Shown here piece after piece: positions 1 through 64,000 of a DNA stretch of 64,000 bases. How positions within the stretch are numbered: the first letter of the stretch is position 1; every line of letters starts with the position of its first letter. Source of the DNA: Escherichia phage vB_Eco_mar003J3; the sequence record NC_048203.1; one strand, written 5' to 3'. The notes under the pieces are model-generated. The model worked only from the letters and a program-made list of their open reading frames with translations, made no database searches and was not told the DNA's origin. Made by a program: the position numbers and the translations under genes.

Positions 1-191
1 ACCTGAGAAAATAGTATTGAGGGTTGATGTATCTGGTGTAGTAGAGCAGTGGGATGAAGAGGGATTTATCGCACTTTGCACTGAATCTCAGGATCCTATG
101 CTTAAAGCTATGCTAGCAGTGTATAACTTAGGTATTATTGCAGGTAGTAGATAATAATAAACCCCAGTGGATTATCCACTGGGGTTTTCTT

Positions 192-2417
192 TTACTTAGA
201 ACTTCTTAGTGCATTAAGTTCTCTCTGCATATATTCTAACTGTTCCTTATAGTCCACTATTTGTTTTTGTAGTTCCTGTACAACTGTGATAATATCAGCC
301 ATAACAGCCTTATCATTTACGTTTAGAATCTCAAATTCTTTTCCATTATCATCTACAGACTGACCCCCACTAAAAACATAAATAGGGTCAATAGCTTCCA
401 TCTGCTGTGCTAAATACCCACGCTGGGGAACTACATTTCCTTTATATGTGAATTCTACAATCCCTATTTGTTCAATTCGTTCCCACGCACCCGATTTCGG
501 CAATTTAAAATTGTCTTTGATACGAACATCAGAACCTTGAATAGCAACTTGCCCTAAAGGAGTATGCATTGTGCTGTCCGCTCGCATAGAATACCAGAGA
601 TTTATATTATCAGATCTTGTTAATTGCCATGTATATTGTGCGACTCCATCTACAGTATAAATGTAGTTGGCTACCGTACAGTCAGAGTTTTCAAGATGGG
701 ATAACTTGTTATGTCTAACACCGTCTAACGACTCTTGGCTTTTTAGCTTTACAATTGTAGCAGTGTATGCGTCAGAATTCCCAAAAAGTGCTCGAGCTAC
801 AAGGTTTGATTGTGTTTCTAATCCATTCTGTGGTAGTAAAGTCCCTGGTATATAAAGGTGTCCATTAGAATTAAAACGCATTACTGCTGTATTTGTTCCA
901 TGTGCTTCAACCCTTGCTTCGGTAATTCCATTTCCAATTGCTGCTTGTGCGTAGAAATCTGCACTAAAGTTATCGGTAGCTCCTACTTTATACTTTGAAC
1001 TAACTCTGCCACCACTTACTACAGTATTCACTGGGGGTAATACTGCATCGGCATTGTTAACACTCCAAGAAGTATTTGCCGCAACAAAACCACCAGATGC
1101 ACGAATAACCCAAACACCAACAAAACTACGTGGCAATATGTTGTTTTTTATTGAATATTTTCCATAGACTCCATCACTGGCCCCAGCGTTAATTGTTAAT
1201 ACTGCGTTGTTTCTTACTCTGCTAAAAGTACCATCATTAGGTAAAAATGTATCTTCAACTGCAGAATTATATCCGAAAGCTCCGCTTACAGCTTTAGGTG
1301 CTGGTTGCCAAACTTTTCCGCTTGTATCGTTTGCTGCCGTACCATAAATATTAGGTGCTGCCGCTTCATAGACACGCCCATCTTCGGAAGAATTACCACC
1401 ATCACCACGCCCAAAAAGACTTAACGTAGAATTTGGTTGCGCACCGTTCCGGTCAGGCACACGGAATGTAGTAGATCCGTTACCCGTTGAATACCTACCT
1501 CGTTTTTCTGGGTCAGCAAGCCATTCAGCATCGGAAATAGGCTATAACATTTGAGCGTATGCCCACAATTCAGGCCAGTCTGCGCGATTTAGCAATTGAC
1601 CATCTGATAAGACTTCATATGGTTGAATATACGCACGACTATCACGAAGATGGAAATCACCAACGCCATAGTTCATTACACCATTCATTGTCGGGCCGAC
1701 AGTGCCTGTATTTACAAGGTTTTGCACCCAACGTTTCGTCGCTGCATCATAATCGTTAACTGGATCACCAGACAGTGGGGTAGGACCTTGGGGCCTAACA
1801 ACAGACCATAAAGCTTCCCTATTGGTTACTCCTGTACCTCCCTGTTCAACAGATAATGATATCCACTTGTTTTCTACGTCACTATACGCACCCCAAGCAC
1901 CTGAATTCTGAATAGTTAACCTTGAGCTTTTATCTCCACTATACACTCGAGTTTCTGTTCCAAATTCCTGGCTAAATCTATCAAGTTCTAGTGCAGTTTT
2001 AGCCCCATCTACAGTAGAAGAACCAGTACCACCCTGAGCAATAGTAATAGCTTTGGTAAGTGAATTTAGTTCTGTAATATCGTTATTAGCACCCTTACCT
2101 GCTTTAGTATCTAGGCCAGTATTAATACTCTCAATGGATGTGTTAATACCACCCAAGGCAGAATTAATACCACCAATAGACTCGTTAATGCTACTAACAG
2201 ACTCATTAGTATTGTTAATAGAAGTATCAATTCCACTTAGACGAGTGTTTAATTCTTGCTGATCTATATTATACTTAGAGATTTGTAAGTATTTAGAAGT
2301 TAATACAACAGCACCAGCCTCTCCATCAACAGAGAAAACACCAGCAACAGCAGCATCTCTGTTAACTACAATATATGGCGCCATTGCGCCAGATTTAGGC
2401 ATTAAATTACGTGACAT
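192..2417 (-). CDS. L-shaped tail fibre protein, distal paralogue (LtfB-like); about 741 codons interrupted by one in-frame TAG at 1542..1544
   Basis: ORFs 1542..2417 and 192..1460 share a frame (1544-1460=84); the 27 codons between them are open; C-terminal chaperone-like segment AVMADIITVVQELQ; motif STGNGSTTFRVPD spans the stop and matches STGNGTTTFRLPD in 2816..5458. Confidence 0.7.
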
Positions 2418-2815
2418 AAGATTTCCTAATAAGATTAGAATTACTCCCTAATCTCTTGTAAACTTTTAGAGTAAAGTGCGAGTCCCTTCGCACAATAGGT
2501 TATTATGGAGTATTTTTTATTTTACTCACTTCTGTTTCAAGTGTGGACACACAGTTAACTAAAGCTAGAGCTTGATTTACTTCCGTAAGAAGTTTCTTAA
2601 GAGTAGTAATCCCTCCCTTTAAGCTATCAATTTCTTTTGCTTACTGGTCATTTTCATCCCTTAGCTGAAGAAGAGCTTCATGGTGTAGTACTCTGTCTTT
2701 TCATCGAACATGATGTTGTCCGCATATTGCCGAGTTTGATCGGACTGTATACTCACAACATCCGCGCGGATGTAAAAACCTGCAACAGCATGGTTTAGGA
2801 GGAATCCAAATGGTG

Positions 2816-5458
2816 TTACTTTTGTAACATCAGATTAACTAGTTCTTTAAGCTCTGCGACTTCTGACTTCAGCGTTTCGATTTCCGTATTCTTTCTCTGT
2901 AACTCCTGAACGACGGTTACTACATCCGCCATGACCGCGCGGTCATTTACGTTCATTATCTCAAATTCATTACCGTCATCACCAAGAGCGGTCCCCCCAA
3001 AGTAAGTATAGGTATCGTCGATATCAGCCATTTGCTGTGCAAGAAAACCGCGCTGACGGATTTTACTTCCGTTATAGTAAAATTCCATGACACCTATTTT
3101 AGCAATCCTTTCCGCTGCGCCATCCCTTGCAGGAGCAAAGCTATTCTTAATGCGGATATCAGATCCTTGGATGGCGACGCGCCCTTCAGGGGTGTACATC
3201 CCGTTATCTGCTCGGATCGAAAAATATTTAATATCAAGACCTGTTACGTCCATCCTTGTTACAAACTGTTGTTGTGAACCTCCTGGAGATACAAGATAGT
3301 GATATATTTTTGTTGTGTTATTTTCGACTTGGCTCAGATAGTTGACGTTATCCGCGTCCGTCGACGATCTATCCGCTTTTTTTATGACCGCCGGGCCGAA
3401 AGCGCCATCACGGCCCGAAAATACGCGCCCCCGGGCTTCACTCTCACATGACATATTGCCATCAGAGTCTATCGCCAAAATAGCCTGTTTAAGTACGCCA
3501 CCGATTCTGGATACTGCTGATATGCGAGTCACCACCACTGACGACCCTTTCGTCGCAGCCACGGACATCGACGCATCGGCGATATTAACGCCGTTTTCGG
3601 ATAGTCGGCTAGTCAGCCACCCGCCCGCCGTAGCCCCCGCAGGTAGAACAGTCTCCTTATGTACGACCTGCAACGTGTCCTGGATATTAGGGTTAGTCAC
3701 CTTTTCCAGAACCCAGCCACGCGTCGCGGCATCCATCTCGCTAACTGGATCTGCTGCTAATGGCGTGGCACCTACTGGGCGGACGTTAAGCCAAGCAGCG
3801 GCGCGGTCTGCGAGATCGCTCAAGTTATTTGCTTTCTTGAGTACATCTGAAGAAGCTGGAACTTCTAGGGCAGTTCTAGCCTCTTCTACTGTAGAAGCTC
3901 CGGTACCACCTTTATTTATCGGGATAATATCTTCTACAGAGGCTTCTCCAAGTCCTAAAGCTGATCTTGCAGTCTCAATAGTAGAAGCTCCGGTACCACC
4001 TTTATTTATTGGGATAATATCTTCTACAGAGGCTTCTCCAAGTCCTAAAGCTGATCTTGCAGTCTCAATAGTAGAAGCACCAGTACCTCCTTTAGCTACA
4101 GGTAAAATTCCCTCAAAACTATCTGTAGAAATGGCAATATTAACAGAACCATCTGCAGAAGGTCCAATCCCATTAACCATAGTAATATACGGAATTTGTT
4201 CCTTAATAGCACCAGCGTTTTCCTCGCCTTTTGCAGCAGCACGGAATGCTTGACCCTGCATCATATCAGGTAGACGGAAAGTAGTAGTACCATTACCAGT
4301 GGAGAAATAGAGAGTTGCACCAGCTTGCCATTGTTCCTCAGTAACCGAAGGGATTAAGCCAGCTTCAATAGCTTCCCAAGTATCTGGGTAGTCTACACGT
4401 AGAACCTCACGACCATCAGCAGGAAGAACACCAGGGTACCCAACGCCTGAATCCTTATCATAAGGGAACCAAGTAACTTCACCTAACCACAGAGAAGGAT
4501 TACCACCAGGAAGAGTAATCTGTATGTTACCTACATCATCTGCACGAACGTTATTAATAGAAACTATCTTTTGCTCTGCCTCTACTAACTCTAATTCTGG
4601 AGTCTCAGCAGTTCCAGCTACTTTGTACCACCCATATTTTGAGTCAGTTTGGTTCCATACTAGGATCTTTTCACCTAGTGCGCGACTACTAACGTCAGTA
4701 TCTGCTTCTTCTTTGGTCTTGTAGACTTTGATAAAGCCAGATATATCTTCTTTATCCAGTTTGCTATCTACAATCTGAGTAGCACGATCTGCCTCAGCTT
4801 TAGCACGATCTGCCTCAGTAGTAGCATCGATAGCTTTATCGCCAGCTTCAGTAGCAGAACCAGCAGCATTAGTTTCAGAAATCTTAGCGTTTAGTTCTGA
4901 TTGCTTAGCAGCAGCAGCATGCTCACCAGCAGTTGTTGCAGCAGCATCGGCTCCTTCTTTAGCAGTTTCTGCACCAGTTTGTGCAGTTTCAGCGGCTACT
5001 TGAGCTTGTTGAGCAGCAGTTTTAGCTTGTTCGGCTAGTTCTCTACTTCTTTCAGCATTTTGAGCAGCTAACTGAGCCGCATCTTTGTGTGTGCCGGCTT
5101 CTGTAGCAGATGCAGCGGATTCTTCAGCGCTAGCCTTAGATAATCCAGCTTGTCTCTCAGATTCCGTAGCAGAAGTAGCTGCTTGAGTAGCAGAAGCTTC
5201 AGAAGAATCAGCGTAAATAGCAGCTCTATTTTCTGAGTCTCTAGCGTTAGTTTCAGATAATTTTGCTGCAATTTCAGAATCTTTTGCAGCAGCAGCTGAA
5301 GCTGCGGATGATTCCACAGCCGCAGTCAGTTCACCCGCAGTAATAGAACTGATAGAGTTACCTAAAACTACTGTATATTTAGGATACTTACTAGCAGTAG
5401 TTGTAGTATCATCTATGTTCAGAATCTGCTGTACAATAATTTTAGTTTTAAGTGCCAT
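2816..5458 (-). CDS. L-shaped tail fibre protein, proximal paralogue (pb1/LtfA-like) with C-terminal intramolecular chaperone domain
   Basis: 880 aa; N-terminus [11 protein letters not shown]...SKYPKYTVVLGNSISSITA and Ala/Gln/Glu-rich coiled region; C-terminus AVMADVVTVVQELQ typical of autoproteolytic chaperone domain; directly downstream of p132-like gene. Confidence 0.75.
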   Translation of the reverse strand: MALKTKIIVQQILNIDDTTTTASKYPKYTVVLGNSISSITAGELTAAVESSAASAAAAKDSEIAAKLSETNARDSENRAAIYADSSEASATQAATSATESERQAGLSKASAEESAASATEAGTHKDAAQLAAQNAERSRELAEQAKTAAQQAQVAAETAQTGAETAKEGADAAATTAGEHAAAAKQSELNAKISETNAAGSATEAGDKAIDATTEADRAKAEADRATQIVDSKLDKEDISGFIKVYKTKEEADTDVSSRALGEKILVWNQTDSKYGWYKVAGTAETPELELVEAEQKIVSINNVRADDVGNIQITLPGGNPSLWLGEVTWFPYDKDSGVGYPGVLPADGREVLRVDYPDTWEAIEAGLIPSVTEEQWQAGATLYFSTGNGTTTFRLPDMMQGQAFRAAAKGEENAGAIKEQIPYITMVNGIGPSADGSVNIAISTDSFEGILPVAKGGTGASTIETARSALGLGEASVEDIIPINKGGTGASTIETARSALGLGEASVEDIIPINKGGTGASTVEEARTALEVPASSDVLKKANNLSDLADRAAAWLNVRPVGATPLAADPVSEMDAATRGWVLEKVTNPNIQDTLQVVHKETVLPAGATAGGWLTSRLSENGVNIADASMSVAATKGSSVVVTRISAVSRIGGVLKQAILAIDSDGNMSCESEARGRVFSGRDGAFGPAVIKKADRSSTDADNVNYLSQVENNTTKIYHYLVSPGGSQQQFVTRMDVTGLDIKYFSIRADNGMYTPEGRVAIQGSDIRIKNSFAPARDGAAERIAKIGVMEFYYNGSKIRQRGFLAQQMADIDDTYTYFGGTALGDDGNEFEIMNVNDRAVMADVVTVVQELQRKNTEIETLKSEVAELKELVNLMLQK
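3891..4070. repeat. tandem 90-bp repeat, 2 copies with 1 mismatch, inside tail fibre gene
   Basis: 3891..3980 and 3981..4070 identical except c/t at 3920 vs 4010; encodes repeated IETARSALGLGEASVEDIIPINKGGTGAST. Confidence 0.9.
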
Positions 5459-5880
5459 TATTGAGTTACTCCATCGCTGATGTATACTTTACCTTCCATA
5501 ATACGGAAAGAACTGACTTCAGAGCCAATTACATCACGAGTCATTAGGATATCATAATAACCAGCAAAACGTTGTCTTGGGTTATACTTATCACGTTCTT
5601 TAGATGCTTTTTCACCAATATTAGTAACGTCTGCAACGGAAAGACTAATTGCAGCAGCACCTTGAGCAGCATCAATAACACGAGTTTTAAAGTTAGCTAG
5701 AACCTCGGCGTTCTCATCTAAACTAGACTTAATAGTTCCTCGGAGTGAATATCCGGTTAAGTTAACAGGAACTTCTGTTGGTGGATATACACTGTCATCA
5801 ACATCCATAAACTGCATGATAAGACCATAAGGTACTTTCTCATCAACAACAATATCAATAACTCGGTTTTCTGTACTCAT
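5458..5880 (-). CDS. tail collar protein (T5 p132-like)
   Basis: 140 aa, same size as T5 p132, located between pb4-like and tail fibre genes. Confidence 0.6.
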
Positions 5881-5885
5881 TATAA

Positions 5886-7943
5886 TTACCTTATATGGAT
5901 ATACCCACTATTTAGGTCTATCTTCATCTTGTAGTATGCTTCAGGGTTCCCTGATAACGCAGCATTTCTATCGTAGATTATATTAACACCGATTTGTGAT
6001 AAGAAGGCATTTCCTGCCACAATCTTATCCGCAGTAACAGTTCCATTAACAATCATATTGCCATGAAGAACCATTGCAGGGTTAATCCATCCAGCTCCGT
6101 TCCACTGACGGGTAAATGCTGTTTGTGGAGCATTACTGTTAAATTGTGTTAGAACATCGTATTTAACCGGAGGTTTTCCAAAGTTATTTTGAAAGAATGC
6201 GTTAGCTTGTCCATCATCCCAACCGCCTAATCCAGGAATACCCATGGAGTACATCCCAGGACCACGCTGTCCATCATGTCCTATAGTACCTTCAGTACCA
6301 CTCCATTGAACTACATCAGACCAGCTAGTACCTTCAAGAAGTTTGTTAGTAACTGGATCAAGTGTACCTGTAGTCGCATAGATATTTTGTGTCATATCTG
6401 TACGGTTAGGTGGAGTTTTTGACCAACCAGGAGGTGGATAATCTTGTTCTAGCGGTTTGGCCGGTAAAGATGTTGCTAACTTATAAACAAATACTGTTTG
6501 CTTACCTTGTAAACCAGTTCCAATATCTACGTCACCATTTGGTGTTCCAATCACTACACCACTAGAAATACGCAGAGTAGTACCATCATAACGTATCCAT
6601 TGTGTAGCATTACCAATGTCTAACTTAGCTTTGGCAGAGGTATTATCCATACCCATCCAAATACCAGAGTTATTATCCCCCCAGGATTTACCTTGAGTGT
6701 AAATTGCTGGGTTATCTTTACCAGACAAGTTAGTCATGATAAAGTTCGCAGCATTAATATCTCTAGTAATTACTTTACCATCAACGTTAACAACACGGTT
6801 TATAGGGTCAAAAGAAATAGGTGCTTTACCTTCTTCATCTAGCAGACCAATGTTAATAGCACCAGTAGCTGCATCAATTAGGAATGTTTGTCTCCAGATT
6901 TCCCCATCTTTCATGCTGCCTTTAATAAAGGCATAGTTAACATCAATACCCGTCTCATTGACAAAACTATTATCTAGAGGAGTATCTTCATTCAGAATAA
7001 ACGTTACAGGAGCTGACTCTGTTATATCTTGTTTACTTGGTCCCCAGGCAATTGATGATACCTTAAAAGTATGTTCAACTTTCCATGGGAATGATATAAT
7101 TGTTGCAGCTCTGGCAGCACCCACGTTTATCTTTTGAGCTTTAGCCCATCCGGTTTTAGCATATTCCTCGGAGTTTATGTAAGTAACCAAGAATTCACGA
7201 ACGTTAGCACCAGCACCACGTTCCCAGTCCCACTCAATTCTAACATCATATCGTTCTTTACCATCAGCAATTCGTGCAGCTTTAAAAACAATATCGATAG
7301 GTGCAGTAGGAGGAACAAAATTATAAGCTACAGTTAGAATATTAGTGAACTCATAGTACCCAGAAGAATCAACTGTAACACCATCAGGCATAGTTACTTG
7401 ACCAGATATTCTGATCTTATAATCTCCGATAGGAACTCCACCAAATTTAATAGTAGAACCTAAAGCCCCAATATAATATTTAGTCCATGGACTGTCTTCA
7501 GTGGCTGTACTTTTTAACTCAATAGTACAGTAGCTTGCTTCACCAGTTGTTTCCACAACAACTATTGGTGCGCCCACCCCAACATCCACAGGTTCTGACT
7601 CAGATCTTGCTGCAACAATTATTGGCTTCTCTTTTGTTTTAAAGTTAGTTTCATTAGAGAGGTTAATACCAATTTTTGCATTTAAAAGTTCTGAGTCAAT
7701 AATTGAGTCATAAAAAGCTCCCTGAACCTGATAGGTAGTTGAGGGAGTTAAGTTATTGATCATAACAAAGAAAGTGTCGATTCCAGTGAAATCTCTTCTA
7801 TCCACTTCTTCGCCAAGTTTAAGCCAGAATGATCTACCGATAACATCGTAGTCGGTATAGATAGAATGCTGGATATACGCCATAGTATATCCAGTCATAA
7901 TACTATTTAAGACCATCTTGGCTGGTGCATTATTCGAAATCAT
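5886..7943 (-). CDS. baseplate / central fibre protein (T5 pb4-like)
   Basis: 685 aa (T5 pb4 about 688 aa), synteny after hub protein. Confidence 0.65.
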
Positions 7944-10793
7944 TTAAATAGATGCCCAATCCACAGATTGCTCGCCATTATCACCTTCTGCTCTTATACG
8001 GAAGCGTAACTTCCTATTAATACCTAGAGCATCCTCGTTATGAAGAGCATAGTCTGCCTTATTGTATATCAGTAGATAATCGTAGACATACTGATCTTCA
8101 ATTCGTACACTTCTTAATAAACGATCTAGGTTATCGTAGATTTCGAGAGTGTAGAAGATTCCATCAATGATATCTTCTTCTGGAATTCTATCCCAGGCCA
8201 ACTTAACGTCTGGTCCTACAAACTCCGATACATCTCCTGAAGCTGTATTAGTAACTCTGAAGTTACTAACGACGCTTAAGTTTTTAGCAGAGTTAAGTTC
8301 TACTGATAGTGTTACTGGAGAACTTCGTCTACCATTAATATCTACAGCTCTAATCTCAAATACTGCTAAACCAGCAGGTTCTCCAATAATTTCTTGGATC
8401 ATTCGTAGATTTGGATTAGTTTCTAATTGCTGTACGATATAAGGATCAGCATGTCCAGAGTGAACGATGGAGTAATAAACAACGTTATTAGTTAAGCTAG
8501 GAAGCCAAGATAGCTCACCATTCTTACCAATAGATCCTACTTGTCCACCCGGTGTTGGTGTATACATAAAGTCTCTAGGAGGCAGTACGTTATTACTAAC
8601 ATCAGGGATATCGTTACCACTATTATCAACCTGCTCGGAGTTAATGAATACATCCTCACCGTACTCTTGCAGTGTAATATTAATCTTACCTTCTCTAGAG
8701 TTTTCAACTTCATCAACTAGGAAGTATTTCTTGTCCCAACCATAACGACCGTATGTAAAAGCAATCGGATCGTTAGGCTCAATGCCTATGAAATGATATG
8801 GTAATGAGAATGTGAGAGTTCGTGAGTAACGAGACTTTTTCAGTTCTCTATCTGCAAAGCTACGCGCAGTATAGTAGTTAGTGATGTTTGCAAAAGAAAG
8901 CTGAAGTTTTTTATCTAACCCTTTATCTTGCTCCTTAAATATAGAGTTAAAGAATGTAATGGAGTTAGTTTTCCAGCTTAATGCGGGATCTAGTATAGAG
9001 GCTTGTACTGAGTTGAATTTATTTCTACCAGTAGTATCTGACAATTCCAGATCACCATAGGTATCTAAGAAGTCAATCTCCAGTGGAGTATTCGAGAACT
9101 TCTCAACAGTTATTCTATACTGACCAGATAAGTTGTTGATAGCACCTCCATAAGACTCTATTAATCCCTGCACGTTTTTAAATACTGACTCAGAGGTATC
9201 GAGAATAGTATTCATTTGAACTATTTGTCTATTCTCTCCTACAGCATCAGTCCATCCAACGTATCTCCAGTAGGGTTGCCAAGAAACCTGATAGGATTCA
9301 TCAATGATATCCAGGATAGCTGCTTCTTGAATAAGTTGCTGGAGAGGGAACTGATCAATAGTGATATTAGCACCGTAGCGGTCAGAGGTTAGGTAGTCCA
9401 GAGTTTGCCAGATACCGTTTAAGCTAGTCTTATCAGCAGTTACTCTACCATCTGAATGGTAGATTTTAGTCTTCTTACCTTGAACTTCAGCACTAACTTC
9501 TGGAATTTCTGTTCTGTTTTCGTTAATAGTAAAGCGAACAATAGCATAAGCAGTATCTAACAGTTTATAACGAGAGTCCCAGTATTCCGGTCCATTCTCA
9601 TTCATGTTCTGTAGATAGAAACCTTTCTCTTTTGCAATGTTAACTAGAACATCCGCAGCAGATTGGTCTGCTCTACCATGGTAAGTCCAGATACGGATAT
9701 CACCATTACCATCATTATACCTATATTCCTGTCCATGAACAGAAGGTTCAGAGCTTGATTGACCAGAAGCAATACGTTGCATGGTATCTCCAGCTACTTT
9801 CTTAGTACCAAAGCAAGTACGAGACTTACTATCATTAGGATCAATACAGATCATTGGTACATCACCAAAGTAGAAATCTAGAAATCCATCAATCTCACCC
9901 TCACAGAATGCATACACTATATATACGATATTAGGGTTATGCAGCTCAGTATCTGCGAATACGGGGATTCCAGGAATTTTCTGAGTTCCATACACTACCG
10001 GGAGGAACTTAGCCGCTAAGTTAAAATCGATATCAACTTCCTTAGTCACAGTCTCATAGTATTTCTTCATGCTATAGCTTCTAGAAAGACCAAATAACTT
10101 TTTCTTAGACTGTAACTTGTAGCGTTCTTCCTGAACCTGATACTTAGCTAGAATAGAGATACTCTTATTAGCGTGGAAGAATCCATAGTCCTCTTGATAT
10201 TCAGGTCGCTTAGCGCCGTTAGATGGAACTAATTGGCCAGCAACAATCTCAAGTCCCCTATGGGCAGCATCATCTGTGAAACGTCCGTTTACTCTATCAA
10301 AGTCATAGAATTGATTTGAACAGTTCCATGTGATAGTAGATGTGCTAATTCCAGAAGTACCAATGTTATCCTTAATACCTCCACCAGTAATTTTACCACG
10401 AAAGTAAAGTAAAGGACCATTAGTGTCTGAATCTACAGGAAGAATATTGCCTTCTTCATCAATAACCGCTTGATGGATTGAGATAGACCTATCTAGGAAG
10501 GATACACCATTTTGGACTAGTTTTAATACTTCATCCTCAGCAGTACCTGTGATAGTAAAAGAAAGACTACCAATGGAAAGATCTCTATTTTGTTTATGTG
10601 TTGTTATAGACTTAACCTTACCGGATGTATAAAGAATACCATTATATCTTACATCTCTAAAATAATCTGTAAGATATATGTACGCAGAACTTGATCCGGT
10701 AGAGCTTGGCAATTCAAGAGTAATAAGGCATGCAGTTTTTATTTTATTATTGGTTCTTAGATACTCTCTTGCACTGTCAAGAATTTTCTTCAT
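7944..10793 (-). CDS. baseplate hub protein (T5 pb3-like)
   Basis: 949 aa, same length as T5 pb3; follows Dit gene with 4-nt overlap. Confidence 0.7.
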   Translation of the reverse strand: MKKILDSAREYLRTNNKIKTACLITLELPSSTGSSSAYIYLTDYFRDVRYNGILYTSGKVKSITTHKQNRDLSIGSLSFTITGTAEDEVLKLVQNGVSFLDRSISIHQAVIDEEGNILPVDSDTNGPLLYFRGKITGGGIKDNIGTSGISTSTITWNCSNQFYDFDRVNGRFTDDAAHRGLEIVAGQLVPSNGAKRPEYQEDYGFFHANKSISILAKYQVQEERYKLQSKKKLFGLSRSYSMKKYYETVTKEVDIDFNLAAKFLPVVYGTQKIPGIPVFADTELHNPNIVYIVYAFCEGEIDGFLDFYFGDVPMICIDPNDSKSRTCFGTKKVAGDTMQRIASGQSSSEPSVHGQEYRYNDGNGDIRIWTYHGRADQSAADVLVNIAKEKGFYLQNMNENGPEYWDSRYKLLDTAYAIVRFTINENRTEIPEVSAEVQGKKTKIYHSDGRVTADKTSLNGIWQTLDYLTSDRYGANITIDQFPLQQLIQEAAILDIIDESYQVSWQPYWRYVGWTDAVGENRQIVQMNTILDTSESVFKNVQGLIESYGGAINNLSGQYRITVEKFSNTPLEIDFLDTYGDLELSDTTGRNKFNSVQASILDPALSWKTNSITFFNSIFKEQDKGLDKKLQLSFANITNYYTARSFADRELKKSRYSRTLTFSLPYHFIGIEPNDPIAFTYGRYGWDKKYFLVDEVENSREGKINITLQEYGEDVFINSEQVDNSGNDIPDVSNNVLPPRDFMYTPTPGGQVGSIGKNGELSWLPSLTNNVVYYSIVHSGHADPYIVQQLETNPNLRMIQEIIGEPAGLAVFEIRAVDINGRRSSPVTLSVELNSAKNLSVVSNFRVTNTASGDVSEFVGPDVKLAWDRIPEEDIIDGIFYTLEIYDNLDRLLRSVRIEDQYVYDYLLIYNKADYALHNEDALGINRKLRFRIRAEGDNGEQSVDWASI

Positions 10794-11404
10794 AGACTTT
10801 CCCTCAAGGAAAGTGAAATACCAGTATATGTACCATTACTATTTAACGTAGAGCCAAAACTGTCTCCGTTCATTAATTTAGTTCTAAACAGAATACCATT
10901 AAATACCGGTTTCTCACTACCCGTAGTAGTAATGAATAGATCAGGATAAACACTTATATTCCAAGTATTTCCTGCTGTGTTGATAGAAGTGATTTTGTAC
11001 ACTTTTGGATGGTTGGACAATTTAAATAAATCGCCTGGTTTAGGCAGTCCACGAAGTGTACCTTTAGTGTCCATAATAACTATTGAACCTTTTTGTCCGG
11101 CAGGAATATTTACAGCACTAGTATCACCACGAACTCGGAAAGCTTCATATTGTGGTAATAACACATCAATATAGCTACCTGTTCTTTTATAATCTAGAAT
11201 GAATGAGTCTAATTTAGCAAATTCATCTGGGAATAATTCTGGATAAGAGATATTAATACCCCAATATTGAGCAGACACCTTAACCTCCCTAACTTTACCA
11301 TTAGGTAATTCATCACGAATCATAGGGTCATTGTCTACTAAGTTAACGCTTTCAAAACCTAACCCTGATAGCTCTGGGTTCGTGTATGGGTCTGGTAGTC
11401 TCAT
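10790..11404 (-). CDS. distal tail protein Dit (T5 pb9-like)
   Basis: 204 aa, immediately downstream of tape measure gene. Confidence 0.65.
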   Translation of the reverse strand: MRLPDPYTNPELSGLGFESVNLVDNDPMIRDELPNGKVREVKVSAQYWGINISYPELFPDEFAKLDSFILDYKRTGSYIDVLLPQYEAFRVRGDTSAVNIPAGQKGSIVIMDTKGTLRGLPKPGDLFKLSNHPKVYKITSINTAGNTWNISVYPDLFITTTGSEKPVFNGILFRTKLMNGDSFGSTLNSNGTYTGISLSLRESL

Positions 11405-11512
11405 AGTTAATTTCTCCTCTTAATAACAATATTATAATAGGATTGGAAAATTTTATCAAGAAATTTTTATTTTTCCATAAAGAAAAGGAGGACATAAAGT
11501 CCTCCTCCAGTA

Positions 11513-14500
11513 TTAAGAATTACCAAGTGATTTCAGGGTGGTTCCATTCTCATTAAGAGCCTGTTCTACGGCATCCCTGAAAGCAGCACTGTTGCTCGAA
11601 GCAAAGTCTCGGAAGCTAGCCGCATCCATCGTACTGATGTTCAGCACAATAGGTCTACCCGATGTACCCTTTGAAGATCCTTTGAGTTCATCAGTAGGAG
11701 TAGCCTTCATCGGAACCATAGGAGTGATTACTTCGGTACCATGTTCACCCATCTGGTAACTAACTCCAGGATACATATTACCACCTTCTGCACGGGGTAC
11801 GAAAGAGTTAGCATTACCAATCCCTTGATCTCCTCGAATATAAGAAAGCTCACCTGCGTTAGCCGACATAGAAACGTCTACGTTCTTCTGGCGCTCTCCA
11901 AGAGTTAAGTAACCAGCTGTCTCAGCACCAGAGTCCCCAATAGAAGACATACCAGATGCAGAGGATGCTTGAGCAAGAGCCATAGCACCTGCTAAACCAG
12001 CCGCAACCATCAGAGGAATAGAGAATGGATACGGAACAGCTGTTGCTGCCTGCATCACCGCTACTGCCGTCTGGATAATGATTTGCTTCTTAGCCGCATC
12101 TTGCTGGATCTTGAGCTTTTCAGCCTCTAACTTCTTGATCTTAGCTTTAGATTGCTCAGATTTACCATCACGTTTCTGTTCTGCTGCAATAGCTGCATCA
12201 ATAGCACTTACCTGTTGACCAACACTATACTGAATCATTGAAGATACAGTTTGCATACCAGCCGCTACTAGAGAAGTGGTATCCAGAGATCCTTGTGAAA
12301 ACTGGATCATAGCATTAGTTAGGTTACCCATGCTTTGTGCTACAGCAGTTGCTTCGGAGTTCAGTTCAGACAGCTTAGAAATAGCCTGGTCATAGGATGC
12401 CATTCTATTCTGCATATCCATATTTGCTTTATCATCTCCTTCCAGTCCAGTTGTTGGAGTGTAAACACCACCAACAGAAGAAGTGACTTGCTGCTGCATC
12501 TGAGCATCACGTTGCATCTTAAGCTGTGCTAGAGCTGCCGAAGTTTCTTGGATTTTACGCTTATACTCTTCCTGAGCTTGTGCATTTCCTTTTGTAATTT
12601 CCAGTAAACTTTGGTACAGAGCTTGCTGTTCGGTTAGTCTCTGAGATTCCCCCGTAACGTTTCTGCTAGTCTGTGAAATATTAAGAGCTCTTTCACGTCC
12701 AGAAGCCATTTCCCTTTGCTGATCCTGACGGAATTTCCAGATTTCACGTTCAATTTGTGCCTGAGCTCGTCTTGATTGTTCAGCTTCCTTATGCTTATCA
12801 ACCTGTTTGGAGTACCATTCATACTTTTCTTTCTCGATAGTCAGTTCAAGGTTCAACTGAGCTAAACGATACTGAGTATCTGTCATAGTACGGTTATTCA
12901 GGAGAGCTATTTCACGATCAACACCAAGAATCTTATCAGTATAGTCCTTAACCTTCTTCTGAGCTTCCATACCCTGGTTAGTGATCTTGATACGTTCTAA
13001 CTGAATCTTAGCTATCTCACCTTCGATTGCTTTGTTACCCTTGTTAGTTTCTAGGACACGCTTAAGAGCTGCTTCCTGTTCTTCTAACTGTTGGATTTCC
13101 AGACGTCTACCAGCTTCCTGTGCTTTCTCTTTGTCCTTAGTCTGGTTGTATACTTCTGCAATTTTCTGCTGAACTTCTAACTGATTCTTAGTCTCATTAC
13201 CAGTTAATTTTACGTAACCAGCAAGAGCTTGTGAAGCAGTCTTCATCTCACTAAGAGTATTATACCCTAAGTTCAGGCTCTTAACATACTCATCAGCATT
13301 TTTACCAGTACCAGCAGATAAAGACTCAATAGTCTTAATCGTATCTGATAGGGATGCACTAGTTTTAGCCGCAGTGTTAGTGTTCTGAGCGATGTTCTGG
13401 ATATCGTTAGCTAAATCACTAGCAGTTTTCTTAGCCTGGTCATATGCTTTCTGCTGTTCTGTCAATCCTTTCAGAGTTGCAGAGTTAAAGTCATAAACCG
13501 CATCCGGGTCATTTGCATCTTTCTGTAGGTTAATTTGCTTCTGGAATTCTGTATTAGATTTGGCTGCTGCAGCACCAGCAGCTTGGTATGCCGATTTCCA
13601 TGCATTAAGATTGCCAGTTGAATCCTCTACTTCCTTATCAAGACGCTCTACCTGGAGAGCTAATGCAGCAGTATCTGCAATGAATTTCTGGTTTTCTTCA
13701 GAAGATCCTATGCGAACTCCTCCTACTTCAAAACCTCCTGCAGCTAATCCTACCGGTGCACCTTGAGCAACTAAACGAATAGCCCCTGCTGTAGATGCAT
13801 CTGCTTGCTGCATACGCTTATCTAGATCAGCTTTTAACTTATTACGCTTTTCTAGAGATTCTTTGTACATATCAAGAGCTTTATTATATCCTTCCTCAGA
13901 AGCGGAAAGACTTAAAGCTACAGCACCAACGTTAGTTGGGTCAATCTGACGGTTAGTTTCTTCCTGTGCTCTAGCAGCAGAGGCCGAGATAGATGCTTGA
14001 GAAGTATAGAACACTGCGTTGATAGAATCAATTACTGGCCCTAAATACTTAGCAGCAGCCTGTTGAACCTTTCTCAGGGCAGCATCAGCATTAGCAGCAA
14101 ACTGTTCCCAAGAGGTTGCACGAAGTACATCATCAAGATAGCCGAAACGTTTAGTAGATTCAGCGATTACTGCGTTAGCATATGCTTGTTGCTTCTGGAA
14201 AGTAGAGAGACTATTAACGTTATATGTAATACCTGTGTTAGCAGCATTTAACTGTTTAACGTAGTCAGCGTAAGCATCGTTAAGACGAATAGTAACACCA
14301 AGTTCGTCCAGAAGTTCGATTTCTTGTTTAGATACACCCTTGATTACACGGTTAAGTGCATCAGTCATATCAACACCAAGAACAGCAGCAGCACGACGAG
14401 CTACTAGACCAAATTTATTAAGTTGTTCAGCATCAAATCCATATGCAGAGGCAGAGGATGCCTGTCTCATTGCTTCTTCAAAGGAGATTGCATAACCAGC

Positions 14501-15220
14501 AGCCTCTTGTAGAGATCTAGCTAGAGTTTGTACAGGAGTACCTGTTTGAGTACCAACAATAGTACCAAACTTCTCAAGACGGTTTAACTGGTCACCCATC
14601 TTAAGTTGTTCGAATGCAGATTGTAGAACGAACACGTTAGACGCAATAGCAGCATACATAAGAGGTAGAGAACCACCAACTTTAGCCATTGCTGCGAAGT
14701 CACGAGTAGCACCTCGTGCAGAACCAGAGGTATTACCTAGAGCACGACTAGCACGACCTGCGGATGTGGTAGTATCATTGAAGCCTCTAGTAGTACCCGA
14801 CAAAGCACGGTTTGTATCGTATAATCTATCTTGAACTTTTTCAGTTGCAGCAGCTACATCGTTACCCATTGCCTTAACAGATTTACCAACATGTGTAAAT
14901 CCAGACTCTAGCTTATCAGATACCTCAATCATAGCAATAGCAAGGTCATCTAACTTAGCACCAATACTATCCATAGATTTGGTGATGCCCATCATACCTC
15001 TGCTAGCCTGCATTTTTGTTAGACTTTTGGCTGCCCTATCTGCTGCCCTCTCAATGGAATAAAGAGTTTTGGGCATTTTTCCTAGCTGCTCATTAGTCAG
15101 TTCGGAAGCAGCAGCAGCGTTTTCTAACGCATCAGATACGTTTTCAATAGACTTTGCAGTACGGGTTGCCCCTTTCTGCTTTACATCTATAAGTAATTCT
15201 CGTATTAGCTTATCAGTCAT
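11513..15220 (-). CDS. tail tape measure protein (T5 pb2-like)
   Basis: 1235 aa, long coiled-coil, Gly/Ala-rich membrane-like segment, C-terminal region; canonical position. Confidence 0.85.
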   Translation of the reverse strand: MTDKLIRELLIDVKQKGATRTAKSIENVSDALENAAAASELTNEQLGKMPKTLYSIERAADRAAKSLTKMQASRGMMGITKSMDSIGAKLDDLAIAMIEVSDKLESGFTHVGKSVKAMGNDVAAATEKVQDRLYDTNRALSGTTRGFNDTTTSAGRASRALGNTSGSARGATRDFAAMAKVGGSLPLMYAAIASNVFVLQSAFEQLKMGDQLNRLEKFGTIVGTQTGTPVQTLARSLQEAAGYAISFEEAMRQASSASAYGFDAEQLNKFGLVARRAAAVLGVDMTDALNRVIKGVSKQEIELLDELGVTIRLNDAYADYVKQLNAANTGITYNVNSLSTFQKQQAYANAVIAESTKRFGYLDDVLRATSWEQFAANADAALRKVQQAAAKYLGPVIDSINAVFYTSQASISASAARAQEETNRQIDPTNVGAVALSLSASEEGYNKALDMYKESLEKRNKLKADLDKRMQQADASTAGAIRLVAQGAPVGLAAGGFEVGGVRIGSSEENQKFIADTAALALQVERLDKEVEDSTGNLNAWKSAYQAAGAAAAKSNTEFQKQINLQKDANDPDAVYDFNSATLKGLTEQQKAYDQAKKTASDLANDIQNIAQNTNTAAKTSASLSDTIKTIESLSAGTGKNADEYVKSLNLGYNTLSEMKTASQALAGYVKLTGNETKNQLEVQQKIAEVYNQTKDKEKAQEAGRRLEIQQLEEQEAALKRVLETNKGNKAIEGEIAKIQLERIKITNQGMEAQKKVKDYTDKILGVDREIALLNNRTMTDTQYRLAQLNLELTIEKEKYEWYSKQVDKHKEAEQSRRAQAQIEREIWKFRQDQQREMASGRERALNISQTSRNVTGESQRLTEQQALYQSLLEITKGNAQAQEEYKRKIQETSAALAQLKMQRDAQMQQQVTSSVGGVYTPTTGLEGDDKANMDMQNRMASYDQAISKLSELNSEATAVAQSMGNLTNAMIQFSQGSLDTTSLVAAGMQTVSSMIQYSVGQQVSAIDAAIAAEQKRDGKSEQSKAKIKKLEAEKLKIQQDAAKKQIIIQTAVAVMQAATAVPYPFSIPLMVAAGLAGAMALAQASSASGMSSIGDSGAETAGYLTLGERQKNVDVSMSANAGELSYIRGDQGIGNANSFVPRAEGGNMYPGVSYQMGEHGTEVITPMVPMKATPTDELKGSSKGTSGRPIVLNISTMDAASFRDFASSNSAAFRDAVEQALNENGTTLKSLGNS

Positions 15221-15230
15221 TTATTTTTCC

Positions 15231-15265
15231 CAATAAAAAAGGCTCTGGGCAAATCACCCAGAGCC
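15231..15265 (-). terminator. rho-independent terminator (9-bp GC stem + U-tract) immediately upstream of tape measure start
   Basis: ggctctggg-caaatca-cccagagcc; rc of 15231..15240 gives TTTTTTATTG on the coding strand; shares a 25-bp element with 20238..20262. Confidence 0.6.
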
Positions 15266-15303
15266 AAGCCTCATCGTGGAACGCCCATTGGAGGAAACTT
15301 TTA

Positions 15304-15669
15304 CTAAGCTCGAGATCTAGCATGTGGTTTAATGTTCGGAGTACGACCATTAGGTTTACTATGCTTCTCGGCTCTCTTACGAGCTGCATCTACAGCTTTC
15401 GAATCAAATATATTGATAATGTGTAGAACAAACTCTTTCTCTATAGGATCAGTAATCCCATAGATATCAAATAAAACACCTAATGCACTTTTGTCTTTCC
15501 CTATAAATATAGGAAAGTCACCGGGTATGAAACAATCAATAAGACTATTATAAATATTCATACTAGTAGATACAATAGGTGGAAAATCTTCGAGCTCAAC
15601 AGGCATTGCCTTAGGATCAGGTTCAATACCTAGAGACTCACAAAGCATTAAATATTGTTGTTTTGTCAT
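15304..15669 (-). CDS. tail assembly chaperone, downstream frame (candidate frameshift extension)
   Basis: 121 aa; its frame is open upstream to 15756 and overlaps the 3' end of 15731..16135 in the -1 frame. Confidence 0.45.
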   Translation of the reverse strand: MTKQQYLMLCESLGIEPDPKAMPVELEDFPPIVSTSMNIYNSLIDCFIPGDFPIFIGKDKSALGVLFDIYGITDPIEKEFVLHIINIFDSKAVDAARKRAEKHSKPNGRTPNIKPHARSRA

Positions 15670-15730
15670 TTTAGATGCTGAGGATTTAATGCATTTATCT
15701 GCAAAATCGGCAACAGCATCTAGTAACTGC

Positions 15731-16135
15731 TTACGCTTTTGAGCTACGAAAAGTGTCTAAGTGGAACACTGTCTGGTTGATCCAAGAATCAAACGCAGCA
15801 GAGTTCTGCATAAGCATGATAGCATTATCGCGGCTAAATGGAACTTCAGTAGTAGGATCAGCTTCAGTTTCGATAAGCATCAGCTTCTCAACATCTCCAA
15901 TCGTCAAGCCAGTCCAGCCAGCAATTGCAGTATCAACGAAAGCTTCAATAAACTTATCATCGTCCTGAACCTGAATCATAGTACCGTTAACCCACTCGTC
16001 ACGCTTAGCGGAAGAGATAACACGTTTAGATGCAGCACGAGACATGTAGTTCAGTTGTAGCTTGAAGTTAGGCATACCTGGATAAGCCAGCTCAATAGTA
16101 CGAGTTTCAAGGGTAATATCTTTTAAATTGATCAT
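15731..16135 (-). CDS. tail assembly chaperone, upstream frame
   Basis: 134 aa directly upstream of tape measure gene; overlapping-frame arrangement typical of G/GT chaperones. Confidence 0.5.
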   Translation of the reverse strand: MINLKDITLETRTIELAYPGMPNFKLQLNYMSRAASKRVISSAKRDEWVNGTMIQVQDDDKFIEAFVDTAIAGWTGLTIGDVEKLMLIETEADPTTEVPFSRDNAIMLMQNSAAFDSWINQTVFHLDTFRSSKA

Positions 16136-17031
16136 TTCTTTATTTCTCCAAAGAAGTCGATTCTTACCGGATCAGAGTCTGCAGTAGGGATTACATCCCA
16201 TTCAACTCTATATATATCCGAGAATTGTAGGCGTTTTGTTATACGTGTTGAAGGAAAATCTATCGAAATATGTTCATTTCGGATGGTTAATGGTATGTCA
16301 GTTTCGGGTTCAATATTATAAAACATATCACCAGCAAATCGCTTGGTGTAGTAAAATGCAATTGTTGCCGAAGCATTCATTTCATTAACATAAGCTCTCT
16401 TATTATTATATATTTTGTTTATGTCAAATACGCTTTTATCTTCCCTCCAAGAACATTGTTGCTGGAATGACATAGAAGCGGATAAAAGAGCTGGTAAAAC
16501 GTTACTATTGGTAGATACTCTAGGAGGACTATATGATATGACTTCACCCTGAACAATAGAACCAGCAGGGGTAGAAGTGGATACCTCAGAGAACTTACCA
16601 GATTCAATTCCTACGTTTAGAATAGGAACGCTTTTATCTAGAGAAAAGTCTACAGTAGATACATAGCAATTCTCAAAGTACACACAGTTATTATCTTTAT
16701 TAACTATGTATATATTAAACATTGTTGGCTCAATATTTGTACTATAAAGTGGTAGTAAGAATGTGTTACCCTCTCGGTCAAAGCCCATCCATTCAAAGAA
16801 GTTAGCTTCAGTAAGGGTATTACTAAAATTTATAGCCAGCGATATTGAAGATGGAGTTTGTGCATTAATAATAGAGTCAGCATAGTTGGTTCTACGATGT
16901 ATAGTCCTACGAAGAGTTTTAAATTCCTCATAGGACGTATTGATATCGTAATTTGACAGGGCATCAAAATGATAAGCCCTGCCATCGTACTCAACTATAA
17001 CTTTTGACTCCCTCATTAGAGAGTAGTACAT
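16132..17031 (-). CDS. tail protein (T5 p140-like)
   Basis: 299 aa between tail tube and chaperone genes. Confidence 0.45.
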   Translation of the reverse strand: MYYSLMRESKVIVEYDGRAYHFDALSNYDINTSYEEFKTLRRTIHRRTNYADSIINAQTPSSISLAINFSNTLTEANFFEWMGFDREGNTFLLPLYSTNIEPTMFNIYIVNKDNNCVYFENCYVSTVDFSLDKSVPILNVGIESGKFSEVSTSTPAGSIVQGEVISYSPPRVSTNSNVLPALLSASMSFQQQCSWREDKSVFDINKIYNNKRAYVNEMNASATIAFYYTKRFAGDMFYNIEPETDIPLTIRNEHISIDFPSTRITKRLQFSDIYRVEWDVIPTADSDPVRIDFFGEIKK

Positions 17032-17035
17032 TTAA

Positions 17036-18445
17036 TTAGCCACCAGAAGCAGTAACTGTAATGCTCTTAGTACCTTCTACACCAGAACCATCTTTAGCTA
17101 CAGCTTTCACAGTAACTGCACCGGTCTTAGAAGCATCAGCGGTTAGTAACCCAGAAGTTGCATCAATAGTGGCAGCAGTACCAGAGGAAATAGACCAAGT
17201 TACTTCCTTATTAGTAGCTTCAGCAGGTAAAACATCTACAGTCATCTGAAGAGTTGCACTATTCTCGACGGAAGTTGCATCACCCGCAGATTTAACAGTA
17301 ATACCTGTTACTTTTACTGGAGCTGCTTTACCACCGTCACCAGTTGCAATCAGATTTGCAATAGTAGCTTTGGTGTACTTATTAGAGAAACCAAGATAAC
17401 CTTCATCACCAGTATCCAGATCAGTAGGAATTGCTTTGAACTCTACAGAAGTACCAAGTACATCGTCAGTCTCAATAGTTGGGATGTTTACGTGGGCTTG
17501 CTTAGCAACCAGAACAGCAGCAGGGCGCTCATCATCATATTCACCACCAAGTACTAGAGCGATTTCGAAACGGTTAACTACTTTCAGGGTCTTAATTAGA
17601 TCTTTGTACAGATCCATAGAACCTAGAGCTTTATCGTTAAGATAAGCAGTTAGAGAACCAGTTAGTTCGAATGCACCAGTAAATGAACCGATTGGGATGT
17701 TAACACGGGACATAACGTTCGGAGTCAGGTAGGTGATGTTGTTATTGATTGTAAAGCTACCACCAGTGATCGGAATGTCATATGCCTTACCAGTATCCAT
17801 ATCCTTAATTTTGAGGATAGTCAGTTTGTTCTTGGTATAAGAACCCTGGATAGTCATGTAAGTTTCATCATCAATACCTACAGTATCAGGATCAAATGGA
17901 GCAGCATCCAGAGGGATCAGCTGGTTACCATTACCTGACCAAGTTACACGACCGATATCTTCGATATCAACGTTTACTTCAGCCTGGTTGATCTGGCAGG
18001 AATCGATGTAGCTCCATGCTTTATCAGTAAGGATGTAAATATGTAGCATTGCCAGTTCGTGGTATGCGTTATCCTTAAAGTTAACCATGAAGTTAGTTTC
18101 GTTAGTGTGTGCACCTGTATCACCATCTAGGTTGATAGGCTTACCACTAGAAAGAGCATGCCACAGCATGTAGTCCGGAACGATCTGCTTACTCGTAGTC
18201 TTGTCTAAGTAAGGCAGGATGTAAGTAGAGAAACTCCACTCAGCTGCGTTCAGGGAGTCGTTGAAACGTTTTGAACCACGAGTTGGACGCGGACCAGCTT
18301 CGTTAACAGTAATATCGGTTGAGTTACTGTCCTGACCCCAAGAAATATCATCTTGAACTAGAATCTCTTGCGTGTTGGTCTTATCGTGACCAGTCTTAAC
18401 CGTAGACACGAAGATTCGAGTATTACGTAATAGTTGTAAAGACAT
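17036..18445 (-). CDS. major tail tube protein with C-terminal Ig-like domain (T5 pb6-like)
   Basis: 469 aa; C-terminal VKVTGITVKSAGD...VTVKAVAKDGSG resembles bacterial Ig-like (Big_2) fold; position before chaperones and tape measure. Confidence 0.75.
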   Translation of the reverse strand: MSLQLLRNTRIFVSTVKTGHDKTNTQEILVQDDISWGQDSNSTDITVNEAGPRPTRGSKRFNDSLNAAEWSFSTYILPYLDKTTSKQIVPDYMLWHALSSGKPINLDGDTGAHTNETNFMVNFKDNAYHELAMLHIYILTDKAWSYIDSCQINQAEVNVDIEDIGRVTWSGNGNQLIPLDAAPFDPDTVGIDDETYMTIQGSYTKNKLTILKIKDMDTGKAYDIPITGGSFTINNNITYLTPNVMSRVNIPIGSFTGAFELTGSLTAYLNDKALGSMDLYKDLIKTLKVVNRFEIALVLGGEYDDERPAAVLVAKQAHVNIPTIETDDVLGTSVEFKAIPTDLDTGDEGYLGFSNKYTKATIANLIATGDGGKAAPVKVTGITVKSAGDATSVENSATLQMTVDVLPAEATNKEVTWSISSGTAATIDATSGLLTADASKTGAVTVKAVAKDGSGVEGTKSITVTASGG

Positions 18446-18471
18446 TTATTTATATTCTCCTAATCTGTAAC

Positions 18472-18957
18472 TTATCTGCGAAGTGCCCTACGAGGTGGCT
18501 GATACCTCACTGTTACATTTATTTCCGCTAAACCATATGGGGCCAGTAGACCCTCATCTGTAGCTACTGAGGTAATGCTCATATCAGTTGCCTCACATGG
18601 GAAGGTCGATCCATTAGGTTTACTAACAGTATATTCTAAATTTCCACCTGTGTCAATGACGGTTTTTATGTCAGCTACGAGTTTTTCAAGTTGCTCTTGA
18701 ATATCTGTTTTCTCTTTGTCATACACGAGGATTGGAAGTTCTAAAAACATCCACTGTTGGCCTGAGGGAAGATACTGCCCAGTTTCAGTTCCGATATGGA
18801 CTGCCACATAAGGAAATTCTCGGATTTCCTCGAATTTATAAGTTTGACGAGAAACGTTTCCATAAAGGTTATTGAAATACTCGTCAGGTTGTGAACCATC
18901 CATTTGTGTGGCGATTCGGTCAACCACTGCTTGTGCAATACTTGTTCTGTGATCCAT
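18472..18957 (-). CDS. tail completion / terminator protein (putative)
   Basis: 161 aa directly upstream of tail tube gene. Confidence 0.4.
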   Translation of the reverse strand: MDHRTSIAQAVVDRIATQMDGSQPDEYFNNLYGNVSRQTYKFEEIREFPYVAVHIGTETGQYLPSGQQWMFLELPILVYDKEKTDIQEQLEKLVADIKTVIDTGGNLEYTVSKPNGSTFPCEATDMSITSVATDEGLLAPYGLAEINVTVRYQPPRRALRR

Positions 18958-18960
18958 TTA

Positions 18961-19728
18961 TTAGGTTCCTTGATTAACCTTGATTTTATATCTAGAGTGA
19001 ATCAGGTCTCTTGCAGCTTTTGCGATTGCTTCCCCAATAAGTTTTTGAGGGTTTCGAGCGCCAGGGTAAGGTCGTAGAGAAAGTCTTCGATATGTAGAAA
19101 CTGCGGGGTTGAACACAGAGTAAGGACGAACCATATAGTTATACGTCACATTCAGCTCTGGAGCACCTTTACTAGTTTCTGCATCACGTAACATAACATC
19201 TTTAATCTTTAAGGAGTTAGCAAAGCGACCAGTTCTGAACTTCAATGGTGCCCCTGCTTTTTTCATATCCTTGATTAAGTATTCCTTAGCTACTATCTCA
19301 AGAATAGCACGCATGTTACTATTTGATACGAAACGACCGGAAGCACCTGTTACTGCACCTGAATAGCCATCTTCAGTATCTCTAGGATCTCCAAAGTTTA
19401 CCTGAACTCTACCGGTAGAACGTTTTTTACCAACAGCAGAACGTTTACCTGCGGTTGCTTGAATTAAATTCTCTAGAGCGCCTAAATCACCAGAAAGATC
19501 TAAGTTAGAAGAAACAGCCTTCAGTATAGATGCTGTCCTAACATTTAATAAGTCTTGTGATACTGGTTTTGAGAATTTGAAAGATACCTGTGCAACTGTG
19601 CCATCTCTTGTAGGATCCTTCAAACCAGTCTCAACTGTATATACAACAGTATTCTTATTATTCTCAGATCGTCCTGCAGTATCTAGCTGCTCTTTAATAA
19701 TTTGTCTAGCTAGATCAGAAAGAGCCAT
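18961..19728 (-). CDS. head-tail joining protein (putative)
   Basis: 255 aa, between capsid and tail modules. Confidence 0.4.
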   Translation of the reverse strand: MALSDLARQIIKEQLDTAGRSENNKNTVVYTVETGLKDPTRDGTVAQVSFKFSKPVSQDLLNVRTASILKAVSSNLDLSGDLGALENLIQATAGKRSAVGKKRSTGRVQVNFGDPRDTEDGYSGAVTGASGRFVSNSNMRAILEIVAKEYLIKDMKKAGAPLKFRTGRFANSLKIKDVMLRDAETSKGAPELNVTYNYMVRPYSVFNPAVSTYRRLSLRPYPGARNPQKLIGEAIAKAARDLIHSRYKIKVNQGT

Positions 19729-20240
19729 TACACTCTCCTATAGACTTCGATGATTGTACGAATATGTTCTGGAATACCAGACTTAGTATTGTTAAACGTA
19801 ACTGTCTCACCACCAATAGTCTTGGCTTGACGATAATCTTGCTTATGCCAGTGATCTACTAACAGACATGCTGCCAGTTTAAGATCTTCAGGCATTGGAT
19901 TGAAACCACCTTGAGTATACTCTACATCCATATATCCTTCAGGAGGATTAAACTTAAGGAGGATAACACCATCAGGATACAGTTTAAACTGTTCCGTATC
20001 TATTTCATTCTCGTTAATAGTCATCTTTGTAATAGATGTGGCTGAAGGAGAACTCAGGAAATATTTCCTACGGCTAGGTTTTGTGGTGATTAATTGATCT
20101 ACCGCATCTGCATCATCCATACCTAGAAGGCTTGTAATCAGCGTATTGGCAGCTTTAATCATCATCTCAACCTGAGTTTCCATATCAGGACGTTTTAAAT
20201 TCCCATATAGTTTATAATCTTCAACAGTGATGATTTGCAT
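19728..20240 (-). CDS. head completion / adaptor protein (putative)
   Basis: 170 aa, first gene after major capsid terminator. Confidence 0.4.
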   Translation of the reverse strand: MQIITVEDYKLYGNLKRPDMETQVEMMIKAANTLITSLLGMDDADAVDQLITTKPSRRKYFLSSPSATSITKMTINENEIDTEQFKLYPDGVILLKFNPPEGYMDVEYTQGGFNPMPEDLKLAACLLVDHWHKQDYRQAKTIGGETVTFNNTKSGIPEHIRTIIEVYRRV

Positions 20241-20250
20241 TTATTTTTCC

Positions 20251-20278
20251 CAATAAAAAAGGAGAGCCGAAGCTCTCC
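20251..20278 (-). terminator. rho-independent terminator after major capsid gene
   Basis: ggagagc-cgaa-gctctcc followed on coding strand by TTTTTTATTG; same 25-bp flank as 15218..15242. Confidence 0.6.
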
Positions 20279-20299
20279 TTATCGGCTGAAAAGCCTGTA

Positions 20300-21676
20300 T
20301 TAAGATGCAGCGTAAGCACCAGATACAACGCCGTTTTCGAAGTAACGTTGCAGGTTAACACGCTGAGTAACGTAGTATGCGTCACGCTGTTTGCCAGCTT
20401 GGCGCTCACGTTCAACAGTAACAGCACGCTGACGCGGCATTACGAAGTTATCTTTATAAACAATAACTGCGAATTCTGCAGAAGCAGCTTTAGCTGGGAA
20501 GTACTCAGAAACTACAACCGGCAGACCGTAAATACGACCAACCTGACCCTGCAGTTTAACAGCATCGTTACCAACCTGGGCAACATCCTGCCATTCTTCA
20601 TCTTCCAGCAGATCGTAGTAAGCATCCATAGATACGATCAGTACCAGTTTGCTCAGTTTCAGACCATGACGGCCCAGTTTACGACGCAGCTTGGAGATAG
20701 TCTTAGCAGTTACCAGAACAGAACCGTCAGCTTTAGCTTCGGTAACAACCTTAGCACCATCATCAGCAGCCAGTTTCAGCAGACCCTTAGGCTGACCAGT
20801 ACCATTACCAGACATGAAAGCTTCTTCGATAGAAACAGCGTGTGCTTCGATCAGACGCTTACGCAGCAGAGGCAGCAGGGAGAAGATTGCATCTTCTTCA
20901 GTTTCATCAGTGATGAAGGACTTAGCAGCCAGCTTGTAAGTTTTGAAGCTGATTTCAGTCAGTTGACCTTTAACTTCGTCACCAACAGTTTCGTCAGTAC
21001 CGAATTTGGAAGCATCTACCCAAGTAGCACGACCAGCTTCTGGTTCAACGAGCATTGTAAGGATTTTGCTGGACATTGGCAGTTCATCGAACAGTGCACC
21101 AACTACCAGTTCCTTCTGCAGGTCACGGATAATACGGGTAGAGAAGATAGTTTCGTATGCTTCGCTAGACATGGAAACGGAAGAAGAACCGTTAACAGCT
21201 TTAACGTGAGCCTTACCATGTTCAGTTTCGAATACGTCTTTCTCCATCATATAAGACAGAAGAACCAGTTTCTCAACTTCATCTTCGAAAGCATCCTGAG
21301 TGCCATAAAGAGCTTTAGCTACGCTATCACCAACGAAGGAACGACCTTCACGAGCTGCCAACAGAGACTTGATTTCGTCCTGAAGACCAACGATGGTTTC
21401 CTGCTGCTTTTCTACAGTCTGTGCGAACAGTTCTGCGCTCTTCTTAGACTTCTCGTCCAGGTTCTTAACCAGATCCAGAGCTTCTTCCAGACGCTTACGG
21501 TCTTCACCAACAGCTTTAGATACTAGGTCATTCATACGAGACAGTTCTTTTTCTTCCTGCTCTTCACGCAGACGCTTAGCTTCCGCAGCTTTCTGAGCAG
21601 CAGTCAGACCTTCCAGAGATTTAGCCAGATCACCCAGACCAAGTTCTTCCTTCAGCTTATTAATATCAATAGTCAT
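20300..21676 (-). CDS. major capsid protein precursor with N-terminal scaffolding domain (T5 pb8-like)
   Basis: 458 aa, same as T5 pb8 precursor; N-terminal about 150 aa charged coiled-coil; follows prohead protease. Confidence 0.85.
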   Translation of the reverse strand: MTIDINKLKEELGLGDLAKSLEGLTAAQKAAEAKRLREEQEEKELSRMNDLVSKAVGEDRKRLEEALDLVKNLDEKSKKSAELFAQTVEKQQETIVGLQDEIKSLLAAREGRSFVGDSVAKALYGTQDAFEDEVEKLVLLSYMMEKDVFETEHGKAHVKAVNGSSSVSMSSEAYETIFSTRIIRDLQKELVVGALFDELPMSSKILTMLVEPEAGRATWVDASKFGTDETVGDEVKGQLTEISFKTYKLAAKSFITDETEEDAIFSLLPLLRKRLIEAHAVSIEEAFMSGNGTGQPKGLLKLAADDGAKVVTEAKADGSVLVTAKTISKLRRKLGRHGLKLSKLVLIVSMDAYYDLLEDEEWQDVAQVGNDAVKLQGQVGRIYGLPVVVSEYFPAKAASAEFAVIVYKDNFVMPRQRAVTVERERQAGKQRDAYYVTQRVNLQRYFENGVVSGAYAAS

Positions 21677-21693
21677 TTTTAAATAATTCTCCG

Positions 21694-22326
21694 TTATTCT
21701 TTAACGTAGCCTAAAGCTATCGCAAGTTTTTCTAGTTCAGAAAGATTACGTTCTTGAGCTGGGACAGCCTTAGAACTTGTTGCAGTAAAAGATTTGCGCC
21801 ATTCAGTGTAATCGTGACCATTCATACTCTTAGCGAGGTTGAACGTTGAGTCCTGATTACAAGGTACAGAGACTACCGAAACTTCGTATAGTTCTAAATC
21901 TTTAATAATAAATATGTCAGTAGCTTCATCCCATTCTGCGTCTAGGCAGCGGAATCCGATACTGAATGTTTTCAGTACACCGTTTTTAATTAGTGAGAAG
22001 ATAGCTGGATCAGAACTTTCATAAATCTCGCATTCAATTTCGAGACCCATTTCAGTAGGGTTAAGATCAATACACTTGCCGATTGGACGACGATGGTCGT
22101 GGCCGAAAAGAATAATCGGGTTTTTCATGTAGTTAACAAGTGCATTAGACGTTTTCCATGCCGAAGCAGGAATTACGTCACCAGCGCGATCTTTACTAAT
22201 TGTATTAGCGAATCCACGGATTTTTATAACACCCTCTTTGGATTCGCTATCAATAGACTTAATGTAAGCGTCTAAATGAACCGGTGCTGATTTTAACTTG
22301 TTATAGTCAATAGCAGCATTTGTCAT
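21694..22326 (-). CDS. prohead protease (T5 pb11-like)
   Basis: 210 aa, between decoration and capsid genes. Confidence 0.7.
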   Translation of the reverse strand: MTNAAIDYNKLKSAPVHLDAYIKSIDSESKEGVIKIRGFANTISKDRAGDVIPASAWKTSNALVNYMKNPIILFGHDHRRPIGKCIDLNPTEMGLEIECEIYESSDPAIFSLIKNGVLKTFSIGFRCLDAEWDEATDIFIIKDLELYEVSVVSVPCNQDSTFNLAKSMNGHDYTEWRKSFTATSSKAVPAQERNLSELEKLAIALGYVKE

Positions 22327-22329
22327 TTA

Positions 22330-22812
22330 TTAAGCCTCCGGCGCAGGGTTGATAGTTGTTACACACTCATTAGAAGTAATGGAAGTAGATTTACTATCCG
22401 TTACAACAACTTTGTAAGTACCAGCATCTTCTGCAGCAGCTGTAGCTTTGTTGAAATTAGGGCCAGTAACACCACTTAGTGGAGAACCGTCTTTAGTCCA
22501 AGCATAAGTATATGGTGCAGTACCACCAGTAACTGTTACACCCAGATTAATTGCTGCACCAGTATCAACAGCTAGAGTTTTAGCCAGATTCTTTGTGAAA
22601 GCTAGTGCCGGAACAACCGGAGCAGTAATTTCGTATGCTTCTTTGAACTTGTTCCAAACCTTGCGGTTGGTATGTGCAGTGGTCATTCCAAACTCTTTAC
22701 GTAGAGTAGCGTAGTTTGGAACGAACTTGTGTGCTGCAACCGTAGCAAAGAAGATATGAGATTCTGGCAGCTTTTCACCAAAAATGGCCTTTAGACCAGC
22801 ATAATCAATCAT
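22330..22812 (-). CDS. capsid decoration protein with Ig-like domain (T5 pb10-like)
   Basis: 160 aa; C-terminal TVTGGTAPYTYAWTKDGSPL...GTYKVVVTD Ig-like signature. Confidence 0.65.
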   Translation of the reverse strand: MIDYAGLKAIFGEKLPESHIFFATVAAHKFVPNYATLRKEFGMTTAHTNRKVWNKFKEAYEITAPVVPALAFTKNLAKTLAVDTGAAINLGVTVTGGTAPYTYAWTKDGSPLSGVTGPNFNKATAAAEDAGTYKVVVTDSKSTSITSNECVTTINPAPEA

Positions 22813-24026
22813 TCTTTATCCCCATCGGCAGTGCCTTGCGGTCTACCACCTTCTTGACCAGATACACCTGTTGCAGAACCAGCAATGTTAGCAGGAATAC
22901 GAATCTTATTCATCTGCTCATCATCTAAAGGTTCAAGGTTAAGCTCTTCACGAGCTTCGTTACCAGTCATGATACCGTTATTAACCAAAGAGGTTAAATG
23001 TTTAGCCTCAGCTTCTTTATCTGGCGTCAGTGCAGCCACTTCCTTAGTATTAGGAGTAACCTTGTAGCCAAAGAAGAAAGTAAGAGAACTAGTCAGCTTG
23101 TTCAGCATGGGAATGATAGTCATGTAATAGAACAATTCGATGTTTGGTCGAATGTTAGCATTATTACCACCATCAAGTAACACTTGCGGAACACCAAAGG
23201 CAAGACAGATGGATTTATTAAATCCTTCGATATCTTCCTTGAAGTCTAGATCTTTAAAAGAGGATATTTGGGAGTACGGTTTTGCTTTCATACCACCATC
23301 TAGAATCAGGACAGTAGACTGACCCGTACTAGGATTATAATCGAGTTGTAATTCTTCTTGTTTACGCTCACGCAATTTCTTGTTCAGGATTTCATCCGTC
23401 TCAAGAATAAGACCAATCACAGTGCCGTTATCGAGGAACTTCTCTTTAAAGTTAAGCATTTTAGAACGCTTCTCAAGAGAGTCAATAACTGTAGCAACAC
23501 GAGATTGTCCAGAAATTTGGGAGTTTGTGCCACACACGTAACTGTTATCCTTTATAAAGATAATCTCATCTACGCGATAGTCTATCTGGTTATTAAATAT
23601 GAATTTTTTGATAAACTTATTGGCATCTGCCTCTACTTGCATTAGTGCAGCAGGGACATGGTAAAGTGCTGTGCCATCCCAATAGATGTATGCACAACCC
23701 TCAAAAAGTAGATCAGTGACTACAAGTCTACGGAATGTGCTTATATCCATGAATGGATTAGGTCGTACATTTAAGAGAGTGTCTAGAGTCTTTGCCTTGA
23801 CGCCGTTAGCGTACGTGACAATATTATATTTATCTCCGACAGTATAAGAACACTCCGCCGCACTATCGATAACCATGTTAGCAGTTCGGTTGAGAATCTC
23901 AATCTTACTGTAGGCTTGTCCAGTGGTAAATGGCTTACGGTTAGTGCGATGACTAACTGGTTCCATGTCTCTTATAATACGTTGACCCGGATTTAGCTTT
24001 TCAGTAATCCAGCTTTTTAAACCCAT
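22809..24026 (-). CDS. portal protein (T5 pb7-like)
   Basis: 405 aa, upstream of protease, downstream of terminase. Confidence 0.75.
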   Translation of the reverse strand: MGLKSWITEKLNPGQRIIRDMEPVSHRTNRKPFTTGQAYSKIEILNRTANMVIDSAAECSYTVGDKYNIVTYANGVKAKTLDTLLNVRPNPFMDISTFRRLVVTDLLFEGCAYIYWDGTALYHVPAALMQVEADANKFIKKFIFNNQIDYRVDEIIFIKDNSYVCGTNSQISGQSRVATVIDSLEKRSKMLNFKEKFLDNGTVIGLILETDEILNKKLRERKQEELQLDYNPSTGQSTVLILDGGMKAKPYSQISSFKDLDFKEDIEGFNKSICLAFGVPQVLLDGGNNANIRPNIELFYYMTIIPMLNKLTSSLTFFFGYKVTPNTKEVAALTPDKEAEAKHLTSLVNNGIMTGNEAREELNLEPLDDEQMNKIRIPANIAGSATGVSGQEGGRPQGTADGDKE

Positions 24027-24550
24027 TATAAGAACCTTGCGAATCCTGATTTAGTTTCAGTCTTGACTTGTGTCTTTTCTTGAGGATTCTGTAGCTTTTC
24101 CTTTTGTTTAAGAACCCATACCTTCTGCTTATTAGCAGAGAAAAGGGGTGGTTCTTTAGTGTACACCTTATGTAATAGTTGGTGATGGTGGACACAAAGG
24201 GTAACAGTGTCATCTACTAGCTCATGCCTATATCTTTCATAGAATGCCGTCCTATTTGAGAGGACTATTTCTTCGTCAGTGAAATCCAATTGGAGTTCTT
24301 TAGCAAATTTTTTAACTAGTAGAGACACTGTATGGTAATGATGAAGTTCTAATTCTTCACCACAACCACAGATTTCGCAGCGATCGGCTTTTTTATATTG
24401 ACTTTTTATACCGTCTCGCATGAGTGATATAGCATCACGTTTATATTTTACATTTCCTGCCACAGTATTCTCCTCAACTGTATGAATATAGTATACATAA
24501 TCATGTCGAATTTGTAAAGGGGATTTTAAAATGCAGGAATGGGATACCAA
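24026..24550 (-). CDS. HNH endonuclease
   Basis: CEICGCGEELELHHYH ... CVHHHQLLH zinc-binding HNH motifs; between large terminase and portal. Confidence 0.7.
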   Translation of the reverse strand: MVSHSCILKSPLQIRHDYVYYIHTVEENTVAGNVKYKRDAISLMRDGIKSQYKKADRCEICGCGEELELHHYHTVSLLVKKFAKELQLDFTDEEIVLSNRTAFYERYRHELVDDTVTLCVHHHQLLHKVYTKEPPLFSANKQKVWVLKQKEKLQNPQEKTQVKTETKSGFARFL

Positions 24551-24577
24551 CTGAGTAGTATCCTATCCTATACTTAT

Positions 24578-25894
24578 TTATTTCCCACGGGAAATTGAGT
24601 AAATTCCATAACGCAGTGCGTCACAAAGGTGAGAGTTCGCATCATGACGTGGTTTTTCACGTGATAATTTCTCTTCACCTTCCTGGAAGTCCCACTTGTA
24701 GTTCGCTAAGGCGTGGATCAATGAGGTACATGAAGCATCTACGATGATCTTACCTTGCTGGAACAGTGCTTGCAGGCATGCCAAACCATCTAGGACGGAT
24801 TTCTTAGCAGGAGCAGAAGCGATTTCATGTTCATAAGCTAAGTCCTGACGGAACTGAGCAGCGGCGGAGTCTACAAATATACGATCAACATTATAACGAT
24901 CTATGCAGTGCTGGATATAAGCAGCGTGTTGGGCTGTAGTCTTTTCAGCCTGCTGATACTCTTCTAGTATGTAATAAACATCAGTATCATAGTGATACTT
25001 GATAGTAAGAACTGCTGTAGGGTCACGATAACCAACGTCGATACCAAGTAATGTTTCGAAAGCCTCATCATCTTTAAAGAAGTGACGCATACCTTTGAGG
25101 TCTTTAACGTGCTCGATAGCATTGAAGGTATCAAAGATCTGACCTTCGAATACGGAGAAGTCAGCCTCATATTCTTGACGGAAATAGTTTTTACTAACAG
25201 TACGACGCGCTTCTTCGATATCGTTCAGGTCAGCACGTGGGTTATCACGATATGTACCATGAATAGATACCCAATTAGGTAGCGTTTCGTTAAATCCTTT
25301 CTCATAGAACTCTTTGAACCAGTTACCCCCACGAGGAGTAGAGATAAATAGAGCTTTAGAGTTTGGCTTATCTAGGGTAGGACGTAACTGAATATCGAAA
25401 GCTGCACCACCAACGTCGGAAATCGCTGCTTCGTCAAAAATGATGAAGTCATATGAACGACCAACCGCGGAGTCAGCCTGCGCCGCGGAAGCCAGTTTAA
25501 AGAGTGAACCATTCGCTAATTCAATCTCTTTATCTTTGGCGTTCTCACGTTCAGTCTGTAATCCATACTTTTTAATAAGACCACGAATCTGTGACCAACC
25601 AATGTTAGCCAGTGAGTAGTTAGGTGCAACTACTAGCACCTTCACATTGGGTTCCAGAAGTTTTAAGAACCCAAGTGTATATGCGATGAACGACTTACCT
25701 ACACGACGTGATACACATGCAGTTACGAAACGGTGTCTAGGATCTTCCAGCGCGTTAATAATTGCAACCTGAGGGGCGTTAGGCGTAATCCCCTCTTGAG
25801 CTAGAATGCTAGAGACTGGCAGACGGAAAAATCGTTTGTCAATACCAAAGTCAATAACATCTGTGGTGTTAATATAATCTCTAGAGACCTTCAT
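24578..25894 (-). CDS. terminase large subunit
   Basis: 438 aa (T5 large terminase 438 aa); Walker A-like VSRRVGKS; C-terminal acidic nuclease-like segment. Confidence 0.8.
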   Translation of the reverse strand: MKVSRDYINTTDVIDFGIDKRFFRLPVSSILAQEGITPNAPQVAIINALEDPRHRFVTACVSRRVGKSFIAYTLGFLKLLEPNVKVLVVAPNYSLANIGWSQIRGLIKKYGLQTERENAKDKEIELANGSLFKLASAAQADSAVGRSYDFIIFDEAAISDVGGAAFDIQLRPTLDKPNSKALFISTPRGGNWFKEFYEKGFNETLPNWVSIHGTYRDNPRADLNDIEEARRTVSKNYFRQEYEADFSVFEGQIFDTFNAIEHVKDLKGMRHFFKDDEAFETLLGIDVGYRDPTAVLTIKYHYDTDVYYILEEYQQAEKTTAQHAAYIQHCIDRYNVDRIFVDSAAAQFRQDLAYEHEIASAPAKKSVLDGLACLQALFQQGKIIVDASCTSLIHALANYKWDFQEGEEKLSREKPRHDANSHLCDALRYGIYSISRGK

Positions 25895-26376
25895 TATCTC
25901 TTACCTCCTCCTGCTAGAGCGGTAATAAGATTCATATAGTTTTCGTCACCACTTCCAGCAATAATATTATTCTGAATGTTAGTCTGGTTAGCCGGAGTAC
26001 GGGCTGCTGCCTTCACTTTCTCCAGTTCTACCATCATTTTCATTTCTTCCATCTTCATCTTATGCGCCTTCCAGAGAATATCCATGATATCCTGGTCAGA
26101 ACCCATGCCAGTTTCTTCGAGTTCTTCCAACTTGCGCTTGATAACTTCATCAAGAACTCCGAATAAGCGGTCACGATTACGGAAGCCACTTTCCATAAAG
26201 ATATCGTTGAGATAGTTTTTAACTTCCCCACGATTCATTATATCACGGAATACAATCTCGGACATTCCAAGACTACGAGCGGCGGCAGGAACATCACTAC
26301 CGCACTGTAAATAGGCTTCAATAACATCCATGCCCTCAGGAGACATGAGATCGGGAACTAATACATCATTTGCCAT
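25894..26376 (-). CDS. putative terminase small subunit / DNA-binding protein
   Basis: 160 aa immediately upstream of large terminase, start overlapping. Confidence 0.4.
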
Positions 26377-26386
26377 ATATCCTCCT

Positions 26387-28168
26387 TTAGGTTAGGCGTT
26401 GAACTGTTACACGTAGTCTTGGCAAGAAAACAGCCGCCGCTTCCGCAGCGTGAATGATAACACCCAATTCAACGTTGCCATTACCAAGGTTTTTAATAGT
26501 ATAAATATATCCGTTCCTACGGAAAGCAAACTCATCAGGCCTACTAGCCCAAGTTTGTGTATAACTATAGGAAGTTGTACTGTGATAAGGTACTAGATAT
26601 CCAGGTGGCAGAGTAAGAATCTGGTGGAATACACCATCACCAGCAGTATAACTTTGTTGCCGTCTACCTTGTACCTGCCAAGCACTACCTCCGTAAGTAC
26701 GCACAGGCATTCCAGCAGTATTAAGATTACCCATAATAACTTCGGTAGTTAATATAACAGTAGAGTGAGCATTCGGTAATCCCAACCAAACTGTGGCCAA
26801 AGGTGTGTAGAAGTCACCAGCACCAGGGTAGGATGGAGTTATATCGTCCCCTACATAAGTACTTGCAACGTTGCCTGGGAATAACCTGAGTGGTACAGTA
26901 CTAGGACTCCACACAGGTCCATGTTCATTACCAATGGAGTTGGTATTAGTATCTACATACCATTGTTTACCTACACCAAATTTATATAAGCTAATTTGAG
27001 AAGCTGCACCCCCATAGTTAACTGGTGACCACAACCCACCATTACTAGAGCCGATAAATTCACATCGTGCAGTATTATCACCAAAAACTCCGGTATACGC
27101 AGCGTTATTACCAACATACTCCATATCAGGGCGATAGCCTAAGTTTCCGAAAGCATTCTGGTTAATAAATTTATAGCCTGTATTTGGTAGGCTAACACCT
27201 TTAATAGTAAAGTTAGATGGAGATATTAAGATATCTGAACTGGTAAATGGATTACCAGAAACTCCCATACTACCATTAGAATAGCGCAGATTTAGTACAT
27301 ACCAAATAACCTTAGTTGGCGTAACGTTGTACCAGTCCTGTACATATACCTTTCTAGTGGCTTGTGCAGCCATATTAGTTGTAGAACCCCTACAAACGTA
27401 TACTTTAGTAGGAAAGGAGGGGGATTGGTAGTTAATGTTTACGTTATCTGGTAGTACGCCTTTTTTACCTGCGAAGCCACGAATATTAGAACTACAAACA
27501 TAAAACCAATCATGGCCTCTACCAGCAGAACCAATAGGCGCCTGCCAGTTAGGATCCCAATAATCTGCGTTACCACCATCTAAAGGAACAGTAGAGACAC
27601 CAGTTGGAAAACCCATAAGACTCCAGGCTCTGGCAATGGCTTCACCAGCAGAAACACCACCAGGTCTAAAGATCTGGAAACCAGAGGACTGTAGTAAACT
27701 GCCTCCAGAACCTTGCCTAGCAATAGATTCCTCATGACCAAGACCACCATTATAGATATAAGTACCATGAGCTAAACTATCACCGATCGCAAAAGCAGAT
27801 GTTACAGATAATTCAGCACCAGCACGTGGTGGGTCTTCAAAGAATGATAAGAACTGGCCAACCTGAGATTGAGTACCATTCAGAAATCCACGATGAGTAC
27901 CGTTTATCTCAATAGCAGTTAATATAACTCTACCCGGATCATTGGATTTAATATTTATAATATCCCAAGGCATCTGAGTAACAAAGTATCCATTACCTGC
28001 ATTACCTAGGGCTGCTTCATAAGTCCCATCAACCAGGACGAAAGGCATATCTGAGTGGAAGATACTATTAGTATTTGGAGAATAGTGCTCACCAGTATCA
28101 CCACCATTAGCAGCGTTTAGAGATAATACAGTTTTACCATCACTAAATTTTCCTGCGAAAAAACTCAT
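26387..28168 (-). CDS. receptor-binding tail protein (T5 pb5-like)
   Basis: 593 aa starting MSFFAGK; adjacent divergent lipoprotein gene as in T5 oad/llp. Confidence 0.55.
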
Positions 28169-28251
28169 ACAATCTCCTTCTTTAAAAATGTATTTGCTTA
28201 GGTCCCTCTATTTTGCTATAATATATTTATAAATTAAACAGAGGAACGATT

Positions 28252-28518
28252 ATGAAAAAGTTACTAGCTATCGTAGTTGCAGCAGTAGTGTTGACTGGTT
28301 GTGTACCAGCTCCCGAGCCGTTCTGTAAGGCATACGTGAAGTCTTATGGTCATGTTGGTGAAGAACACTATGCTTTAGATATTCGAGAAGCACGTACTGT
28401 GGGCTACCGATTCCCTAAAACTCAGTTACGCACTAAGTTTGGGTGGTGGGATCTGTCACAGTTTGATCTCAAATATGGCGATTGCAAATTTAAACTAGAA
28501 CAATCTGGTCACTTGTAA
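28252..28518 (+). CDS. llp: lipoprotein, superinfection-exclusion Llp-like
   Basis: 88 aa with signal peptide and lipobox LTGC; divergent from receptor-binding protein gene. Confidence 0.55.
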   Translation: MKKLLAIVVAAVVLTGCVPAPEPFCKAYVKSYGHVGEEHYALDIREARTVGYRFPKTQLRTKFGWWDLSQFDLKYGDCKFKLEQSGHL

Positions 28519-29288
28519 TTAGTATAAAGTAAAAAGATCTCGAAGTAAACAAAAATTTTTATTTCTGGGATGAGGTACAGGTAGCAAACACAATGCAAGA
28601 TGAAGAAAAGCCCTTTCAGGAACCTGTTAACTTTGAAATAGATCCCAGGACTAAAGCAATACATGATGCGATTAACGAAATCATTCAAGACGTCATAGAA
28701 GATACAATATAAGACGTGATGGGAACATCCTTCTTACTAGAAGAATCCGGCTTCGACGAAGTAATGGATCTAATCGGGACAGTCGTAATGGTTCGTGCAA
28801 TTGCTAGGGTATTCCAAATACCAAGACTATAGGAGAAGCAAAGAGATGTCAGACGACAACAGAAGAAAGAACAGACGCGGGGAAGTGTACGAAAGTTGGA
28901 TAAATAGTTTCGGATTCGGAACTGTATTATTCTTTATCTTTGTACTCTTTTGGTTAGCGGCTATGGCGGGGTGGTTATAATGGAAGTAATAATTATTGCT
29001 TTACTAGTTGTGGTAATTATCGGGCAGTGCATTTTAGATAACCACTTAACTCGTATCGAACGTAAGCTGCGGGGAGACAAGTAATGTTTAGTTTTGTAGC
29101 TATCTTCATTATTGGGGTACTTGCGGGAATCTTCGGAACACTCGGGGCGATTAATAAGCATCGTGAATATATTGTGGGAGTATCGCGGGAGCTTTCGGAA
29201 AGGGAGCGGAGGTTTGCAGAAAAACGGGAGGAGTTCGAGCGAGAGTGGAGTGCTGGCTCAAGAAGCTCTCGTAGGAGATTTAAGATAG

Positions 29289-29786
29289 ATGACAAATCAT
29301 AAGCCCTTACTTCCCTTAGAGGAATACCAGAGTAAGTTCGATTATGATCCAGAAACAGGTATATTTACTTGGAACTCGGGGAGTCGTAGAGGTAAACCAG
29401 CTGGCGGCCGTAATGACTCGGGCATTTCCCTTTCTATGGGCAGCAAAGGCAAGTATAAGGCCCACCGAGTGGCGTGGTTATACATGACAGGGGAAGATCC
29501 AGGAGATCTTCTAATAGATCATAAAGATCAAGACCCCTGGAACAATAAATGGAACAACTTACGAAAAGCTACGAATAAAGAAAATAGTAATAACTCTTCC
29601 GGATGGGAAAATAAATCCACAGGTGTAAAAGGGATATATAAGAGGACAGAAGGGAAGTTCGAGGCGAGAATACGTGCTAACGGGGAAAGAATCAACGTAG
29701 GTACATTTGGTAGCCTCGAGGAAGCTGAAAGTGCGATAAGGGAAGCACGTGAGAAAGTATGTGGTGAGTTCACAAACCACGGTTAA
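29289..29786 (+). CDS. HNH homing endonuclease with AP2-like DNA-binding domain
   Basis: IDHKDQDPWNNKWNNLRKATNKEN HNH motif; GVKGIYKR...FEARIRANGERINVGTFGSLEEAE AP2-like; opposite strand to neighbours. Confidence 0.7.
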   Translation: MTNHKPLLPLEEYQSKFDYDPETGIFTWNSGSRRGKPAGGRNDSGISLSMGSKGKYKAHRVAWLYMTGEDPGDLLIDHKDQDPWNNKWNNLRKATNKENSNNSSGWENKSTGVKGIYKRTEGKFEARIRANGERINVGTFGSLEEAESAIREAREKVCGEFTNHG

Positions 29787-29959
29787 TAGCGCTAATTTGA
29801 AAATCTTGAAATTTCATAAGATTACACATGCGGATGTGCTCAGTGGGACTGGAGATAGTTAGTAGTCTAATAATCCCCCTGTGTTACTATTACCATGCTA
29901 ACTGTTTCATCCTGTAACCATTTTTTAATTACAGGATGAAACTATTTTATTTTTAATTG

Positions 29960-30694
29960 TTAGGCAACTTTTAATTTATCAATGAATTGTTGCGGAGCGG
30001 TACTATAGTCTCCCCTTTCTTCCTCAGTCATACCCTGCCAGCACATTTCTAAGCGCTGGCAAAGATATTGATAATCATTATCATCATCTAACGATTCATC
30101 AATAAAGGTTTCACCGATCAATGCTACGCCGATTGATAGGATATCGTTAACGGCTTGGGCGTCCAGTGTTTTGAATCCAGCACTTGCCGCCACCGATAAT
30201 ACGCCTTTATGATCATCAATCATCGTAAAATCAGCGTTTGGATATAGCTGTTTAAATAGTTCAAAGTAATAGCTTTTGTATACAGCGTCTTTGCTGTGGT
30301 ATATTTCGCTAACCTTATCCGCTTCAAAGTATTTGTGTAATGTATCGCGGGAGAATACGCGGATATTGCTATTTCCGCGCCCTCGCAAGCCTTGTTTACG
30401 CAAATAAAAGTAATCGCTTTTAGACATAAGGCGCGCGGTACAAATAACATTTAAAGTATTTGCATCATTCATACATTGGCGCATATATTCAACCAACGGC
30501 AATAAAGAATCCTGCATAATTAAATCATGTTTACAGGCTTCGCGGGAATACTTATTTAAATTTAAATTCCCGTTATCATCAAAGCAAGGCGCTACACGAT
30601 GGAAAGAATTAATGATTGTGCCGTCCAGATCCCAAATCATGACGCGGGAAATATGCGGGAAATTATGGGTAATATTCGTTTTAACTTGATTCAT
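29960..30694 (-). CDS. dmp: HAD-family 5'-deoxynucleotidase (T5 Dmp-like)
   Basis: 244 aa; HAD motif I WDLDGT near N-terminus. Confidence 0.55.
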   Translation of the reverse strand: MNQVKTNITHNFPHISRVMIWDLDGTIINSFHRVAPCFDDNGNLNLNKYSREACKHDLIMQDSLLPLVEYMRQCMNDANTLNVICTARLMSKSDYFYLRKQGLRGRGNSNIRVFSRDTLHKYFEADKVSEIYHSKDAVYKSYYFELFKQLYPNADFTMIDDHKGVLSVAASAGFKTLDAQAVNDILSIGVALIGETFIDESLDDDNDYQYLCQRLEMCWQGMTEEERGDYSTAPQQFIDKLKVA

Positions 30695-30774
30695 TTGTTA
30701 CATTCTCCATTTAAGGGATCTAGGTTAATTCAGCATTACCCGCTATTTATAAGCGGGTAATAATAAATTAACTA

Positions 30775-31167
30775 TTAAAGACCATACGCCAACGCATCAG
30801 CGATAAAACTAATATCCTCACCTGATACACTGGAACGAATCCCCGCGCAAGTGTAGACCTTTGCAGACATAAGAGCATTATCAAGGCAAGCGGGGCATGG
30901 CGCGACAACTGCAAACGCTAGACCTGATTTTACAGCGTCAATAATAACAGTTTGCTCTTTTACGGTATCAATATAAACGCCTTTTGCTTTTGTATGGCTT
31001 GACGCTTTACCGGTAATGTATGCAAATGTTGTTACCTGTAGCGCCTCGTTAAAGTCTAGCAGTTCATCAATAATATGACCCGATTCAACGTGATAACGCT
31101 CGCCATTAGAATAAACTAGAACGATGGAAGAAGTAGCGTGATCAAAAGGAATGTTTTGGTTTTTCAT
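30775..31167 (-). CDS. A2: pre-early protein (T5 A2-like)
   Basis: 130 aa, immediately downstream of A1-like gene. Confidence 0.4.
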   Translation of the reverse strand: MKNQNIPFDHATSSIVLVYSNGERYHVESGHIIDELLDFNEALQVTTFAYITGKASSHTKAKGVYIDTVKEQTVIIDAVKSGLAFAVVAPCPACLDNALMSAKVYTCAGIRSSVSGEDISFIADALAYGL

Positions 31168-31242
31168 GTTTAAAACTCCAGATTATTTAATTAACTTTTT
31201 CGGGAATATAAGCGGGGAATATTCCCCGCTGATTAAATTTAA

Positions 31243-32907
31243 TTAGGCAAAGAATTTGCCATTTTTGAAATCAATCAAGGTACGTTGACCGTTTGCATAT
31301 GTAATTAAATGCGTTTGCGTCCAGCTTGACGCGCCAACGTTGTAACCCATATCGAGACTACCAGCAACGCCAGCGGTATAAACGCCGCCGTATATACTAG
31401 CCGTGTGAGTGTGGCCCGTGTTGAGGCGTCCTAACTTTTTAAACTGTTTAGGATTGCCCCGACTGCCGTTAATGCCGTTGTGACCATGTACACCGCATTC
31501 AATTCCTGCAATCTTGAAAGATTGGTCAGTAGTCAGGAAAATAGCGTTAAATTCGCAACCTGCAACGTTTCTAAGCGCATAATCCAATACGTTAAAGGTA
31601 TCATCTTGTTTTGCAATAGCCGCATAAATCGCAGCGTTTAGGCTGTGATACAGTTCGGCGTTTGCGGGGTCGTCTTTAATGTTAGCGTTACGATCATCAA
31701 GCCAACGGGATAACGCCAAATCATGATTGGATTCCACGATGATTGTTTGAGAAAAATCGCGCTCCATTGACTCCAACACGCGACCGGTATCAATGAGATC
31801 GTCAATAACTTTATCACGTCCGGCGGCGTATTGTTTCGCAAGGAATACACCACTTGCGCGGTTGTGATGGTTACGCGATGTAAAATCATGCACATCATGA
31901 ATAAACTGATATTTCGGTTTAAGAATATCAAGCAAGCTATTTTCGCCCACCCATGATGCAACGGCGCATTCATCATCTAATTTTTCGGCGTGAATATCGC
32001 CATATTGCAAGCCTAGAACATGATCGGACGTTTCAAAACATCCGGTAGGCATAGCGCAAATATTCAAATCATAAAACATTCCGCTTTCATCCATTGTTTC
32101 AAGCTGGCGAACAAAAAATTCGCCGTCGTCGTCAAATTCTACCAACAAAGCGCCGTAATTATGCAGCGCCTCAGCTTTTTGACCTGCTTTCTGCTGAATA
32201 TAGTTTTTAAGTGTAGCCGTTCCGGTGGAGTACATACGGCGCACTACTTCACCTTTTAACGCTGGCACACTTTCAGCGGTAATTTTAGCGTGACCAATTG
32301 CCAGACCTTCAATATTTAAAGCCGTGGCGGTTTCTGCGAATCCTGAAAGCGGATAGTCTGCCGTTGGTAACACGTTAATTTCAGCCATGAAAGCAAAACG
32401 GCGATTATTTAAAAATACGTTTTTCTCGCAAATATATTTATTAAATGCGGGATCGTATTTAATGCCTTCGTTACCTTCTCCATTCTGGAAGCCGTTTTTA
32501 TTGTAAATGAATTTACTAACCAGCAATTCACCGCCGATATATTCAGCGAATTGCTCAAGCACTTTCAAAAAGTTTTTATGTGGGAAAGTATTATTTTGAA
32601 TCGACGTTAGAATAAAACGGCGACCGGATTTAACTTCCCACTGTTCCACGGTACTAGAAACAATCCCCGCCGCTTCTGGGCGATCATCATTTTTAATCGC
32701 CTTTTCAGCTTTTGCCGCTTTCGGTTTCGCTGGCTTATTTGCTTCCAGCCAGTCACAAATTGCGGTCGAATGTTTCGGCGTGTCATAAACAGCTTTTGAA
32801 ATATCGTCACAAACTTCCAATTTAGTAGCGCGTAAACGCTTGCCATAGAAATTAAAATCAGCGGCAAGTTTAGTGATCTGGGACTGTTTTTCTGCGGAAA
32901 TATTCAT
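31243..32907 (-). CDS. A1: pre-early metallophosphatase-fold protein (T5 A1-like)
   Basis: 554 aa (T5 A1 about 556 aa); calcineurin-like motifs GDIHAE, GHNG, GHTHTAS. Confidence 0.6.
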   Translation of the reverse strand: MNISAEKQSQITKLAADFNFYGKRLRATKLEVCDDISKAVYDTPKHSTAICDWLEANKPAKPKAAKAEKAIKNDDRPEAAGIVSSTVEQWEVKSGRRFILTSIQNNTFPHKNFLKVLEQFAEYIGGELLVSKFIYNKNGFQNGEGNEGIKYDPAFNKYICEKNVFLNNRRFAFMAEINVLPTADYPLSGFAETATALNIEGLAIGHAKITAESVPALKGEVVRRMYSTGTATLKNYIQQKAGQKAEALHNYGALLVEFDDDGEFFVRQLETMDESGMFYDLNICAMPTGCFETSDHVLGLQYGDIHAEKLDDECAVASWVGENSLLDILKPKYQFIHDVHDFTSRNHHNRASGVFLAKQYAAGRDKVIDDLIDTGRVLESMERDFSQTIIVESNHDLALSRWLDDRNANIKDDPANAELYHSLNAAIYAAIAKQDDTFNVLDYALRNVAGCEFNAIFLTTDQSFKIAGIECGVHGHNGINGSRGNPKQFKKLGRLNTGHTHTASIYGGVYTAGVAGSLDMGYNVGASSWTQTHLITYANGQRTLIDFKNGKFFA

Positions 32908-33005
32908 ATATTAATTAACTCCATTAAAGGGATTTAAAACATTTTAAAGCTGGCAATATTGCCAAATATAACGCCGTTTATTTACAGCGTTATAATTTGC
33001 AACAT

Positions 33006-33221
33006 TTAACTAATCGGCATTAGGCTAGAACTTACACCAAGAGCAACGGCGGCAATAAAACAAATAAGACCTAAACTCTTTGCGAATTTAGATTTATGCT
33101 TAAAATAATATGAATCTAAATCATTTTGAAAATAAGCGAATAATAATGAGGCCGCCATAATAAACAAGCCTAGAATGAGGGATTCACTAGGAAAGAAGAT
33201 CATTTTAATAACTCCGGTCAA
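33006..33221 (-). CDS. small membrane protein (2 TM)
   Basis: 71 aa, two hydrophobic helices. Confidence 0.45.
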   Translation of the reverse strand: MTGVIKMIFFPSESLILGLFIMAASLLFAYFQNDLDSYYFKHKSKFAKSLGLICFIAAVALGVSSSLMPIS

Positions 33222-33260
33222 AGGGAAATTATAGCGGGGAATATTCCCCGCTGATTAAAT

Positions 33261-33695
33261 TTATTCGCCTGCGGCCTGTTTTACTTCATCGACAACGCCT
33301 AACAATTGCGCCATGGCTTCCAGCGTTTCCAGTTTTGCACTTTCCAAACTTGCCAGATCGTCGGCGTCTTTGATAATGCCTGAATCAATGGCGTGTTTAG
33401 CGATAACGCGCACATAGTGAGCTTTACGGATTGAGCTACCGCCGCCAACTTTGCGCGGCTTGTCGCTTTTCTGGTAGGCTTTTGCACTGGTCAATTTAGA
33501 ACGTACAGAGACAGGGGAAGCCGCGCCAACGGCGGCGGCGATTTCTTTTAAGCCGTCACTGTTAGCAAATTCAACGCCATTTTTTTCGATCATTTCAGAA
33601 TACAAAGAGACAGCTTTCTGCGTGTTTTCTTCATTCCAAGAGAATTTTGCGGCTTTTTCGGTTTTAACGTTAGACATAGTAAATACTCCGTTCAA
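33261..33695 (-). CDS. pre-early hypothetical protein
   Basis: 144 aa ORF in A1 operon direction. Confidence 0.5.
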   Translation of the reverse strand: MNGVFTMSNVKTEKAAKFSWNEENTQKAVSLYSEMIEKNGVEFANSDGLKEIAAAVGAASPVSVRSKLTSAKAYQKSDKPRKVGGGSSIRKAHYVRVIAKHAIDSGIIKDADDLASLESAKLETLEAMAQLLGVVDEVKQAAGE

Positions 33696-33776
33696 TTATT
33701 AATTAAGGGATTATGATTAACTAATGTTAATCGTTATATTGCCCATATTTCAGGGCAATATAAAAGTAACACTAAT

Positions 33777-34028
33777 TTATGCTATGGCTTGCCATTTATC
33801 ATCTTTCTGAATGACCTTTACAACGTCGCCAGATTTAACACGGACGGTATAAATCGGCTTGCCGTGGTTACTGCGTTCCGTTTCCGCGTAGACCGCTTCA
33901 ATCTTATCAAAGGGATCAAGCGCCGCACCTTTAATACGTTCGGCTTTTCCGGTTAATTCATCCGTTTTAGTTACAAAAGGAATGAATACAGATTGACCTA
34001 CTTTCGGCGCGGTAATAACGTTTTGCAT
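33777..34028 (-). CDS. pre-early hypothetical protein
   Basis: 83 aa ORF. Confidence 0.45.
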   Translation of the reverse strand: MQNVITAPKVGQSVFIPFVTKTDELTGKAERIKGAALDPFDKIEAVYAETERSNHGKPIYTVRVKSGDVVKVIQKDDKWQAIA

Positions 34029-34192
34029 TTTTAATACTCCGGTTTATTGGGGATTATTCCACAATAGCGCCTCGATACTTTGAAACGCTATTAGATTATA
34101 ATCCGCTAGGAGTTAGCCTAAACATTACCGTTATCCAAATTGTTAAAGAGCAGTTACTACGGGGAACATCTTAAAACCTATCGGCTAGCGTG

Positions 34193-34402
34193 TCAAGCGT
34201 TTTTTAAACTTTTTTCGATTTGATGGGAGTTATATAAATCAATCATTATATTACGCCACACCATTTCCAGCCCTTGTTGCTTGCCTTTCTTGTATTGCTT
34301 GAATCTGTATTTTACAGATCGTTGCGCTACTGTCAACAAATTTTTTGTTCTGCTATCAAGCGACTTGATAGGCTTGCCAGTGATCAAAAGCGTTTGTTTC
34401 AT
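34193..34402 (-). CDS. pre-early small basic protein
   Basis: 69 aa, Lys/Arg-rich; first gene after the 1.1-kb regulatory region. Confidence 0.45.
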   Translation of the reverse strand: MKQTLLITGKPIKSLDSRTKNLLTVAQRSVKYRFKQYKKGKQQGLEMVWRNIMIDLYNSHQIEKSLKNA

Positions 34403-34808
34403 ATCGTCGATTCCTTATAATATCTAAGTTTACCGCCGATAGGCTTTAAGATGTTCCCTAATTTTTAAAGAGCATGGCAGGGTTTTGAAAGGTCAAACAG
34501 ACTGTCAATCGCTGTTATCCCCGCCGTGTAGTTCGTCATTGCCGCCCTACGTGATAAATAATAGGAGAATACCGAGAAGGGCGCAAGCGTATTTTTGTAA
34601 AGAAACGTAAAGAAAACCACTACTCGCAAACGTCCAGCGGCGCATTAAATTTAATGAAACGGGCGCGCGAATAACACCAAAACAACCATTTTAGCAAGTA
34701 ATTTTTTCATTTATATCTGCTCTAGGGTACTTGACAAAATCTAAAATCCTCGTGGTGAGGTTTTCTCGGTGTACCCCTTATGATTGCCTATCTTTTCCTT
34801 TGAGGCGC

Positions 34809-34835
34809 TTAGAATGCGTTACAGAGCGTTTTAGA
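34809..34835. repeat. 27-bp element TTAGAATGCGTTACAGAGCGTTTTAGA, copy 1
   Basis: identical to 38232..38258. Confidence 0.9.
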
Positions 34836-35165
34836 CCCTGTTAATAACTTATACAAAAAGCAAAAATGAAATTTAATGAGTTATCCACTTGATTTTTCAA
34901 AAAAGTATTTTCTGCTGTTATTTTTCATTGACAAATAAGTCTGGACGTGTATCAGATCGTTAGCAGACTAATAATCGCTAGGATGATAATCACGCTGGTG
35001 GATTGTAACGGCTGAAATCATTAGCAGACTATTAATCAAGGAAAATCCTATTAGCCAACTAACTATTTCATAATATATAATATACATATAAATTAATGAG
35101 AAATAATAAATATGAGAAACTATCGGGCTAAGTGAGAACCACTATCATTTAACTTATACCCAAAG

Positions 35166-35174
35166 TTATCCACA
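35166..35174 (+). promoter_or_regulatory. DnaA box TTATCCACA
   Basis: perfect 9-mer consensus. Confidence 0.6.
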
Positions 35175-35214
35175 GCACAAAATAACTTGACGCAATAGGC
35201 GACGTTTTGGCGAC

Positions 35215-35223
35215 TTATCCACA
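35215..35223 (+). promoter_or_regulatory. DnaA box TTATCCACA
   Basis: perfect 9-mer consensus, 49 bp from first box. Confidence 0.6.
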
Positions 35224-35243
35224 GACTTATATACAGGTTATCC

Positions 35244-35263
35244 TACTGTATAAATATACAGGG
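35244..35263. promoter_or_regulatory. LexA (SOS) box-like palindrome followed by TAGAAT -10-like hexamer
   Basis: TACTGTATAAATATACAGGG: CTGT-N8-ACAG core, 18/20 to TACTGTATATATATACAGTA. Confidence 0.5.
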
Positions 35264-35510
35264 TAGAATGGTAGCAGTAACAACCGCAATCAAATTTAAG
35301 CGGCCTAGAACGCGCTACACGGCGTTTTCTCACTGCTGCCCTTATTATAATAAAGCCTTGTGTACACTTACAGAGTGCTAGAAATAGAAAACGCGCGGAT
35401 ATCATAAAAACAGGCAGTAAGCAAGGAATAAAAAACCTTTTCTTTTTCCTTGCCCCTAGCGAACAAATATCTATATCATTCACTCACCGATTAACGAGGG
35501 AGACAAAGAA

Positions 35511-36536
35511 ATGTCTACTGTAAGAATTGCAGTACCAGCAAACGCCACTATTATTAAGGGTAGTTTGCGCAACCTGCTAGACGGATCAAGTCTAGCAAGC
35601 CTACAGCTAGACGGATCAAGTCTAGCAAGCCTACAACATACGGCGGCAATGGTTGAAAAGATTCACGATGAAATTTTAGATAATAATGATACTCATTATT
35701 GTTTAAGTGATTTCACACAATTACTAGACCCTACCCGCGTTCTAGTGCTTTACAACCGTGACTATCACATCATGCGAAATCAGCGGGGAAGAGATATTGA
35801 TTTTATCATTGTAGGTCACGACGAAAAAAGCTATATTGCCCGTGGTTACAATGTACAAGAAAAAGAAATGGTTTTCGCTACTCGCGTAAATGGTATTAAT
35901 TCCAGCGATGTAGAAGATTTACTATCTAGTATTTGTGGCGAATTGACAAGCGCCATTAAACGTGCTGATAGTTACGCAATCGAAACAACTGGCGTATTGT
36001 GTTTTGGACGCGCTAGAGGTAACATGTTGATCCCTAACGATTATTTAGAGTATGGGAATGAATCAAACGTTGCAAACGCTGGATTTACACTTTTACCGCT
36101 TGACAATGTAACAAAACAGGCTGTACAATCTCAAACTTCAAGCGCAAATGCGCAAACTACTGAAAATAAAGGAAATATTATGTCTAAAGTATCTTCTATC
36201 GTTGCTGCTAATAAATCCGCCGTTGTAAACGCTGCTAAACTGGAAGTGGGTAAAATTGCACTGACTCAAGTCACAAAAGTAGCGGCGAAAAAAGCACCGT
36301 TTATGATTAAAGGGTATATTGATACGCCGATTGGTCGTGTAGTGATCGCTAACCTGCTGAGTGTAGCGGTTGACCAGTACGCCCCGACTAATGCGAAAGC
36401 TAAAGCGGTAGCAGGCGCGGCAATGGAAGCGGCAATGTTGGAAATGGTACAAAGTTTCAATATTGCTGAAATGATCGATGAAATGGTAAAAGGTATTGAC
36501 ATTTCAACCTTTACCCAAAATGCTGAAAGCGAGTAA
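35511..36536 (+). CDS. hypothetical protein with internal tandem duplication and Ala/Val-rich C-terminal region
   Basis: 341 aa; RBS GAGGGAG; rho-independent terminator downstream. Confidence 0.6.
   Translation: MSTVRIAVPANATIIKGSLRNLLDGSSLASLQLDGSSLASLQHTAAMVEKIHDEILDNNDTHYCLSDFTQLLDPTRVLVLYNRDYHIMRNQRGRDIDFIIVGHDEKSYIARGYNVQEKEMVFATRVNGINSSDVEDLLSSICGELTSAIKRADSYAIETTGVLCFGRARGNMLIPNDYLEYGNESNVANAGFTLLPLDNVTKQAVQSQTSSANAQTTENKGNIMSKVSSIVAANKSAVVNAAKLEVGKIALTQVTKVAAKKAPFMIKGYIDTPIGRVVIANLLSVAVDQYAPTNAKAKAVAGAAMEAAMLEMVQSFNIAEMIDEMVKGIDISTFTQNAESE
35577..35636 (+). repeat. tandem 30-bp duplication (29/30 identical) inside CDS
   Basis: ctagacggatcaagtctagcaagcctaca[g/a] twice; encodes LDGSSLASLQ x2. 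Confidence 0.9.
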
Positions 36537-36564
36537 TAATTAGTCTAATGTAAAGTTTTGTAAA

Positions 36565-36590
36565 GGTCGCCCTAATCGGCGGCCTTTTTT
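36565..36590 (+). terminator. rho-independent terminator
   Basis: ggtcgcc-ctaatc-ggcggcc followed by TTTTTT. Confidence 0.65.
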
Positions 36591-36654
36591 GTTATAATGC
36601 CTTTACACCGAAACGGTGGATTGAAAATTTTCCCCGATTTCTAGGAGGCGTTAA

Positions 36655-36882
36655 ATGGTACATTCATCATCTTCTGCAATTTTTAATGGTATGGAATGGG
36701 TATCCGTTCCCACTATTGTAAGCGTTATGGTTTCGGAGTTTGGGATTGGTAAAACTTATGTTACCATTCAGGAGCTTTACGACAATGACAAGATTGATCA
36801 GCAAACAGCCGGATTTTTGCTGGATGAATTGAAAGCTAACCACTGCACCAAAAAGCAAGCGGCAAAAATTGTTTTAATGTAA
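36655..36882 (+). CDS. hypothetical small protein
   Basis: 75 aa; strong RBS CTAGGAGG 7 nt upstream. Confidence 0.55.
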   Translation: MVHSSSSAIFNGMEWVSVPTIVSVMVSEFGIGKTYVTIQELYDNDKIDQQTAGFLLDELKANHCTKKQAAKIVLM

Positions 36883-36930
36883 TTAATAACGGGGCGTTAC
36901 TTTCGCCCCTAATTTCTAGGAGCTAATAAA

Positions 36931-37080
36931 ATGGTTATTTTTCGATCAGTTCTAGCAGGTATCTTGGGCGCTATTTTATCGTTGTTTGCAATAGCTTTCG
37001 GTGTTCATGCCGTTATTATCGGCGCGGGTATCGCGGGGTTTTCTTACCTGTTAGGCTGTATGACTGGTAAAGGGGGATAA
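36931..37080 (+). CDS. 49-aa hydrophobic glycine-zipper membrane peptide (not in ORF track)
   Basis: ATG at 36931 preceded by TCTAGGAGC; MVIFRSVLAGILGAILSLFAIAFGVHAVIIGAGIAGFSYLLGCMTGKGG; stop 37078..37080. Confidence 0.5.
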   Translation: MVIFRSVLAGILGAILSLFAIAFGVHAVIIGAGIAGFSYLLGCMTGKGG

Positions 37081-37082
37081 AA

Positions 37083-37295
37083 ATGTTAAAAAATGTAAGC
37101 CTTGCCCGTTCTAAAGGTTTTAAGCTGGTGGATGTTAACACGTTCGAGCGTCCAGATTGTAAAATCGAATATGTAGCACGCAACAAAAACGCGTTTCGTG
37201 TTACAGAAAAGAAATTTGACAAGCGCGGCAATTTGGTAGCCGAAACGGTTAAACACTTTGCCACCTTTTACGCTGCGTTTCGGGGAGTGTTATAA
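37083..37295 (+). CDS. hypothetical small protein
   Basis: 70 aa, starts 2 nt after the membrane peptide stop. Confidence 0.5.
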   Translation: MLKNVSLARSKGFKLVDVNTFERPDCKIEYVARNKNAFRVTEKKFDKRGNLVAETVKHFATFYAAFRGVL

Positions 37296-37296
37296 A

Positions 37297-37641
37297 ATGG
37301 TAATTTACGAGGGCAACCGATTTGTAACTAATTGCCGTCCGGCATTATTAGCAAACTATTTAAATCAGCTTTCACCAGTTTATAAAGGCGTGGTTAATAT
37401 CTATGAGGGCAAAGCACATTATAAAATTTCTGCCGTTGTCGCCCGTGAACTAGCGTTTCAATTTTTAACTTTTGGGTCTTGTGACGTTCAGGTTATGGGG
37501 GAAGCGTTAATAGCGGAAAATGAAAATGAATTTATTGACATTTTCCGCAAAGTATGTACAGAGCGCCTGATTATGAAAGGCGCGTATATTCAATCAACCG
37601 CTGAAAGTATCGAAACAGCGTTTCGAAAGGTGGCGCAATGA
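37297..37641 (+). CDS. hypothetical protein (likely start at internal ATG 37297 rather than 37258)
   Basis: RBS GGGGAG upstream of 37297; stop of upstream gene at 37293..37295. Confidence 0.5.
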   Translation: MVIYEGNRFVTNCRPALLANYLNQLSPVYKGVVNIYEGKAHYKISAVVARELAFQFLTFGSCDVQVMGEALIAENENEFIDIFRKVCTERLIMKGAYIQSTAESIETAFRKVAQ

Positions 37642-37823
37642 CTAGAAATGAAGCTGTTAAAGCTATGTTAGAAGGTAAAAAAGTAACTCATCGTTATTTT
37701 TCCATGCATGAATATTTATTCATGAAATATGAAGTGATCACCACGGAGGATGGTTATAAATTTAATCATGAATTTTATAGCCGTGAAATGTTTAATGATG
37801 GCTGGCAGCTTTATTATGAATAG
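37638..37823 (+). CDS. hypothetical small protein
   Basis: 61 aa; ATGA start/stop overlap with upstream gene. Confidence 0.5.
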   Translation: MTRNEAVKAMLEGKKVTHRYFSMHEYLFMKYEVITTEDGYKFNHEFYSREMFNDGWQLYYE

Positions 37824-37949
37824 CTGGTGGCGAAAAACACAAAGCCATAAATCTAATAATACCGCTGGGAAACATTCCCAGCGTTTACGATTTGGTAATG
37901 GCTTCACAATGATATTGATAATCATTCTCATTCTAGGAGCAATGGCGTT

Positions 37950-38144
37950 ATGAGTGATAAAATTGTTGTAACTAAAACTACTGTTACCGTTGATACTTTC
38001 TTTGTGCCTGATACGCTGGAAAATCGGCAAGCGGTGGAGCGTGGCGATTATGATAAAGTGATTTATGATAACGATGGTTACTATCAACATTTGGTAGACT
38101 CCTACGGCGAAAGCGAAAAGATCACACATCGACTACCAGACTAA
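37950..38144 (+). CDS. hypothetical small protein
   Basis: 64 aa; RBS TAGGAGC upstream; terminator downstream. Confidence 0.5.
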   Translation: MSDKIVVTKTTVTVDTFFVPDTLENRQAVERGDYDKVIYDNDGYYQHLVDSYGESEKITHRLPD

Positions 38145-38150
38145 TAATAA

Positions 38151-38180
38151 CGGGGCGCAACTATCGGCCCCGTCTTTTCT
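38151..38180 (+). terminator. rho-independent terminator ending the plus-strand cassette
   Basis: cggggc-gcaactatcg-gccccg then TCTTTTCT. Confidence 0.65.
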
Positions 38181-38231
38181 GGCCTTCCTCAAATTTCCCC
38201 TTATTAAAATACCTCCGCCAAAAATAAACGC

Positions 38232-38258
38232 GTTAGAATGCGTTACAGAGCGTTTTAG
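38232..38258. repeat. 27-bp element TTAGAATGCGTTACAGAGCGTTTTAGA, copy 2
   Basis: identical to 34809..34835. Confidence 0.9.
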
Positions 38259-38289
38259 AGCTATATTAGAGTTATTCACTACGCAGGAA

Positions 38290-38309
38290 TACTGTATAAA
38301 TATACAGTA
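38290..38309. promoter_or_regulatory. LexA (SOS) box-like palindrome followed by TAGAAT
   Basis: TACTGTATAAATATACAGTA: 19/20 to E. coli LexA consensus. Confidence 0.5.
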
Positions 38310-38390
38310 GAATAACCTGTTGATAAGTCTGTTGATAACGCCCCAAAATCGCTAGGATTTTGTCAAGTCAAATCGTGCTGTTAATAAACC

Positions 38391-38399
38391 TGTGGATAA
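38391..38399 (-). promoter_or_regulatory. DnaA box TTATCCACA (reverse orientation)
   Basis: plus strand tgtggataa. Confidence 0.55.
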
Positions 38400-38430
38400 C
38401 TTAAATAACAGTGTTTCTCACTTCGCTTTG

Positions 38431-38575
38431 TAAATGCGAGTCATTCTCATTATCATTAGCGTTTCCCTTCCTAAATGCAAATCATTCTCATTCGTATTCC
38501 GGTAGTCAAATGATAACTGTTCTCATTCGCATTCAACTTCTCAAATGCGAATCATTCTCATTATCATTCGCATTT
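38431..38575. repeat. three copies of AAATGC(G/A)A(G/A)TCATTCTCATT motif; third copy is a hairpin AAATGCGAAT...ATTCGCATTT
   Basis: copies at 38431..38459, 38471..38498, 38541..38575. Confidence 0.8.
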
Positions 38576-38606
38576 CGGCAGGCAGGGCAATTTGCCCTGC
38601 GCTTTT

Positions 38607-39207
38607 GTGCAAATCCGACATTTGCCCCCACGGATTACGTGCCAGTGTGCATGTGCGAATCCGACAATTTTTGGTAGTGTGCAAATCCGATGGGAAATAT
38701 TTTTTATATGTGCGAATCCGACAATGAATTTTCCTAAAAACTCCAGCAATCCGCAACTGCGATGCAATCCAGCTGGATTTACTAGAATATGTGCAAAACC
38801 GACAAGTGTTAAGGTGTGCGAATCCGACAAGATTTTTGTGACTTCGATTGGAGGGTGTGTGATTGTGTGGGTTTGGGGAGAAGTGCGAATCCGATGAGAT
38901 TTTGGGAGGAACTACGGAAGGAGCAGCGGTGATGGTGCTTTAGCACCGATTTGCTGCATTTTTGGGGATAATGCGGGATGTTTTGGCTAGAATTGAGATT
39001 AGTGGAGATAAAGCGAAATTTTATTAGCAAAATGGGGCAAAATCGCTTGACAAGTGAAAATTCCTGTGGCTCTAAAAACTCAGGCAATCATGGGCCTTCG
39101 GCCCGAAATAATGCTGCTATTTTCAGTGTTCCTAAAAACTTTGGAGACTCCTATCAATGTGCAAATCCGACCATAAATTTCTAGAAACATAATGTGCAAA
39201 TCCGATA
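38607..39207. repeat. array of 9 direct copies of 14-bp motif GTGCRAATCCGAYN with irregular spacing (injection-stop-like region)
   Basis: copies at 38607, 38653, 38679, 38710, 38791 (variant), 38816, 38883, 39159, 39194; no ORF with RBS; also CCTAAAAACT x3 and AACCGCCCT x3 nearby (39071..39300). Confidence 0.8.
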
Positions 39208-39739
39208 GCAATTTCCAGAAATGTGTTTTGGAAAAATGTCTCCTAGAAATAACCGCCCTCCCTATAACCGCCCTGTATAGGAAACCGCCCTAGGATATGT
39301 AACGTTGGAGAGAAACTGCCCTAGAATGCGTGAGAAACAGATTTAAAGTTTAGTGTAAACTCTAGAGTTAATGCTCAACTATTCCTAGAAACTTAGGAGT
39401 CTACTAGAAAGTGTTGTGCCATCCTAGCAGATGAGCGGCAACCGGTGTATCATCTTGAACACAAATATTGCCTTTAAATATTATAAGGTAAATAAAAGTT
39501 AATATACCCCCATTTCATGAGAGTTAGCCCCTCTAGGCGCGTGCGATTTGATACATCCTCCTGAGTCTCGGGGAGGAAGAACAATTGACGAGAACCTGCA
39601 AGCAGAACCGTCATCAAGTATTTTCCTACGAGGAATGATGTAAATCTACGGCCTAGAGGTAAAAACAAGTTGATGTTTTTAATCTATGAGATTATTATAA
39701 CATGCAGCTCAAATAATGTCAAGAAGATTTTGCTAACGT

Positions 39740-40465
39740 TTATAGATCGTGATTGACTTTGAGTATGACTCCCTTCGATGCCATGAAAAGGAATGTTGCT
39801 AGGTAAGATGACTCGGAATTTAGCGCAGAATAATCTACACTTCCTCTAGGTCTAGTTTCTTGTTTAGTGTCAAGAATTGTTTCGATATCAAACTTAACAG
39901 ATCTTGCAACTTTTCTAGCTTGTTCAGGATCACGTAAGATTTCAAAGTGAGCAGCATCTAGAATATGGTTAGATGATGTTGATTCGTCAACTATACTTAG
40001 ATGAACCTGCGCAAGTGTAGATACGATTCCTAGCTTTAATTCAGATAGAGAAGAATATGGTGGTTCTACTTTCTTTGTAAGTCTAGGGAGATGATCGTAT
40101 TTACATTGCTTTTGAGGAATCATCAGAATATTAGGATAACATTCTAAACATGACTTTGCATTTCCTTCTTTAAAATGCGGGAGTTCTTTATCTGCAAAGA
40201 CGTGGAATGAATCTGCTGAAAATCCTTTAATAGTAGGATCAACAGTTTGAATCAGACGACGTAAACTAATATATGAAGGAGCTAATGTGACTTCTTCTGC
40301 ATCTTTATTATATTTAGGTTGCCCACTAGCATTAATATATGCTGGATAAAACTCTGCACAAAATGCTACTGCATGAGCTTCTAACTCATTAAGTTCGGAA
40401 ACATTCTTTCCATTACAAGCTCTAGCTAACTTAATAATCTCTGCTAAATTCTTTTTTATACTCAT
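39740..40465 (-). CDS. early hypothetical protein
   Basis: 241 aa; first minus-strand gene after repeat array. Confidence 0.5.
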   Translation of the reverse strand: MSIKKNLAEIIKLARACNGKNVSELNELEAHAVAFCAEFYPAYINASGQPKYNKDAEEVTLAPSYISLRRLIQTVDPTIKGFSADSFHVFADKELPHFKEGNAKSCLECYPNILMIPQKQCKYDHLPRLTKKVEPPYSSLSELKLGIVSTLAQVHLSIVDESTSSNHILDAAHFEILRDPEQARKVARSVKFDIETILDTKQETRPRGSVDYSALNSESSYLATFLFMASKGVILKVNHDL

Positions 40466-40770
40466 ATATAATCATCCGGTTTTGTTTTAGTTTTTGTTAC
40501 TGATTTCACTGAAGGATCTAACTTAATCCACGTAAACCCTAGCTGCTCAGATAAGTGAGATATATTTCTAGGTGTTATTTTTATATTTGGAGGTAACTTA
40601 AATACTAGGTCTTTAAGTAACTTCATATCATCTGAACCAATGAAGAGAATATACTGCATATCTTCTTTTTGTTCATATTCGTTTTCAGATAATGTACTAA
40701 CTCCGACTGTATGTTTATTGAGTGTGGCCACCTTACAGCGGCCTACAGTAAACTGAGTAATTATATCCAT
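40462..40770 (-). CDS. early hypothetical protein
   Basis: 102 aa, 4-nt overlap with neighbour. Confidence 0.5.
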   Translation of the reverse strand: MDIITQFTVGRCKVATLNKHTVGVSTLSENEYEQKEDMQYILFIGSDDMKLLKDLVFKLPPNIKITPRNISHLSEQLGFTWIKLDPSVKSVTKTKTKPDDYI

Positions 40771-41381
40771 TAACGACCTCTAGCCTTATCTGCATCAATA
40801 GCTTCGAATACTTTCGTTAACATTTCTTCAAGCTCACCTTCTTTGCTAGGATTGCTCAAACGAATAGTATATGAGTTCCTAGAAACTCCTGAGTCTTCTT
40901 GTGCTCCGCGATCTTTTGCAAAGCCCATCATTGCAACGCCAGCTTTATTCCACTCGTCTACGCTAGATGCTTCCCCAAATTTATATGATTGCGTATTGCT
41001 TACCACGCCACCACAAGGAACATTGTGCATATCCGACATTAATCTTTTATCAGAATTATTCAGCATTGCGATTGGCCCTGACTGCCACGGATCCCGAATA
41101 GTCACTGGAGTACTAGGGCGATTCACCTCAGTCTTCACGAGTTTGTATCCAGCATCGATTAGTGCATTAATCAGATTATCAGCCGGGATACGAGCCGTGC
41201 CAAAGATAGCACGAGCATTCATAAGCTTAGCCTGAAATTCCTTGCAACCTTGAAGATCAGTGTGCAAAAACGACAGTTGCATAGATTTAAACTGTACTGT
41301 AGCAGTCAGATCTTTAAAGCTGTAATCCCATGTGTCGAGTTCATGATCTGCAACTACTTTAATGGTTTGTTGTGTAAACAT
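40770..41381 (-). CDS. early hypothetical protein
   Basis: 203 aa. Confidence 0.5.
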   Translation of the reverse strand: MFTQQTIKVVADHELDTWDYSFKDLTATVQFKSMQLSFLHTDLQGCKEFQAKLMNARAIFGTARIPADNLINALIDAGYKLVKTEVNRPSTPVTIRDPWQSGPIAMLNNSDKRLMSDMHNVPCGGVVSNTQSYKFGEASSVDEWNKAGVAMMGFAKDRGAQEDSGVSRNSYTIRLSNPSKEGELEEMLTKVFEAIDADKARGR

Positions 41382-41566
41382 TATCTATTCTCCAGTTTAT
41401 CTAACAGCTTACGAGCTGCGATATTATGTTGTTTAATTTCTCGGTTAAGAATTTCATTTTCACTATTTAATTCTAGATTCTTGGTATTAAGACTACTACA
41501 GCAAACCACTAACCCTAGAACTGCCACTAGAGACGCTACTAATATAACGAGAAATAATATTTCCAT
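41381..41566 (-). CDS. small membrane protein
   Basis: 61 aa, N-terminal TM helix. Confidence 0.4.
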   Translation of the reverse strand: MEILFLVILVASLVAVLGLVVCCSSLNTKNLELNSENEILNREIKQHNIAARKLLDKLENR

Positions 41567-41799
41567 TATTTAATTCCCATGTATCTTTTTAGGTATTCGA
41601 TGAAGTCTTCAGCTTTATGCTCTTGACTGCCCTGAGCCACGAATAACTTTAGAACCTCACGCTGTTGTTTAAGAACAGAGACTTCTCTCCGCAATTTCAC
41701 AGTATCGTCAATGATCTGGTTAGCATAACGAGTCTTGCGCACAGCGGTATTGATAGCGAAGACTAGTGCGATTAGTAAAATAATTAATACATATTCCAT
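41566..41799 (-). CDS. small membrane protein
   Basis: 77 aa, N-terminal TM helix. Confidence 0.4.
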   Translation of the reverse strand: MEYVLIILLIALVFAINTAVRKTRYANQIIDDTVKLRREVSVLKQQREVLKLFVAQGSQEHKAEDFIEYLKRYMGIK

Positions 41800-42086
41800 C
41801 AGTTACTCCAGATTAGCATCCAGCTCTTGTCGAACGTGGCTGCTCTGTTAATTAATTCGCCCATAGAAACGTTATTGTTGTCTATGGCTTCTTGTACAAA
41901 CTCTTTACCGAAATCATCTACTAGGTATTCTGTACCATTTATAATAATCTTGTAGAGAGTTGGGACTAAAGGATGTTGATGATTAAGAGGACTCTCGTTA
42001 ACAATTATCTCATTCCTTCCCCACGTCGTTTTGAACATTTTATGGGATAGTAGAGCTAATGGATTTGACCAGACTACGTACTCCAT
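41799..42086 (-). CDS. hypothetical protein
   Basis: 95 aa. Confidence 0.4.
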   Translation of the reverse strand: MEYVVWSNPLALLSHKMFKTTWGRNEIIVNESPLNHQHPLVPTLYKIIINGTEYLVDDFGKEFVQEAIDNNNVSMGELINRAATFDKSWMLIWSN

Positions 42087-42552
42087 CTTTCTTTAACTCC
42101 TGTTTTAACTTTTGATCTTTATTATACCAAATTATGTGCTCACCGTCAACTACAAATTTGTGGAAAGGTGCTGGTACGGTATACACTCCATATTCTGTTA
42201 AGCGTGTTACAACTTTATGAGCACATAATCGGCAACCATGTCCTTCTAAGTGAGACCGTGCAGTTTGTAAGAAGTAACCATCGTGATCTGGGCAATAGAT
42301 CTCAACCTGCTGTTGCATAGTTCTATACTTAACTCTTTCATATCCAAAGAACTTACCATGTGCTTCTACAGCTCTCCTGATAAAGATTAGATTAAGTGCA
42401 TCTTGCTGGAAGTCTATATGAAGTTGTTTGAGTTTAATTCTATTAATAGATCCATCTGATTTAGTGAATCTATTTATGGGAAACTGTAATGCTTCCTCAT
42501 AAAGTAATTCGTTTATTTTATCTCTCATAGTATACACGAAAGGCCAGAACAA
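42040..42552 (-). CDS. hypothetical protein with Cys/His cluster
   Basis: 170 aa; CPDHDG...HLEGHGCRLCAH. Confidence 0.45.
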   Translation of the reverse strand: MFWPFVYTMRDKINELLYEEALQFPINRFTKSDGSINRIKLKQLHIDFQQDALNLIFIRRAVEAHGKFFGYERVKYRTMQQQVEIYCPDHDGYFLQTARSHLEGHGCRLCAHKVVTRLTEYGVYTVPAPFHKFVVDGEHIIWYNKDQKLKQELKKDGVRSLVKSISSTIP

Positions 42553-42572
42553 TTAAGTCCTGGCCTCTAGGA

Positions 42573-43022
42573 TTAGTGAAGTTGCTTGCCGTTTAAGGCC
42601 ATATCAGCAGTTTCCAGAAGAGATTCAGTAATCTCACGAGAAACTAGATATTCATCAATTGAGTGGCGGCGTTTATAAGCGTAAGCATTAACAATCAGAT
42701 CTAGAGCACCGAGAACATCATGAACAGTTACTTCTTCATTATTGTCTAGCTCTTCTTGGGTAATCTCAATTAACTGGCCAACTGCCATTAAAAGCCCAAG
42801 AATATCTGCTGTTTCACCTGCCACCAGCGGATTAGCACATCCTACTGTAAGATCGAAAGCATGATTGACAATTGACTGTCCATCAACGCTTCCTTCCTCA
42901 ATCTGCTTCTCCAACTGCTTCATCTGCTCTAGCACTGGATTTTTCTTTTGTGTCATGGTAAAGATTTCCTGTATCAGTTGGAAGGAATGCCGATTGTGCC
43001 TTCGGCGGATGTTGTTTAGCAA
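42573..43022 (-). CDS. hypothetical acidic protein (true start probably at internal Met near 42956)
   Basis: 149 aa in track; overlaps next ORF in another frame. Confidence 0.4.
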   Translation of the reverse strand: MLNNIRRRHNRHSFQLIQEIFTMTQKKNPVLEQMKQLEKQIEEGSVDGQSIVNHAFDLTVGCANPLVAGETADILGLLMAVGQLIEITQEELDNNEEVTVHDVLGALDLIVNAYAYKRRHSIDEYLVSREITESLLETADMALNGKQLH

Positions 43023-43365
43023 TCCAGTTGAGGATCAGTACACGGCTAGGAACGATATCGGTATTATACCAGAAGTCATGAACCCAATGTCGTGCATCTT
43101 CGAACTTACCGAACTTATATGCTTTCTTGAACAGTTCAAAACCAAAGCAGTCAGGTGCAAAATCTACGTCACGATAAAGAATTACCTTAGAACCGGTGAG
43201 ATCTTGAATCGCTGCGTTAATCTCTGTATGTGAGAACTTCGTCTCATGGAAAGTATTAAAGAAGCGGTAATTAAAACGTCCGTTCGTTTCGACAAACAAC
43301 TGGATGAATAAATCATTAAATTGGCCATCAAACCAGTAATTCTGTAATCTTTGCAGTGCTGTCAT
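42898..43365 (-). CDS. hypothetical protein
   Basis: 155 aa. Confidence 0.45.
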   Translation of the reverse strand: MTALQRLQNYWFDGQFNDLFIQLFVETNGRFNYRFFNTFHETKFSHTEINAAIQDLTGSKVILYRDVDFAPDCFGFELFKKAYKFGKFEDARHWVHDFWYNTDIVPSRVLILNWIAKQHPPKAQSAFLPTDTGNLYHDTKEKSSARADEAVGEAD

Positions 43366-43562
43366 TTACGAACTCCATTTATTGCTGCTATAACGCCTTC
43401 ATACATGAAAGGAAGAACTTGTGAAATGTGGAAATCTTGAACTGTCCAACCAGCCTCTTGATACATAATGTTAATGATTGCACAACTTAACATAAAAGCT
43501 GGTAGAATTATAAAGTAATCCCACGTTGCTTTCTGCAAGTTAGGGTTATAAAAATTAATCAT
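43362..43562 (-). CDS. small membrane protein
   Basis: 66 aa hydrophobic. Confidence 0.4.
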   Translation of the reverse strand: MINFYNPNLQKATWDYFIILPAFMLSCAIINIMYQEAGWTVQDFHISQVLPFMYEGVIAAINGVRK

Positions 43563-43662
43563 CTATTTTTAAGTCTCCGTATTACTTTGGCCTGCTCAAC
43601 GATTATGAAAACGGCAACCACTAAACCGAAGATTAGGATTGCCGTAACAGTTGTTAAATCAA

Positions 43663-43995
43663 TCAAGGCAGACGCCAAACGTAATGGGCTGTCCAAAGTG
43701 TTTCTGGTTCATCGTCATTATGCATCACTAGGGACTCTGGAGAATAACTATTAGCTAGTTCTTTACGAACCATTTCACGTTCTTCACCAGTTTCAATATT
43801 TTTAACAATCACTTTCATATTAAGAGGAGTTAGCTCAGAAAGCGGTCGCCATAAGTCTTCCAGATCTGTTTTAGTTTTATTCTGGATGGATTGCAAGACT
43901 TCTAGTGTCTGAGGATTTACATTAATAAACCCACGTTCAGTAACAAAACCTAGAAACTCGTCCAGCAGGATTAATTCACTAAAATTAAGCTTCAT
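43663..43995 (-). CDS. hypothetical protein
   Basis: 110 aa. Confidence 0.45.
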   Translation of the reverse strand: MKLNFSELILLDEFLGFVTERGFINVNPQTLEVLQSIQNKTKTDLEDLWRPLSELTPLNMKVIVKNIETGEEREMVRKELANSYSPESLVMHNDDEPETLWTAHYVWRLP

Positions 43996-44230
43996 CTTTC
44001 AGAATATCCTCGATCATGTCAGAAGATTGCTGTAGTTCGTCTACAATGCGTTTAACGTCAGTTTTTGTCACTTTACCTGCCAACATCGTGAACAACATAG
44101 CAACAATGATGATAGGGACTGGCAGAACAAACAGTGCTACTTTACCAACGTTCTTTGGAGTCCAGGTGTGATACTTAGTAACCAGAATACCAACAATAAC
44201 CAGATAAAAAGCTAAGATAATTAACATCAT
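43985..44230 (-). CDS. small membrane protein (2 TM)
   Basis: 81 aa. Confidence 0.45.
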   Translation of the reverse strand: MMLIILAFYLVIVGILVTKYHTWTPKNVGKVALFVLPVPIIIVAMLFTMLAGKVTKTDVKRIVDELQQSSDMIEDILKDEA

Positions 44231-44508
44231 TTCTTAATCTCCGTGATTACCTGAGCGCGCAGGACTTTAATAGGAAGTTTAGTGTTACCAACAAGAGCTT
44301 CAATATTCTTTAGCTTTTCTTTGAGAAGATCTGAACGTCTTTGTGTGTCCTCGATATCTTTTTCAGCAGCTATATATTTTTCCCAGAGCGCATTATTGGT
44401 GGCCTTCATTGCTTCCATATTTTTATTAGCATTAAGAATGCCAATGATTCCACCAATTGCTGCTAAAGTAGTGAGAACCAGCAATCCAATTAAAATTTCT
44501 GTAATCAT
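44227..44508 (-). CDS. membrane-anchored coiled-coil protein
   Basis: 93 aa, N-terminal TM. Confidence 0.45.
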   Translation of the reverse strand: MITEILIGLLVLTTLAAIGGIIGILNANKNMEAMKATNNALWEKYIAAEKDIEDTQRRSDLLKEKLKNIEALVGNTKLPIKVLRAQVITEIKK

Positions 44509-44912
44509 TTAAATACTCCATTAGCACACCACATCGAGGGTGGTACTTCTTCTACATTTCCATAAAATTTGATCTTAAATAAGACACTACCACTATTTTG
44601 GCAGAAAATCTTTCCTTCCTCTACCATAATTTTTGCTTGATTTGTGTCTCCAGATCTTAAAACATCTATTACTGTAACCCCTGTAAATCTGGAGAATTGC
44701 TCATCAGCATATTCACCTTGTTGACGGTGTCTCTGCTCCATTTCCATGGCTGCTTTCTTTGCCTCTTCCCATTTATCCTTATGTTGGGTTGGGGTTTCCT
44801 GAATTTCTACTTTATCACGCTGGTTAAGCATGAAGTCGCTAACACCGAGGGTGATAGCTAAGGAAACTAGGGCATTTAGCCCTAGTACAAGTAAGAATTT
44901 TCCGTTAGTCAT
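44505..44912 (-). CDS. secreted / membrane-anchored protein
   Basis: 135 aa with N-terminal signal-like helix. Confidence 0.45.
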   Translation of the reverse strand: MTNGKFLLVLGLNALVSLAITLGVSDFMLNQRDKVEIQETPTQHKDKWEEAKKAAMEMEQRHRQQGEYADEQFSRFTGVTVIDVLRSGDTNQAKIMVEEGKIFCQNSGSVLFKIKFYGNVEEVPPSMWCANGVFK

Positions 44913-45181
44913 TATTTCTTACCTTTCAGTTGCTTAACTTCACGCTCAAAAGATGCTGCACGACGTTCGGCAGTTGCCTGATGCTCTTTCGCAAAACGTG
45001 CTTCTTGTTTCGCAAGGTTGAATGCCATAGCATTCTTGTTCAGAGAATCATACATCTTTTTCATTGCCGGAATAGACATCTTCATGAGCTGACCTTCAAA
45101 ACCCTGCATATCGAGGAGAATTGCCAGAACGTTAGCCATTTCAGTTTTAGTCATGTTTTCCATTAGAATTTCCTCTCTCAT
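44912..45181 (-). CDS. hypothetical protein
   Basis: 89 aa. Confidence 0.4.
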   Translation of the reverse strand: MREEILMENMTKTEMANVLAILLDMQGFEGQLMKMSIPAMKKMYDSLNKNAMAFNLAKQEARFAKEHQATAERRAASFEREVKQLKGKK

Positions 45182-45241
45182 TAATTTATGAACTTATTAT
45201 ACAGAATTTTAAAGCTAGAAGCAACTGAATTTTTTATTTAC

Positions 45242-45673
45242 TTACCAATCGTTAACGAAACCTGAGAATTCAGAAGCAAATACTAGCTCAAATTTCTCAG
45301 CAATTTCAGTGTGATCCTTACAGATCAGTTCTATGCACTTCTCAGGTTCCATACCATCTTCTTCAGGATCACCGTAATACTTGTCCCAAAGATCATCAGG
45401 AATAACTTGCTCAGCTAGATCTTGGAAGTTCACTAACTGATAGCGTGGAGTATCCTCATTAATAAAGATCTCATGCAATTCCTCAGATACTTCTCCCTTA
45501 TAATCGGAAATTAGCAGAGCATTGCAAGCAAAACATTCCCACATCATCAAACGCTCAGAAATAGGGTTAGATTTGTCTCGAACATAGGACTGAAAGACTG
45601 CCTTAAAAGTAGCCTTAACTTGCTCAAACTTATCTGCTGTTGCGATTAAAAGTGCTTTATCAATCTTTTGCAT
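45242..45673 (-). CDS. hypothetical protein
   Basis: 143 aa. Confidence 0.45.
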   Translation of the reverse strand: MQKIDKALLIATADKFEQVKATFKAVFQSYVRDKSNPISERLMMWECFACNALLISDYKGEVSEELHEIFINEDTPRYQLVNFQDLAEQVIPDDLWDKYYGDPEEDGMEPEKCIELICKDHTEIAEKFELVFASEFSGFVNDW

Positions 45674-45834
45674 TTTGATTCCTTCTCATCAATTTATAAA
45701 GTAATTATACAGAAAACTAAGCATTTTAGCAAATGAAGTTTTAAAATAAAAGGCCTAAGCCTAGGCCCGTAAAGAAAGAGATAAGAACTACTATACCTAT
45801 TGCTATAAATATCTCACGAGCCATGCCATCAAAA

Positions 45835-46425
45835 TCAAACATTGATATCTCCTCTCAATACCGCCGCCACATCTTCATCGATTTGGAGTATTTCACCAGT
45901 AGTGCAGTTAACCACTTTATCATAGCTTGTGAACTTGCCAGACACAATATCCTCTAGAGGAATAGGAGTCTTGCTCATCTCAAAAGAGACGTTGATATAA
46001 CGTGGATCACGCACAGAATTGGTGTGCACATGTCCGTGAATGTTTAGCTTACCACGAAGTTCTGCTTCGTGCAATGGACAGTGTGACAGCCAAAACTTCT
46101 TGCCACCACCTGTTTGCTTACCTAGAGCCTGAATATCATCATAAACGTCTACAAGATCTTTAATACGCAGACCCTGACGTTCAGCATCGTGGTTGCCCAT
46201 GATTAACTGGTTAGGCACATTGTGGATAACCGACTTTAATTTAGCCAACCCTTCACGCCCCACGGCAATATCCCCTAGCAAGACGAGCTTAGTACGCTTG
46301 CCAATGTGCTTGGACAAAGTATCTAGGATATATTCATCATGTTCTTTCATATTCTTAAACCACGGACGGAAGCGAAGAGTTCCAGGGTGGTCTAAGTGCA
46401 AATCCGACCAGAATTTAACTTTCAT
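45835..46425 (-). CDS. calcineurin-like metallophosphoesterase
   Basis: DLHLDHP ... GDIAVG ... GNHD ... HGHVH motifs. Confidence 0.65.
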   Translation of the reverse strand: MKVKFWSDLHLDHPGTLRFRPWFKNMKEHDEYILDTLSKHIGKRTKLVLLGDIAVGREGLAKLKSVIHNVPNQLIMGNHDAERQGLRIKDLVDVYDDIQALGKQTGGGKKFWLSHCPLHEAELRGKLNIHGHVHTNSVRDPRYINVSFEMSKTPIPLEDIVSGKFTSYDKVVNCTTGEILQIDEDVAAVLRGDINV

Positions 46426-46631
46426 TATTTATCCCTTACACATGTGGATGTAATAGTATAACTATCGTAGAATATACCTTTTGTGAGTCCAATTTGAATA
46501 CTGGAATAATCTAGCTCACCTCCAGCTACATCACATAAGTGTTTTGTATCTTCTGCAGTAAATCTCATATTATCATCGTAGGAATCACATCCAGCTAGTA
46601 TTAGTACTGATAATAGTAGTAATCTCTTCAT
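46425..46631 (-). CDS. small lipoprotein
   Basis: 68 aa, lipobox LAGC. Confidence 0.5.
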   Translation of the reverse strand: MKRLLLLSVLILAGCDSYDDNMRFTAEDTKHLCDVAGGELDYSSIQIGLTKGIFYDSYTITSTCVRDK

Positions 46632-46999
46632 TACAGAACTTCCTCCGCATATTTATTCCAACCCTGACAATAACTACTAATACCACGAAGTTTGAATATT
46701 TCATCATGAATCTCATTATGTTCTTTTGCTTCTTGATATCCTTTGTCAAGTTCTTCTTGTCGTGCTTGCTCAAAATCAACACGATTCTCTAGCATTTTCC
46801 AGACTTCTTCATACTCTGGCCAGTCATGCTCTACCACAACGGTTTTGAGATCCTCTTTTCCACGTTGTGCTCGACTATACCACAGTTTGGATAAGATATG
46901 TTCCAAAGTGGTAAAGTTGCTTTGAGTGATATGCCCTAATTCTAGGGCTTTCTCAATATCAGACAACTTTATAACTACATAACGTTCTTCACGTTCCAT
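46631..46999 (-). CDS. hypothetical protein
   Basis: 122 aa. Confidence 0.45.
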   Translation of the reverse strand: MEREERYVVIKLSDIEKALELGHITQSNFTTLEHILSKLWYSRAQRGKEDLKTVVVEHDWPEYEEVWKMLENRVDFEQARQEELDKGYQEAKEHNEIHDEIFKLRGISSYCQGWNKYAEEVL

Positions 47000-47862
47000 T
47001 ATAGAATCCTCTGTACACCACAGCTATCATTTTTATCTGTGGTAAATGTCAAGATCTTACCAGCTTCATCATTAACTTGCGCAACCGTCAACTGCCCGTT
47101 GAAAACACCGCCAGTATCGAGATAAACACGGTTCTTGTACAGAATTGGGTAAGGAACACCAGTGTGGCCATGGAATACGAAATCTACACTTTCAACTTCT
47201 GGCACTTCCACAGTCAGTTCATCTTTAAATCCTGCATAACGCTGGAAATAGGGGTGCTCTGCACCTTGCTTAGACAGATGAAAACCAATTTCCTGAATTA
47301 CATCACGATCCCATAGATATGGCTCAATGTAATAACTAGGATGATCATTAGGATCATTTTCACTTGCAGCGATATGATCAATAATATCATCCCAATTAGG
47401 TGTATGTACATCGAATCCCGCATCTTTATATTGGAATGGTATTCCACCATGAACAACACCATATTTCTTGCCACGATGGAGTACAGTCATGAATACTGGC
47501 ATTTTAACTGCCATATCTTCTGCGATACCTTTAATTGTATCGGTATCTAGATCATTCATTGCCCACATTCCACCATTATACATCCAGTTGGCGTAGTCAC
47601 CAGCAATCATAAACTGATCATGGTTGCCACGAACGCTGCGGAAGCGTGGGTTATATAAGAATTTGGCTAGAACCTGTAAGTTCTGCGGGCCACGGTCAAT
47701 TAAGTCGCCAACACAGACAACATAGTCACGCTTCTCTTTATATCCTGCTAGTTTAAGAGCATCTTCCAGCATATCATTACAGCCGTGAATATCTCCTACG
47801 AAGAACAGGTTAACATCGTCTGGTACTACTAACATTTCATGCAGGTTAAATTCTTTTTTCAT
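46999..47862 (-). CDS. Ser/Thr protein phosphatase (PPP family)
   Basis: GDIHGC, GDLIDRGP, GNHD motifs. Confidence 0.75.
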   Translation of the reverse strand: MKKEFNLHEMLVVPDDVNLFFVGDIHGCNDMLEDALKLAGYKEKRDYVVCVGDLIDRGPQNLQVLAKFLYNPRFRSVRGNHDQFMIAGDYANWMYNGGMWAMNDLDTDTIKGIAEDMAVKMPVFMTVLHRGKKYGVVHGGIPFQYKDAGFDVHTPNWDDIIDHIAASENDPNDHPSYYIEPYLWDRDVIQEIGFHLSKQGAEHPYFQRYAGFKDELTVEVPEVESVDFVFHGHTGVPYPILYKNRVYLDTGGVFNGQLTVAQVNDEAGKILTFTTDKNDSCGVQRIL

Positions 47863-47964
47863 TATCTGGTTCCTTTCTCAAGTTTATAGGTATATTATAT
47901 CAAAATTTTAAGCGTTTAGCAAATAAAGAAAAACCCAGATCAGCTAAGATCTGGGTTAGATTTA

Positions 47965-48255
47965 TTAATCTTCTGGATTATCTTCCAGGAAGTTTTTGAT
48001 TGCGTCATGCATAGTTTCTTTACGAAGTTGACGACCAATCAGAATGTGGTTGGCTTCCACACGACCATTAGGGAGACGATCTGCTAGAACTACTACAGGA
48101 ACCTGACGAACGCCAAATTTCTGCATAAGTTCTGTGTTATCAGTCTCTTTATGAACTTCTAGACTGTAGTCCTGTACTACTTTATCGAATACAGGCTCGA
48201 ACATTTTGCACGGATTGCAGGTAGATCCCTTTAATAGGTATACTAATTTACTCAT
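47965..48255 (-). CDS. glutaredoxin/thioredoxin-like protein
   Basis: 96 aa with CNPC active-site-like motif near N-terminus. Confidence 0.5.
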   Translation of the reverse strand: MSKLVYLLKGSTCNPCKMFEPVFDKVVQDYSLEVHKETDNTELMQKFGVRQVPVVVLADRLPNGRVEANHILIGRQLRKETMHDAIKNFLEDNPED

Positions 48256-48658
48256 GTTTATTAATGGCCTCCAAAAATGCCTTCATCACTTTAACAGTTG
48301 CAGTGCTAAGATCTAAGGTAGCACCTAAGCACTCAGATACAGCAGCCTGATAAGGGGCTTTTAGCCTGCCTTCCGGTACTTGTACTTTCTTATAGGTTTT
48401 CTTTTTGACTTTATCCAGCATCGTTTCAAGAACATTGAGAGGCAACTTCTGACCTTCAATATTCACGCCAAGCTCTTCCATTAGCATGGTATTTAAGTCA
48501 ATACGAGTAAGTTTCTTGCCTTTGCTAGACATACGAATTCCCGCCTTTTTCTCAAGTTTTGCACGCTCTGGTGAATCGAGGTCACGTAATGCGATGTTCA
48601 ATTCATACGGAGCCATATTGTAATGGTTAGCCATCTGAGTATAGTAACGATCTGACAT
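48248..48658 (-). CDS. hypothetical protein
   Basis: 136 aa. Confidence 0.45.
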   Translation of the reverse strand: MSDRYYTQMANHYNMAPYELNIALRDLDSPERAKLEKKAGIRMSSKGKKLTRIDLNTMLMEELGVNIEGQKLPLNVLETMLDKVKKKTYKKVQVPEGRLKAPYQAAVSECLGATLDLSTATVKVMKAFLEAINKHE

Positions 48659-48733
48659 TTGTGAAACTCCTCTGATTCAATTTATATAAATATTATATAA
48701 AAATTTCAGCGGAAAGTCAACTACTTTTTTATA

Positions 48734-49150
48734 TTAGTGTGCTTGATGTGGGAATCTCTTCCTAACTAAGTACATAGTTATTGGATATATTGAATACATA
48801 AGTATAGGGGAGAAAAGGGTGAAATAAGCCGTGACTCCCCCAGCTAACATTAGTGGTATCAATGCTAGAGTAAGGGCCATAAGAATCATACCGAATGAGA
48901 CAGCCAGGGCTACTGTGATGCAGTTCTCTAACTCCATCCAAAGCCAACAATATTTCGTATTCCTCTGGCAGTTGCATTTGCAAACGCCGAATGTGCCCAT
49001 AATTATATACTCTAGCCCATGAACGACTTTCTTTAATGTATCATTTTGGGTAACTAGTGCGACAACAGTGAGAATTATCATTAAGATGAAAATTACTAGG
49101 CTTATTTTCCATATTCCTAGTAATATCATGGTGAATAGTTCTGCAAACAT
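48734..49150 (-). CDS. multi-pass membrane protein
   Basis: 138 aa, at least 4 hydrophobic helices. Confidence 0.5.
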   Translation of the reverse strand: MFAELFTMILLGIWKISLVIFILMIILTVVALVTQNDTLKKVVHGLEYIIMGTFGVCKCNCQRNTKYCWLWMELENCITVALAVSFGMILMALTLALIPLMLAGGVTAYFTLFSPILMYSIYPITMYLVRKRFPHQAH

Positions 49151-49225
49151 GGCTTTCTCCTATCATTAAGTTTTTAAAGCCCCCTTTGCTTTAAAAGGCG
49201 GGAATTACCCCGCCTTGATTTATTA

Positions 49226-49639
49226 TCAGACTAATTCTACGTGACCACCGTCGTAAGTACCACGATCGATCTCATCATGATAATCACCAGAACTATTCCA
49301 GTCGGCACCAAAACGAAGTTTGACACCAAGTTCCTTACCGGCTTGTTCAAAAGCCTTCTTAACAGCCCAAAATGCTTCCAGATCTTTCCAATCAATCTTT
49401 CCATTAATATATGGTGCAAAATCGATAGCGTCTCCAGTTACATGCTTACTCTTGCTAGGGTCTTTCAAAAATGAAGTACCATTAGCAATGTTTTGGGCAC
49501 TTTGTGCTACTGTACGAATACCCTGTACGATTGTGAAATCATATGGAGATAATTCTAAAGCCCTACGAGCTACCTTTTGTAGCTCGGGCTTAACAGTTGC
49601 TAATTGTTTTTCGCTATTTTTACCAAATTTAAAACTCAT
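49226..49639 (-). CDS. endolysin, L-alanyl-D-glutamate peptidase (T5 EndoT5-like)
   Basis: 137 aa (T5 endolysin 137 aa); HVTGDAIDFAPY and WNSSGDYHDEID metallopeptidase-like motifs; directly downstream of holin. Confidence 0.7.
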   Translation of the reverse strand: MSFKFGKNSEKQLATVKPELQKVARRALELSPYDFTIVQGIRTVAQSAQNIANGTSFLKDPSKSKHVTGDAIDFAPYINGKIDWKDLEAFWAVKKAFEQAGKELGVKLRFGADWNSSGDYHDEIDRGTYDGGHVELV

Positions 49640-50292
49640 ATAGATCTACCTAATGATCTCCGTTGTGGGGAACAGAGCTTTGCTAAGTACTCATTAAATT
49701 GTTCCGAATCAGCTGTATCTACGGGTTTATCCTTCCATGCAATACCTATGTATCCAGCATAGATATTATTTAGGTTGAAATATGGACAAGTGTAGACGTA
49801 ATTAAAAGTAATGTTCTTAAATGCTGGTATATTTGACCCAGTATATTTATTTACTTTTACACTTAAATCCGCAGCGTAGTTAAAGCCTTCCAGGTGACGT
49901 CTATAAAGTTCAGACGTCTTATTTACTGCTTTATCGGCCAAGTCAGCCCTATCCAATTGCGCATTGCTTTCCCATGCAATAATGTTTGAATAATCATTTA
50001 TAGCATCTGGTTTATACTTTACTACAAAAACGGCATCCGCACCAGTCTGGGAGAAAAGAACCATACTCTTTTCTCGTGCTACATTAGGAAAGTTATCTAT
50101 CCTTTGGGTTTGAACATCCTGTAAAACCGAAGACGTGGAGAAAGTCTTTAAAAATGACATCACCTCGCTAGTGTTACTTACAAACAAGAAAATAATGACA
50201 GCAACTAAGATAGTTAGCAGACGTTTTAGTAGCGAAGCTGGATCTTTCGCTTCTTGTAGCAGTATCGTTAATAGTTGTATAAACTTTTCCAC
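49636..50292 (-). CDS. holin (T5-type, single N-terminal TM)
   Basis: 218 aa; TM LLTILVAVIIFLFV; overlaps endolysin start. Confidence 0.55.
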   Translation of the reverse strand: MEKFIQLLTILLQEAKDPASLLKRLLTILVAVIIFLFVSNTSEVMSFLKTFSTSSVLQDVQTQRIDNFPNVAREKSMVLFSQTGADAVFVVKYKPDAINDYSNIIAWESNAQLDRADLADKAVNKTSELYRRHLEGFNYAADLSVKVNKYTGSNIPAFKNITFNYVYTCPYFNLNNIYAGYIGIAWKDKPVDTADSEQFNEYLAKLCSPQRRSLGRSI

Positions 50293-50448
50293 TTGTAACC
50301 TCCTCTAACCACTACCATTATACTAATTCTAGAGTAAAATTACAATGTGTTTTTTAAGATCACTTCTGGAGCACAATTTTTTGTCGTTGTCAAGAAGAAT
50401 TTTAGGCAAAAGAAAAGCCAGAGTCGTTAAACTCTGGCTTAAAACTAC

Positions 50449-51048
50449 TTACACTTCTCCATGTTCTTCTGGATGCGGGGCTTGAGCTTTACTACACTGC
50501 TCTTTACGATAATTCGCCAAAATTTCAATACGCTTATTGATTTCTTTGCTGTTGAGATAGATATTCTTATTCTCTTTTACCATGTCCTCGATTTCGTCGA
50601 CAGAGAAGAACGGAAAGTAAATATCTAGCATCATATCTTCTACAAACTGGTTGTAGGATTCATATGCTTTCTTGATTTCTTGACCTTTCTCGCAGAATCC
50701 GCCAGAGAACGTATGTCCCATAAGCGTAGCATGTGGATGTACAACCCAACCGTGGCAAGATAGGAAGATTGTGCAGTAAGCAGAAGCACTAGGACCGAGT
50801 AGGTGTCCAATAACAGTTCCACGACAGTTAGCGATTAGGTTAGATAGTTGTGCAGCAGTATCAACGTAACCACCCGGCCCATTAATCATCAGATTAATTT
50901 CATCATCTTCACCAGCCTGCATCAGTATCATGGATAGGTCACGATACTCCTCCGGTGAGCCTAATTCTTCATCAAAGAAAAAGGTATATTCGTTAGATTG
51001 GCGAACAGTGTGAAACAGGTTAGTCTTTTCTTCTTTCTTATTAGTCAT
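50449..51048 (-). CDS. ClpP-like serine protease (putative)
   Basis: 199 aa; NGPGGYV...GHLLGPSASAYCTIF resembles ClpP/S14 core. Confidence 0.45.
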   Translation of the reverse strand: MTNKKEEKTNLFHTVRQSNEYTFFFDEELGSPEEYRDLSMILMQAGEDDEINLMINGPGGYVDTAAQLSNLIANCRGTVIGHLLGPSASAYCTIFLSCHGWVVHPHATLMGHTFSGGFCEKGQEIKKAYESYNQFVEDMMLDIYFPFFSVDEIEDMVKENKNIYLNSKEINKRIEILANYRKEQCSKAQAPHPEEHGEV

Positions 51049-51060
51049 AGTGATCCTTAA

Positions 51061-51813
51061 TTATCCAACTAGTGGTTCTAGCTCTAAGTCACAGAAGTGG
51101 TATACATCAGTACGAAGTGCATCAAGTCCGTTGAAGGTATTCTCAAATTTATGAGAAATGTATTTTTCAGGAATACCGCTTTCAGACGGATGATCTGTCT
51201 CGATGCGATACTTATTAGTAATACCAGATTCAACCTTAATAAGTATGGAATCCATATCTAGAGTATTGGATTCCATGATTAGCTCTCCCTCATTTGGAAA
51301 ACGCACATCGGTAACGATTGCGACGTCTGGGTCGTCTTTATCGATGGATTGCTCCAGAATTATGAGCCAAATGCGTTCATGCACCAGCTGCCTTCCTAAC
51401 TCAGTACCTACAAGCTGTAGCATTTTTCTTGGGGAGATAAATACGCTATACAGCGCATCATCAGCTTGCCCAATTAACTGCTGAGGATCAAGGTATTTTC
51501 CTTCAAAAATAGGCCAAACGTACGAGAAGTCCTCAAACTTATCGATACCATACTTAAACCATACGTCTCTAGCTCGCTCCAGCTGAGATTGTGTGACCGT
51601 AAACCATTGGTCAATCTCCTTTCCCCTGCGCTCTCCCAGAAACTCTGGAGTTACCCCGAGGATTACGGATGCAAGTTCGTAAACGGGTTTAGCAAAACTG
51701 TAACGACGGGATAAACACGTTGGGAACGTGTCATTACACCAGTCAATCATTAATTCTGCAACGGTATCTTTTCCCGCACCAGCCTCACCATGTAAACCGA
51801 CTAATACTGACAT
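51061..51813 (-). CDS. deoxynucleoside monophosphate kinase (P-loop)
   Basis: 250 aa; Walker A GLHGEAGAGKDT. Confidence 0.6.
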   Translation of the reverse strand: MSVLVGLHGEAGAGKDTVAELMIDWCNDTFPTCLSRRYSFAKPVYELASVILGVTPEFLGERRGKEIDQWFTVTQSQLERARDVWFKYGIDKFEDFSYVWPIFEGKYLDPQQLIGQADDALYSVFISPRKMLQLVGTELGRQLVHERIWLIILEQSIDKDDPDVAIVTDVRFPNEGELIMESNTLDMDSILIKVESGITNKYRIETDHPSESGIPEKYISHKFENTFNGLDALRTDVYHFCDLELEPLVG

Positions 51814-52166
51814 TAATCTTTCCTATTTGTAATGGGTGGATAGTAAACTAAGCAACGTTTTTCTTGTAAATCTTGACGATAGAAGCAAACCATACCAGTC
51901 AGTCGTGAAATGTAAGAGTAAACTGCTTCCTCACATTTTGCTTTTGCATTCCAATCTTTGTAAGGTACAACAACTACTACGCCATCTTCACCATTTGTAG
52001 CTAATTTCTTTTCGAATTTGAAATCAAAACTACACGGCTGAAGTCCTTTAGGCCAATCTACATGAGCTTGCTTTAACTCATGGGATGGCTCCGGTTTTAT
52101 TTCTTCTGCACAGCCTGTGATTGTGATTGCGGCTGCAAGCAGTACTCCAAGTTTCCAGTTAAACAC
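51813..52166 (-). CDS. outer-membrane spanin (lipoprotein) candidate
   Basis: 117 aa; lipobox ITGC; overlaps 3' end of preceding coiled-coil gene. Confidence 0.45.
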   Translation of the reverse strand: MFNWKLGVLLAAAITITGCAEEIKPEPSHELKQAHVDWPKGLQPCSFDFKFEKKLATNGEDGVVVVVPYKDWNAKAKCEEAVYSYISRLTGMVCFYRQDLQEKRCLVYYPPITNRKD

Positions 52167-52540
52167 GCTAATCTTTCCTCGAACTCTTTATTCTGCTTTT
52201 TAGCAATTAATGTTACCAATCCAGGCTTTGCAGCGATAATATCTTGACGACTAAGAGCTTTATCTAACTGCTTAATCTTTTTGTCTAGATCTGCTTGCGA
52301 AATATTATTCATTGTGAAATACTGATTCATTCGAGTCTCACGAAGTTCACTCTCAGCTTTCACCTTATTAAGGGAGGTTTCTAGAGAAGAGATTTTTTTA
52401 GTAGCTACCGCAAGATCTCCCGCTAAAGTCTCCACTTTATCTACTAAGTGATAAGCACCGAATCCGATACCTATCGCAAGACCAGCTCCCAGGATATACC
52501 ACTTACCTTGCCATAGAGAACTAATAAAGTTTTTTATCAT
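52097..52540 (-). CDS. inner-membrane spanin candidate
   Basis: 147 aa; N-terminal TM then coiled coil. Confidence 0.45.
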   Translation of the reverse strand: MIKNFISSLWQGKWYILGAGLAIGIGFGAYHLVDKVETLAGDLAVATKKISSLETSLNKVKAESELRETRMNQYFTMNNISQADLDKKIKQLDKALSRQDIIAAKPGLVTLIAKKQNKEFEERLACLTGNLEYCLQPQSQSQAVQKK

Positions 52541-53217
52541 CTTTTCATATTCCTGAATGACGTAACCGTATCAAATCCATGTGCTGCTAGGCGGTCTTTA
52601 TCAGAAATGGTAATAATATCTGGTTCTCCTGTTCCAAGCACGCCCCAGATATATTGTTCAATTCTCTGGTGTAATCGATATAGGTTGCTTTCAATTTCCT
52701 GCCACGGAATACCTGATAGGTGTAGACGCGGATTAGTTATAACCTTGAAGTATTTATTGTTATCTTTATCATTTGGAACTAATGAATCTAGAACTGCTAA
52801 CGGTACTCTTAGCTCAGATAAGGCTTCTTTAGCTTTCGGGGTAACTTCATCTTGCCATGATAAGATAGACTCTTTTGGCTTCCCTCTATTTATATCTAGT
52901 AGAGAAAATCCCGTTGACCATCCATTCTCTTTCAAAACTTCTAATGCTTTGTCTAGGTTGAAAGTTTTTACTTGAGTATCCAATACATCAATATGGTACA
53001 TCCAGTAAATCTCTCCTGCTAGGAAAAACGGTAGAATTTTAAAGTAGCCTTTCTTTTCACCAACACGAGCAATCATACGTTCTTGCATAATCATGTAGTT
53101 GCCATCATCTGGAGCCTTTATTATTAGCTCTTCAGTTTTACGCTCCCAAGCACGATCGGGGTCAAACAAGCTGTTCTGCAAATCATATACATCTGCCCAT
53201 TTACTAATAATTCTCAT
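52537..53217 (-). CDS. hypothetical protein
   Basis: 226 aa. Confidence 0.5.
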   Translation of the reverse strand: MRIISKWADVYDLQNSLFDPDRAWERKTEELIIKAPDDGNYMIMQERMIARVGEKKGYFKILPFFLAGEIYWMYHIDVLDTQVKTFNLDKALEVLKENGWSTGFSLLDINRGKPKESILSWQDEVTPKAKEALSELRVPLAVLDSLVPNDKDNNKYFKVITNPRLHLSGIPWQEIESNLYRLHQRIEQYIWGVLGTGEPDIITISDKDRLAAHGFDTVTSFRNMKR

Positions 53218-53362
53218 ATTTAATCCTCTTGCCTCAATCTATAAACATATTATACAATACTTGTGGCATCTGAGCAACTGAAATTTTATTACAAAAATAG
53301 CCCAGTCGCAAAATTGCAGGCTGGGCTTTGTCATTATTATTCTTGCTAGGAGGTGATTATCA

Positions 53363-53710
53363 TCACTCTTGTTTACTTAATTCTCTAGCACGACGTAGCG
53401 ATCCCGCGGTTCTCCATAGTTTAATGTCGTCAACAACTTCTTTGTAGGGAGCAATAGTAAGACCTAGCGCCCCCGCTACCAACAGTCCAAAGAAACCAAT
53501 TACACGCATGTAAAGCAAGCATTCTTTGGGAGTCATTGACTGGACAGCCTGTCTTTCCTCAGCACTGTCGAACTCGTGTTCTTGATCGTCTAAACGTAGG
53601 TACTTAATAAACCATTCAGCAGAATATTCATCCAGATGACGAATAACTGCAATAGCATAGCCTAAACCAATAATAAACCATGCTGCTACAATGAATAAAA
53701 TAAAGCTCAT
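53363..53710 (-). CDS. membrane protein (2 TM)
   Basis: 115 aa. Confidence 0.45.
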   Translation of the reverse strand: MSFILFIVAAWFIIGLGYAIAVIRHLDEYSAEWFIKYLRLDDQEHEFDSAEERQAVQSMTPKECLLYMRVIGFFGLLVAGALGLTIAPYKEVVDDIKLWRTAGSLRRARELSKQE

Positions 53711-53826
53711 GATATCTCCAGTTAAAGTTGAGGTCAGCTACCAACTCACCACTTACCGCACTAAGGGGCACGACTCCCTTATCCGTAACAGTTGCAGGTG
53801 ACGCAACTCGGTCCTACGCGAGTTCT

Positions 53827-54111
53827 TTACTTGCTCTGCATTTCAGCGCGAAACTTTTTCATCTTACGAGTTTTACGGAAGAAGAAGTAAGTAGCTACTG
53901 GCCCGAACAAGGTGTCCATGATAAGCATACCTGACATAATGAATTTGAACATCTTTTCATCGTCAAATTCTGCTAATTCTGGTGTACGATATTTGTTTAT
54001 AACATAAAGAATAACATCTTTATTTTTAGAGATATACAGATCATCAATCAGGCTGTAAATCGCGACAACTGCACCAATAACAAACCACAAAGCAAATGGA
54101 GAGATAATCAT
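53827..54111 (-). CDS. membrane protein (2 TM)
   Basis: 94 aa. Confidence 0.45.
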   Translation of the reverse strand: MIISPFALWFVIGAVVAIYSLIDDLYISKNKDVILYVINKYRTPELAEFDDEKMFKFIMSGMLIMDTLFGPVATYFFFRKTRKMKKFRAEMQSK

Positions 54112-54401
54112 TTAAGATCCTTTTCATCAATTAGAATAGTAACAAACAATGGTACACAACCTGGGCACAAATCTTTACCAAACTTTTCCATCACATCCCA
54201 AAGTGGTAAAGTAATCACACCATTCTTAACTCTAGGATCTGTATACTCAGCTATTCGTTTATTTGCAAAATCAGTAGCTAAATCTGAGTTATGCTCGTAG
54301 CTATAATCAGTCCAGAATTTAACATGATCCTTTATAAGATATTCTAGTACAGCATCAGTTGCTGGAATCTGTACTAGACTGTTGAGATTTAGCTCTTTCA
54401 C
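54108..54401 (-). CDS. hypothetical protein
   Basis: 97 aa. Confidence 0.45.
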   Translation of the reverse strand: MKELNLNSLVQIPATDAVLEYLIKDHVKFWTDYSYEHNSDLATDFANKRIAEYTDPRVKNGVITLPLWDVMEKFGKDLCPGCVPLFVTILIDEKDLK

Positions 54402-54852
54402 GTTCTGCTCTCCGACGTTTGCGTTCTTTCATCATGTAAGCTGCTACAACTTCATGGTAGTAGTCGTTAATGTTACCTTCAGGCAAGAAATGCTTAATCG
54501 TTTCTAGCTGGCAGACAACACGGTAAAGATGTTTATTTGGTAAACATAATTTCATGCCCATAACAAATCCAGAGAAGCCTGGAACACTGAACATGGGTTG
54601 GGCTTCTACGTTGCCCTCTGGATTGATACTAAGTTCAATCGAGATGCCCATTTTCATGCTATAAAGCTGACAGCCTTCACCATTGCCAAATCTTGACCAA
54701 ACAGTGAAGTCCTCATCTATCTGATCTTGGATTTCTTCGACTGCATGTTTAATTCTAGGGTCTAAATTACTCATCTTCACCTTCAAAGCCGCAGTCATAA
54801 CGGCAAGTAAAAGAATCAGAACTATTAGTACGTTGAGTAGTGATTTCACCAC
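54355..54852 (-). CDS. hypothetical protein with N-terminal TM
   Basis: 165 aa. Confidence 0.45.
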   Translation of the reverse strand: MVKSLLNVLIVLILLLAVMTAALKVKMSNLDPRIKHAVEEIQDQIDEDFTVWSRFGNGEGCQLYSMKMGISIELSINPEGNVEAQPMFSVPGFSGFVMGMKLCLPNKHLYRVVCQLETIKHFLPEGNINDYYHEVVAAYMMKERKRRRAERERAKSQQSSTDSSN

Positions 54853-55132
54853 GTTTACTAACAGTAATAGCCGGAGTAGAGAAGTTTTTATTAGTATAGA
54901 TTTCTACTTTGCCATTACGTTCTTTAACATCACGTACTTTACCATATTCGGTGGTAATGCCGTTCTGCTGAACTTTAACATTACCATTTTTCATAGAAAC
55001 TTTGGTAGATGCCAGAGAACCGAAACTAACTGCTGAGATTACTAGAGCAATAATAAACTTATTCATCTTCATCGTCCTCTTTACAGTCACGGCATACATC
55101 ATAATCATTGAAAGAATGTTCGTGAGCTTCAC
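54767..55132 (-). CDS. secreted small protein
   Basis: 121 aa with signal peptide. Confidence 0.4.
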   Translation of the reverse strand: MKLTNILSMIMMYAVTVKRTMKMNKFIIALVISAVSFGSLASTKVSMKNGNVKVQQNGITTEYGKVRDVKERNGKVEIYTNKNFSTPAITVSKRGEITTQRTNSSDSFTCRYDCGFEGEDE

Positions 55133-55340
55133 ACCACCAAGAACAAGAATCGCACAAGAAAATTTCTGTTTTCTCTATTGCCTGTCCAAGCAGTTCGTCT
55201 GCTTCATCTTCTGTAATTTTCAAACTACAAACATCAGCAACACGTTTAACAATCATTTTACCTGCTTCATGATAAGACATACAAGTCCCAACAACATCAT
55301 GCTCAAGTACGTGAACAGCACAGTCTAGTCGAGTTTTCAT
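55059..55340 (-). CDS. Cys-rich acidic protein
   Basis: 93 aa; CDSCSWWCEAHEH...CRDC. Confidence 0.4.
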   Translation of the reverse strand: MKTRLDCAVHVLEHDVVGTCMSYHEAGKMIVKRVADVCSLKITEDEADELLGQAIEKTEIFLCDSCSWWCEAHEHSFNDYDVCRDCKEDDEDE

Positions 55341-55416
55341 TTCAAAGCCCTCTCATCAATTTATATAAATATTATATCAAAAGGAGAGGGTTTTAGCAAA
55401 TGAATTATTTACGAAA

Positions 55417-55812
55417 TTAGTCGTAGCACCACCATAACCCACGCTTACGCAGATCATGATCGCGATTATAGTCGTAATTTTCTGGATCTTTCATCACACG
55501 ATGAAGTTCGCGACGGTTTCCCTGACGAACCATTTTGTTAGAATGCCACTTAACATTCCTACTAACAGAATCCCACCAGTGCCCATCTTTCTTCTCGTTA
55601 CGGATGATATTTTCCTGAATCTCCTTCTCAATTTCATCCCAAGTTTTAGCCCATGCTTCATTGGATCGAACTTGATAATACTTCCACTGCTTACCATCCC
55701 TATCCGTGTAGGTATACGGAATACGGATATTAGTGCTATGAAAATTATAAGTAGAACGATGTGCATCACGCCAGTGACGATCACCAGATTGTTTACGATA
55801 TGTACGGCTCAT
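55417..55812 (-). CDS. basic Trp-rich protein
   Basis: 131 aa. Confidence 0.45.
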   Translation of the reverse strand: MSRTYRKQSGDRHWRDAHRSTYNFHSTNIRIPYTYTDRDGKQWKYYQVRSNEAWAKTWDEIEKEIQENIIRNEKKDGHWWDSVSRNVKWHSNKMVRQGNRRELHRVMKDPENYDYNRDHDLRKRGLWWCYD

Positions 55813-55870
55813 ATTACCTCCATTAAGTCTTTTAAATTAACTTAATGTGGGCGAACTTCAAAATATAACA

Positions 55871-56056
55871 TCAGTAATCTCCGTTGTTGTTGTATACTAC
55901 CCCACTGCTCGGGAGTTCTTCTACTGTCACATCCTCGAATTCTATAGAACTTCTATGGTTTCTAGTCAGTTCGATTGCTTCTTCTGCAGTTTCTGCAACG
56001 ACAATAGCTGTACCACCTAACCACAGGCCGCTATAGTTCACTTTAAAAATTTTCAT
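55871..56056 (-). CDS. hypothetical small protein
   Basis: 61 aa. Confidence 0.35.
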   Translation of the reverse strand: MKIFKVNYSGLWLGGTAIVVAETAEEAIELTRNHRSSIEFEDVTVEELPSSGVVYNNNGDY

Positions 56057-56120
56057 TTCGAAAATCCTACATACAAGAAAACCCCAGACTACTTATTCAA
56101 TAGCTGGGGTTTATTATTAA

Positions 56121-56420
56121 TTAGATAATTTCGACAATATCCTGAGTTACAAAACCGTCGAATTCATCAGAGATACCACCTGTAAAGGTGATGCCCATAA
56201 TCATTGCATCCATCTTTTTAATCTCCGAGATTTTAATACCTGCTTTACTATTCTTATAGTATTTGCGAGGATTCCCACACATCCAACAAGAACAGATGCA
56301 AGGAGTGGTAGTGATAATGCCTAGCCGCTTAGGACTTTCTTCGTGTGGGAAGACTGTCCAATACTTTTTGCGATTGTTTTTCACACGTTGCCGGTGATGG
56401 CGTCTTAATGCTCGATCCAC
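56121..56420 (-). CDS. zinc-finger-like small protein
   Basis: 99 aa; CICSCWMCGNPRKY. Confidence 0.4.
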   Translation of the reverse strand: MDRALRRHHRQRVKNNRKKYWTVFPHEESPKRLGIITTTPCICSCWMCGNPRKYYKNSKAGIKISEIKKMDAMIMGITFTGGISDEFDGFVTQDIVEII

Positions 56421-56501
56421 ACATTTCTCCTAAAACTTGGGAGATAAATGGAGTTTGCTCGACTACCTTGCGTAGCTGGGAGAAATCGTATCCAAACCCC
56501 A

Positions 56502-56870
56502 TTATATCGCCTGAGTAAATGTACGACTAATAACGTCGTTCTGTTGTTCACGCGTCAATGCGTTAAATCGAACAGCATAGCCAGAGACACGGATGGTCAA
56601 CTGAGGATATTTTTCAGGATGTTTCTGCGCATCCAAAAGCTGATCACGGCTTAACACATTGACATTTAGGTGCTGACCACCCTCGACTTGAGGAACCACT
56701 TCCACATCTACAATGCGAAAGGCCTCAGGGTCAAAGTGAGGTGTGATACCTTCTAGATCTTCGACTAGAACTTTCTGTTTAAGTTCACCATCTTTAGAAT
56801 ATAGTTGAATGATCTGATTGTTATGAACAATGTTAATTACGCCAGACTTAAGACTTTGATATGCTTTCAT
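56502..56870 (-). CDS. autonomous glycyl-radical cofactor (GrcA/YfiD-like)
   Basis: C-terminal [12 protein letters not shown]...[23 protein letters not shown] matches the pyruvate formate-lyase glycyl-radical motif RVSGY. Confidence 0.7.
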
Positions 56871-57242
56871 TAGATCTCCCTGATGTTAGAATTTGGCTCA
56901 GCTTTTTGTTAACCCAGAAGCAAGATAAAAACTGGAAGGCAGGCTTGCTTATTATCTAATCACTAGCTACGGTTGGGGTGCTAGCATTCCGGTGAGATTG
57001 ATGGTCTCGATTAGATAAATAAGCACTGGAACTTTGATTTTAACGTTGCGATCTTCCAGGTCTGTTGCAACTACGTGATTGCTCACGCTAAGACAATGGC
57101 TATCTAAAGTCCTAGCTTCTACATTTATACTCCTGGATAGCATGGAGTTACAGTCTACTTCCTGCTGTCACGCCCGGCCATTTATAGAATGTGGACTCTC
57201 TTCTCAGAAGGATCTGGTACAATGACCTGATCCTCTGTTTAG

Positions 57243-57315
57243 TAGTTAGTAGTGGATTTGAACCACTGTAGTCGCTCCGTATGAAGGAGGTGCATAACCG
57301 CTCTGCCAACTAACT
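57243..57315 (-). tRNA. tRNA, anticodon CAU (Met or Ile-lysidine)
   Basis: hand-folded cloverleaf; T-arm AGTGG-TTCAAAT-CCACT; acceptor AGTTAGT/ACTAACT. Confidence 0.6.
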
Positions 57316-57321
57316 ATAATT

Positions 57322-57397
57322 TGGTACTCCGACTTGGGATCGAACCAAGATTTGACGATTATCGGTCGCCTGTTCTAACCTGTTGAACTATCAGAGC
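57322..57397 (-). tRNA. tRNA-Ile, anticodon GAU (CCA encoded)
   Basis: acceptor GCTCTGA/TCGGAGT; anticodon loop CCGATAA; T-loop TTCGATC. Confidence 0.55.
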
Positions 57398-57398
57398 A

Positions 57399-57692
57399 TT
57401 ACATCATTTCATCTAAGTAAGAAGTATACTGGTATTTAGCTTCACCAGTCTTATCTACTTCTACCTCAGTTCGTGGTACTTTACGAACTAGACCATGAAT
57501 CATCTTGTACTGAATAGACTTAGATGGTTCGTGATCTTTTGGAAATACTTGTTTAACCGTTACTACTTTGAAGCCTTCACGAGGTGTTAATACAACAACT
57601 TGATCACCTTCTTTAATTTTCCAGGACTCAGGAAATTCATAAGTGTAGCGTTGACCACCAGTTTGGAACACGACAGAAAGATAACGTTTCAT
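57399..57692 (-). CDS. hypothetical protein
   Basis: 97 aa between tRNA genes. Confidence 0.45.
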   Translation of the reverse strand: MKRYLSVVFQTGGQRYTYEFPESWKIKEGDQVVVLTPREGFKVVTVKQVFPKDHEPSKSIQYKMIHGLVRKVPRTEVEVDKTGEAKYQYTSYLDEMM

Positions 57693-57767
57693 TTGGTTTC
57701 CCTCTCATTAATTTATATAAATATTATAACAAGAAATAAGAGAGAAGGCAAATGAATTTTTTAAATT

Positions 57768-57842
57768 TGGTGCTCCTACCAGGAATCGAACCCGGTTCAG
57801 ATGCTTACAAGGCAACTGCATCGCCAGCAATGCTTTAGGAGC
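57768..57842 (-). tRNA. tRNA-Thr, anticodon UGU (CCA encoded)
   Basis: acceptor GCTCCTA/TAGGAGC; loop CTTGTAA. Confidence 0.6.
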
Positions 57843-58009
57843 AATAAACCCATTATTTCAACGGGATTTCTTTTTCAAATATAGGGGACTTATCAGACAT
57901 TACTGTCATAGCCAACTGCTGTAGAAATTCGAATGAGAGTTTTAAACGTTCTTCTCCTAACTCAACCTCAACTCACTTCATTCGTTTATCTACTTTTAGC
58001 TTTAGATTA

Positions 58010-58231
58010 TCAGACATCTTCGGATTCTCGTTGCTCGGCTACTGCTAGCCAGTCTGGTAAAAGAAACTTAGTACGAAACTCTTCATAAGGTTCTTCTGGA
58101 TAAAAGCTAAAATTTGCTTTCTCATCATTCAAGATAACAGAGCCGTCAGTTTGTTCGTATGCTAGGTATGTTTCTCCAATAACAATAACTCGTTTATTGT
58201 TACTTTTATCACGAAACTCAAAAACGTGCAT
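58010..58231 (-). CDS. hypothetical protein
   Basis: 73 aa. Confidence 0.4.
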   Translation of the reverse strand: MHVFEFRDKSNNKRVIVIGETYLAYEQTDGSVILNDEKANFSFYPEEPYEEFRTKFLLPDWLAVAEQRESEDV

Positions 58232-58248
58232 AAATGTTTCCTTAAAGT

Positions 58249-58324
58249 TGGAGCGGCTAGAGGGAATCGAACCCTACTCAGCGGGGCTTGGAAGGCCTGC
58301 GGCACAACCCGTGTGCTTAACCGC
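58249..58324 (-). tRNA. tRNA, anticodon unresolved (possibly UCC or CCA); weak anticodon stem
   Basis: good acceptor and T-arm (TTCGATT), CCA encoded; anticodon arm has mismatches. Confidence 0.45.
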
Positions 58325-58332
58325 TTATTGGC

Positions 58333-58410
58333 TGGCAGGGGATATTGGATTTGAACCAATGATCTCGACTTCAAAGGCCGAAGCTTTAGACCAAGCTAAG
58401 CTAATCCCCA
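58333..58410 (-). tRNA. tRNA-Gln, anticodon UUG
   Basis: anticodon arm TCGGC-CTTTGAA-GTCGA; T-arm ATTGG-TTCAAAT-CCAAT. Confidence 0.55.
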
Positions 58411-58416
58411 ATTGTT

Positions 58417-58492
58417 TGGCTGGGATGCCACGGATCGAACGTAGAACCTTCGGAGTCAGAGGCCGACGATCTACCAATTGATCTACATCCCA
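58417..58492 (-). tRNA. tRNA-Gln, anticodon CUG
   Basis: standard numbering fits; D-stem GATC/GATC, G18G19, loop CTCTGAC, T-loop TTCGATC. Confidence 0.6.
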
Positions 58493-58499
58493 ATAATTT

Positions 58500-58700
58500 T
58501 TATTCTACAGGAACCGTGGCAATTGGATCTGGTTCTTCTAGACGTTTACCATTATGATCAACACGAATAATACCACAACCTTCACAGATTACAACAGCAC
58601 CATAGCCTTCTTTAACTTCGGCTTCTATAATCAGACCAGAAAGATCACCAGTATCTTTGCCCCACATATCGATAGAGCATTCTTTGCAGAAATCAGCCAT
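58500..58700 (-). CDS. small Cys-cluster protein
   Basis: 66 aa; FCKEC...CEGCG. Confidence 0.4.
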   Translation of the reverse strand: MADFCKECSIDMWGKDTGDLSGLIIEAEVKEGYGAVVICEGCGIIRVDHNGKRLEEPDPIATVPVE

Positions 58701-58724
58701 ATTTTAGTTCCTATATAAGTTAAT

Positions 58725-58799
58725 TGGTGCATCCTCAGGGAATCGAACCCCGATCGTAAAGTTCGTAGCTTTACATTCTTTCCATTGAAATAAGGACGC
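58725..58799 (-). tRNA. tRNA-Arg, anticodon ACG
   Basis: anticodon arm GTAAAG-CTACGAA-CTTTAC; acceptor GCGTCCT/AGGATGC; CCA encoded. Confidence 0.7.
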
Positions 58800-58805
58800 A
58801 ATATT

Positions 58806-58882
58806 TGGGGTGGCTAGTGGAATTCGAATCCACATAGGCCTGATTCACAATCAGGATCATTAACCAATTATGATATAGCCAC
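58806..58882 (-). tRNA. tRNA-His, anticodon GUG
   Basis: acceptor GTGGCTA/TAGCCAC; anticodon arm CCTGA-TTGTGAA-TCAGG; T-arm GTGGA-TTCGAAT-TCCAC. Confidence 0.7.
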
Positions 58883-59216
58883 AATTGAAAACTCGCAGGG
58901 TTAGCGAAACCATCCTCAAATAGCATTTTCTAGAATACTAATCAAGTTATCCCCTATTGCACGAAGCTCAAGACGAGTACGAATTTTCAATTGTGGCGGC
59001 TCTCCGAAACTCTTCCCACTTACAACTAGTTGATTACTCCTAGATTGTCGCCCAGGAAATTCTCTAGAAAGGAGCACCGTTACTCTTTGAGCCATTGAGG
59101 TGGGATAGTCTCTTATCTCTACTAACTACTTGATCCTTACAATCAGTCGGTTAGCACGAGCAGCGACTCTTCATATATAATTTATAGTGCTCAGAAGGTC
59201 ATTAGAAGCACTTATC

Positions 59217-59300
59217 AAGAAGCAGAAGGACTCGAACCTTCACGAGATAGACCATTTATCTCAGCCTCGTTTTCGGGTATCTTATGAGGAGTGGATGTTC
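59217..59300 (-). ncRNA. tRNA-like element (T-arm GAAGG-TTCGAGT-CCTTC plus 6-bp hairpin), cloverleaf not resolved
   Basis: no complementary 5' acceptor strand found by eye. Confidence 0.3.
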
Positions 59301-59379
59301 CCCTTACGCCCTTTAGGAAGCCCCGTCTACCGATTCCGGCATACTTCAAGATTCTGCTAGTCCGAGTCATGCTATAGCA

Positions 59380-59721
59380 TCAAATGCTCGGTGTTAGTGG
59401 TTTCCAAAGTTTAGCAAACTTTAAAACATTTGGTATATCGTTAGAACTTACTGGCATAACTACTAAACAGCTGGGTTCTGCGTTACAAATAGTACGCTCA
59501 AATCCTTTACTACACTCTAGCGTAGACAGAATCTTCTTAAATTCTTTCTTGTTAACCTTAATAACTACCTTAAAGAAGCAGTTGTCAAACCAATCCTTAT
59601 ATCTAGGATCATCCTGAAATTTAACATGAGCATTTAAAACAGAGTGTGCCACTAGAGTCGGCACCATATAATCAGGGGCTTCATCTAATACTGCAATATA
59701 CATCTTACTATAAGTACTCAT
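59380..59721 (-). CDS. hypothetical protein
   Basis: 113 aa. Confidence 0.45.
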   Translation of the reverse strand: MSTYSKMYIAVLDEAPDYMVPTLVAHSVLNAHVKFQDDPRYKDWFDNCFFKVVIKVNKKEFKKILSTLECSKGFERTICNAEPSCLVVMPVSSNDIPNVLKFAKLWKPLTPSI

Positions 59722-59737
59722 ACTGTTCCTTATAATT

Positions 59738-59827
59738 TGGAGGAAGGTAATGGAGTCGAACCATCACCATATCGCTACAGCGGGCAGGTTTTCAAGACCT
59801 GTTACATACCACTATGTCCTACCTTCC
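59738..59827 (-). tRNA. tRNA-Ser, anticodon UGA (type II, long variable arm)
   Basis: acceptor GGAAGGT/ACCTTCC; anticodon arm CAGGT-CTTGAAA-ACCTG; 90 nt. Confidence 0.7.
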
Positions 59828-59834
59828 AGTTGTT

Positions 59835-59924
59835 TGGCGGAAGAAGAGAGATTCGAACTCTCAAGCCGTTTTACCAGTCAGCCACTTTCCAAGCGGTTTT
59901 CGTCACCTATCGATTTGCTCTTCC
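59835..59924 (-). tRNA. tRNA-Ser, anticodon GGA (type II)
   Basis: acceptor GGAAGAG/TTCTTCC; loop TTGGAAA; T-arm GAGAG-TTCGAAT-CTCTC; 90 nt. Confidence 0.65.
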
Positions 59925-60098
59925 GTAGATCTCAGGATTAAATCATAAACTTCATTAGCGGATACTGGAAGTATGAGATTATACATCTTTTGGTCATACC
60001 TCTGACCATACTCTATAAACACATACTCTTTAGTTAATGTATTAACAGCTAACCAGATATCAGTTATAGGAGTTTTCATCATGAGTTAATCCAATGTT

Positions 60099-60179
60099 TG
60101 GTAGGGATGGAGGGACTCGAACCCACACCCGAAGACTAGAACCTAAATCTAGCGCGTCTGCCAATTTCGCCACATCCCC
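60099..60179 (-). tRNA. tRNA-Leu-like, anticodon UAG, 9-nt variable region
   Basis: anticodon arm CTAGA-TTTAGGT-TCTAG; acceptor GGGGATG/CATCCCT. Confidence 0.55.
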
Positions 60180-60186
60180 ATTTTAT

Positions 60187-60405
60187 TTAGTTAGAAATAA
60201 ATAGTAACCCTGCAACAATGGAACCTATGCCACTGAATACCATTATCAGCATAGCTTCTAAGCTGATAAAGCGGACGTTATATGGAGCGCCCCAAGAATA
60301 ATCAGTAAAGAAAGTTTTCTTTTCTTTAGCTAAATCTTTAATAGTTCTAAAATAGATAGCTAGTGCTAAAGCTGCAAGAACTACAGAGGCTGCTAAGAAT
60401 ATCAT
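60187..60405 (-). CDS. small membrane protein (2 TM)
   Basis: 72 aa. Confidence 0.45.
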   Translation of the reverse strand: MIFLAASVVLAALALAIYFRTIKDLAKEKKTFFTDYSWGAPYNVRFISLEAMLIMVFSGIGSIVAGLLFISN

Positions 60406-60424
60406 ATTATTTCCTTAATTTGTT

Positions 60425-60500
60425 TGGTGGAGTCACTCAGAATTGAACTGAGTTCCACTGCTTGCAAGGCAGTAAGTTTAACCAAATAACCTATGACCCC
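60425..60500 (-). tRNA. tRNA-Ala, anticodon UGC (G3-U70 present)
   Basis: acceptor GGGGTCA/TGACTCC; anticodon arm ACTGC-CTTGCAA-GCAGT. Confidence 0.7.
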
Positions 60501-60505
60501 GAATT

Positions 60506-60584
60506 TGGTGGAGAATAAGAGATTCGAACTCTTCTGATATCCTCGGTGCAAGCGAGGTGTCCACTCCAAGCAGACCCATTCCCC
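60506..60584 (-). tRNA. tRNA with anticodon UGC and G3-U70 (second Ala-like tRNA)
   Basis: acceptor GGGGAAT/ATTCTCC; anticodon arm CCTCG-CTTGCAC-CGAGG. Confidence 0.55.
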
Positions 60585-60867
60585 AAAATCTTTAAGTTTA
60601 CTAAGGCTATTAGCTCGGTGTGCGTATTACCCTCAGACATTAGCCAGTAGAGGATAACCGCTCTTCACAAACCCGATACACTATTCAGTTGCCGCTGAAT
60701 CTAGTGGACTAATCTAGAACTTATTGCAAAGTATCCCCCGCCATTAAGGGTCTAATTGCAATTGTGCTTTTTGGCAGCCAGTCCTAGGTCGAGCTAATAC
60801 CTTAGTGAACTTTGATGAGGATTTCTCCTCATCAATTTATATAAATATTATAACAAGAAATTAAGCA

Positions 60868-61227
60868 TCAAGCAAGTACATTTTTAGCGATTTCTTGTAT
60901 TTCCTTAACGTCACTAACGAAAAGGTAATCAGAGCTTCCAGAGTGCATACTCTGCATAACCACACCATCCTCTGGTGCATCTTCTTTCAGTGTGATACCT
61001 AACCAGAACTCGGCAAAACTAGGTGTTACCTCACCTTGACTTGCCTTGAATACATCGGCTTCTGTAATCTCTTGACCAGTGGAGAGTCCCATGTATGGTA
61101 CGTTCAGATCAATATCTTTGTAGAATTCAGCTAGATCTTGTTCGAAGTCCCAACCTTTAGAGATAGCGAACTCACTTGTTACATGACCGAAATAGCCTTG
61201 AACCTTGCTTGATAATTGCATTTGCAA
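60868..61227 (-). CDS. hypothetical acidic protein
   Basis: 119 aa. Confidence 0.45.
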   Translation of the reverse strand: MQMQLSSKVQGYFGHVTSEFAISKGWDFEQDLAEFYKDIDLNVPYMGLSTGQEITEADVFKASQGEVTPSFAEFWLGITLKEDAPEDGVVMQSMHSGSSDYLFVSDVKEIQEIAKNVLA

Positions 61228-61246
61228 TTCCTTATTTTGAGTTAAT

Positions 61247-61320
61247 TGGTACTCGGTGATAGAATCGAACTATCGCAACCGCCGTGTAAAGACGGGGTTC
61301 TCCCATTAAACTAACCGAGC
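61247..61320 (-). tRNA. tRNA-Val, anticodon UAC
   Basis: acceptor GCTCGGT/ACCGAGT; loop TTTACAC; T-arm GATAG-TTCGATT-CTATC. Confidence 0.65.
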
Positions 61321-61329
61321 AAAGTAATT

Positions 61330-61407
61330 TGGTGGGTCGTGAAGGACTCGAACCTTCAACCTATTGCTTAAAAGGCAAGTGCTACTAACCAATTGAGCTA
61401 ACGACCC
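61330..61407 (-). tRNA. tRNA-Lys, anticodon UUU
   Basis: acceptor GGGTCGT/ACGACCC; loop CTTTTAA; T-arm GAAGG-TTCGAGT-CCTTC. Confidence 0.6.
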
Positions 61408-61591
61408 TTAATACGGATAAACTTCCTTAATAGAGTAAGCTTCTAAGTAGCGATGATTAATACCAAATTCAGCCATTACTTCATTTTCATCTTTACCATA
61501 GTGGGCTAAGGTATACTTCGAACGATCTTTGCTAGAACGTCGATCACTTACTACTAATCGAAATAATTTCATTTCGTATCCTCTACTAAAT

Positions 61592-61669
61592 TGGAAGCGG
61601 GTGTAGGAATCGAACCTACCTCTTACTAGCTTATGAGACTAGTGATCTCTACCAGAGATCTAACCCGCA
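61592..61669 (-). tRNA. tRNA, anticodon CAU (Met or Ile-lysidine), second copy
   Basis: anticodon arm CTAGT-CTCATAA-GCTAG; D-stem GATC/GATC. Confidence 0.55.
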
Positions 61670-61675
61670 ATTGTT

Positions 61676-61752
61676 TGGTCTCCAATGAAGGACTCGAACC
61701 TTCAACCCCACCGCCCCAAACGGTGTACTCTAGCCAATTGAGCTAATCGGAG
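61676..61752 (-). tRNA. tRNA-Pro, anticodon UGG
   Basis: acceptor CTCCGAT/ATTGGAG; anticodon arm CACCG-TTTGGGG-CGGTG. Confidence 0.65.
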
Positions 61753-62139
61753 AATATTATTTCTTTAGCCACAACATACTTAATCCTAGCATTGTGAAGC
61801 CTGTACTTAGTCCTACTACTTTCCACATCGTAGAAAGTACATCTATATTAAAGCCAACAATTATTACTGGAATTACCCAAGTACACATAAATACGGATGC
61901 AATTTTTACCTTCATTTCGCTTTCCTTTCATCACTTTATAAAATATATTATACAGAGAATTAAGCAGAATAGCAAATGAATTTTTAATAAATTTACTTAT
62001 TGTGTAGGCCACCTGGAGGCTATGAACCCCACGGCTGACAAAGAAGTTTGCGAGACCTCTCTTAAATGCCAGAATAGACCCGCCGATCTATCGGAACCTA
62101 CATAATAAGTAAACTTTCGCTTACTTATAAGTCAATCTA

Positions 62140-62260
62140 GGCAGGACTTGAACCTGCTATCACTTGTGCGGATTTACGAGAACCATTCTTTCACTCGAAT
62201 CGAACGAGCTTCTACCCTCGGCAAGCTGGTGACCCCTCTCCACCACGCTAGAATGTTTAA
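62140..62260 (-). ncRNA. two tRNA-like T-arm motifs without resolvable cloverleaves (possible degenerate tRNAs)
   Basis: GCAGG-TTCAAGT-CCTGC and GCTCG-TTCGATT-CGAGT present; acceptor pairing not found. Confidence 0.25.
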
Positions 62261-62261
62261 T

Positions 62262-62339
62262 TGGTACACCTGCTGAGATTCAAACTCAGTATCTTCCGAT
62301 TAAGAGTCGGTTGCTTTAAGTCAACTAAGCTACAGATGC
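62262..62339 (-). tRNA. tRNA, anticodon CUU (Lys-like)
   Basis: acceptor GCATCTG/CAGGTGT; loop CTCTTAA; T-arm CTGAG-TTTGAAT-CTCAG. Confidence 0.5.
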
Positions 62340-62345
62340 ATTGTT

Positions 62346-62420
62346 TGGCGGTACTAAGGGTAATCGAAACCCTACCTCTCCCGTGACAGGGGAGTATCCT
62401 AACCATTAGACTATAGTACC
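62346..62420 (-). tRNA. tRNA-Asp, anticodon GUC
   Basis: acceptor GGTACTA/TAGTACC; anticodon arm CTCCC-CTGTCAC-GGGAG. Confidence 0.7.
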
Positions 62421-62992
62421 TTTAACTTTTTAAGTTCTTTAGGATTGCCTCCTAAAGAAGTGTATCTTTTACGCAACCCATTGTCTGAATAACTTAACTT
62501 TCTCCCTGCACCTGACCAGCCTAGCTCTCTTACTGTAACCTCGATTATTTCTTTAGTTATAGAGATATCTTTTGGTTTATGTGAAGAGCACTCCTGACAT
62601 TTTTCAGCTTTTAAAGAAATAGCTTTACCACAATCCTTACAATAATTATCATGGTTTAGTTTACTAAATCCTTTGTCTTTTAAAGTCTTTTCTAGATGCT
62701 GCTCTTTTGTGAGCACTTGTAAGTTATTAAGACCCCAATAAGTAATGTCTGTGTTAATATGGTCAACTTCTAGTTCAGAGTCTAGACTTGGTAATTTCTT
62801 AAATGCACATGCTAAAATCCTATGTACACCGGTATTTCTCGGTTGACCATTTTTATGGAGACGTATAGATAAGTATCCGTAATTACTGGTTATTGGGGTT
62901 AGTATTTTGTTTGATTTGATACTAAATACTAACCCATCCAAACTTACTAAGTACTCCTCAAACCCTGGAATGGGTAAGGATATTCCGTGCAT
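62411..62992 (-). CDS. HNH homing endonuclease
   Basis: EVDHINTDITYWGLNNLQVLTKEQH HNH motif; embedded in tRNA array. Confidence 0.65.
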   Translation of the reverse strand: MHGISLPIPGFEEYLVSLDGLVFSIKSNKILTPITSNYGYLSIRLHKNGQPRNTGVHRILACAFKKLPSLDSELEVDHINTDITYWGLNNLQVLTKEQHLEKTLKDKGFSKLNHDNYCKDCGKAISLKAEKCQECSSHKPKDISITKEIIEVTVRELGWSGAGRKLSYSDNGLRKRYTSLGGNPKELKKLKVL

Positions 62993-62995
62993 AAT

Positions 62996-63181
62996 TTATT
63001 CAGCCCGAAGTTTTTCGATAGCTTCCTCAACCTCTTTTAGAGCTTCACGACGTGCATTCTGTTGCTGCATATCTTGAATTAATGTCAGTTTTTGGTTTTC
63101 AATTTCTTGATCACGAACCTTAATATTATTAATCAGATTATCACGATCAGCTTCTAGTCGAGCAATTGCACGAGTTGTCAT
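62996..63181 (-). CDS. small coiled-coil protein
   Basis: 61 aa. Confidence 0.4.
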   Translation of the reverse strand: MTTRAIARLEADRDNLINNIKVRDQEIENQKLTLIQDMQQQNARREALKEVEEAIEKLRAE

Positions 63182-63208
63182 ATCTATTTCCTCAGTTGTT
63201 AATGAAAT

Positions 63209-63291
63209 TGGCGGGCCGTGTAGGATTCGAACCTACGTTGTCTTTCGACATGGATTAACAGTCCACCGCCAAACCGCTTGGCTAACGACCC
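63209..63291 (-). tRNA. tRNA, anticodon GUU (Asn-like) with unusually long 13-nt variable region
   Basis: acceptor GGGTCGT/ACGGCCC; anticodon arm GTGGA-CTGTTAA-TCCAT. Confidence 0.5.
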
Positions 63292-63298
63292 TAAAATT

Positions 63299-63374
63299 TG
63301 GACGACCGCATGAGATTCGAACTCACATAAGGAGGTTTTGCAGGCCTCCGCCTAAGCCATTCAGCCAACGGTCG
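63299..63374 (-). tRNA. tRNA-Cys, anticodon GCA
   Basis: acceptor CGACCGT/GCGGTCG; loop CTGCAAA; T-arm GTGAG-TTCGAAT-CTCAT. Confidence 0.6.
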
Positions 63375-63552
63375 ATTTATCTTGCTTTTCGAGATTAGTA
63401 AACTCTAGATCTATAGAATGTCCTATAGATCTAGCATAATAGCCATCTCCAGCATCATAGCCTGACTTACCACACTCACACATCTTAAACTCTCTATAAC
63501 GAGTGAAAATATGTTCAGAACCACAACACTTAAATTTAACTAACATTTTCAT
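63361..63552 (-). CDS. small Cys-rich protein
   Basis: 63 aa; CCGSEH...CECGKSG. Confidence 0.4.
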   Translation of the reverse strand: MKMLVKFKCCGSEHIFTRYREFKMCECGKSGYDAGDGYYARSIGHSIDLEFTNLEKQDKSTVG

Positions 63553-63791
63553 TTAACACGCTCCGGTAAATCTTCGAGTTTATATTGAGTAGCCACATTA
63601 GCAGCATCTAGTAACAAACCCATATGTTTAAGAATCCTAGTGATAGCCTCGCCTTCTGCTTCTTCTACAAAAGTGCGTAGTTGAATGAAGTCAATACCAC
63701 CATCCATACCAGAGAAAATGTTAAGTAAGCGAAGCATTACCAGCTTACGTTCTTTCAGTTCTTGTTCTATCATGTTGCTTCTCCAGTTCAA
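63549..63791 (-). CDS. hypothetical protein
   Basis: 80 aa. Confidence 0.4.
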   Translation of the reverse strand: MNWRSNMIEQELKERKLVMLRLLNIFSGMDGGIDFIQLRTFVEEAEGEAITRILKHMGLLLDAANVATQYKLEDLPERVK

Positions 63792-64000
63792 TTTATGTAA
63801 TAATTATACAGAACTTTAAGGATTTAAGCAACTACATTTTTCAGAAATTTGATGCCTTTCTTACGCTTCTTATACCACCACGTCTTAGAGTTTTGTCGAT
63901 TATGAACGCTTGAGATCTTCGCCTCATTAAAGTGCTTCAAAAGCATATAATCAGCCCCTAATTGCTCAAGTGGAATGTGATCTCCACTAGAATCATAAAC

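What the first reader, a model, noticed from the sequence alone, without database searches (positions are those of the whole stretch)
26387..28518. Receptor-binding protein with a divergent lipoprotein: likely receptor-blocking superinfection exclusion pair
The arrangement mirrors T5 oad/llp, where the lipoprotein masks the outer-membrane receptor used by the phage. The receptor-binding protein here is 593 aa rather than 640 aa, so receptor specificity may differ from T5.
Basis: partly seen in the sequence, partly recalled or inferred. Interest (0 to 1): 0.4.

Follow-up and report, generated by a model that had tools for sequence, protein, structure and literature searches.

The report
BtuB-type T5-like receptor-binding/receptor-blocking module
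This is the well-known two-gene host-recognition module of a T5-like Salmonella/E. coli phage, in its common vitamin-B12-transporter (BtuB) version: a tail-tip receptor-binding protein, and next to it a small lipoprotein that blocks the same receptor after infection. It is ordinary.

Summary
Both ORFs exist exactly as reported: a 593-aa protein (26387..28168, -) and a divergently transcribed 88-aa lipoprotein (28252..28518, +), downstream of terL/terS, with the same synteny as T5 oad/llp and BF23 hrs/llp. The window is an Epseptimavirus-like T5 relative, 98-99% identical in DNA to many Salmonella phages. The large protein is a full-length pb5 homologue (29% identity to T5 pb5, E 2e-50). It belongs to the BtuB clade: 97% identity to Bas30 TrudiRoth (btuB dependence shown by complementation), 99% to Bas28, 94% to EPS7, 83% to SPC35 and 76% to BF23 Hrs. 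Identity to FhuA- and FepA-type proteins is only 31-32%. The lipoprotein has a canonical lipobox (LTGC). It is 100% identical to the protein of over 100 phage records, 99% to EPS7's 'receptor-blocking protein' and 68% to BF23 Llp. The BF23 type blocks BtuB phages but not T5 in experiments. Similarity to T5 Llp stops at the signal peptide and first cysteine, although the architecture is shared. The module is already described, annotated and used for receptor prediction. Low interest.

The parts
26387..28168 (-). Receptor-binding tail-tip protein, 593 aa. It belongs to the pb5/Hrs family, BtuB clade (EPS7/Epseptimavirus type).
   Evidence: ORF. PHROG 4815, E 1.2e-280. 29% identity to T5 pb5 over the full length, E 2e-50. 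PDB 8b14_B/8a8c_B pb5, E ~1e-44. 75% to BF23 Hrs. 97% to Bas30, 99% to Bas28, 83% to SPC35, 65% to DT571/2; 31-32% to T5, S124 and Shivani. 94% to EPS7 and 96% to S116. The N-terminal MSFFAGK and C-terminal QRLT motifs are shared with T5 pb5.
28169..28251 (.). 83-bp divergent intergenic region. It holds a sigma-70-type promoter facing the lipoprotein gene: TTGCTT at 28194-28199, a 17-nt spacer, TATAAT at 28217-28222, with TG two bases upstream. Both ribosome-binding sites are also here: AGAGGA for llp and GAAGGAG for the RBP gene.
   Evidence: Sequence. Both hexamers are invariant in an alignment with Bas28, EPS7, SPC35, BF23 and T5. Putative promoters are annotated at the same place in T5 and BF23. 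The consensus scan missed it because the -35 matches only 3 of 6 bases. Promoter activity is inferred, not shown.
28252..28518 (+). Receptor-blocking (lytic conversion / superinfection exclusion) lipoprotein precursor, 88 aa, BF23/EPS7-type Llp. The signal peptide is residues 1-16 and the lipidated Cys is residue 17. The mature protein is 72 aa with Cys9 and Cys62, and residue +2 is Val.
   Evidence: ORF. Lipobox LTGC at 14-17 and Cys pattern. PHROG 1119, E 1.2e-23. 100% identical to Bas28 'superinfection exclusion protein', 99% to EPS7 'receptor-blocking protein', 68% to BF23 and SPC35 Llp. AF2 model with pLDDT 82.7. Best BFVD match is the phiR2-01 receptor-blocking protein, TM 0.81.
25894..26376 (-). 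Terminase small subunit (T5 'sciB' position), immediately downstream of the RBP gene. It is the synteny anchor of the module.
   Evidence: PHROG 3802, E 7e-90. Same position in T5, BF23, SPC35 and Seafire.
24578..25894 (-). Terminase large subunit (synteny anchor).
   Evidence: Pfam Terminase_6N and Terminase_6C. PHROG 2.

Best explanation
The two genes form the host-recognition module of a T5-like (Markadamsvirinae, Epseptimavirus-type) virulent siphophage, in its BtuB-specific version. The 593-aa protein is the pb5/Hrs-type receptor-binding protein at the tip of the straight central tail fibre. It binds the TonB-dependent vitamin-B12 transporter BtuB of Salmonella or E. coli irreversibly, and this triggers DNA ejection. 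The 88-aa product is made from its own sigma-70 promoter early in infection. It is exported, lipidated at Cys17 and sorted to the inner leaflet of the outer membrane, since residue +2 is Val rather than Asp. There it binds BtuB and makes it unusable for this class of RBP. Superinfection is prevented, and progeny are not wasted on receptor in lysed-cell debris. By analogy with T5 Llp and FhuA, the block is probably applied from the periplasmic side, by jamming the plug and folding extracellular loops inward. What is shown here: the ORFs, the lipobox, homology, synteny, clade membership and promoter conservation. What is shown in the literature for close homologues: BtuB dependence of Bas30, EPS7 and BF23, and exclusion by BF23/DT57C Llp. 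What is inferred: that this phage's proteins do the same, that the lipoprotein is periplasmic, and that the block is allosteric.
For: Synteny is identical to T5 oad/llp and BF23 hrs/llp.

The RBP is homologous to pb5 over its full length.

The RBP falls in the BtuB clade with 65-99% identity, against 31-32% to FhuA- and FepA-type RBPs.

The btuB dependence of Bas30 TrudiRoth was complemented genetically, and RBP clusters are stated to predict the receptor (PMC8594841).

BF23 Hrs, EPS7, DT57C and phiR2-01 are named as BtuB binders (PMC10644984).

The lipoprotein has a canonical lipobox and two further Cys.

It is 68% identical to BF23 Llp. DT57C Llp, one residue different from BF23's, lowered plating of BF23 and the DT phages more than 100-fold and did not affect T5 (PMC4728585).

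The C-terminal half of llp shows 11 synonymous against 2 non-synonymous codon differences from BF23, so it is under strong purifying selection.

The promoter facing llp is conserved across T5, BF23, SPC35 and EPS7.

The periplasmic, plug-jamming mechanism was solved for T5 Llp-FhuA and proposed to apply to other TonB-dependent transporters (PMC9586334).
Against: Nothing contradicts it, but several steps are untested.

No experiment on this phage or on the EPS7-type Llp itself was found. Hong 2008 and Kim & Ryu 2011 were not readable here.

The lipoprotein shows no demonstrable homology to T5 Llp beyond residue ~29. Its AF2 model does not match the solved T5 Llp structures 8a60_B and 7qjf_A among the top Foldseek hits. 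The T5 mechanism is therefore carried over by analogy only.

The N-terminal half of the mature lipoprotein is only ~52% identical to BF23's.
Confidence: 0.93

Rival explanations
1. The RBP recognises a receptor other than BtuB, for example FhuA, FepA or another TonB-dependent transporter, and the lipoprotein blocks that receptor instead.
For: Receptor use was not tested for this phage. The RBP region at residues 151-250 is variable among BtuB-type RBPs, at 38-66% identity to BF23 and DT571/2. Three to sixteen substitutions separate it from Bas28 and Bas30.
Against: It is 97-99% identical to Bas30 and Bas28, and Bas30's btuB dependence was complemented. It is 94-96% identical to EPS7 and S116, which are listed as BtuB phages. 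Even DT57C-type RBPs, only 65% identical, still use BtuB. Identity to FhuA- and FepA-type RBPs is 31-32%.
Confidence: 0.03
2. The 88-aa lipoprotein is not a receptor blocker. It would be another kind of small outer-membrane lipoprotein, such as an o-spanin-like lysis component or a moron of unrelated function, that happens to lie beside the RBP gene.
For: Small phage lipoproteins also occur as o-spanins (general knowledge). The lipoprotein has no Pfam or NCBIfam family above threshold and no PDB fold match.
Against: It is 68% identical to BF23 Llp and sits in the same position and orientation. BF23/DT57C Llp expressed alone excludes BtuB phages. No i-spanin, holin or endolysin partner lies next to it. 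The gene always travels with BtuB-type RBPs in about 400 phage records.
Confidence: 0.02
3. The lipoprotein does block BtuB, but by a mechanism different from T5 Llp. It might be flipped to the cell surface and occlude the RBP site directly, or it might use a different periplasmic interface without allosteric loop closure.
For: Homology to T5 Llp cannot be shown beyond the signal peptide and first Cys. There is no structural match to 8a60_B or 7qjf_A. The predicted fold is a five-stranded sheet or barrel with a C-terminal helix. The T5 authors themselves raise surface exposure as a possibility for other SE lipoproteins.
Against: The architecture is shared with T5 Llp and Cor: lipidated Cys1, plus an N-proximal Cys paired with a C-proximal Cys (Cys9/Cys62 here, Cys11-Cys58 in T5 Llp). 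The size, genomic position and promoter are also shared. BtuB is a TonB-dependent transporter with the same plug allostery, and the T5 authors consider the mechanism likely to be general. AF2 models of Llp are known to be unreliable, so the missing fold match carries little weight.
Confidence: 0.12

Closest known systems
EPS7 / BASEL Bas28 (IrmaTschudi) and Bas30 (TrudiRoth) / Salmonella phage S116, Seafire, SE3: the Epseptimavirus RBP plus 'receptor-blocking protein' module
   Same: It is essentially the same genes. RBP identity is 94-99.8% and lipoprotein identity 99-100%. The intergenic promoter and the synteny are identical. The receptor is BtuB, shown experimentally for EPS7, Bas30 and the S1xx phages.
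   Different: There are only a few substitutions: 3 against Bas28 and 16 against Bas30, the latter clustered at residues 25-27 and 245-271.
BF23 Hrs + Llp (also DT57C, DT571/2 and SPC35), the Tequintavirus BtuB module
   Same: Same family for both proteins: RBP 65-83% and Llp 68% identity. Lengths match (595 and 88 aa in BF23), as do the divergent arrangement and the promoter. Llp of this type excludes BtuB phages in experiments.
   Different: The N-terminal half of mature Llp is only ~52% identical, with 19 non-synonymous codon differences in 40 codons. The C-terminal 31 residues are 94% identical. RBP residues 151-250 are the most divergent stretch.
T5 pb5 (Oad) + Llp, the FhuA module (PDB 8a8c, 8b14, 8a60, 7qjf)
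   Same: The RBP is homologous end to end (29% identity, E 2e-50). Gene order, divergent transcription and the TTGCTT-17-TATAAT promoter are the same. Both lipoproteins are small OM lipoproteins with a lipidated Cys1 plus a Cys pair, and both hit PHROG 1119.
   Different: The receptor is FhuA rather than BtuB. pb5 is 47 aa longer, with the indels spread over loop regions. The lipoprotein sequences do not align beyond residue ~29, and the model does not match the solved Llp structures.
Cor lipoproteins of T1, phi80, N15 and small siphoviruses
   Same: They are small OM lipoproteins encoded beside the RBP that exclude phages using the same TonB-dependent transporter. They fall in the same PHROG. 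There is a weak fold match to a Drexlerviridae-type 'super-infection exclusion protein' (E 6e-3, TM 0.46).
   Different: The NCBIfam Cor model scores 13.7 bits against a cutoff of 31. The target is FhuA, and the phage family is different.

Membership tests
pb5/Hrs receptor-binding protein family of Markadamsvirinae | Full-length sequence homology to T5 pb5 or BF23 Hrs | tested here: met
   PHROG 4815 at E 1.2e-280 over residues 1-593. T5 pb5 at 29% identity, E 2e-50, end to end. BF23 Hrs at 75%.
pb5/Hrs receptor-binding protein family of Markadamsvirinae | [quoted passage not shown] | tested here: met
   RBP at 26387-28168, followed by terS at 25894-26376 and terL at 24578-25894 on the same strand. 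The order is the same in T5, BF23, SPC35, Seafire and DT571/2. [quoted passage not shown]
pb5/Hrs receptor-binding protein family of Markadamsvirinae | Binds a TonB-dependent outer-membrane transporter and triggers DNA ejection | not testable with these tools
   This needs plating or adsorption assays on receptor mutants.
BtuB-specific RBP clade (BF23, EPS7, SPC35, DT57C, Bas26-34) | Clusters with RBPs of phages shown experimentally to need BtuB, apart from the FhuA and FepA clusters | tested here: met
   Identity is 97% to Bas30, 99% to Bas28, 83% to SPC35, 76% to BF23 and 65% to DT571/2. It is 32% to S124 (FepA type) and 31% to T5 (FhuA).
BF23/EPS7-type receptor-blocking lipoprotein (Llp) | Sec/SPII signal peptide with a lipobox and an invariant Cys | tested here: met
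   MKK, then LLAIVVAAVV, then LTG|C with Cys17. The Cys is invariant in 11 family members. LPAM_1 scores 18.6 bits, just under the cutoff of 20.
BF23/EPS7-type receptor-blocking lipoprotein (Llp) | Sequence homology to BF23 Llp | tested here: met
   68% identity over all 88 residues. tblastn finds 396 phage records, all at 50% identity or more.
BF23/EPS7-type receptor-blocking lipoprotein (Llp) | Encoded next to the RBP gene and transcribed divergently from it | tested here: met
   An 83-bp gap, opposite strands. PMC8624392 describes this arrangement as the hallmark of the module.
BF23/EPS7-type receptor-blocking lipoprotein (Llp) | Expression alone makes cells resistant to BtuB-dependent phages but not to T5 | not testable with these tools
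   Shown for DT57C and BF23 Llp (PMC4728585). It has not been shown for this sequence.
T5 Llp / Cor lipoprotein family | Detectable sequence homology of the mature domain to T5 Llp or Cor | tested here: not met
   BLASTP gives E 0.059, covering the signal peptide only. hhalign aligns columns 1-29 only. The NCBIfam Cor model scores 13.7 bits against a cutoff of 31. A profile search of 1.84 billion representatives did not reach T5 Llp or Cor. Both proteins do hit PHROG 1119, but that profile was built by remote-homology clustering and may simply contain both types.
T5 Llp / Cor lipoprotein family | Same fold as solved T5 Llp (8a60_B, 7qjf_A) | tested here: inconclusive
   T5 Llp is in the PDB library but is absent from the top 50 Foldseek hits, and nothing has E below 0.1. 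AF2 models of Llp are reported to be inaccurate, so this negative result is weak.
T5 Llp / Cor lipoprotein family | Architecture: lipidated Cys1 plus an intramolecular disulphide tying an N-proximal Cys to a C-proximal Cys | tested here: met
   The mature protein has Cys1, Cys9 and Cys62 of 72 residues, and all three are invariant in the family. T5 Llp has Cys1 and a Cys11-Cys58 disulphide in 62 residues. The disulphide itself is inferred here.

The most novel reading that the evidence does not exclude
The BtuB-type Llp may be an evolutionarily independent, convergent solution rather than a diverged T5 Llp/Cor. It would have its own small beta-rich fold and its own way of locking BtuB. The invariant C-terminal half (QLRTKFGWWDLSQFDLKYGDCKFKLEQS) would be the BtuB-binding surface. 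The fast-evolving N-terminal half would tune specificity between Salmonella-adapted (EPS7-type) and E. coli-adapted (BF23-type) modules, so cross-exclusion between the two subtypes could be incomplete. No BtuB-Llp structure is known to me or turned up in the searches here, so none of this is excluded.
Probability: 0.2. Interest if true: 0.35.

Novelty: already known. Interest (0 to 1): 0.08.

Why it matters
It matters little as a discovery. The RBP/Llp module of T5-like phages has been studied since the 1990s: T5 by Decker 1994, BF23 by Mondigler 2006 and EPS7 by Hong 2008. It is solved structurally for T5 and is used routinely to predict receptors in Markadamsvirinae. The practical value is annotation. 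This phage almost certainly needs BtuB, so btuB loss will give resistance. Cells it infects will exclude other BtuB-dependent T5-like phages, which is relevant when designing phage cocktails. One open point remains: how a lipoprotein with no detectable similarity to T5 Llp blocks BtuB has not been shown structurally.

Tried and rejected
(1) Direct homology of the lipoprotein to T5 Llp. BLASTP, hhalign of an 11-sequence family profile against T5 Llp and the NCBIfam Cor model give nothing beyond the signal peptide and first Cys. I therefore do not file it in the T5 Llp/Cor family, only as a functional analogue with a shared architecture.

(2) Fold-level test. The AF2 model (pLDDT 82.7) searched against the PDB gave no significant hit and did not retrieve 8a60_B or 7qjf_A. 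This is inconclusive, because AF2 is reported to model Llp poorly and I had no access to the coordinates to check the Cys9-Cys62 distance.

(3) Sensitive profile search of 1.84 billion representatives. It found only the family's own representative, three long proteins with repeated short matches that I judge spurious, and one 86-aa lipoprotein (P0014, E 5.5e-4) with the same Cys pattern. The family is narrow.

(4) The consensus promoter scan did not report the llp promoter. Reading the sequence and aligning it showed a conserved TTGCTT-17-TATAAT.

(5) Recombination as the cause of the identical C-terminal half of Llp against BF23. I rejected this because the DNA differs at 11 synonymous sites there.

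(6) The primary EPS7 and SPC35 papers (PMC9021807, PMC3067339) and the H8 record (NC_042307) were not available. S124 served as the FepA-type reference instead.

(7) An o-spanin or lysis role for the lipoprotein. Rejected on context and on homology to the experimentally tested BF23 Llp.

Full report
**Observation**

The window carries a 593-aa ORF at 26387..28168 on the minus strand and an 88-aa ORF at 28252..28518 on the plus strand, exactly as reported. An 83-bp divergent intergenic region separates them. Downstream of the large ORF, on the same strand, lie the terminase small subunit (25894..26376) and large subunit (24578..25894), followed by a portal gene. DNA of 26000-29000 is 98-99% identical to many Salmonella and Escherichia phages of the genus Epseptimavirus (Demerecviridae, Markadamsvirinae), such as SE3, SE7, Seafire and saus132. 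Most of those records annotate the two genes as 'receptor-binding (tail) protein' and 'receptor-blocking protein' or 'Cor superinfection exclusion protein'. The window is therefore part of a T5-like phage genome. It also contains the pre-early genes dmp and A1 and a block of 20 tRNA genes.

**The large protein**

It matches PHROG 4815 'receptor binding tail protein' from end to end (E 1.2e-280). It aligns over its whole length with T5 pb5, the product of oad, at 29% identity and E 2e-50, including the shared N-terminal MSFFAGK and C-terminal QRLT. The only solved structures it matches are T5 pb5 (8b14_B and 8a8c_B, E ~1e-44). Membership of the pb5/Hrs family is therefore met. The 47-residue length difference from pb5 is spread over several indels, in the stretches that align to about 200-300 and 495-575 of pb5.

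**Which receptor**

In a joint alignment the window RBP shows the following identities:
- 99% to Bas28 IrmaTschudi
- 97% to Bas30 TrudiRoth
- 83% to SPC35
- 76% to BF23 Hrs
- 65% to DT571/2
- 32% to S124 (FepA type)
- 32% to Shivani
- 31% to T5 (FhuA type)

tblastn adds 94% to EPS7, 96% to S116 and 99.8% to SB6.

The BASEL paper reports that the btuB dependence of TrudiRoth (Bas30) was fully complemented. It also reports that Markadamsvirinae RBPs fall into three clusters (BtuB, FepA, FhuA) that predict the terminal receptor, with EPS7 and S132 as shown BtuB users (PMC8594841). The BF23 genome paper lists BF23 Hrs, DT57C, EPS7 and phiR2-01 as homologous BtuB binders (PMC10644984). The receptor is therefore BtuB with high confidence. 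Among BtuB-type RBPs the most variable stretch is residues 151-250, at 54-66% identity to BF23 and 38-52% to DT571/2. This agrees with the published view that the N-terminal ~200 residues carry divergent receptor-recognition patches.

**The small protein**

It begins MKK-LLAIVVAAVV-LTG|C. That is a positively charged n-region, a hydrophobic core and a canonical lipobox at residues 14-17. The mature protein has 72 residues, with Val at +2, which by the E. coli Lol sorting rule (established knowledge) means outer-membrane sorting. It has two further cysteines, at mature positions 9 and 62. All three cysteines are invariant in the family.

The sequence is 100% identical to the 'superinfection exclusion protein' of Bas28 and to that of more than 100 other phage records. 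It is 99% identical to the EPS7 'receptor-blocking protein' and 68% identical to the Llp of BF23 and SPC35.

For the BF23 type there is direct evidence. DT57C Llp differs from BF23 Llp by one residue. Expressed from a plasmid, it lowered plating of BF23 and the DT phages more than 100-fold and left T5 unaffected. Mondigler et al. 2006 reported about six orders of magnitude for BF23 Llp (PMC4728585).

Against BF23 llp, codons 58-88 show 11 synonymous and 2 non-synonymous differences, whereas codons 18-57 show 14 and 19. The identical C-terminal half is thus kept by purifying selection, not by recent recombination, and is the likely functional core.

**Relation to T5 Llp**

Pairwise BLASTP gives only the signal peptide (E 0.059). 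hhalign of an 11-member family profile against T5 Llp aligns columns 1-29 only, from the signal peptide to the first mature Cys. The NCBIfam Cor model is far below its cutoff. A profile search over 1.84 billion representatives finds only the family itself plus one 86-aa lipoprotein with the same Cys pattern.

An AF2 model has mean pLDDT 82.7 and above 90 over most of the mature domain. It shows five strands and a C-terminal helix. It has no significant PDB match, although T5 Llp is in the library as 8a60_B and 7qjf_A. In BFVD its best match is the phiR2-01 receptor-blocking protein (TM 0.81), followed weakly by a siphovirus SE protein. AF2 is reported to mispredict Llp, so the fold comparison is inconclusive.

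Both proteins do hit PHROG 1119. They also share an architecture: a lipidated Cys1 plus a Cys pair tying the N- and C-terminal regions together, Cys11-Cys58 in T5 Llp. The literature likewise calls the T5 and BF23 Llps non-homologous while noting that the module is preserved. I therefore file the lipoprotein as a member of the BF23/EPS7-type Llp family and as a functional analogue of T5 Llp/Cor, possibly a very distant relative.

**Regulation**

The intergenic region contains TTGCTT (28194-28199), a 17-nt spacer and TATAAT (28217-28222) with TG two bases upstream, facing the lipoprotein gene. AGAGGA lies 7 nt before its ATG. GAAGGAG precedes the RBP start on the other strand. Both hexamers and the surrounding A/T-rich blocks are invariant in Bas28, EPS7, SPC35, BF23 and even T5, although the flanking coding sequences of T5 are unrelated at the DNA level. 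T5 and BF23 records annotate putative promoters at the same place. This fits the published early expression of llp (title of Decker et al. 1994, cited). Promoter activity is inferred.

**Mechanism**

The most likely sequence of events is as follows.
- The RBP at the tail tip binds BtuB and triggers ejection.
- The lipoprotein is made early, lipidated and sent to the inner leaflet of the outer membrane.
- There it binds BtuB and makes it unavailable to this class of RBP.
- This prevents superinfection and the loss of progeny on debris.

For T5, Llp binds the periplasmic face of FhuA. It traps a non-native plug conformation and causes loops EL7 and EL8 to fold inward over the pb5 site. The authors propose that this applies to other TonB-dependent transporters (PMC9586334). 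Extending it to BtuB and this lipoprotein is an analogy. I give about 0.12 to a different mode of blocking.

**Verdict**

The receptor can be named as BtuB. The module is already known, sequenced hundreds of times, annotated, tested experimentally in close relatives and used for receptor prediction. Novelty: already known. Interest is low.

Noticed in passing
window 28169-28251 (compare L002, L003, L004, L005, L006): The 83-bp divergent promoter region between the RBP and llp genes is almost invariant across T5, BF23, SPC35, EPS7 and Bas28. This includes TTGCTT-17-TATAAT and a TATAAATTA block. The flanking coding sequences of the FhuA and BtuB modules are unrelated at the DNA level. The conserved spacer could serve as a recombination junction for swapping half-modules, as was proposed for DT57C.
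   Followed up: partly
window 28252-28518 vs L006:11653-11919: The Llp C-terminal 31 residues are 94% identical to BF23's despite 11 synonymous codon differences. The N-terminal 40 mature residues have 19 non-synonymous differences. This is a sharp split between a constrained half and a fast-evolving half of a 72-aa protein.
   Followed up: partly
window 29289-29786 (+): A 165-aa HNH plus AP2-domain homing endonuclease (Pfam HNH_3 at 2.6e-14, AP2 at 1e-5; PHROG 99). It sits between the small early ORFs after llp and the dmp gene, and its start overlaps the end of a 72-aa membrane-protein ORF (29084-29302). Bas28 has a 'putative homing endonuclease' at the same place. BF23 and T5 have none there.
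   Followed up: partly
window 24026-24550 (-): A 174-aa ORF between the portal and terL genes with a Cys/His-rich HNH-like motif (PHROG 3497; weak match to HNH PHROG 8048). It occupies the position annotated 'nicking endonuclease' in BF23. The listed TTG start is probably too far upstream, because the PHROG match begins at residue 40.
   Followed up: partly
L011:2319-2630 (S124) and L008:352-678 (Shivani): In phages with FepA-like RBPs, the gene divergent from the RBP is annotated 'receptor blocking protein, T5 Llp-like' in S124. It encodes a ~103-108-aa acidic protein with no signal peptide or lipobox (PHROG 16810, unknown function). That annotation looks unsupported, and the real blocker of the FepA module, if there is one, may lie elsewhere.
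   Followed up: partly
window 57242-63374 (-): A cluster of 20 tRNA genes, typical of T5-like phages. It includes duplicate tRNA-Ala(tgc) genes and pairs for Gln, Ser, Lys and Met.
   Followed up: no
window 29960-32907 (-): The pre-early genes dmp (5'-deoxynucleotidase, 29960-30694) and A1 (DNA transfer protein, 31243-32907) follow directly after the llp region. In T5 and BF23 these lie in the terminal repeat. The window therefore seems to come from an assembly in which the long terminal repeat is collapsed or the genome is permuted.
   Followed up: no
P0014: An 86-aa lipoprotein from the metagenome and genome representatives (E 5.5e-4). It has the same Cys1, N-proximal Cys and C-proximal Cys pattern and a GW motif. 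It is the only distant relative of the BtuB-type Llp found among 1.84 billion representatives. Its genomic context was not examined.
   Followed up: no

What the first reader, a model, noticed from the sequence alone, without database searches (positions are those of the whole stretch)
28519..39450. Gene order suggests a collapsed terminal redundancy of about 10-11 kb
Late genes (receptor-binding protein and Llp-like lipoprotein) are followed directly by pre-early-type genes (dmp-like, A2-like, A1-like) and then the repeat array and early genes. In T5 the late region abuts the right terminal repeat and the pre-early genes lie in the left terminal repeat. A single copy joining both is what a short-read assembly of a terminally redundant linear genome produces.
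Basis: inference. Interest (0 to 1): 0.4.

Follow-up and report, generated by a model that had tools for sequence, protein, structure and literature searches.

The report
Collapsed T5-type terminal repeat, single copy
This is the well-known long terminal repeat of a T5-like phage, written once in the middle of the assembly instead of twice at the genome ends; it is ordinary, and it is about 9.2 kb rather than the 10-11 kb first suggested.

Summary
The window is a T5-like phage (Demerecviridae, closest to Epseptimavirus; 90-94% identical to many Salmonella/E. coli phages), in the same orientation as T5.

The gene order is real: terminase, receptor-binding protein and llp; then dmp, A1 and A2; then a non-coding repeat zone; then early genes and tRNAs. 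This late | repeat | early continuity cannot occur in a linear record with a repeat at each end. It is what a single-copy (collapsed, permuted) representation gives.

The proposed limits are wrong.
- The left physical ends of T5, BF23, EscoHU1, BD13, Seafire, Shivani and EH1 map to window 29834-29839 (mode 29838).
- The right ends of T5, BF23, EscoHU1, Shivani and BD13 all map to exactly 39072.
- The inferred repeat is therefore 29838-39072, 9,235 bp.

The 1.3 kb after llp is unique-region DNA: homologues of T5.159, T5.160 and T5.162 plus an HNH homing endonuclease. The "A2-like" ORF is T5.002-like; the real A2 is at 33261-33695.

About 86% of related deposited records are collapsed in the same way. 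Read depth and physical ends could not be tested. This is already known and of low interest.

The parts
24578..26376 (-). Terminase large subunit (24578-25894) and small subunit (25894-26376), T5 type. This is the enzyme expected to make the genome ends.
   Evidence: Pfam Terminase_6N/6C. 84% nucleotide identity to T5.155/T5.156. PF26823 T5_Terminase_small on the identical Logan contig.
26387..28168 (-). Receptor-binding tail protein (pb5/oad homologue), the last large late gene.
   Evidence: PHROG 4815, E 1.2e-280. PF26860 Phage_T5_RBP5.
28252..28518 (+). Llp/Cor-type receptor-blocking lipoprotein.
   Evidence: PHROG 1119, E 1.2e-23. Same position as T5.158.
28795..29302 (+). Small ORFs homologous to T5.159, T5.160 and T5.162. 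This is unique-region DNA to the right of llp and is not part of the repeat.
   Evidence: blastn of T5 110776-111034 and 111245-111409 onto window 28796-29060 and 29084-29248. In T5 these genes lie before the right repeat, which starts at 111532.
29289..29786 (+). HNH (AP2-domain) homing endonuclease. It is inserted relative to T5 and ends 51 bp before the left boundary of the repeat. It lies in the unique region.
   Evidence: PHROG 99, E 4e-56. PF13392 HNH_3. Absent from T5, Seafire and TrudiRoth. Present at the same site in Shivani and SB9 (annotated HNH) and in bobsandoy, and as an unannotated ORF in Kenya-K20.
29838..39072 (.). Inferred direct terminal repeat (first-step-transfer DNA), present once here; 9,235 bp. 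In the virion it should be present at both genome ends.
   Evidence: Left ends of T5, BF23, EscoHU1, BD13, Seafire, Shivani and EH1 map to 29834-29839. Right ends of T5, BF23, EscoHU1, Shivani and BD13 map to exactly 39072. Copy number in deposited relatives drops at 39072.
29960..30694 (-). dmp, deoxynucleoside-5'-monophosphatase. It is the first gene inside the repeat; its stop codon is 122 bp from the inferred left end (T5: 123 bp).
   Evidence: Collinear with T5.001. PF26880 Phage_T5_dNMPase.
30775..31167 (-). T5.002 homologue of unknown function.
   Evidence: PHROG 4576, unknown function, E 3e-78. Collinear with T5.002.
31243..32907 (-). A1 (DNA transfer protein).
   Evidence: PHROG 1745, E 1e-242. 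Collinear with T5.004.
33261..33695 (-). A2 (DNA-binding protein needed for second-step transfer). The real start is probably the ATG at 33677.
   Evidence: PHROG 1725, E 7e-50. Collinear with T5.006 'A2' and with TrudiRoth bas30_0194 'A2 protein'.
35511..38144 (+). Rightward pre-early operon: a T5.011-like protein (35511-36536), the Ung-dependent abasic-site nickase (37083-37295), and other small ORFs.
   Evidence: PHROG 4263 and PHROG 4227. Collinear with T5 7079-8644.
38582..38603 (.). GC-rich hairpin followed by GCGC. This is the homologue of the T5 'major DNA single-chain interruption' (nick in the - strand between 38602 and 38603).
   Evidence: T5 9748/9749 maps to 38602/38603 and the local sequence is nearly identical. 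The hairpin was found by the terminator scan. Seafire's PhageTerm repeat end maps to 38601.
38606..39207 (+). Six copies lie inside the repeat and two lie beyond its right end.
   Evidence: 10 matches in the window against 0.04 expected, 8 of them here. Repeat families D1/D3. T5 iss annotated at 9140-10149, homologous to 38168-39459.
39008..39127 (.). Island of about 120 nt, 96-99% conserved across seven genomes of two genera, that spans the inferred right end (39072|39073). It is a candidate end-forming signal.
   Evidence: Sliding conservation profile. Boundary sequences are nearly identical in T5, EscoHU1, BF23 and the window.
39740..40465 (-). First early-region gene beyond the repeat (unique left part of the genome).
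   Evidence: PHROG 8993. Same position as Seafire_021 and saus132 gp012, both outside the annotated repeats.

Best explanation
The window comes from a T5-like phage whose virion DNA is linear with a long direct terminal repeat. Here that repeat is written once, at window 29838-39072 (9,235 bp), between the right unique end (terminase, pb5, llp, small ORFs, HNH) and the left unique end (early genes, tRNAs).

This is the form a de novo assembly gives when the two identical copies collapse and the contig is closed and rotated. It is also the sequence of the junction in replicative concatemers.

Shown here:
- the gene identities and the collinearity with T5;
- the coincidence of both boundaries with the mapped ends of relatives;
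- a single copy within the window.

Inferred from established T5 biology:
- The terminase cuts at or near ...GGATGT|GCTCAG (left) and ...GTGGCTC|TAAAAACTC (right), and each packaged genome gets both copies.
- The repeat enters the cell first and expresses dmp, A1 and A2 before the rest of the DNA follows.
- The repeat and nick zone near its right end stops the first transfer step.
For: 1. The region is 90-94% identical to many Epseptimavirus/Tequintavirus records. It is collinear with T5 110.8-121.75 kb followed by T5 10.2-12.8 kb.
2. Left genome ends map to: T5 29837; BF23, EscoHU1, BD13 and Seafire 29838; Shivani 29839; EH1 29834.
3. The right ends of T5, BF23 (PhageTerm), EscoHU1, Shivani and BD13 all map to exactly 39072.
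4. The right end sits in a 120-nt island that is 96-99% conserved.
5. The 200 bp inside the end has 502 places in 441 records. The 200 bp outside has 451 places in 441 records. Duplication in the deposited two-copy genomes therefore stops at this point.
6. There is no long direct repeat in the window, so there is only one copy here.
7. The pre-early genes dmp, A1 and A2, the iss-type repeats and the nick site are all present.
8. A T5-type terminase and a T5-type nicking endonuclease are encoded next door.
9. [quoted passage not shown]
Against: - There are no reads, so 2x depth and physical ends are untested for this phage.
- Three deposited relatives place their boundaries elsewhere: Seafire right end 38601; Kenya-K20 29870 and about 38651; saus132 29952 and 38863. 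Either the ends vary or those annotations are imprecise.
- Only 64 kb of the source is visible. The rest of the record could hold another copy, for example in a concatemeric long-read assembly.
Confidence: 0.88

Rival explanations
1. The repeat has the extent the first reader gave (28519-39450, 10-11 kb). It would start right after llp and run to the end of the non-coding repeat zone.
For: It brackets the right genes, and the T5 repeat is 10.2 kb.
Against: 28796-29248 is homologous to T5.159, T5.160 and T5.162, which lie outside the T5 repeat. No relative's genome end maps to 28519 or 39450. Seven left ends and five right ends map to 29834-29839 and 39072. The window lacks T5.003 and hegG, which explains the shorter repeat.
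Confidence: 0.02
2. The repeat ends at the conserved nick site (29838 to about 38602, about 8.77 kb), as annotated by PhageTerm for Seafire. In this lineage the right physical end would lie at the GCGC nick sequence.
For: Seafire's PhageTerm repeat end maps to 38601, 1-2 nt from the homologue of the T5 major nick. Kenya-K20's annotated end (about 38651) is also nearby.
Against: Five other genomes, including the Epseptimaviruses EscoHU1 and BD13 and the PhageTerm-analysed BF23, end at exactly 39072. Virion DNA breaks at nicks, and each genome carries two copies of this nick, which could create a stronger read-start peak than the true end (inference). Seafire was sequenced at only 27.8x.
Confidence: 0.07
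3. There is no terminal repeat. The phage would package a circularly permuted or otherwise different genome, and the gene order would simply be the circular map.
For: The sequence alone cannot show duplication. Most relatives are deposited as single-copy records.
Against: Every studied member of the family found here (T5, BF23, Seafire, EscoHU1, Shivani) has long terminal repeats at homologous positions. The terminase, both boundary sequences, the pre-early module and the injection-stop zone are conserved.
Confidence: 0.02

Closest known systems
Escherichia phage T5 terminal repeats (NC_005859: 1-10219 and 111532-121750; first-step-transfer DNA)
   Same: Same gene order and strands: dmp, T5.002, A1, T5.005, A2, T5.007-009, then the rightward T5.011-015 operon, then the iss zone with the major nick. 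The distance from dmp to the left end is 122 bp here against 123 bp in T5. The right-end sequence is nearly identical over about 90 nt. The same unique flanks are present (llp, T5.159, T5.160 and T5.162 on one side, early genes on the other).
   Different: About 80% nucleotide identity. The repeat is 9,235 bp against 10,219 bp because T5.003 and the HNH gene hegG are absent and T5.016-017 are replaced. An extra HNH gene sits just outside the left boundary. The repeat is written once here and twice in the T5 record.
Salmonella phage Seafire (MK050846.2), an Epseptimavirus deposited with one copy of a PhageTerm-predicted repeat
   Same: The same single-copy representation of the repeat. The same left end (window 29838). 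The region is 88-93% identical.
   Different: The Seafire record starts at the repeat, whereas here the repeat is internal. Its annotated right end (mapping to window 38601) falls on the nick site, 471 bp before the 39072 end shared by five other genomes.
Escherichia phage EscoHU1 (NC_133119) and Salmonella phage BD13 (OL451946), Epseptimaviruses deposited with both repeat copies
   Same: Their record ends map to exactly window 29838 and 39072. The 45 nt before the right end are identical between EscoHU1 and the window.
   Different: They are two-copy linear records of 121.8-123.1 kb. The EscoHU1 repeat is 9,914 bp.

Membership tests
T5-type genome with long direct terminal repeats (Demerecviridae, Markadamsvirinae) | The same roughly 9-10 kb sequence is physically present at both ends of virion DNA. 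| not testable with these tools
   This needs reads, long reads or restriction mapping. Only a single copy is visible in the window.
T5-type genome with long direct terminal repeats (Demerecviridae, Markadamsvirinae) | The repeat carries the pre-early (first-step-transfer) genes dmp, A1 and A2. | tested here: met
   dmp 29960-30694, A1 31243-32907 and A2 33261-33695, shown by PHROG hits and by collinearity with T5.
T5-type genome with long direct terminal repeats (Demerecviridae, Markadamsvirinae) | The boundaries are homologous to the mapped genome ends of relatives. | tested here: met
   Seven left ends map to 29834-29839. Five right ends map to 39072.
T5-type genome with long direct terminal repeats (Demerecviridae, Markadamsvirinae) | An injection-stop-signal zone with repeats and the major minus-strand nick lies near the right end of the repeat. 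| tested here: met
   Met by homology only. T5 iss 9140-10149 corresponds to window 38168-39459. The nick maps to 38602/38603. There are eight copies of the 15-nt motif. Actual nicking and the stop function were not tested.
T5-type genome with long direct terminal repeats (Demerecviridae, Markadamsvirinae) | T5-type terminase and virion module, and a large tRNA cluster in the early region. | tested here: met
   Terminase. Portal, capsid and tail genes on the identical contig. 20 tRNA genes.
Collapsed-repeat (single-copy, permuted) assembly | Right unique end, repeat and left unique end are contiguous in one sequence, with no second copy. | tested here: met
   Collinearity with the T5 right end, then the repeat, then the left unique region. 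No long direct repeat in 64 kb. The rest of the source record is not visible.
Collapsed-repeat (single-copy, permuted) assembly | About 2x read depth over the repeat, with read-start pile-ups at its two boundaries. | not testable with these tools
   No reads are available. Runs ERR2849792 and ERR10359905 contain this phage at 100% identity and could be used.

The most novel reading that the evidence does not exclude
The conserved blocks at the two boundaries may be the still uncharacterised signals that the T5-type terminase uses to form the genome ends. These blocks are the roughly 50 nt before 29838 and the roughly 120-nt island spanning 39072. The nearby nick site (38602/38603) may act as an alternative, or artefactual, 'end' in some lineages such as Seafire. 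That would mean some deposited repeat lengths in this family are wrong by about 470 bp.
Probability: 0.3. Interest if true: 0.3.

Novelty: already known. Interest (0 to 1): 0.08.

Why it matters
The value is mainly practical. It tells an annotator that this contig is not a circular genome. The true virion DNA should be about 9.2 kb longer than the assembly, the record should start at window 29838, and the genes in 29838-39072 are present twice per virion. It also corrects the repeat limits and one gene name. Finally, it flags that read-start methods can mistake the conserved nick at 38602/38603 for the right end. It adds nothing new to T5 biology.

Tried and rejected
1. I suspected that BF23's PhageTerm repeat length (9,743 bp) also reflected the nick site, because the T5 nick is at 9748. 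Mapping showed that BF23's repeat end falls at exactly 39072, the consensus end, so the idea was rejected.

2. Both Logan contigs that carry this phage stop at window 31240. I checked whether this marked an end. It is a 31-nt exact repeat (31211-31241 and 33233-33263, a hairpin after A1 and after A2) that breaks a k=31 assembly graph. It is not a terminus.

3. The local Pfam copy gave no hits for dmp, A1, A2, llp, the small terminase subunit or the nickase. The newer T5-specific families appear only in the precomputed table. PHROGs was used instead.

4. The Rfam scan of 28000-40500 found nothing.

5. I looked for a motif shared by the left and right cut sites. There is only a weak TGTG(G)CTC resemblance, which I judged to be chance.

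6. The promoter and terminator scans over the region were not enriched for promoters (40 found against 34.7 expected). They were used only descriptively.
Full report
**What the window is.** The 12 kb around the finding matches 551 phage records. The best are 90-94% identical Salmonella and E. coli phages of the Demerecviridae, mostly Epseptimavirus. The window carries 20 tRNA genes on the minus strand at 57-63 kb. It is collinear with phage T5 and in the same orientation.

**Checking the observation.**
- PHROG searches and collinearity with the annotated T5 record confirm these genes:
  - terminase large subunit 24578-25894 and small subunit 25894-26376;
  - receptor-binding protein pb5, 26387-28168;
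  - Llp/Cor lipoprotein, 28252-28518;
  - dmp, 29960-30694;
  - A1, 31243-32907;
  - A2, 33261-33695;
  - a rightward pre-early operon, 35511-38144.
- A non-coding repeat zone follows at about 38170-39460, then early genes from 39740.
- The order late | pre-early | repeats | early is therefore real.
- Two details are wrong:
  - The 1.3 kb after llp is not pre-early DNA. It holds homologues of T5.159, T5.160 and T5.162, which in T5 lie outside the repeat, and an HNH homing endonuclease at 29289-29786 that T5 lacks.
A2 lies on the far side of A1, as in T5 and TrudiRoth.

**Mapping the repeat boundaries.** I mapped the annotated or deposited genome ends of relatives onto the window.

| End | Genomes | Window position |
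|---|---|---|
| Left | T5 | 29837 |
| Left | BF23, EscoHU1, BD13, Seafire | 29838 |
| Left | Shivani | 29839 |
| Left | EH1 | 29834 |
| Right | T5, BF23, EscoHU1, Shivani, BD13 | 39072 (all exact) |

- The left junction reads ...ATTACACATGCGGATGT|GCTCAGTGGG.
- The right junction reads ...TTCCTGTGGCTC|TAAAAACTCAGG.
- The BF23 and Seafire ends were determined with PhageTerm.
- The right end lies in an island of about 120 nt that is 96-99% conserved among seven genomes, although T5 and BF23 are only 76-80% identical over the region.
- The 200 bp just inside 39072 occurs at 502 places in 441 records. The 200 bp just outside occurs at 451 places in 441 records. Duplication in the two-copy records therefore stops here. 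Only about 14% of deposited relatives carry both copies.
- The inferred repeat is 29838-39072, 9,235 bp. It is about 1 kb shorter than the T5 repeat because T5.003 and hegG are missing and T5.016-017 are replaced.

**Outliers among relatives.**
- Seafire's right end maps to 38601.
- Kenya-K20's ends map to 29870 and about 38651.
- saus132's ends map to 29952 and 38863.
- The Seafire position is 1-2 nt from the homologue of the T5 'major DNA single-chain interruption' (T5 9748/9749, window 38602/38603). That site follows a GC-rich hairpin and has the sequence GCGC.
- Virion DNA of these phages breaks at nicks, and this nick is present twice per genome. I therefore think the Seafire boundary is a nick-derived read-start peak rather than a true end. 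This is an inference from one case.
- I tested the same idea on BF23, and it failed.

**Interpretation.**
- A linear record with a repeat at each end cannot show late genes, the repeat and early genes in one continuous stretch.
- The window has no second copy.
- The sequence is therefore a single-copy, permuted representation. This is what assemblers produce for terminally redundant genomes, and it is also what concatemer junctions look like.
- The Seafire announcement describes exactly this outcome.
- Every relative examined here whose ends were mapped or annotated has the repeat at homologous positions. The terminase, both boundary sequences, the pre-early module, the injection-stop zone and the nick site are conserved.
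- I am about 88% confident that this phage's virion DNA carries 29838-39072 at both ends.
- Read depth and physical ends, the only direct evidence, could not be examined.

**How it works (from established T5 biology, not tested here).**
- The repeat is the first-step-transfer DNA. It enters first and expresses dmp, A1, A2 and the other pre-early genes.
- Transfer then pauses near the repeat and nick zone, and resumes in an A1/A2-dependent way (summarised).
- During packaging the terminase must generate ends at the two boundaries so that each genome receives both copies. The signals are not characterised. The conserved blocks at 29838 and 39072 are candidates.

**Other checks.**
- Two public runs (ERR2849792 and ERR10359905) contain contigs 100% identical to the window over 14.9 kb and 7.1 kb. 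Both contigs cross the left boundary without interruption and stop at 31240. That position is a 31-nt exact repeat, not a terminus.
- Rfam found nothing in the region.

**Verdict.** This is an ordinary, already known property of T5-like phage assemblies. The coordinates need correcting to 29838-39072 (9.2 kb), and A2 needs reassigning. Interest is low.

Noticed in passing
window 38582-38603: The T5 'major single-chain interruption' (nick) maps to 38602/38603. It sits just after a GC-rich hairpin, at a conserved GCGC. Seafire's PhageTerm-predicted repeat end maps to 38601, so that annotation probably marks the nick and not the genome end. The same idea tested on BF23 was wrong.
   Followed up: partly
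window 29289-29786 (+): A 165-aa HNH/AP2 homing endonuclease is inserted 51 bp outside the left repeat boundary. It overlaps the end of the T5.162-like ORF. An HNH gene or ORF sits at the same site in Shivani, Kenya-K20, SB9 and bobsandoy. It is absent from T5, Seafire and TrudiRoth.
   Followed up: partly
window 38606-39207 (+): There are eight same-strand copies of TGTGCRAAWCCGAYA (0.04 expected in the whole window). They start 3 nt after the nick site and straddle the repeat end, with six copies inside and two outside. Two weaker copies lie at 41024 and 41261. Function unknown; this is part of the T5 injection-stop-signal zone.
   Followed up: partly
window 35127-35261 and 38292-38426: A 135-nt inverted repeat (75% complementary) brackets the rightward pre-early operon inside the terminal repeat. 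The same pair is present in T5 (6098-6237 and 9411-9542).
   Followed up: partly
window 31211-31241 and 33233-33263: A 31-nt exact repeat contains the palindromic hairpin AGCGGGGAATATTCCCCGCT. It lies just after the A1 stop and just after the A2 stop, so these are probably twin terminators. Both public Logan contigs of this phage break exactly here.
   Followed up: yes
window 39694-39722 (-): A perfect sigma-70 consensus promoter (TTGACA, 17 nt, TG, TATAAT; 12/12) lies just downstream of the first early gene. It points leftward, toward the right end of the terminal repeat.
   Followed up: no
window 39072-39089, 38734-38751 and 39132-39140: The sequence that begins at the inferred right end (CTAAAAACTCAGGCAATC) recurs 338 bp upstream inside the repeat at 89% identity. 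Its core, CTAAAAACT, recurs 60 bp downstream. Significance unknown.
   Followed up: no
window 24026-24550 (-): An ORF between the large terminase and the portal carries the T5 nicking-endonuclease family (PF26848) in the precomputed table for the identical contig. This fits the conserved nick site. The local Pfam copy did not contain that family.
   Followed up: partly
window 45668, 55335, 57687, 60811, 61911: Five copies of a 75-nt AT-rich element (61-76% identical to the reference copy) are scattered through the early and tRNA region. They look like repeated promoter or intergenic modules.
   Followed up: no
window 1983-2072, 3860-3949, 3950-4039: 90-nt direct repeats (63-83% identity), two of them tandem, lie in the late region near the start of the window, presumably inside a structural gene.
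   Followed up: no
L018 (ERR2849792_802) and L019 (ERR10359905_403): The same phage, 100% identical over 14.9 kb and 7.1 kb, is present in two independent public sequencing runs. These could supply the reads needed for the depth and terminus test.
   Followed up: partly

What the first reader, a model, noticed from the sequence alone, without database searches (positions are those of the whole stretch)
34809..38313. Plus-strand gene cassette in the pre-early region flanked by duplicated regulatory modules with near-consensus LexA boxes
Upstream (34.4-35.5 kb) and downstream (38.15-38.4 kb) of the plus-strand cassette both carry the same three elements: an identical 27-bp motif TTAGAATGCGTTACAGAGCGTTTTAGA (34809..34835 and 38232..38258), a CTGT-N8-ACAG palindrome that matches the E. 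coli SOS box at 18/20 and 19/20 positions (35244..35263 and 38290..38309), each followed by TAGAAT, and perfect DnaA boxes. An SOS-box-regulated promoter in a strictly lytic T5-like phage would be unexpected; it could couple a subset of pre-early genes to host DNA damage. Alternatively these are binding sites for a phage regulator that happen to mimic the LexA site.
Basis: partly seen in the sequence, partly recalled or inferred. Interest (0 to 1): 0.7.

Follow-up and report, generated by a model that had tools for sequence, protein, structure and literature searches.

The report
Conserved host LexA boxes in T5-like phages
Two near-perfect binding sites for the bacterial DNA-damage repressor LexA sit next to the known DnaA boxes at both ends of a pre-early gene cassette in this T5-like lytic phage, are conserved across the whole phage family, and put a testable host factor at the edge of the long-unexplained T5 injection-stop region.

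Summary
CTGTATAAATATACAG occurs exactly twice in 64 kb, at 35246-35261 and 38292-38307. As 20-mers the sites match the LexA consensus at 17/20 and 19/20; chance expectation is about zero. The window is an EPS7/T5-like phage, and the region is its terminal-repeat pre-early (first-step-transfer) DNA.

The "duplicated modules" are the known T5 inverted repeats IRC-spacer-IRD and IRD'-spacer-IRC', which carry paired DnaA boxes. The two palindromes are the inner tips of that 135-bp inverted repeat, and the distal one is T5 "palindrome D".

What appears to be new is that these palindromes are LexA-type SOS boxes. They are the only such sites in the whole T5 genome. They keep their position and their spacing to a DnaA box in Klebsiella, Proteus, Aeromonas and Vibrio relatives whose A1 proteins are only 34-74% identical. 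They vary only at LexA-tolerated positions, with no compensatory changes.

No paper in the searchable library links LexA to T5-like phages.

The characterised promoter lies about 190 bp downstream of the proximal box, the distal box follows the cassette terminator, and no promoter geometry over the boxes is conserved.

The most likely account is that these are host-LexA operators forming LexA-DnaA protein-DNA barriers that bracket the cassette and mark the left edge of the injection-stop region. Their function is inferred, not shown.

The parts
34809..34835 (+). 27-mer direct repeat, copy 1 (TTAGAATGCGTTACAGAGCGTTTTAGA), followed by a DnaA-like box TGTTAATAA at 34839-34847
   Evidence: Exact match; repeat family D6; DnaA-like box.
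35127..35261 (.). Left arm of the 135-bp inverted repeat, equivalent to T5 IRC-spacer-IRD. It carries DnaA boxes at 35166-35174 and 35215-35223 and a variant at 35227-35235.
   Evidence: Inverted repeat I1, 75% complementary; DnaA boxes; T5 annotation of IRC and IRD.
35244..35263 (.). Proximal LexA-type SOS box TACTGTATAAATATACAGGG (17/20 to consensus, HI 3.25). It forms the inner tip of the left inverted-repeat arm.
   Evidence: Conserved in most type-1 T5-like loci and in Klebsiella, Proteus, Aeromonas and Vibrio 234P1 relatives.
35305..35331 (+). Degenerate copy of the 27-mer (CTAGAACGCGCTACACGGCGTTTTCTC), equivalent to T5 inverted repeat B'
   Evidence: 70% identity; T5 IRB' annotation.
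35450..35479 (+). Cassette promoter TTGCCC-18-TATCAT, homologue of T5P4, the characterised promoter upstream of T5 gene 011. It does not overlap a LexA box.
35511..38144 (+). Rightward pre-early gene cassette of 7 ORFs: 35511-36536, 36655-36882, 36931-37080, 37083-37295, 37297-37641, 37638-37823 and 37950-38144. It includes the homologue of the Ung-dependent abasic-site nicking protein (37083-37295).
   Evidence: ORF list; PHROG matches.
38150..38178 (+). Terminator-like hairpin plus T-run at the end of the cassette, equivalent to T5 palindrome C/terminator
   Evidence: Sequence; T5 annotation.
38233..38259 (+). 27-mer direct repeat, exact copy 2
38290..38309 (.). Distal LexA-type SOS box TACTGTATAAATATACAGTA (19/20 to consensus, HI 0.66). 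It equals T5 'palindrome D' and forms the inner tip of the right inverted-repeat arm. It differs by 1 nt from the E. coli tisB operator used in LexA-binding experiments.
   Evidence: Conserved in every T5-like lineage sampled.
38292..38426 (.). Right arm of the inverted repeat, equivalent to T5 IRD'-spacer-IRC'. It carries DnaA-type boxes at 38318-38326, 38330-38338, 38379-38387 and 38391-38399.
   Evidence: Davison, bioRxiv 10.1101/866236.
38415..38576 (+). Three 51-nt DRC-like repeats with Fur-box-like cores (…AATGCGAATCATTCTCATTATCATT…), part of the injection-stop region
   Evidence: Repeat families D3 and D4; Fur-consensus scans.
38606..39205 (+). Eight DRD-like repeats TGTGCRAAWCCGA, forming the right part of the injection-stop repeat region
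   Evidence: T5 DRD annotation.

Best explanation
The two palindromes are genuine, high-affinity operators for the host SOS repressor LexA. They are built into the cassette-facing tips of the conserved inverted repeats that also carry paired DnaA boxes. Because they lie in first-step-transfer DNA, LexA (and DnaA) present in an undamaged cell would occupy them within seconds of DNA entry.

I propose that the resulting LexA-DnaA nucleoprotein complexes act as barriers or operators that bracket the rightward pre-early cassette. The universally conserved distal one (T5 palindrome D) also forms the left edge of the injection-stop region. Occupancy would therefore report the host's SOS state to the phage.

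Any transcriptional effect is more likely silencing of weak promoters embedded in the inverted repeats, or insulation against read-through, than control of the main cassette promoter.

Shown here: the sequence identity to LexA operators, their uniqueness in the genome, family-wide positional conservation, the fixed spacing to a DnaA box, and a LexA-like substitution pattern.
Inferred: that LexA actually binds.
Speculative: what the binding does.
For: 1. Match to LexA operators. The sites match the consensus at 19/20 and 17/20, with HI 0.66 and 3.25, as good as the strongest E. coli boxes in my matrix. The distal box differs by one base, towards consensus, from the tisB operator TACTGTATAAATAAACAGTA used in LexA binding studies (PMC3159453). 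A Proteus-phage relative (L049) carries exactly that 20-mer.

2. Not chance. None of 60 simulated 64-kb sequences reached HI <= 4. In the complete 121,752-bp T5 genome the only sites with HI < 8.8 are these two in each terminal repeat, at 6135 and 9330 plus their right-repeat copies.

3. Conservation. The distal box is found in 36 of the 37 close IMG/VR loci, all that extend far enough to cover its position; 31 of them also carry the proximal box. Sites are also found in lineages whose A1 proteins are 74%, 66-69%, 43-44% and 31-35% identical: Klebsiella, Proteus, Aeromonas, three Vibrio genera and a marine metagenome contig. Each 14-25 kb locus has 1-3 sites, always in the non-coding DNA that flanks the opposite-strand cassette. 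About 0.02 sites with HI <= 7 would be expected per 20 kb.

4. Fixed spacing to a DnaA box. In the enterobacterial, Aeromonas and marine-contig relatives a DnaA box starts at +28 or -29 from the 20-mer start; the Proteus and Vibrio sites have DnaA boxes nearby at other offsets.

5. Conservation islands. In alignments of 38 (distal) and 35 (proximal) distinct modules, CTG and CAG are invariant while the flanks drift.

6. Substitution pattern. Changes fall at positions that LexA tolerates: CTGG/CCAG variants, positions 5-6 of each arm, and the central 4 bp. Thirteen of 26 variants break the palindrome and none is compensated, which argues for half-site recognition by a protein rather than a hairpin.

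7. Both conserved motif types in the module, TTATCCACA and CTGT-N8-ACAG, are host-protein sites whose specificity is shared by all these gammaproteobacterial hosts (established knowledge).
Against: - No binding or expression data exist for these sites.
- The boxes do not overlap the characterised cassette promoter. No promoter over them is conserved, which is unusual for a classical SOS operator.
- The proximal module is absent from some natural relatives (L014, L016/17, L020; the Vibrio phages). By coordinates it is removed in the viable T5 mutant lacking hegG-017, so at least that copy is dispensable.
- From general laboratory knowledge, not tested here: T5 grows on recA1 strains, so LexA cleavage cannot be essential.
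- All known hosts of the family share one LexA motif, so covariation between the phage site and the host's motif could not be tested.
- A2, an essential phage DNA-binding protein, has a conserved helix-turn-helix-like segment and an unknown target.
The site logo is partly circular, because the sites were selected with that same matrix.
Confidence: 0.6

Rival explanations
1. The palindrome is the operator of a phage-encoded dimeric DNA-binding protein, most obviously A2, which is essential for second-step transfer. Its resemblance to the LexA box is either coincidental or deliberate mimicry or competition.
For: - A2 homologues occur in all these phages at 36-63% identity to the window's A2. They share a conserved helix-turn-helix-like segment containing invariant S, V-R and K-L residues (S-x3-V-R-x-K-L).
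- A2 is described as a DNA-binding protein needed for second-step transfer, with no known target (bioRxiv 10.64898/2026.04.02.716235).
- The boxes lie at the edge of the injection-stop region, not at a promoter.
Against: - A protein that has diverged to about 36% identity would have to keep a specificity matching the host LexA consensus at up to 19/20 positions, including the weakly informative flanks, and tolerate the same variants (CTGG/CCAG).
- A2 shows no sequence or fold similarity to the LexA DNA-binding domain or to any characterised family. There is no Pfam or PDB hit. The single-sequence model (pLDDT 69.5) shows only generic three-helix resemblance, with Foldseek E > 0.7.
- Other conserved repeats (the CTAGAACGC arrays, DRC, DRD) are equally good candidate A2 targets.
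Confidence: 0.17
2. The boxes are classical SOS operators repressing a promoter. Candidates are a second promoter upstream of the cassette or outward- or inward-facing promoters whose -10 element lies inside the palindrome. Part of the pre-early programme would then be induced by DNA damage.
For: - Weak sigma-70-like arrangements overlap the boxes. One is TTATCA-16-TATATT on the minus strand at 38326->38299, using the DnaA-type box as -35. TTAACA-16-TATATT and TTATTC-17-TATATT occur in many relatives.
- The cassette encodes a protein that nicks DNA at abasic sites.
- T5 degrades host DNA early in infection, which could lower LexA levels (inference).
Against: - The best candidate promoter differs from phage to phage in strand, spacing and hexamers.
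- LexA-compatible substitutions destroy the candidate -10 in some lineages, for example the CTGG variants in Klebsiella phages.
- The asymmetric centre flips between close relatives.
- The characterised cassette promoter is about 190 bp away, and the distal box sits behind a terminator.
Confidence: 0.15
3. The palindrome is a structural or enzymatic DNA signal: a hairpin or cruciform, or the cleavage site of an A1/A2 'restriction-like' activity as in Davison's model. It would not be a host-protein site.
For: - It is a perfect palindrome at the tip of a long inverted repeat.
- The single strand folds better than shuffled controls (-6.2 kcal/mol, z = -4.6).
- Davison lists palindrome D among candidate cleavage sites (bioRxiv 10.1101/866236).
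Against: - Half of the natural variants break the symmetry and none is compensated.
- The stem is short and AT-rich, with no U/T-run, so it is not terminator-like.
- The model does not explain why the sequence equals the LexA consensus at the non-pairing flanks and the centre.
Confidence: 0.06
4. The match to the LexA consensus is a chance result of AT-rich repeat DNA.
For: The region is repeat-rich and AT-rich.
Against: - None of 60 simulations reached HI <= 4.
- These are the only such sites in 121 kb of T5.
- The sites are syntenic in lineages that are otherwise unalignable in this region.
Confidence: 0.02

Closest known systems
E. coli-type LexA operators (SOS boxes), e.g. the tisB, umuDC and sulA operators
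   Same: They share the 16-bp CTGT-N8-ACAG palindrome with an AT-rich centre and TA flanks. The distal site is 1 nt from the tisB operator. Predicted affinity is in the range of the tightest chromosomal boxes. The pattern of tolerated variants is the same.
   Different: The sites are not positioned over an identifiable promoter. They lie at the tips of a 135-bp inverted repeat next to paired DnaA boxes, on the DNA of an obligately lytic phage. No binding or induction data exist.
T5 injection-stop-signal repeats: palindrome D, IRD/IRD', IRC/IRC' and paired DnaA boxes (Heusterspreute 1987 as cited by Davison; the annotated AY587007 record, Davison's reference 5; Davison 2020 bioRxiv 10.1101/866236)
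   Same: These are the same elements at the same syntenic positions. The distal box equals T5 palindrome D (9330-9349). The proximal box is the right end of IRD (6112-6152). The DnaA boxes and the 52-bp spacer are as described.
   Different: The published descriptions treat palindrome D as an unassigned palindrome or a possible cleavage site. The texts I could read name only DnaA as a site-specific host ligand (IHF and Fis are mentioned only as possible bending proteins). LexA and SOS are not mentioned in Davison 2020, nor in any T5-like paper in the library.
LexA-controlled switches of temperate or episomal phages (GIL01 promoter P1, PMC4551915; CTXphi and coliphage 186 tum from general knowledge)
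   Same: A phage genome carries host LexA boxes, so the SOS state of the cell is read directly by the phage.
   Different: In those phages the boxes overlap defined promoters and govern the lysogeny-to-lysis switch. Here the phage has no lysogenic state and no promoter overlap is evident.

Membership tests
LexA operator (gammaproteobacterial SOS box) | 16-bp CTGT-N8-ACAG inverted repeat with an AT-rich centre and a close match to the 20-bp consensus TACTGTATATATATACAGTA | tested here: met
   Matches of 19/20 and 17/20. Both sites carry the identical 16-mer CTGTATAAATATACAG.
LexA operator (gammaproteobacterial SOS box) | Low heterology index (functional E. coli sites are generally below about 12-15) | tested here: met
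None of 60 simulations reached HI <= 4. HI concept as described in PMC2994835.
LexA operator (gammaproteobacterial SOS box) | Overlaps or immediately adjoins the promoter of the regulated gene | tested here: not met
   The characterised cassette promoter (35450-35479) lies about 190 bp away. The distal box follows the terminator. No promoter geometry over the boxes is conserved.
LexA operator (gammaproteobacterial SOS box) | Bound by LexA in vitro or in vivo | not testable with these tools
   Indirect only: the distal site is one base from the experimentally bound tisB operator, and a relative carries the identical 20-mer.
LexA operator (gammaproteobacterial SOS box) | Downstream expression induced by DNA damage in a recA/lexA-dependent way | not testable with these tools
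   No transcript data for T5-like phages in lexA or recA backgrounds were found.
T5 injection-stop-region repeats (palindrome D / IRD-IRD') | Located at the inner ends of the inverted repeats IRC-spacer-IRD and IRD'-spacer-IRC', which flank the rightward pre-early cassette in the terminal repeat | tested here: met
   Inverted-repeat arms 35127-35261 and 38292-38426. T5 palindrome D is at 9330-9349 and IRD at 6112-6152.
T5 injection-stop-region repeats (palindrome D / IRD-IRD') | Paired DnaA or DnaA-like boxes, 3 bp apart, in each arm | tested here: met
   Pairs at 35215/35227, 38318/38330 and 38379/38391, as described by Davison.
Rho-independent terminator | GC-rich stem followed by a T-run | tested here: not met
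   The stem is AT-rich and is followed by GAATAACC. The site is not listed by the terminator scan.
Operator of a phage-encoded regulator (A2) | Specific binding by the phage protein | not testable with these tools
   A2 has a conserved helix-turn-helix-like motif but no similarity to LexA or to any known family.

The most novel reading that the evidence does not exclude
The last ~350 bp of first-step-transfer DNA may be a landing pad for host global regulators: the distal LexA box, four DnaA-type boxes and the Fur-box-like DRC repeats. Their occupancy would report DNA damage, replication state and iron status. The T5 family would use this read-out as a checkpoint that tunes the pause and resumption of genome injection. 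In that case the long-sought injection-stop signal is, at least in part, a host-transcription-factor array.
Probability: 0.12. Interest if true: 0.9.

Novelty: new variant of a known kind. Interest (0 to 1): 0.66.

Why it matters
The two-step DNA injection of T5 has been unexplained since the 1960s, and its cis-acting stop signal has never been dissected. As of 2026 the literature I could read describes it only as repeats, palindromes and DnaA boxes.

Recognising that its first palindrome is a consensus LexA operator, conserved from Escherichia to Vibrio phages and locked in spacing to a DnaA box, gives a specific host protein to test. The host mutants (lexA(Def), lexA(Ind-), recA) and point mutations needed are standard.

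It would also be a clear case of an obligately lytic phage family carrying SOS boxes, which suggests that virulent phages read the host's DNA-damage state.

T5-like phages are widely used for Salmonella and E. coli biocontrol. An SOS link would therefore bear on combining them with SOS-inducing antibiotics.

Tried and rejected
1. Covariation of the phage site with host LexA motifs. A1 homologues in Sphingobium phage Lacusarx and Shewanella phage 1/40 sit among replication genes, with no T5-like terminal-repeat organisation, and other distant A1 carriers (L053-L058, L061) have no boxes. All true family members infect Gammaproteobacteria, which share one LexA motif, so the test is not possible.

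2. A conserved promoter over the boxes. Scoring sigma-70 candidates in 38 and 35 distinct modules gave no consistent arrangement.

3. A2 as a LexA-domain mimic. There was no Pfam or PDB sequence match, and only weak, non-significant fold matches from a medium-confidence single-sequence model.

4. Hairpin or terminator reading. Rejected because there are no compensatory changes.

5. Locating the promoter I recalled as P-H207. It gave no match, so my recollection of that sequence may be wrong.

6. Davison's 2015 review is not held in the library, so I cannot exclude an earlier remark about LexA there. Davison's 2020 text has none.

7. DnaA-box enrichment over the whole window. The relaxed consensus is not above chance window-wide (8 matches against 7.6 expected). 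The signal lies in the clustering of perfect boxes within the modules.

Full report
**What the window is**

The finding region shares 88-96% DNA identity with Epseptimavirus and other T5-like phages, among them vB_EcoS_Ace, GRNsp8, SP76 and EPS7. In phage records that start at the physical left end it maps to about 4.6-10 kb.

The neighbouring minus-strand ORFs are homologues of three T5 pre-early genes:
- A1 (31243-32907; tblastn hits annotated A1/DNA transfer protein).
- The A2-type DNA-binding protein (33261-33695; PHROG 1725; aligned with annotated A2 proteins).
- A dmp-like gene (29960-30694).

Late structural genes fill positions 1-28 kb. The window is therefore a permuted assembly in which the collapsed terminal repeat follows the right end of the unique region.

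**Check of the observation**

- The 27-mer is exact at 34809-34835 and 38233-38259. No matches are expected by chance.
- CTGT-N8-ACAG occurs only twice in 64 kb, both times as CTGTATAAATATACAG.
- The 20-mers match the classical LexA consensus at 17/20 (35244-35263) and 19/20 (38290-38309).
That equals or betters the tightest chromosomal boxes in the same matrix. The next best site in the window scores about 9.
- None of 60 first-order Markov simulations of the window produced a site with HI <= 4.
- TAGAAT follows both boxes, and three perfect TTATCCACA boxes lie in the modules.

**Anatomy**

The repeat finder shows a 135-nt inverted repeat with arms at 35127-35261 and 38292-38426 (75% complementary). 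Its inner ends are exactly the two palindromes. Each arm carries two pairs of DnaA-type boxes, except that the outer pair of the left arm is represented only by the single perfect box at 35166-35174.

This is the structure annotated in T5 (GenBank AY587007) as IRC and IRD at 6022-6152 and IRD' and IRC' at 9332-9462. The distal box is annotated there simply as "palindrome D" (9330-9349), and the proximal one is the right end of IRD. Davison's comparison of 25 T5-like phages describes these inverted repeats, their constant 52-bp spacer and the eight DnaA boxes. He proposes membrane-bound DnaA as the cause of the injection stop (bioRxiv 10.1101/866236).

The "duplicated regulatory modules with DnaA boxes" are therefore already known. 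The 27-mer belongs to a family of four direct copies (34809, 35305, 38233, 39321). Unlike the LexA/DnaA part, it is not inverted.

**What appears to be new**

Davison's 2020 text contains no occurrence of LexA or SOS. The T5 GenBank annotations carry no such feature. No paper in the searchable library combines T5, T5-like phages, Tequintavirus, Epseptimavirus or Demerecviridae with LexA in a relevant way. [quoted passage not shown] Davison's 2015 review was not available to me, and I did not try to retrieve the earlier primary papers.

**Evidence that the palindromes are LexA sites under selection**

1. The distal box differs by one base, towards consensus, from the E. coli tisB operator TACTGTATAAATAAACAGTA used in LexA-DNA binding experiments (PMC3159453). 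A Proteus-phage relative carries exactly that 20-mer (L049).
2. In the complete T5 genome the only sites with HI below 8.8 are these two in each terminal repeat.
3. The distal box is present in 36 of the 37 close IMG/VR loci, all that extend far enough to cover its position; 31 of them also carry the proximal box.
4. Sites are present in Klebsiella phages (A1 74% identical), a 66-69% lineage, Proteus phages (43-44%), Aeromonas AhSzw-1, Vibrio phages of three genera and a marine contig (31-35%).
5. Each of those loci has 1-3 sites, and they always lie in the non-coding DNA that brackets the opposite-strand cassette. The flanks are otherwise unalignable between these lineages.
6. In the enterobacterial, Aeromonas and marine-contig relatives a DnaA box starts at +28 or -29 from the 20-mer start; the Proteus and Vibrio sites have DnaA boxes nearby at other offsets.
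7. In alignments of 38 and 35 distinct modules, CTG and CAG are invariant islands.
8. Variation is confined to positions that LexA tolerates: CTGG/CCAG, arm positions 5-6, and the central four bases. Thirteen of 26 variants break the symmetry and none is compensated. This argues against selection for a hairpin or cruciform and for half-site recognition by a protein.

The agreement between the phage-site logo and the E. coli logo (r = 0.87) is partly circular, because the sites were picked with that matrix. The non-circular evidence is their rarity, their synteny and their fixed spacing.

**What they probably do not do**

The promoter upstream of the first cassette gene is annotated as T5P4 and is listed as one of three experimentally characterised pre-early promoters. 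It corresponds to TTGCCC-18-TATCAT at 35450-35479, about 190 bp downstream of the proximal box.

The distal box lies behind the cassette terminator (38150-38178). Candidate sigma-70 arrangements that use the palindrome as -10 exist (for example TTATCA-16-TATATT, minus strand). However, their strand, spacing and hexamers change from phage to phage. Some LexA-compatible substitutions destroy them. The asymmetric centre (AAAT or ATTT) flips between close relatives.

The proximal module is also dispensable:
- It is missing in some natural relatives.
- Davison notes lineages that lack IRC/IRD.
- A T5 mutant deleted from hegG to gene 017 is viable, with smaller plaques. By coordinates that deletion spans the proximal module; this is my inference, as I could not see the deletion end-points.

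The distal box is the universally conserved one.

**Most likely mechanism**

This part is inferred. LexA in an undamaged cell should occupy both sites as soon as the first-step DNA enters, next to DnaA bound to the adjacent boxes. I propose that these LexA-DnaA complexes are protein-DNA barriers or operators that bracket the accessory cassette, and that the distal one forms the left edge of the injection-stop region.

In T5 the distal box lies about 270-330 bp left of the calculated shear point (9618) and of the 7.9% nick (9661-9668). Its occupancy would make that region sensitive to the host's SOS state.

I put about 0.6 on "selected host-LexA site". I place much less on any particular downstream effect. 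LexA cleavage cannot be essential for growth if, as general laboratory experience suggests, T5 plates on recA1 strains; I did not test this.

**Rivals**

- A phage protein, especially A2, could be the real ligand. A2 is essential for second-step transfer, binds DNA and has a conserved helix-turn-helix-like segment.
  - It has no detectable similarity to the LexA DNA-binding domain or to any characterised family.
  - A protein that has diverged to about 36% identity would need to keep a specificity indistinguishable from LexA's.
- A classical promoter-operator arrangement, a structural or cleavage signal, and chance are progressively less likely, for the reasons above.

**Noticed alongside**

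The DRC-like repeats just right of the distal module (38415-38576) have cores that match the Fur consensus at 14-15 of 19 positions. Better matches lie at 37911-37929 (17/19) and inside the dmp-like gene at 30064-30082 (18/19).

In T5, six of the seven places genome-wide with <= 4 mismatches lie in the 10-kb terminal repeat. In enterobacterial relatives such sites are about 20-fold denser in the 450 bp outside the distal LexA box than elsewhere in the loci.

Together with the LexA and DnaA boxes, this suggests that the end of the first-step DNA is an array of host global-regulator sites. The idea is low-probability but would be important if true, and it can be tested with standard host mutants.

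**Verdict**

The modules and DnaA boxes are already described. The LexA identity of palindrome D and of the IRD tip, and its family-wide conservation, appear to be undescribed and are well supported by sequence evidence. The proposed promoter control is not supported. The function remains to be shown experimentally.

Noticed in passing
window 38415-38576; also 37911-37935 and 30064-30088: There are Fur-box-like sequences matching GATAATGATAATCATTATC at 14-18 of 19 positions. They lie in the DRC-like repeats right of the distal LexA/DnaA module, upstream of the last cassette ORF, and inside the dmp-like gene. In T5, 6 of the 7 such places genome-wide lie in the terminal repeat. They are about 20-fold enriched just outside the distal LexA box in enterobacterial relatives.
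   Followed up: partly
window 34809-34835, 35305-35331, 38233-38259, 39321-39347: The 27-mer is a family of four direct (not inverted) copies with TAGA-type units phased about 10 bp apart. Related CTAGAACGC arrays lie on the cassette side of the LexA boxes in Klebsiella, Proteus and Vibrio phages. The copy at 35305 corresponds to T5 'inverted repeat B''. The binding factor is unknown.
   Followed up: partly
window 35576-35635: An exact 30-bp tandem duplication (GCTAGACGGATCAAGTCTAGCAAGCCTACA, twice) lies inside the first cassette ORF. It is an in-frame 10-residue duplication.
   Followed up: no
window 39694-39722 (minus strand): A perfect sigma-70 consensus (TTGACA-17-TATAAT with an upstream TG) points leftward into the ORF-free DRD repeat region, just beyond the likely end of the terminal repeat. 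Its product is unknown.
   Followed up: no
window 38606-39205: Eight DRD-like repeats (TGTGCRAAWCCGA) lie here. One of them (38790-38798) fits the relaxed DnaA-box consensus and the others are one base away from it.
   Followed up: no
window 35252-35255 and 38298-38301; loci L001-L049: The asymmetric 4-bp centre of the LexA boxes (AAAT or ATTT) flips orientation between closely related phages and between the two copies in one genome. This is compatible with gene conversion between the inverted-repeat arms, or with an absence of strand constraint.
   Followed up: partly
window 33261-33695 (minus strand): The A2-like protein shares a conserved helix-turn-helix-like segment (invariant S, V-R and K-L residues; also W20 and Y32) with homologues from Klebsiella, Proteus, Aeromonas and Vibrio phages. 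It has no Pfam or PDB relative. Its DNA target is unknown.
   Followed up: partly
window 1-29900: Late structural genes on the minus strand, including ORFs of 1235, 949 and 880 aa, run straight into the start of the terminal-repeat genes. The record is therefore a permuted assembly with the terminal repeat collapsed to one copy.
   Followed up: no

What the first reader, a model, noticed from the sequence alone, without database searches (positions are those of the whole stretch)
35166..38399. Cluster of perfect DnaA boxes in the pre-early regulatory regions
Three exact TTATCCACA 9-mers occur at 35166..35174, 35215..35223 and 38391..38399 (reverse), plus an 8/9 copy at 34881..34889. About 0.5 exact copies are expected by chance in 64 kb on both strands. 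They may titrate host DnaA, mark a phage origin, or take part in the DNA-transfer pause.
Basis: seen in the sequence. Interest (0 to 1): 0.5.

Follow-up and report, generated by a model that had tools for sequence, protein, structure and literature searches.

The report
Known DnaA-box arrays of T5-like phages
The clustered DnaA boxes are real and strongly conserved. They are the host-DnaA binding-site arrays already described in the inverted repeats beside the "injection stop" region of T5-like phages, so this is a known feature whose function is still untested.

Summary
A fourth exact copy at 46221 (-) was missed; it lies inside a phosphatase gene. Four exact copies against 0.7 expected (0 of 100 shuffles) is a real enrichment, and it is local. 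In the complete genome of the closest relative (vB_EcoS_Ace, 112.8 kb), the only exact copies are the same three plus the phosphatase one.

The window is an Epseptimavirus (T5-like) phage. The boxes lie in the two arms of a 135-bp inverted repeat (35127-35263 and 38290-38426). The repeat flanks the rightward pre-early operon inside the terminal repeat (about 29,835-39,072). Each arm has four head-to-tail boxes in two pairs with 3-bp gaps. This is the eight-box IRC-spacer-IRD / IRD'-spacer-IRC' architecture that Davison (2020) described for 25 T5-like phages including EPS7, first noted in T5 in 1987.

Across 55 distinct arms the core has no indels, and box variation follows TTWTNCACA except at position 6. 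Exact boxes recur at the same place in Vibrio phages. Membrane-bound DnaA halting first-step transfer is the published hypothesis and remains untested. The origin and titration readings are poorly supported.

New side observation: a near-consensus LexA box abuts each array and is equally conserved.

The parts
29835..39072 (.). Approximate extent of the single (collapsed) copy of the long terminal repeat, i.e. the first-step-transfer region plus the repeat-rich non-coding tail.
   Evidence: The physical left and right ends of relatives that carry both repeats, including the 121,750-bp T5 contig, map to about 29,835-29,880 and 39,072 of the window. dmp, A1 and A2 were identified.
35127..35263 (+). 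Left arm of the inverted repeat (equivalent to T5 IRC-spacer-IRD, Repeat Region 2). It lies between the leftward (A2-A1-dmp) and rightward pre-early operons.
   Evidence: I1: 135-nt arms, 75% complementary, 3030 nt apart. Alignments.
35154..35162 (+). Degenerate DnaA box TTATACCCA (2 mismatches). It is the outer box of pair 1 and is TTATCCACA in 21 of 27 relatives.
35166..35174 (+). Exact DnaA box TTATCCACA, 3 bp after the previous box.
35215..35223 (+). Exact DnaA box TTATCCACA, first box of pair 2. At this position all 27 relatives fit the strict consensus (TTATCCACA, TTTTACACA or TTTTGCACA).
35227..35235 (+). Degenerate DnaA box TTATATACA (2 mismatches), 3 bp after the previous box. It is TTATCCACA in 21 of 27 relatives.
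35244..35263 (.). LexA (SOS) box-like palindrome TACTGTATAAATATACAGGG. It lies after a TTATCC half-box that follows box pair 2 by 2 bp.
38290..38426 (-). Right arm of the inverted repeat (equivalent to T5 IRD'-spacer-IRC', Repeat Region 3). It lies just downstream of the rightward pre-early operon and about 650 bp inside the right end of the terminal repeat.
38290..38309 (.). LexA box-like palindrome TACTGTATAAATATACAGTA, matching 19 of 20 positions of the E. coli LexA consensus.
   Evidence: Consensus taken from PMC3009722, Table 4.
38318..38326 (-). Variant DnaA box TTATCAACA (C to A at position 6).
38330..38338 (-). Variant DnaA box TTATCAACA, 3 bp from the previous box.
38379..38387 (-). 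Variant DnaA box TTATTAACA.
38391..38399 (-). Exact DnaA box TTATCCACA, the outer box of the right arm. It is exact in 24 of 28 relatives.
34881..34889 (+). 8/9 copy TTATCCACT, outside the inverted repeat. It is kept only in a few relatives (L010, L013, Sugarland).
38606..39211 (+). Nine direct repeats of TGTGC(A/G)AATCCGA (the T5 'DRD' series). They straddle the right end of the terminal repeat and form part of the same non-coding injection-stop region.
   Evidence: families D1 and D5.
46221..46229 (-). Fourth exact TTATCCACA. It is not part of the element. It encodes V-I-H-N inside a Ser/Thr phosphatase gene outside the terminal repeat.

Best explanation
The boxes are the DnaA-box arrays of the T5-type inverted repeat pair (IRC-spacer-IRD and IRD'-spacer-IRC'). 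This pair brackets the rightward pre-early operon in the terminal repeat of a T5-like (Epseptimavirus) phage. That identification is shown and is near certain.

Each 135-bp arm carries four 9-mers in one orientation, as two pairs with 3-bp gaps and fixed, indel-free spacing. A TTATCC half-box and a LexA-type palindrome follow. The arrays in the two arms point towards each other.

Inferred, about 0.75: the 9-mers are selected binding sites for host DnaA. A strong box probably nucleates cooperative filling of its weaker neighbour, as in the low-affinity arrays of oriC.

Inferred, about 0.35-0.4: the complex on the right arm sits just inside the first-step / second-step boundary and helps hold or stop the incoming DNA there until A1 and A2 allow transfer to resume. 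This is Davison's membrane-DnaA model. The left arm would be an accessory, dispensable copy.
For: Identity:
- The region is 95% identical to vB_EcoS_Ace and 89% to EPS7 positions 4401-10992.
- dmp, A1 and A2 lie immediately to the left.
- The terminal repeat boundaries were mapped.
- The inverted repeat was found independently, and the eight boxes in four 3-bp-spaced pairs. This matches Davison's description.

Selection on the 9-mers (27 left and 28 right distinct arms from 37 IMG/VR loci):
- The 133-column core has no indels.
- Over 220 pooled boxes, positions 1-2 are T in 100%. Position 3 is only A or T. Position 4 is T in 98%. Position 5 takes all four bases. Positions 7-9 are 94-98% conserved.
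- The 3-bp gaps inside pairs are free to vary (entropy up to 1.35 bits).
- This is the TTWTNCACA profile except at position 6.

No concerted evolution:
- Left versus right arm identity is 75% whether the arms come from the same genome or different genomes.
- Right arms are 93% alike and left arms 86% alike across genomes.
- Each arm is therefore maintained on its own.

Deep conservation of host-type motifs:
- Sugarland (A1 73% identical), Vibrio phage Chazly21 (32%) and Vibrio phage D432 (34%) all have clusters of exact TTATCCACA flanking the same small-gene operon next to A2-A1-dmp.
- The rest of the arm is not alignable in these phages.

Local enrichment only.

Position: the right arm ends 646 bp from the repeat end, against 677 bp in T5. 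In T5 the shear point lies about 150 bp to the right of the arm.
Against: - No binding or genetic experiment exists. PMC10644984 (2023) says so explicitly, and PMC13250531 (2026) still calls the mechanism poorly understood.
- 28% of boxes carry A at position 6, outside the strict consensus, so half of the right-arm boxes may be weak sites.
- I mapped the junction primers of the viable T5 hegG-017 deletion mutant (bioRxiv 10.64898/2026.04.02.716235, supplementary Table S1) onto T5. The deletion spans about 5394-9160 and removes the whole left arm, including two exact boxes.
- A protein complex formed on DNA already inside the cell does not obviously stop more DNA from entering (inference).
- The LexA-type palindrome is as conserved as the boxes, and the DnaA-only model does not explain it.
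- A2, a phage DNA-binding protein, is 44% identical between the Escherichia-type and Vibrio-type phages, so a conserved phage-protein site cannot be fully excluded.
Confidence: 0.5

Rival explanations
1. The arms are transcriptional roadblocks or insulators for the pre-early rightward operon. DnaA oligomers, and LexA, bound at both ends of the operon would block RNA polymerase from reading out of it. At the right end this would stop transcription running into DNA still threaded through the entry channel. Alternatively the bound proteins tune pre-early expression.
For: The two arms bracket exactly one operon (35511-38144, + strand). The right arm follows a terminator-like hairpin (38150-38173, read by eye). 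The same bracketing is seen in Sugarland, Chazly21 and D432. The arrays point inward with the LexA-type boxes innermost. DnaA-box complexes are known to block transcription in an orientation-dependent way (own knowledge: work of Schaefer and Messer).
Against: No convincing sigma-70 promoter overlaps either the boxes or the palindrome (and by-eye checks of the -10 and -35 spacings). The operon and the left arm can be deleted together in T5 with only a small-plaque cost. That would make a regulator of that operon unimportant, yet the right arm is the best conserved part (93%).
Confidence: 0.2
2. The 9-mers and the palindrome are sites for a phage protein (for example the DNA-binding protein A2, or A1-A2). 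On this view the resemblance to host DnaA and LexA sites is coincidental or mimicry.
For: A2 is essential for second-step transfer, is predicted to bind DNA, and is fairly well conserved (44% identity between the Escherichia-type and Vibrio-type phages). Position 6 of the boxes varies C/A outside the DnaA consensus. Davison suggested the palindromes could be A1 cleavage sites.
Against: Two independent, exact matches to two different host-factor consensus sequences sit side by side: 9/9 to the R1/R4-type DnaA box and 19/20 to the LexA consensus. They stay exact in phages whose A1 is only 32-34% identical and whose flanking arm sequence has diverged beyond alignment. The tolerated variation at box positions 3 and 5 is what the DnaA consensus allows.
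Confidence: 0.12
3. The left arm and its AT-rich flank, or both arms, form a DnaA-dependent replication origin of the phage.
For: A cluster of phased DnaA boxes lies next to a very AT-rich stretch (35052-35125, read), which superficially resembles an oriC-like layout.
Against: T5 origins were mapped near the genome centre, and replication genes are not expressed until second-step transfer (Davison's argument and citations). The annotated origin-binding protein gene of the closest relative lies at 62.4-65.2 kb. Cumulative GC skew has no turning point at the arms. The left arm is deletable in T5.
Confidence: 0.05
4. The boxes titrate host DnaA to shut off host replication initiation.
For: They are consensus high-affinity DnaA boxes.
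Against: Only three to five strong boxes per repeat are set against the several hundred on the host chromosome (own knowledge). A1 destroys the host chromosome within minutes, which makes titration pointless. The fixed pairing, phasing and position are not needed for a sink.
Confidence: 0.03

Closest known systems
T5 IRC-spacer-IRD / IRD'-spacer-IRC' inverted repeats with eight DnaA / DnaA* boxes (Heusterspreute et al. 1987 as cited in Davison 2020, bioRxiv 10.1101/866236). Described for 25 T5-like phages including EPS7.
   Same: The genomic position, the roughly 131-135-bp inverted repeat, the four pairs of boxes with 3-bp gaps and the same variant boxes (TTATCAACA, TTATTAACA) all match. So do the adjacent DRC/DRE/DRD repeat series and the dmp-A1-A2 neighbours.
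   Different: Only details differ. This phage has two degenerate boxes in the left arm (TTATACCCA, TTATATACA) where most relatives have exact ones. The arms are 3030 bp apart. The LexA-type palindrome at the inner end of each arm appears in that literature only as a palindrome and is not related to LexA.
E. coli oriC DnaA-box arrays (R boxes plus low-affinity I/tau/C sites)
   Same: Both have strong consensus boxes next to weaker ones, head to tail with an 11-12-bp period, in two arrays of opposite orientation. The oriC side of this comparison is own knowledge; the phage side is.
   Different: The two phage arrays are 3 kb apart rather than contiguous. There is no evidence of an unwinding element in use, no replication function, and the gaps are 3 bp rather than 2 bp.
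datA / DARS-type chromosomal DnaA-box clusters (non-origin DnaA-binding loci)
   Same: Both are non-origin clusters of a few consensus boxes whose role depends on the bound DnaA complex rather than on initiation (own knowledge).
   Different: Those loci regulate the nucleotide state of DnaA for the host cell cycle. Nothing suggests that role here, and the IHF dependence of those loci was not tested.
E. coli SOS (LexA) operators, e.g. the sbmC, umuD and istR2/tisB boxes
   Same: The palindrome TACTGTATAAATATACAGTA matches the consensus TACTGTATATATATACAGTA at 19 of 20 positions. It differs by one base from the istR2 box listed in PMC3009722 Table 4.
   Different: It is not placed over a recognisable promoter. 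It sits in a strictly lytic phage and is fused to a DnaA-box array. LexA binding has not been tested.

Membership tests
T5-type injection-stop-associated inverted repeat with DnaA boxes (Davison 2020) | The phage is T5-like, with dmp, A1 and A2 in a long terminal repeat. | tested here: met
   The region is 95% identical to an Epseptimavirus. PHROG hits identify A1 (DNA transfer protein) and A2 (DNA-binding protein), and dmp follows from the Ace annotation. The repeat ends map to about 29,835 and 39,072.
T5-type injection-stop-associated inverted repeat with DnaA boxes (Davison 2020) | A pair of inverted repeats of about 131 bp. One lies between the divergent pre-early operons. The other lies at the left edge of the large non-coding region near the repeat end. 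| tested here: met
   (I1: arms 35127-35261 and 38292-38426). One search places the right arm 646 bp from the repeat end, against 677 bp in T5.
T5-type injection-stop-associated inverted repeat with DnaA boxes (Davison 2020) | Eight DnaA or DnaA* boxes, two pairs per arm, with the boxes of a pair 3 bp apart. | tested here: met
   Left arm: 35154/35166 and 35215/35227. Right arm: 38391/38379 and 38330/38318.
T5-type injection-stop-associated inverted repeat with DnaA boxes (Davison 2020) | Constant spacing between the two halves of each arm in all phages (Davison's 52-bp 'spacer'). | tested here: met
   no indels in the 133-column core of 55 distinct arms. The start-to-start distance from box 2 to box 3 is 49 bp in every arm. 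I did not reproduce Davison's exact way of counting 52 bp.
T5-type injection-stop-associated inverted repeat with DnaA boxes (Davison 2020) | Followed by the DRE/DRC and DRD direct-repeat series. | tested here: met
   families D2 and D3 (38415-38576) and D1 and D5 (nine TGTGC(A/G)AATCCGA copies, 38606-39211).
Functional DnaA-binding site | Sequence fits TTWTNCACA, with conservation that follows that consensus. | tested here: inconclusive
   Three of the eight boxes in the window are exact; the other five deviate at one or two positions. Across relatives, the variation fits the consensus at positions 1-5 and 7-9, but position 6 is A in 28% of boxes.
Functional DnaA-binding site | DnaA binds the site in vitro or in vivo. 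| not testable with these tools
   The literature searched reports no binding data.
Cis-acting injection stop signal (iss) of T5 | DNA transfer stops at or next to the element, and altering it changes the stop. | not testable with these tools
   Only positional evidence is available. The left arm is deletable in T5 by my mapping of the published primers. No right-arm mutant has been reported.
DnaA-dependent replication origin | DnaA-box cluster next to an unwinding element at a mapped initiation site. | tested here: not met
   The box cluster and an AT-rich flank are present. However, origins map to the genome centre (literature cited), there is no skew switch, and the left arm is dispensable.
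LexA (SOS) operator | CTGT-N8-ACAG palindrome close to the 20-bp consensus. | tested here: met
   19/20 at 38290-38309 and 17/20 at 35244-35263. These are the only two CTGT-N8-ACAG sites in the 64-kb window.
LexA (SOS) operator | Overlaps a promoter and confers LexA-dependent repression. | tested here: not met
   No convincing sigma-70 promoter overlaps either palindrome (and by-eye checks). Repression itself was not testable.

The most novel reading that the evidence does not exclude
Each arm is a composite landing pad for two host proteins: a phased four-box DnaA array fused to a consensus LexA operator. This arrangement is conserved from Escherichia to Vibrio T5-like phages. LexA as well as DnaA would bind the first-step DNA at the stop site. 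A1-driven breakdown of the host chromosome would activate RecA and cleave LexA. That cleavage would contribute to the timing of release into second-step transfer, or to the shut-off of pre-early functions. The 60-year-old two-step injection problem would then be linked to the SOS system. I found no mention of a LexA site in T5-like phages in the searchable literature.
Probability: 0.12. Interest if true: 0.7.

Novelty: already known. Interest (0 to 1): 0.25.

Why it matters
How T5 stops DNA entry at 8% of its genome, and then restarts it, has been unexplained since the 1960s. These conserved host-factor sites are the main sequence-level candidates for the cis-acting stop signal.

The present window adds no new kind of element. 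It is one more Epseptimavirus with the published architecture. The analysis does sharpen three points.

- The boxes evolve as DnaA-type 9-mers with strictly fixed phasing.
- The right arm is the constrained one, while the left arm, which holds two of the three flagged boxes, is deletable in T5.
- An equally conserved LexA-type operator sits against each array, and the DnaA-only model does not account for it.

All three points are directly testable with the phage-engineering methods now available for T5.

Tried and rejected
- **One-mismatch and strict-consensus scans**. There is no enrichment at either level in the window or in a whole genome, so a general compositional bias towards DnaA boxes is rejected.
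- **Promoter and terminator scan of 33.8-39.8 kb**, plus by-eye spacing checks. No credible sigma-70 promoter overlaps the boxes, the invariant TTGACA in the arm spacer, or the LexA-type palindrome. I therefore did not adopt an operator-at-a-promoter model.
- **Rhizobium phage RHEph02**. I fetched it to test whether host-factor motifs switch with the host lineage. It is a T7-like phage with A1 embedded among replication genes, so it is not a comparable architecture, and I dropped it.
- **Davison's 2015 review** (doi 10.1080/21597081.2015.1086500, PMC4743489). It is not held, so I could not check whether a LexA site is mentioned there.
- **Nick-site information in the BF23 paper**. Nothing was found, so I make no claim about the 7.9% nick.
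- **The 8/9 copy at 34881.** It is kept in only a few relatives and is not treated as part of the core element.
- **Chance.** Rejected on the basis. There are 153 exact boxes in 628 kb of T5-like pre-early loci, roughly twenty times what the single-genome expectation would give.

Full report
**Observation**

Shuffles expect 0.71 copies, and none of 100 shuffles reached four. The 8/9 copy TTATCCACT at 34881 is present.

One-mismatch copies (20 against 18.6 expected) and strict-consensus TTWTNCACA sites (8 against 7.8) are not enriched. The signal is therefore a local cluster of perfect boxes, not a compositional bias.

The copy at 46221 is the codon run V-I-H-N inside a Ser/Thr phosphatase gene. 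It is probably incidental.

**What the window is**

The region 34000-39500 is 95% identical to Escherichia phage vB_EcoS_Ace and 89% identical to EPS7 positions 4401-10992. More than 500 T5-like records match it.

The genes to the left on the minus strand are dmp, A1 and A2. I mapped the physical genome ends of relatives that carry both terminal repeats, including the 121,750-bp T5 contig. This places the single collapsed copy of the terminal repeat at about 29,835-39,072. The boxes therefore lie in the first-step-transfer (pre-early) DNA.

**Anatomy**

The repeat finder independently reports a 135-nt inverted repeat. Its arms are 35127-35261 and 38292-38426, they are 75% complementary, and they are 3030 nt apart.

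Aligning the arms shows that each carries four 9-mers in one orientation, as two pairs with 3-bp gaps.

| Arm | Strand | Pair | Positions and sequences |
|---|---|---|---|
| Left | + | 1 | 35154 TTATACCCA / 35166 TTATCCACA |
| Left | + | 2 | 35215 TTATCCACA / 35227 TTATATACA |
| Right | - | 1 | 38391 TTATCCACA / 38379 TTATTAACA |
| Right | - | 2 | 38330 TTATCAACA / 38318 TTATCAACA |

After the inner pair come two bases, a TTATCC half-box, and the palindrome TACTGTATAAATATACAG. The arms bracket the rightward pre-early operon (35511-38144).

The right arm is followed by the DRC/DRE-like repeats and by nine TGTGC(A/G)AATCCGA repeats. These run across the end of the terminal repeat.

**Already described**

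Davison's preprint 'Phage T5 two-step injection' (bioRxiv 10.1101/866236) makes the following points:
- The T5 IRD'-spacer-IRC' region was shown in 1987 to contain TTATCCACA plus the variants TTATCAACA and TTATCCCCA.
- 25 T5-like phages, including EPS7, carry eight DnaA or DnaA* boxes in pairs separated by 3 bp, in two 131-bp inverted repeats.
- Membrane-bound DnaA binding to these boxes might stop DNA injection at the injection stop signal.

Later papers repeat the idea. They state that no experimental study of the sites exists (PMC10644984) and that the mechanism is still poorly understood (PMC13250531, 2026). The window reproduces the published architecture feature by feature; the membership table lists each one.

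I assembled the complete 112,791-bp genome of vB_EcoS_Ace. It contains four exact boxes. Three are in the orthologous arms (5832, 9460, 9521). One is in the orthologue of the phosphatase gene (16626). None occur in the remaining roughly 96 kb. Strict-consensus sites number 14 against 13.3 expected. The density in the arms is not matched elsewhere, so the cluster stands.

**Comparative evidence that the 9-mers themselves are under selection**

An A1-based scan of IMG/VR returned 37 loci. All that extend far enough carry both arms. This gave 27 distinct left arms and 28 distinct right arms.
- The 133-column core has no indel in any arm.
- Over 220 pooled boxes, positions 1 and 2 are T in 100%. 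Position 3 is A (90%) or T (10%) only. Position 4 is T in 98%. Position 5 takes all four bases. Positions 7-9 are 94-98% conserved.
- The 3-bp gaps inside the pairs vary freely, with entropy up to 1.35 bits.
- This matches TTWTNCACA except for a C/A polymorphism at position 6 (A in 28%).
- Left and right arms are 75% identical whether taken from the same or from different genomes. Right arms are 93% alike across genomes and left arms 86% alike.
- There is thus no concerted evolution, each arm is maintained independently, and the right arm is the more constrained.

**Distant relatives**

I examined Klebsiella phage Sugarland (A1 73% identical), Vibrio phage Chazly21 (32%) and Vibrio phage D432 (34%). 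All three have clusters of three to five exact TTATCCACA at the two ends of the small-gene operon next to A2-A1-dmp. The rest of the arm is not alignable.

Exact retention of a host-protein consensus across such divergence argues for recognition by the conserved host protein rather than by a co-evolving phage protein. A2 is 44% identical between the Escherichia-type and Vibrio-type phages, so a phage-protein site is not fully excluded.

**An experimental constraint**

A 2026 preprint (bioRxiv 10.64898/2026.04.02.716235) reports a viable, small-plaque T5 mutant with hegG to 017 deleted. I mapped its junction primers from supplementary Table S1 onto the T5 left terminal repeat.

The deletion spans about 5394-9160. 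This removes the entire left arm (6098-6228, including two exact boxes and the palindrome). It retains the right arm (9411-9541).

This agrees with Davison's remark that IRC/IRD are of secondary importance and with the lower conservation of left arms. Models that need both arms are weakened.

**Mechanism**

Shown:
- The element is the known T5-type inverted repeat with DnaA-type boxes.
- It is conserved with fixed phasing.
- The right arm lies just inside the first-step / second-step boundary.

Inferred:
- Host DnaA binds the boxes (about 0.75). Strong boxes probably nucleate weaker neighbours, as in oriC (own knowledge).
- The right-arm complex takes part in holding or stopping the DNA until A1 and A2 act (about 0.35-0.4).

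Rivals:
- Roadblock or insulator for the bracketed operon (0.2).
- Sites for a phage protein such as A2 (0.12).
- Replication origin (0.05). This is contradicted by centrally mapped origins, by the absence of a skew switch, and by the dispensable left arm.
- DnaA titration (0.03).

**Side observation: a LexA-type palindrome**

The palindrome at the inner end of each arm is TACTGTATAAATATACAGTA at 38290-38309. This matches the E. coli LexA consensus TACTGTATATATATACAGTA at 19 of 20 positions (consensus and natural boxes from PMC3009722 Table 4). The copy at 35244-35263 is TACTGTATAAATATACAGGG.
- These are the only two CTGT-N8-ACAG sites in the 64-kb window.
- The palindrome is present in nearly all 55 arms, with variation mostly in the central bases.
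- It recurs next to the DnaA boxes in Sugarland, Chazly21 and D432.
- Davison lists palindromes (among them 'palD') in this repeat region and never mentions LexA.
- Full-text searches for T5 with LexA or SOS box, and for the sequence itself, found nothing.
- No promoter overlaps it, so its role, if any, is unclear.

**Verdict**

The feature is already known, and this window is simply another member. Interest is low for the finding as written. The one modest new lead is the LexA-type site.

Noticed in passing
window 35244-35263 and 38290-38309; also L041 3189 and 7122, L042 384, L043 7164, 10262 and 10939: A near-consensus LexA (SOS) box, TACTGTATAAATATACAG(TA), abuts the inner DnaA-box pair of each arm. 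These are the only two CTGT-N8-ACAG sites in the window. The box is conserved in nearly all 55 distinct arms and in Klebsiella and Vibrio T5-like phages. I found no mention of LexA in the T5 literature I could search.
   Followed up: partly
window 38606-39211: Nine direct repeats of TGTGC(A/G)AATCCGA (T5 'DRD') straddle the right end of the terminal repeat (about 39,072). All are in the same sense as the right-arm DnaA boxes. The reverse complement of the A-variant (ATTTGCACA) is 8/9 to TTWTNCACA. One copy (38790, TTTTGCACA) fits the strict consensus. They could be weak DnaA sites or sites for another protein such as terminase or A2.
   Followed up: no
window 35187-35192 and 38361-38366 (- strand); alignment columns 96-102: An almost invariant TTGACA lies in the 'spacer' between the two box pairs of every arm (entropy 0.05). 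There is no usable -10 hexamer at 16-18 bp, so it does not look like a promoter -35. The conserved block AGTGAGAA-CACT-T-ATTTAAG at the outer end of each arm is also unexplained.
   Followed up: partly
window 34809-34835 and 38233-38259 (weaker copies at 35305 and 39321): A 27-nt direct repeat, TTAGAATGCGTTACAGAGCGTTTTAGA, is 100% identical between its two best copies. One copy sits left of each arm. A similar sequence (TTAGAATCGCTTACAGGGCTTTTCAGG) sits next to a LexA-like box in Vibrio phage D432 (L043, about 10910).
   Followed up: no
window 34162-34185 and 34435-34458: A 24-nt inverted repeat (96% complementary) exactly brackets the 69-aa minus-strand ORF 34193-34402. This probably corresponds to T5's IRA/IRA' around the hdi/009 promoter region.
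   Followed up: no
window 35576-35635: A perfect in-frame 30-bp tandem duplication (GCTAGACGGATCAAGTCTAGCAAGCCTACA, two copies) lies inside the first gene of the rightward pre-early operon (35511-36536, PHROG 4263).
   Followed up: no
window 46221-46229: The fourth exact TTATCCACA lies inside a Ser/Thr phosphatase gene (codons V-I-H-N). It is conserved at the orthologous site in vB_EcoS_Ace (16626). It is probably a coding coincidence, but it is the only exact box outside the arms in a whole genome.
   Followed up: partly
window about 29,835 and 39,072: The window contains the terminal repeat only once. Late-region DNA lies directly to its left and early genes to its right. The source record is therefore a collapsed or circularly permuted assembly of a genome that in the virion has two repeat copies.
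   Followed up: partly
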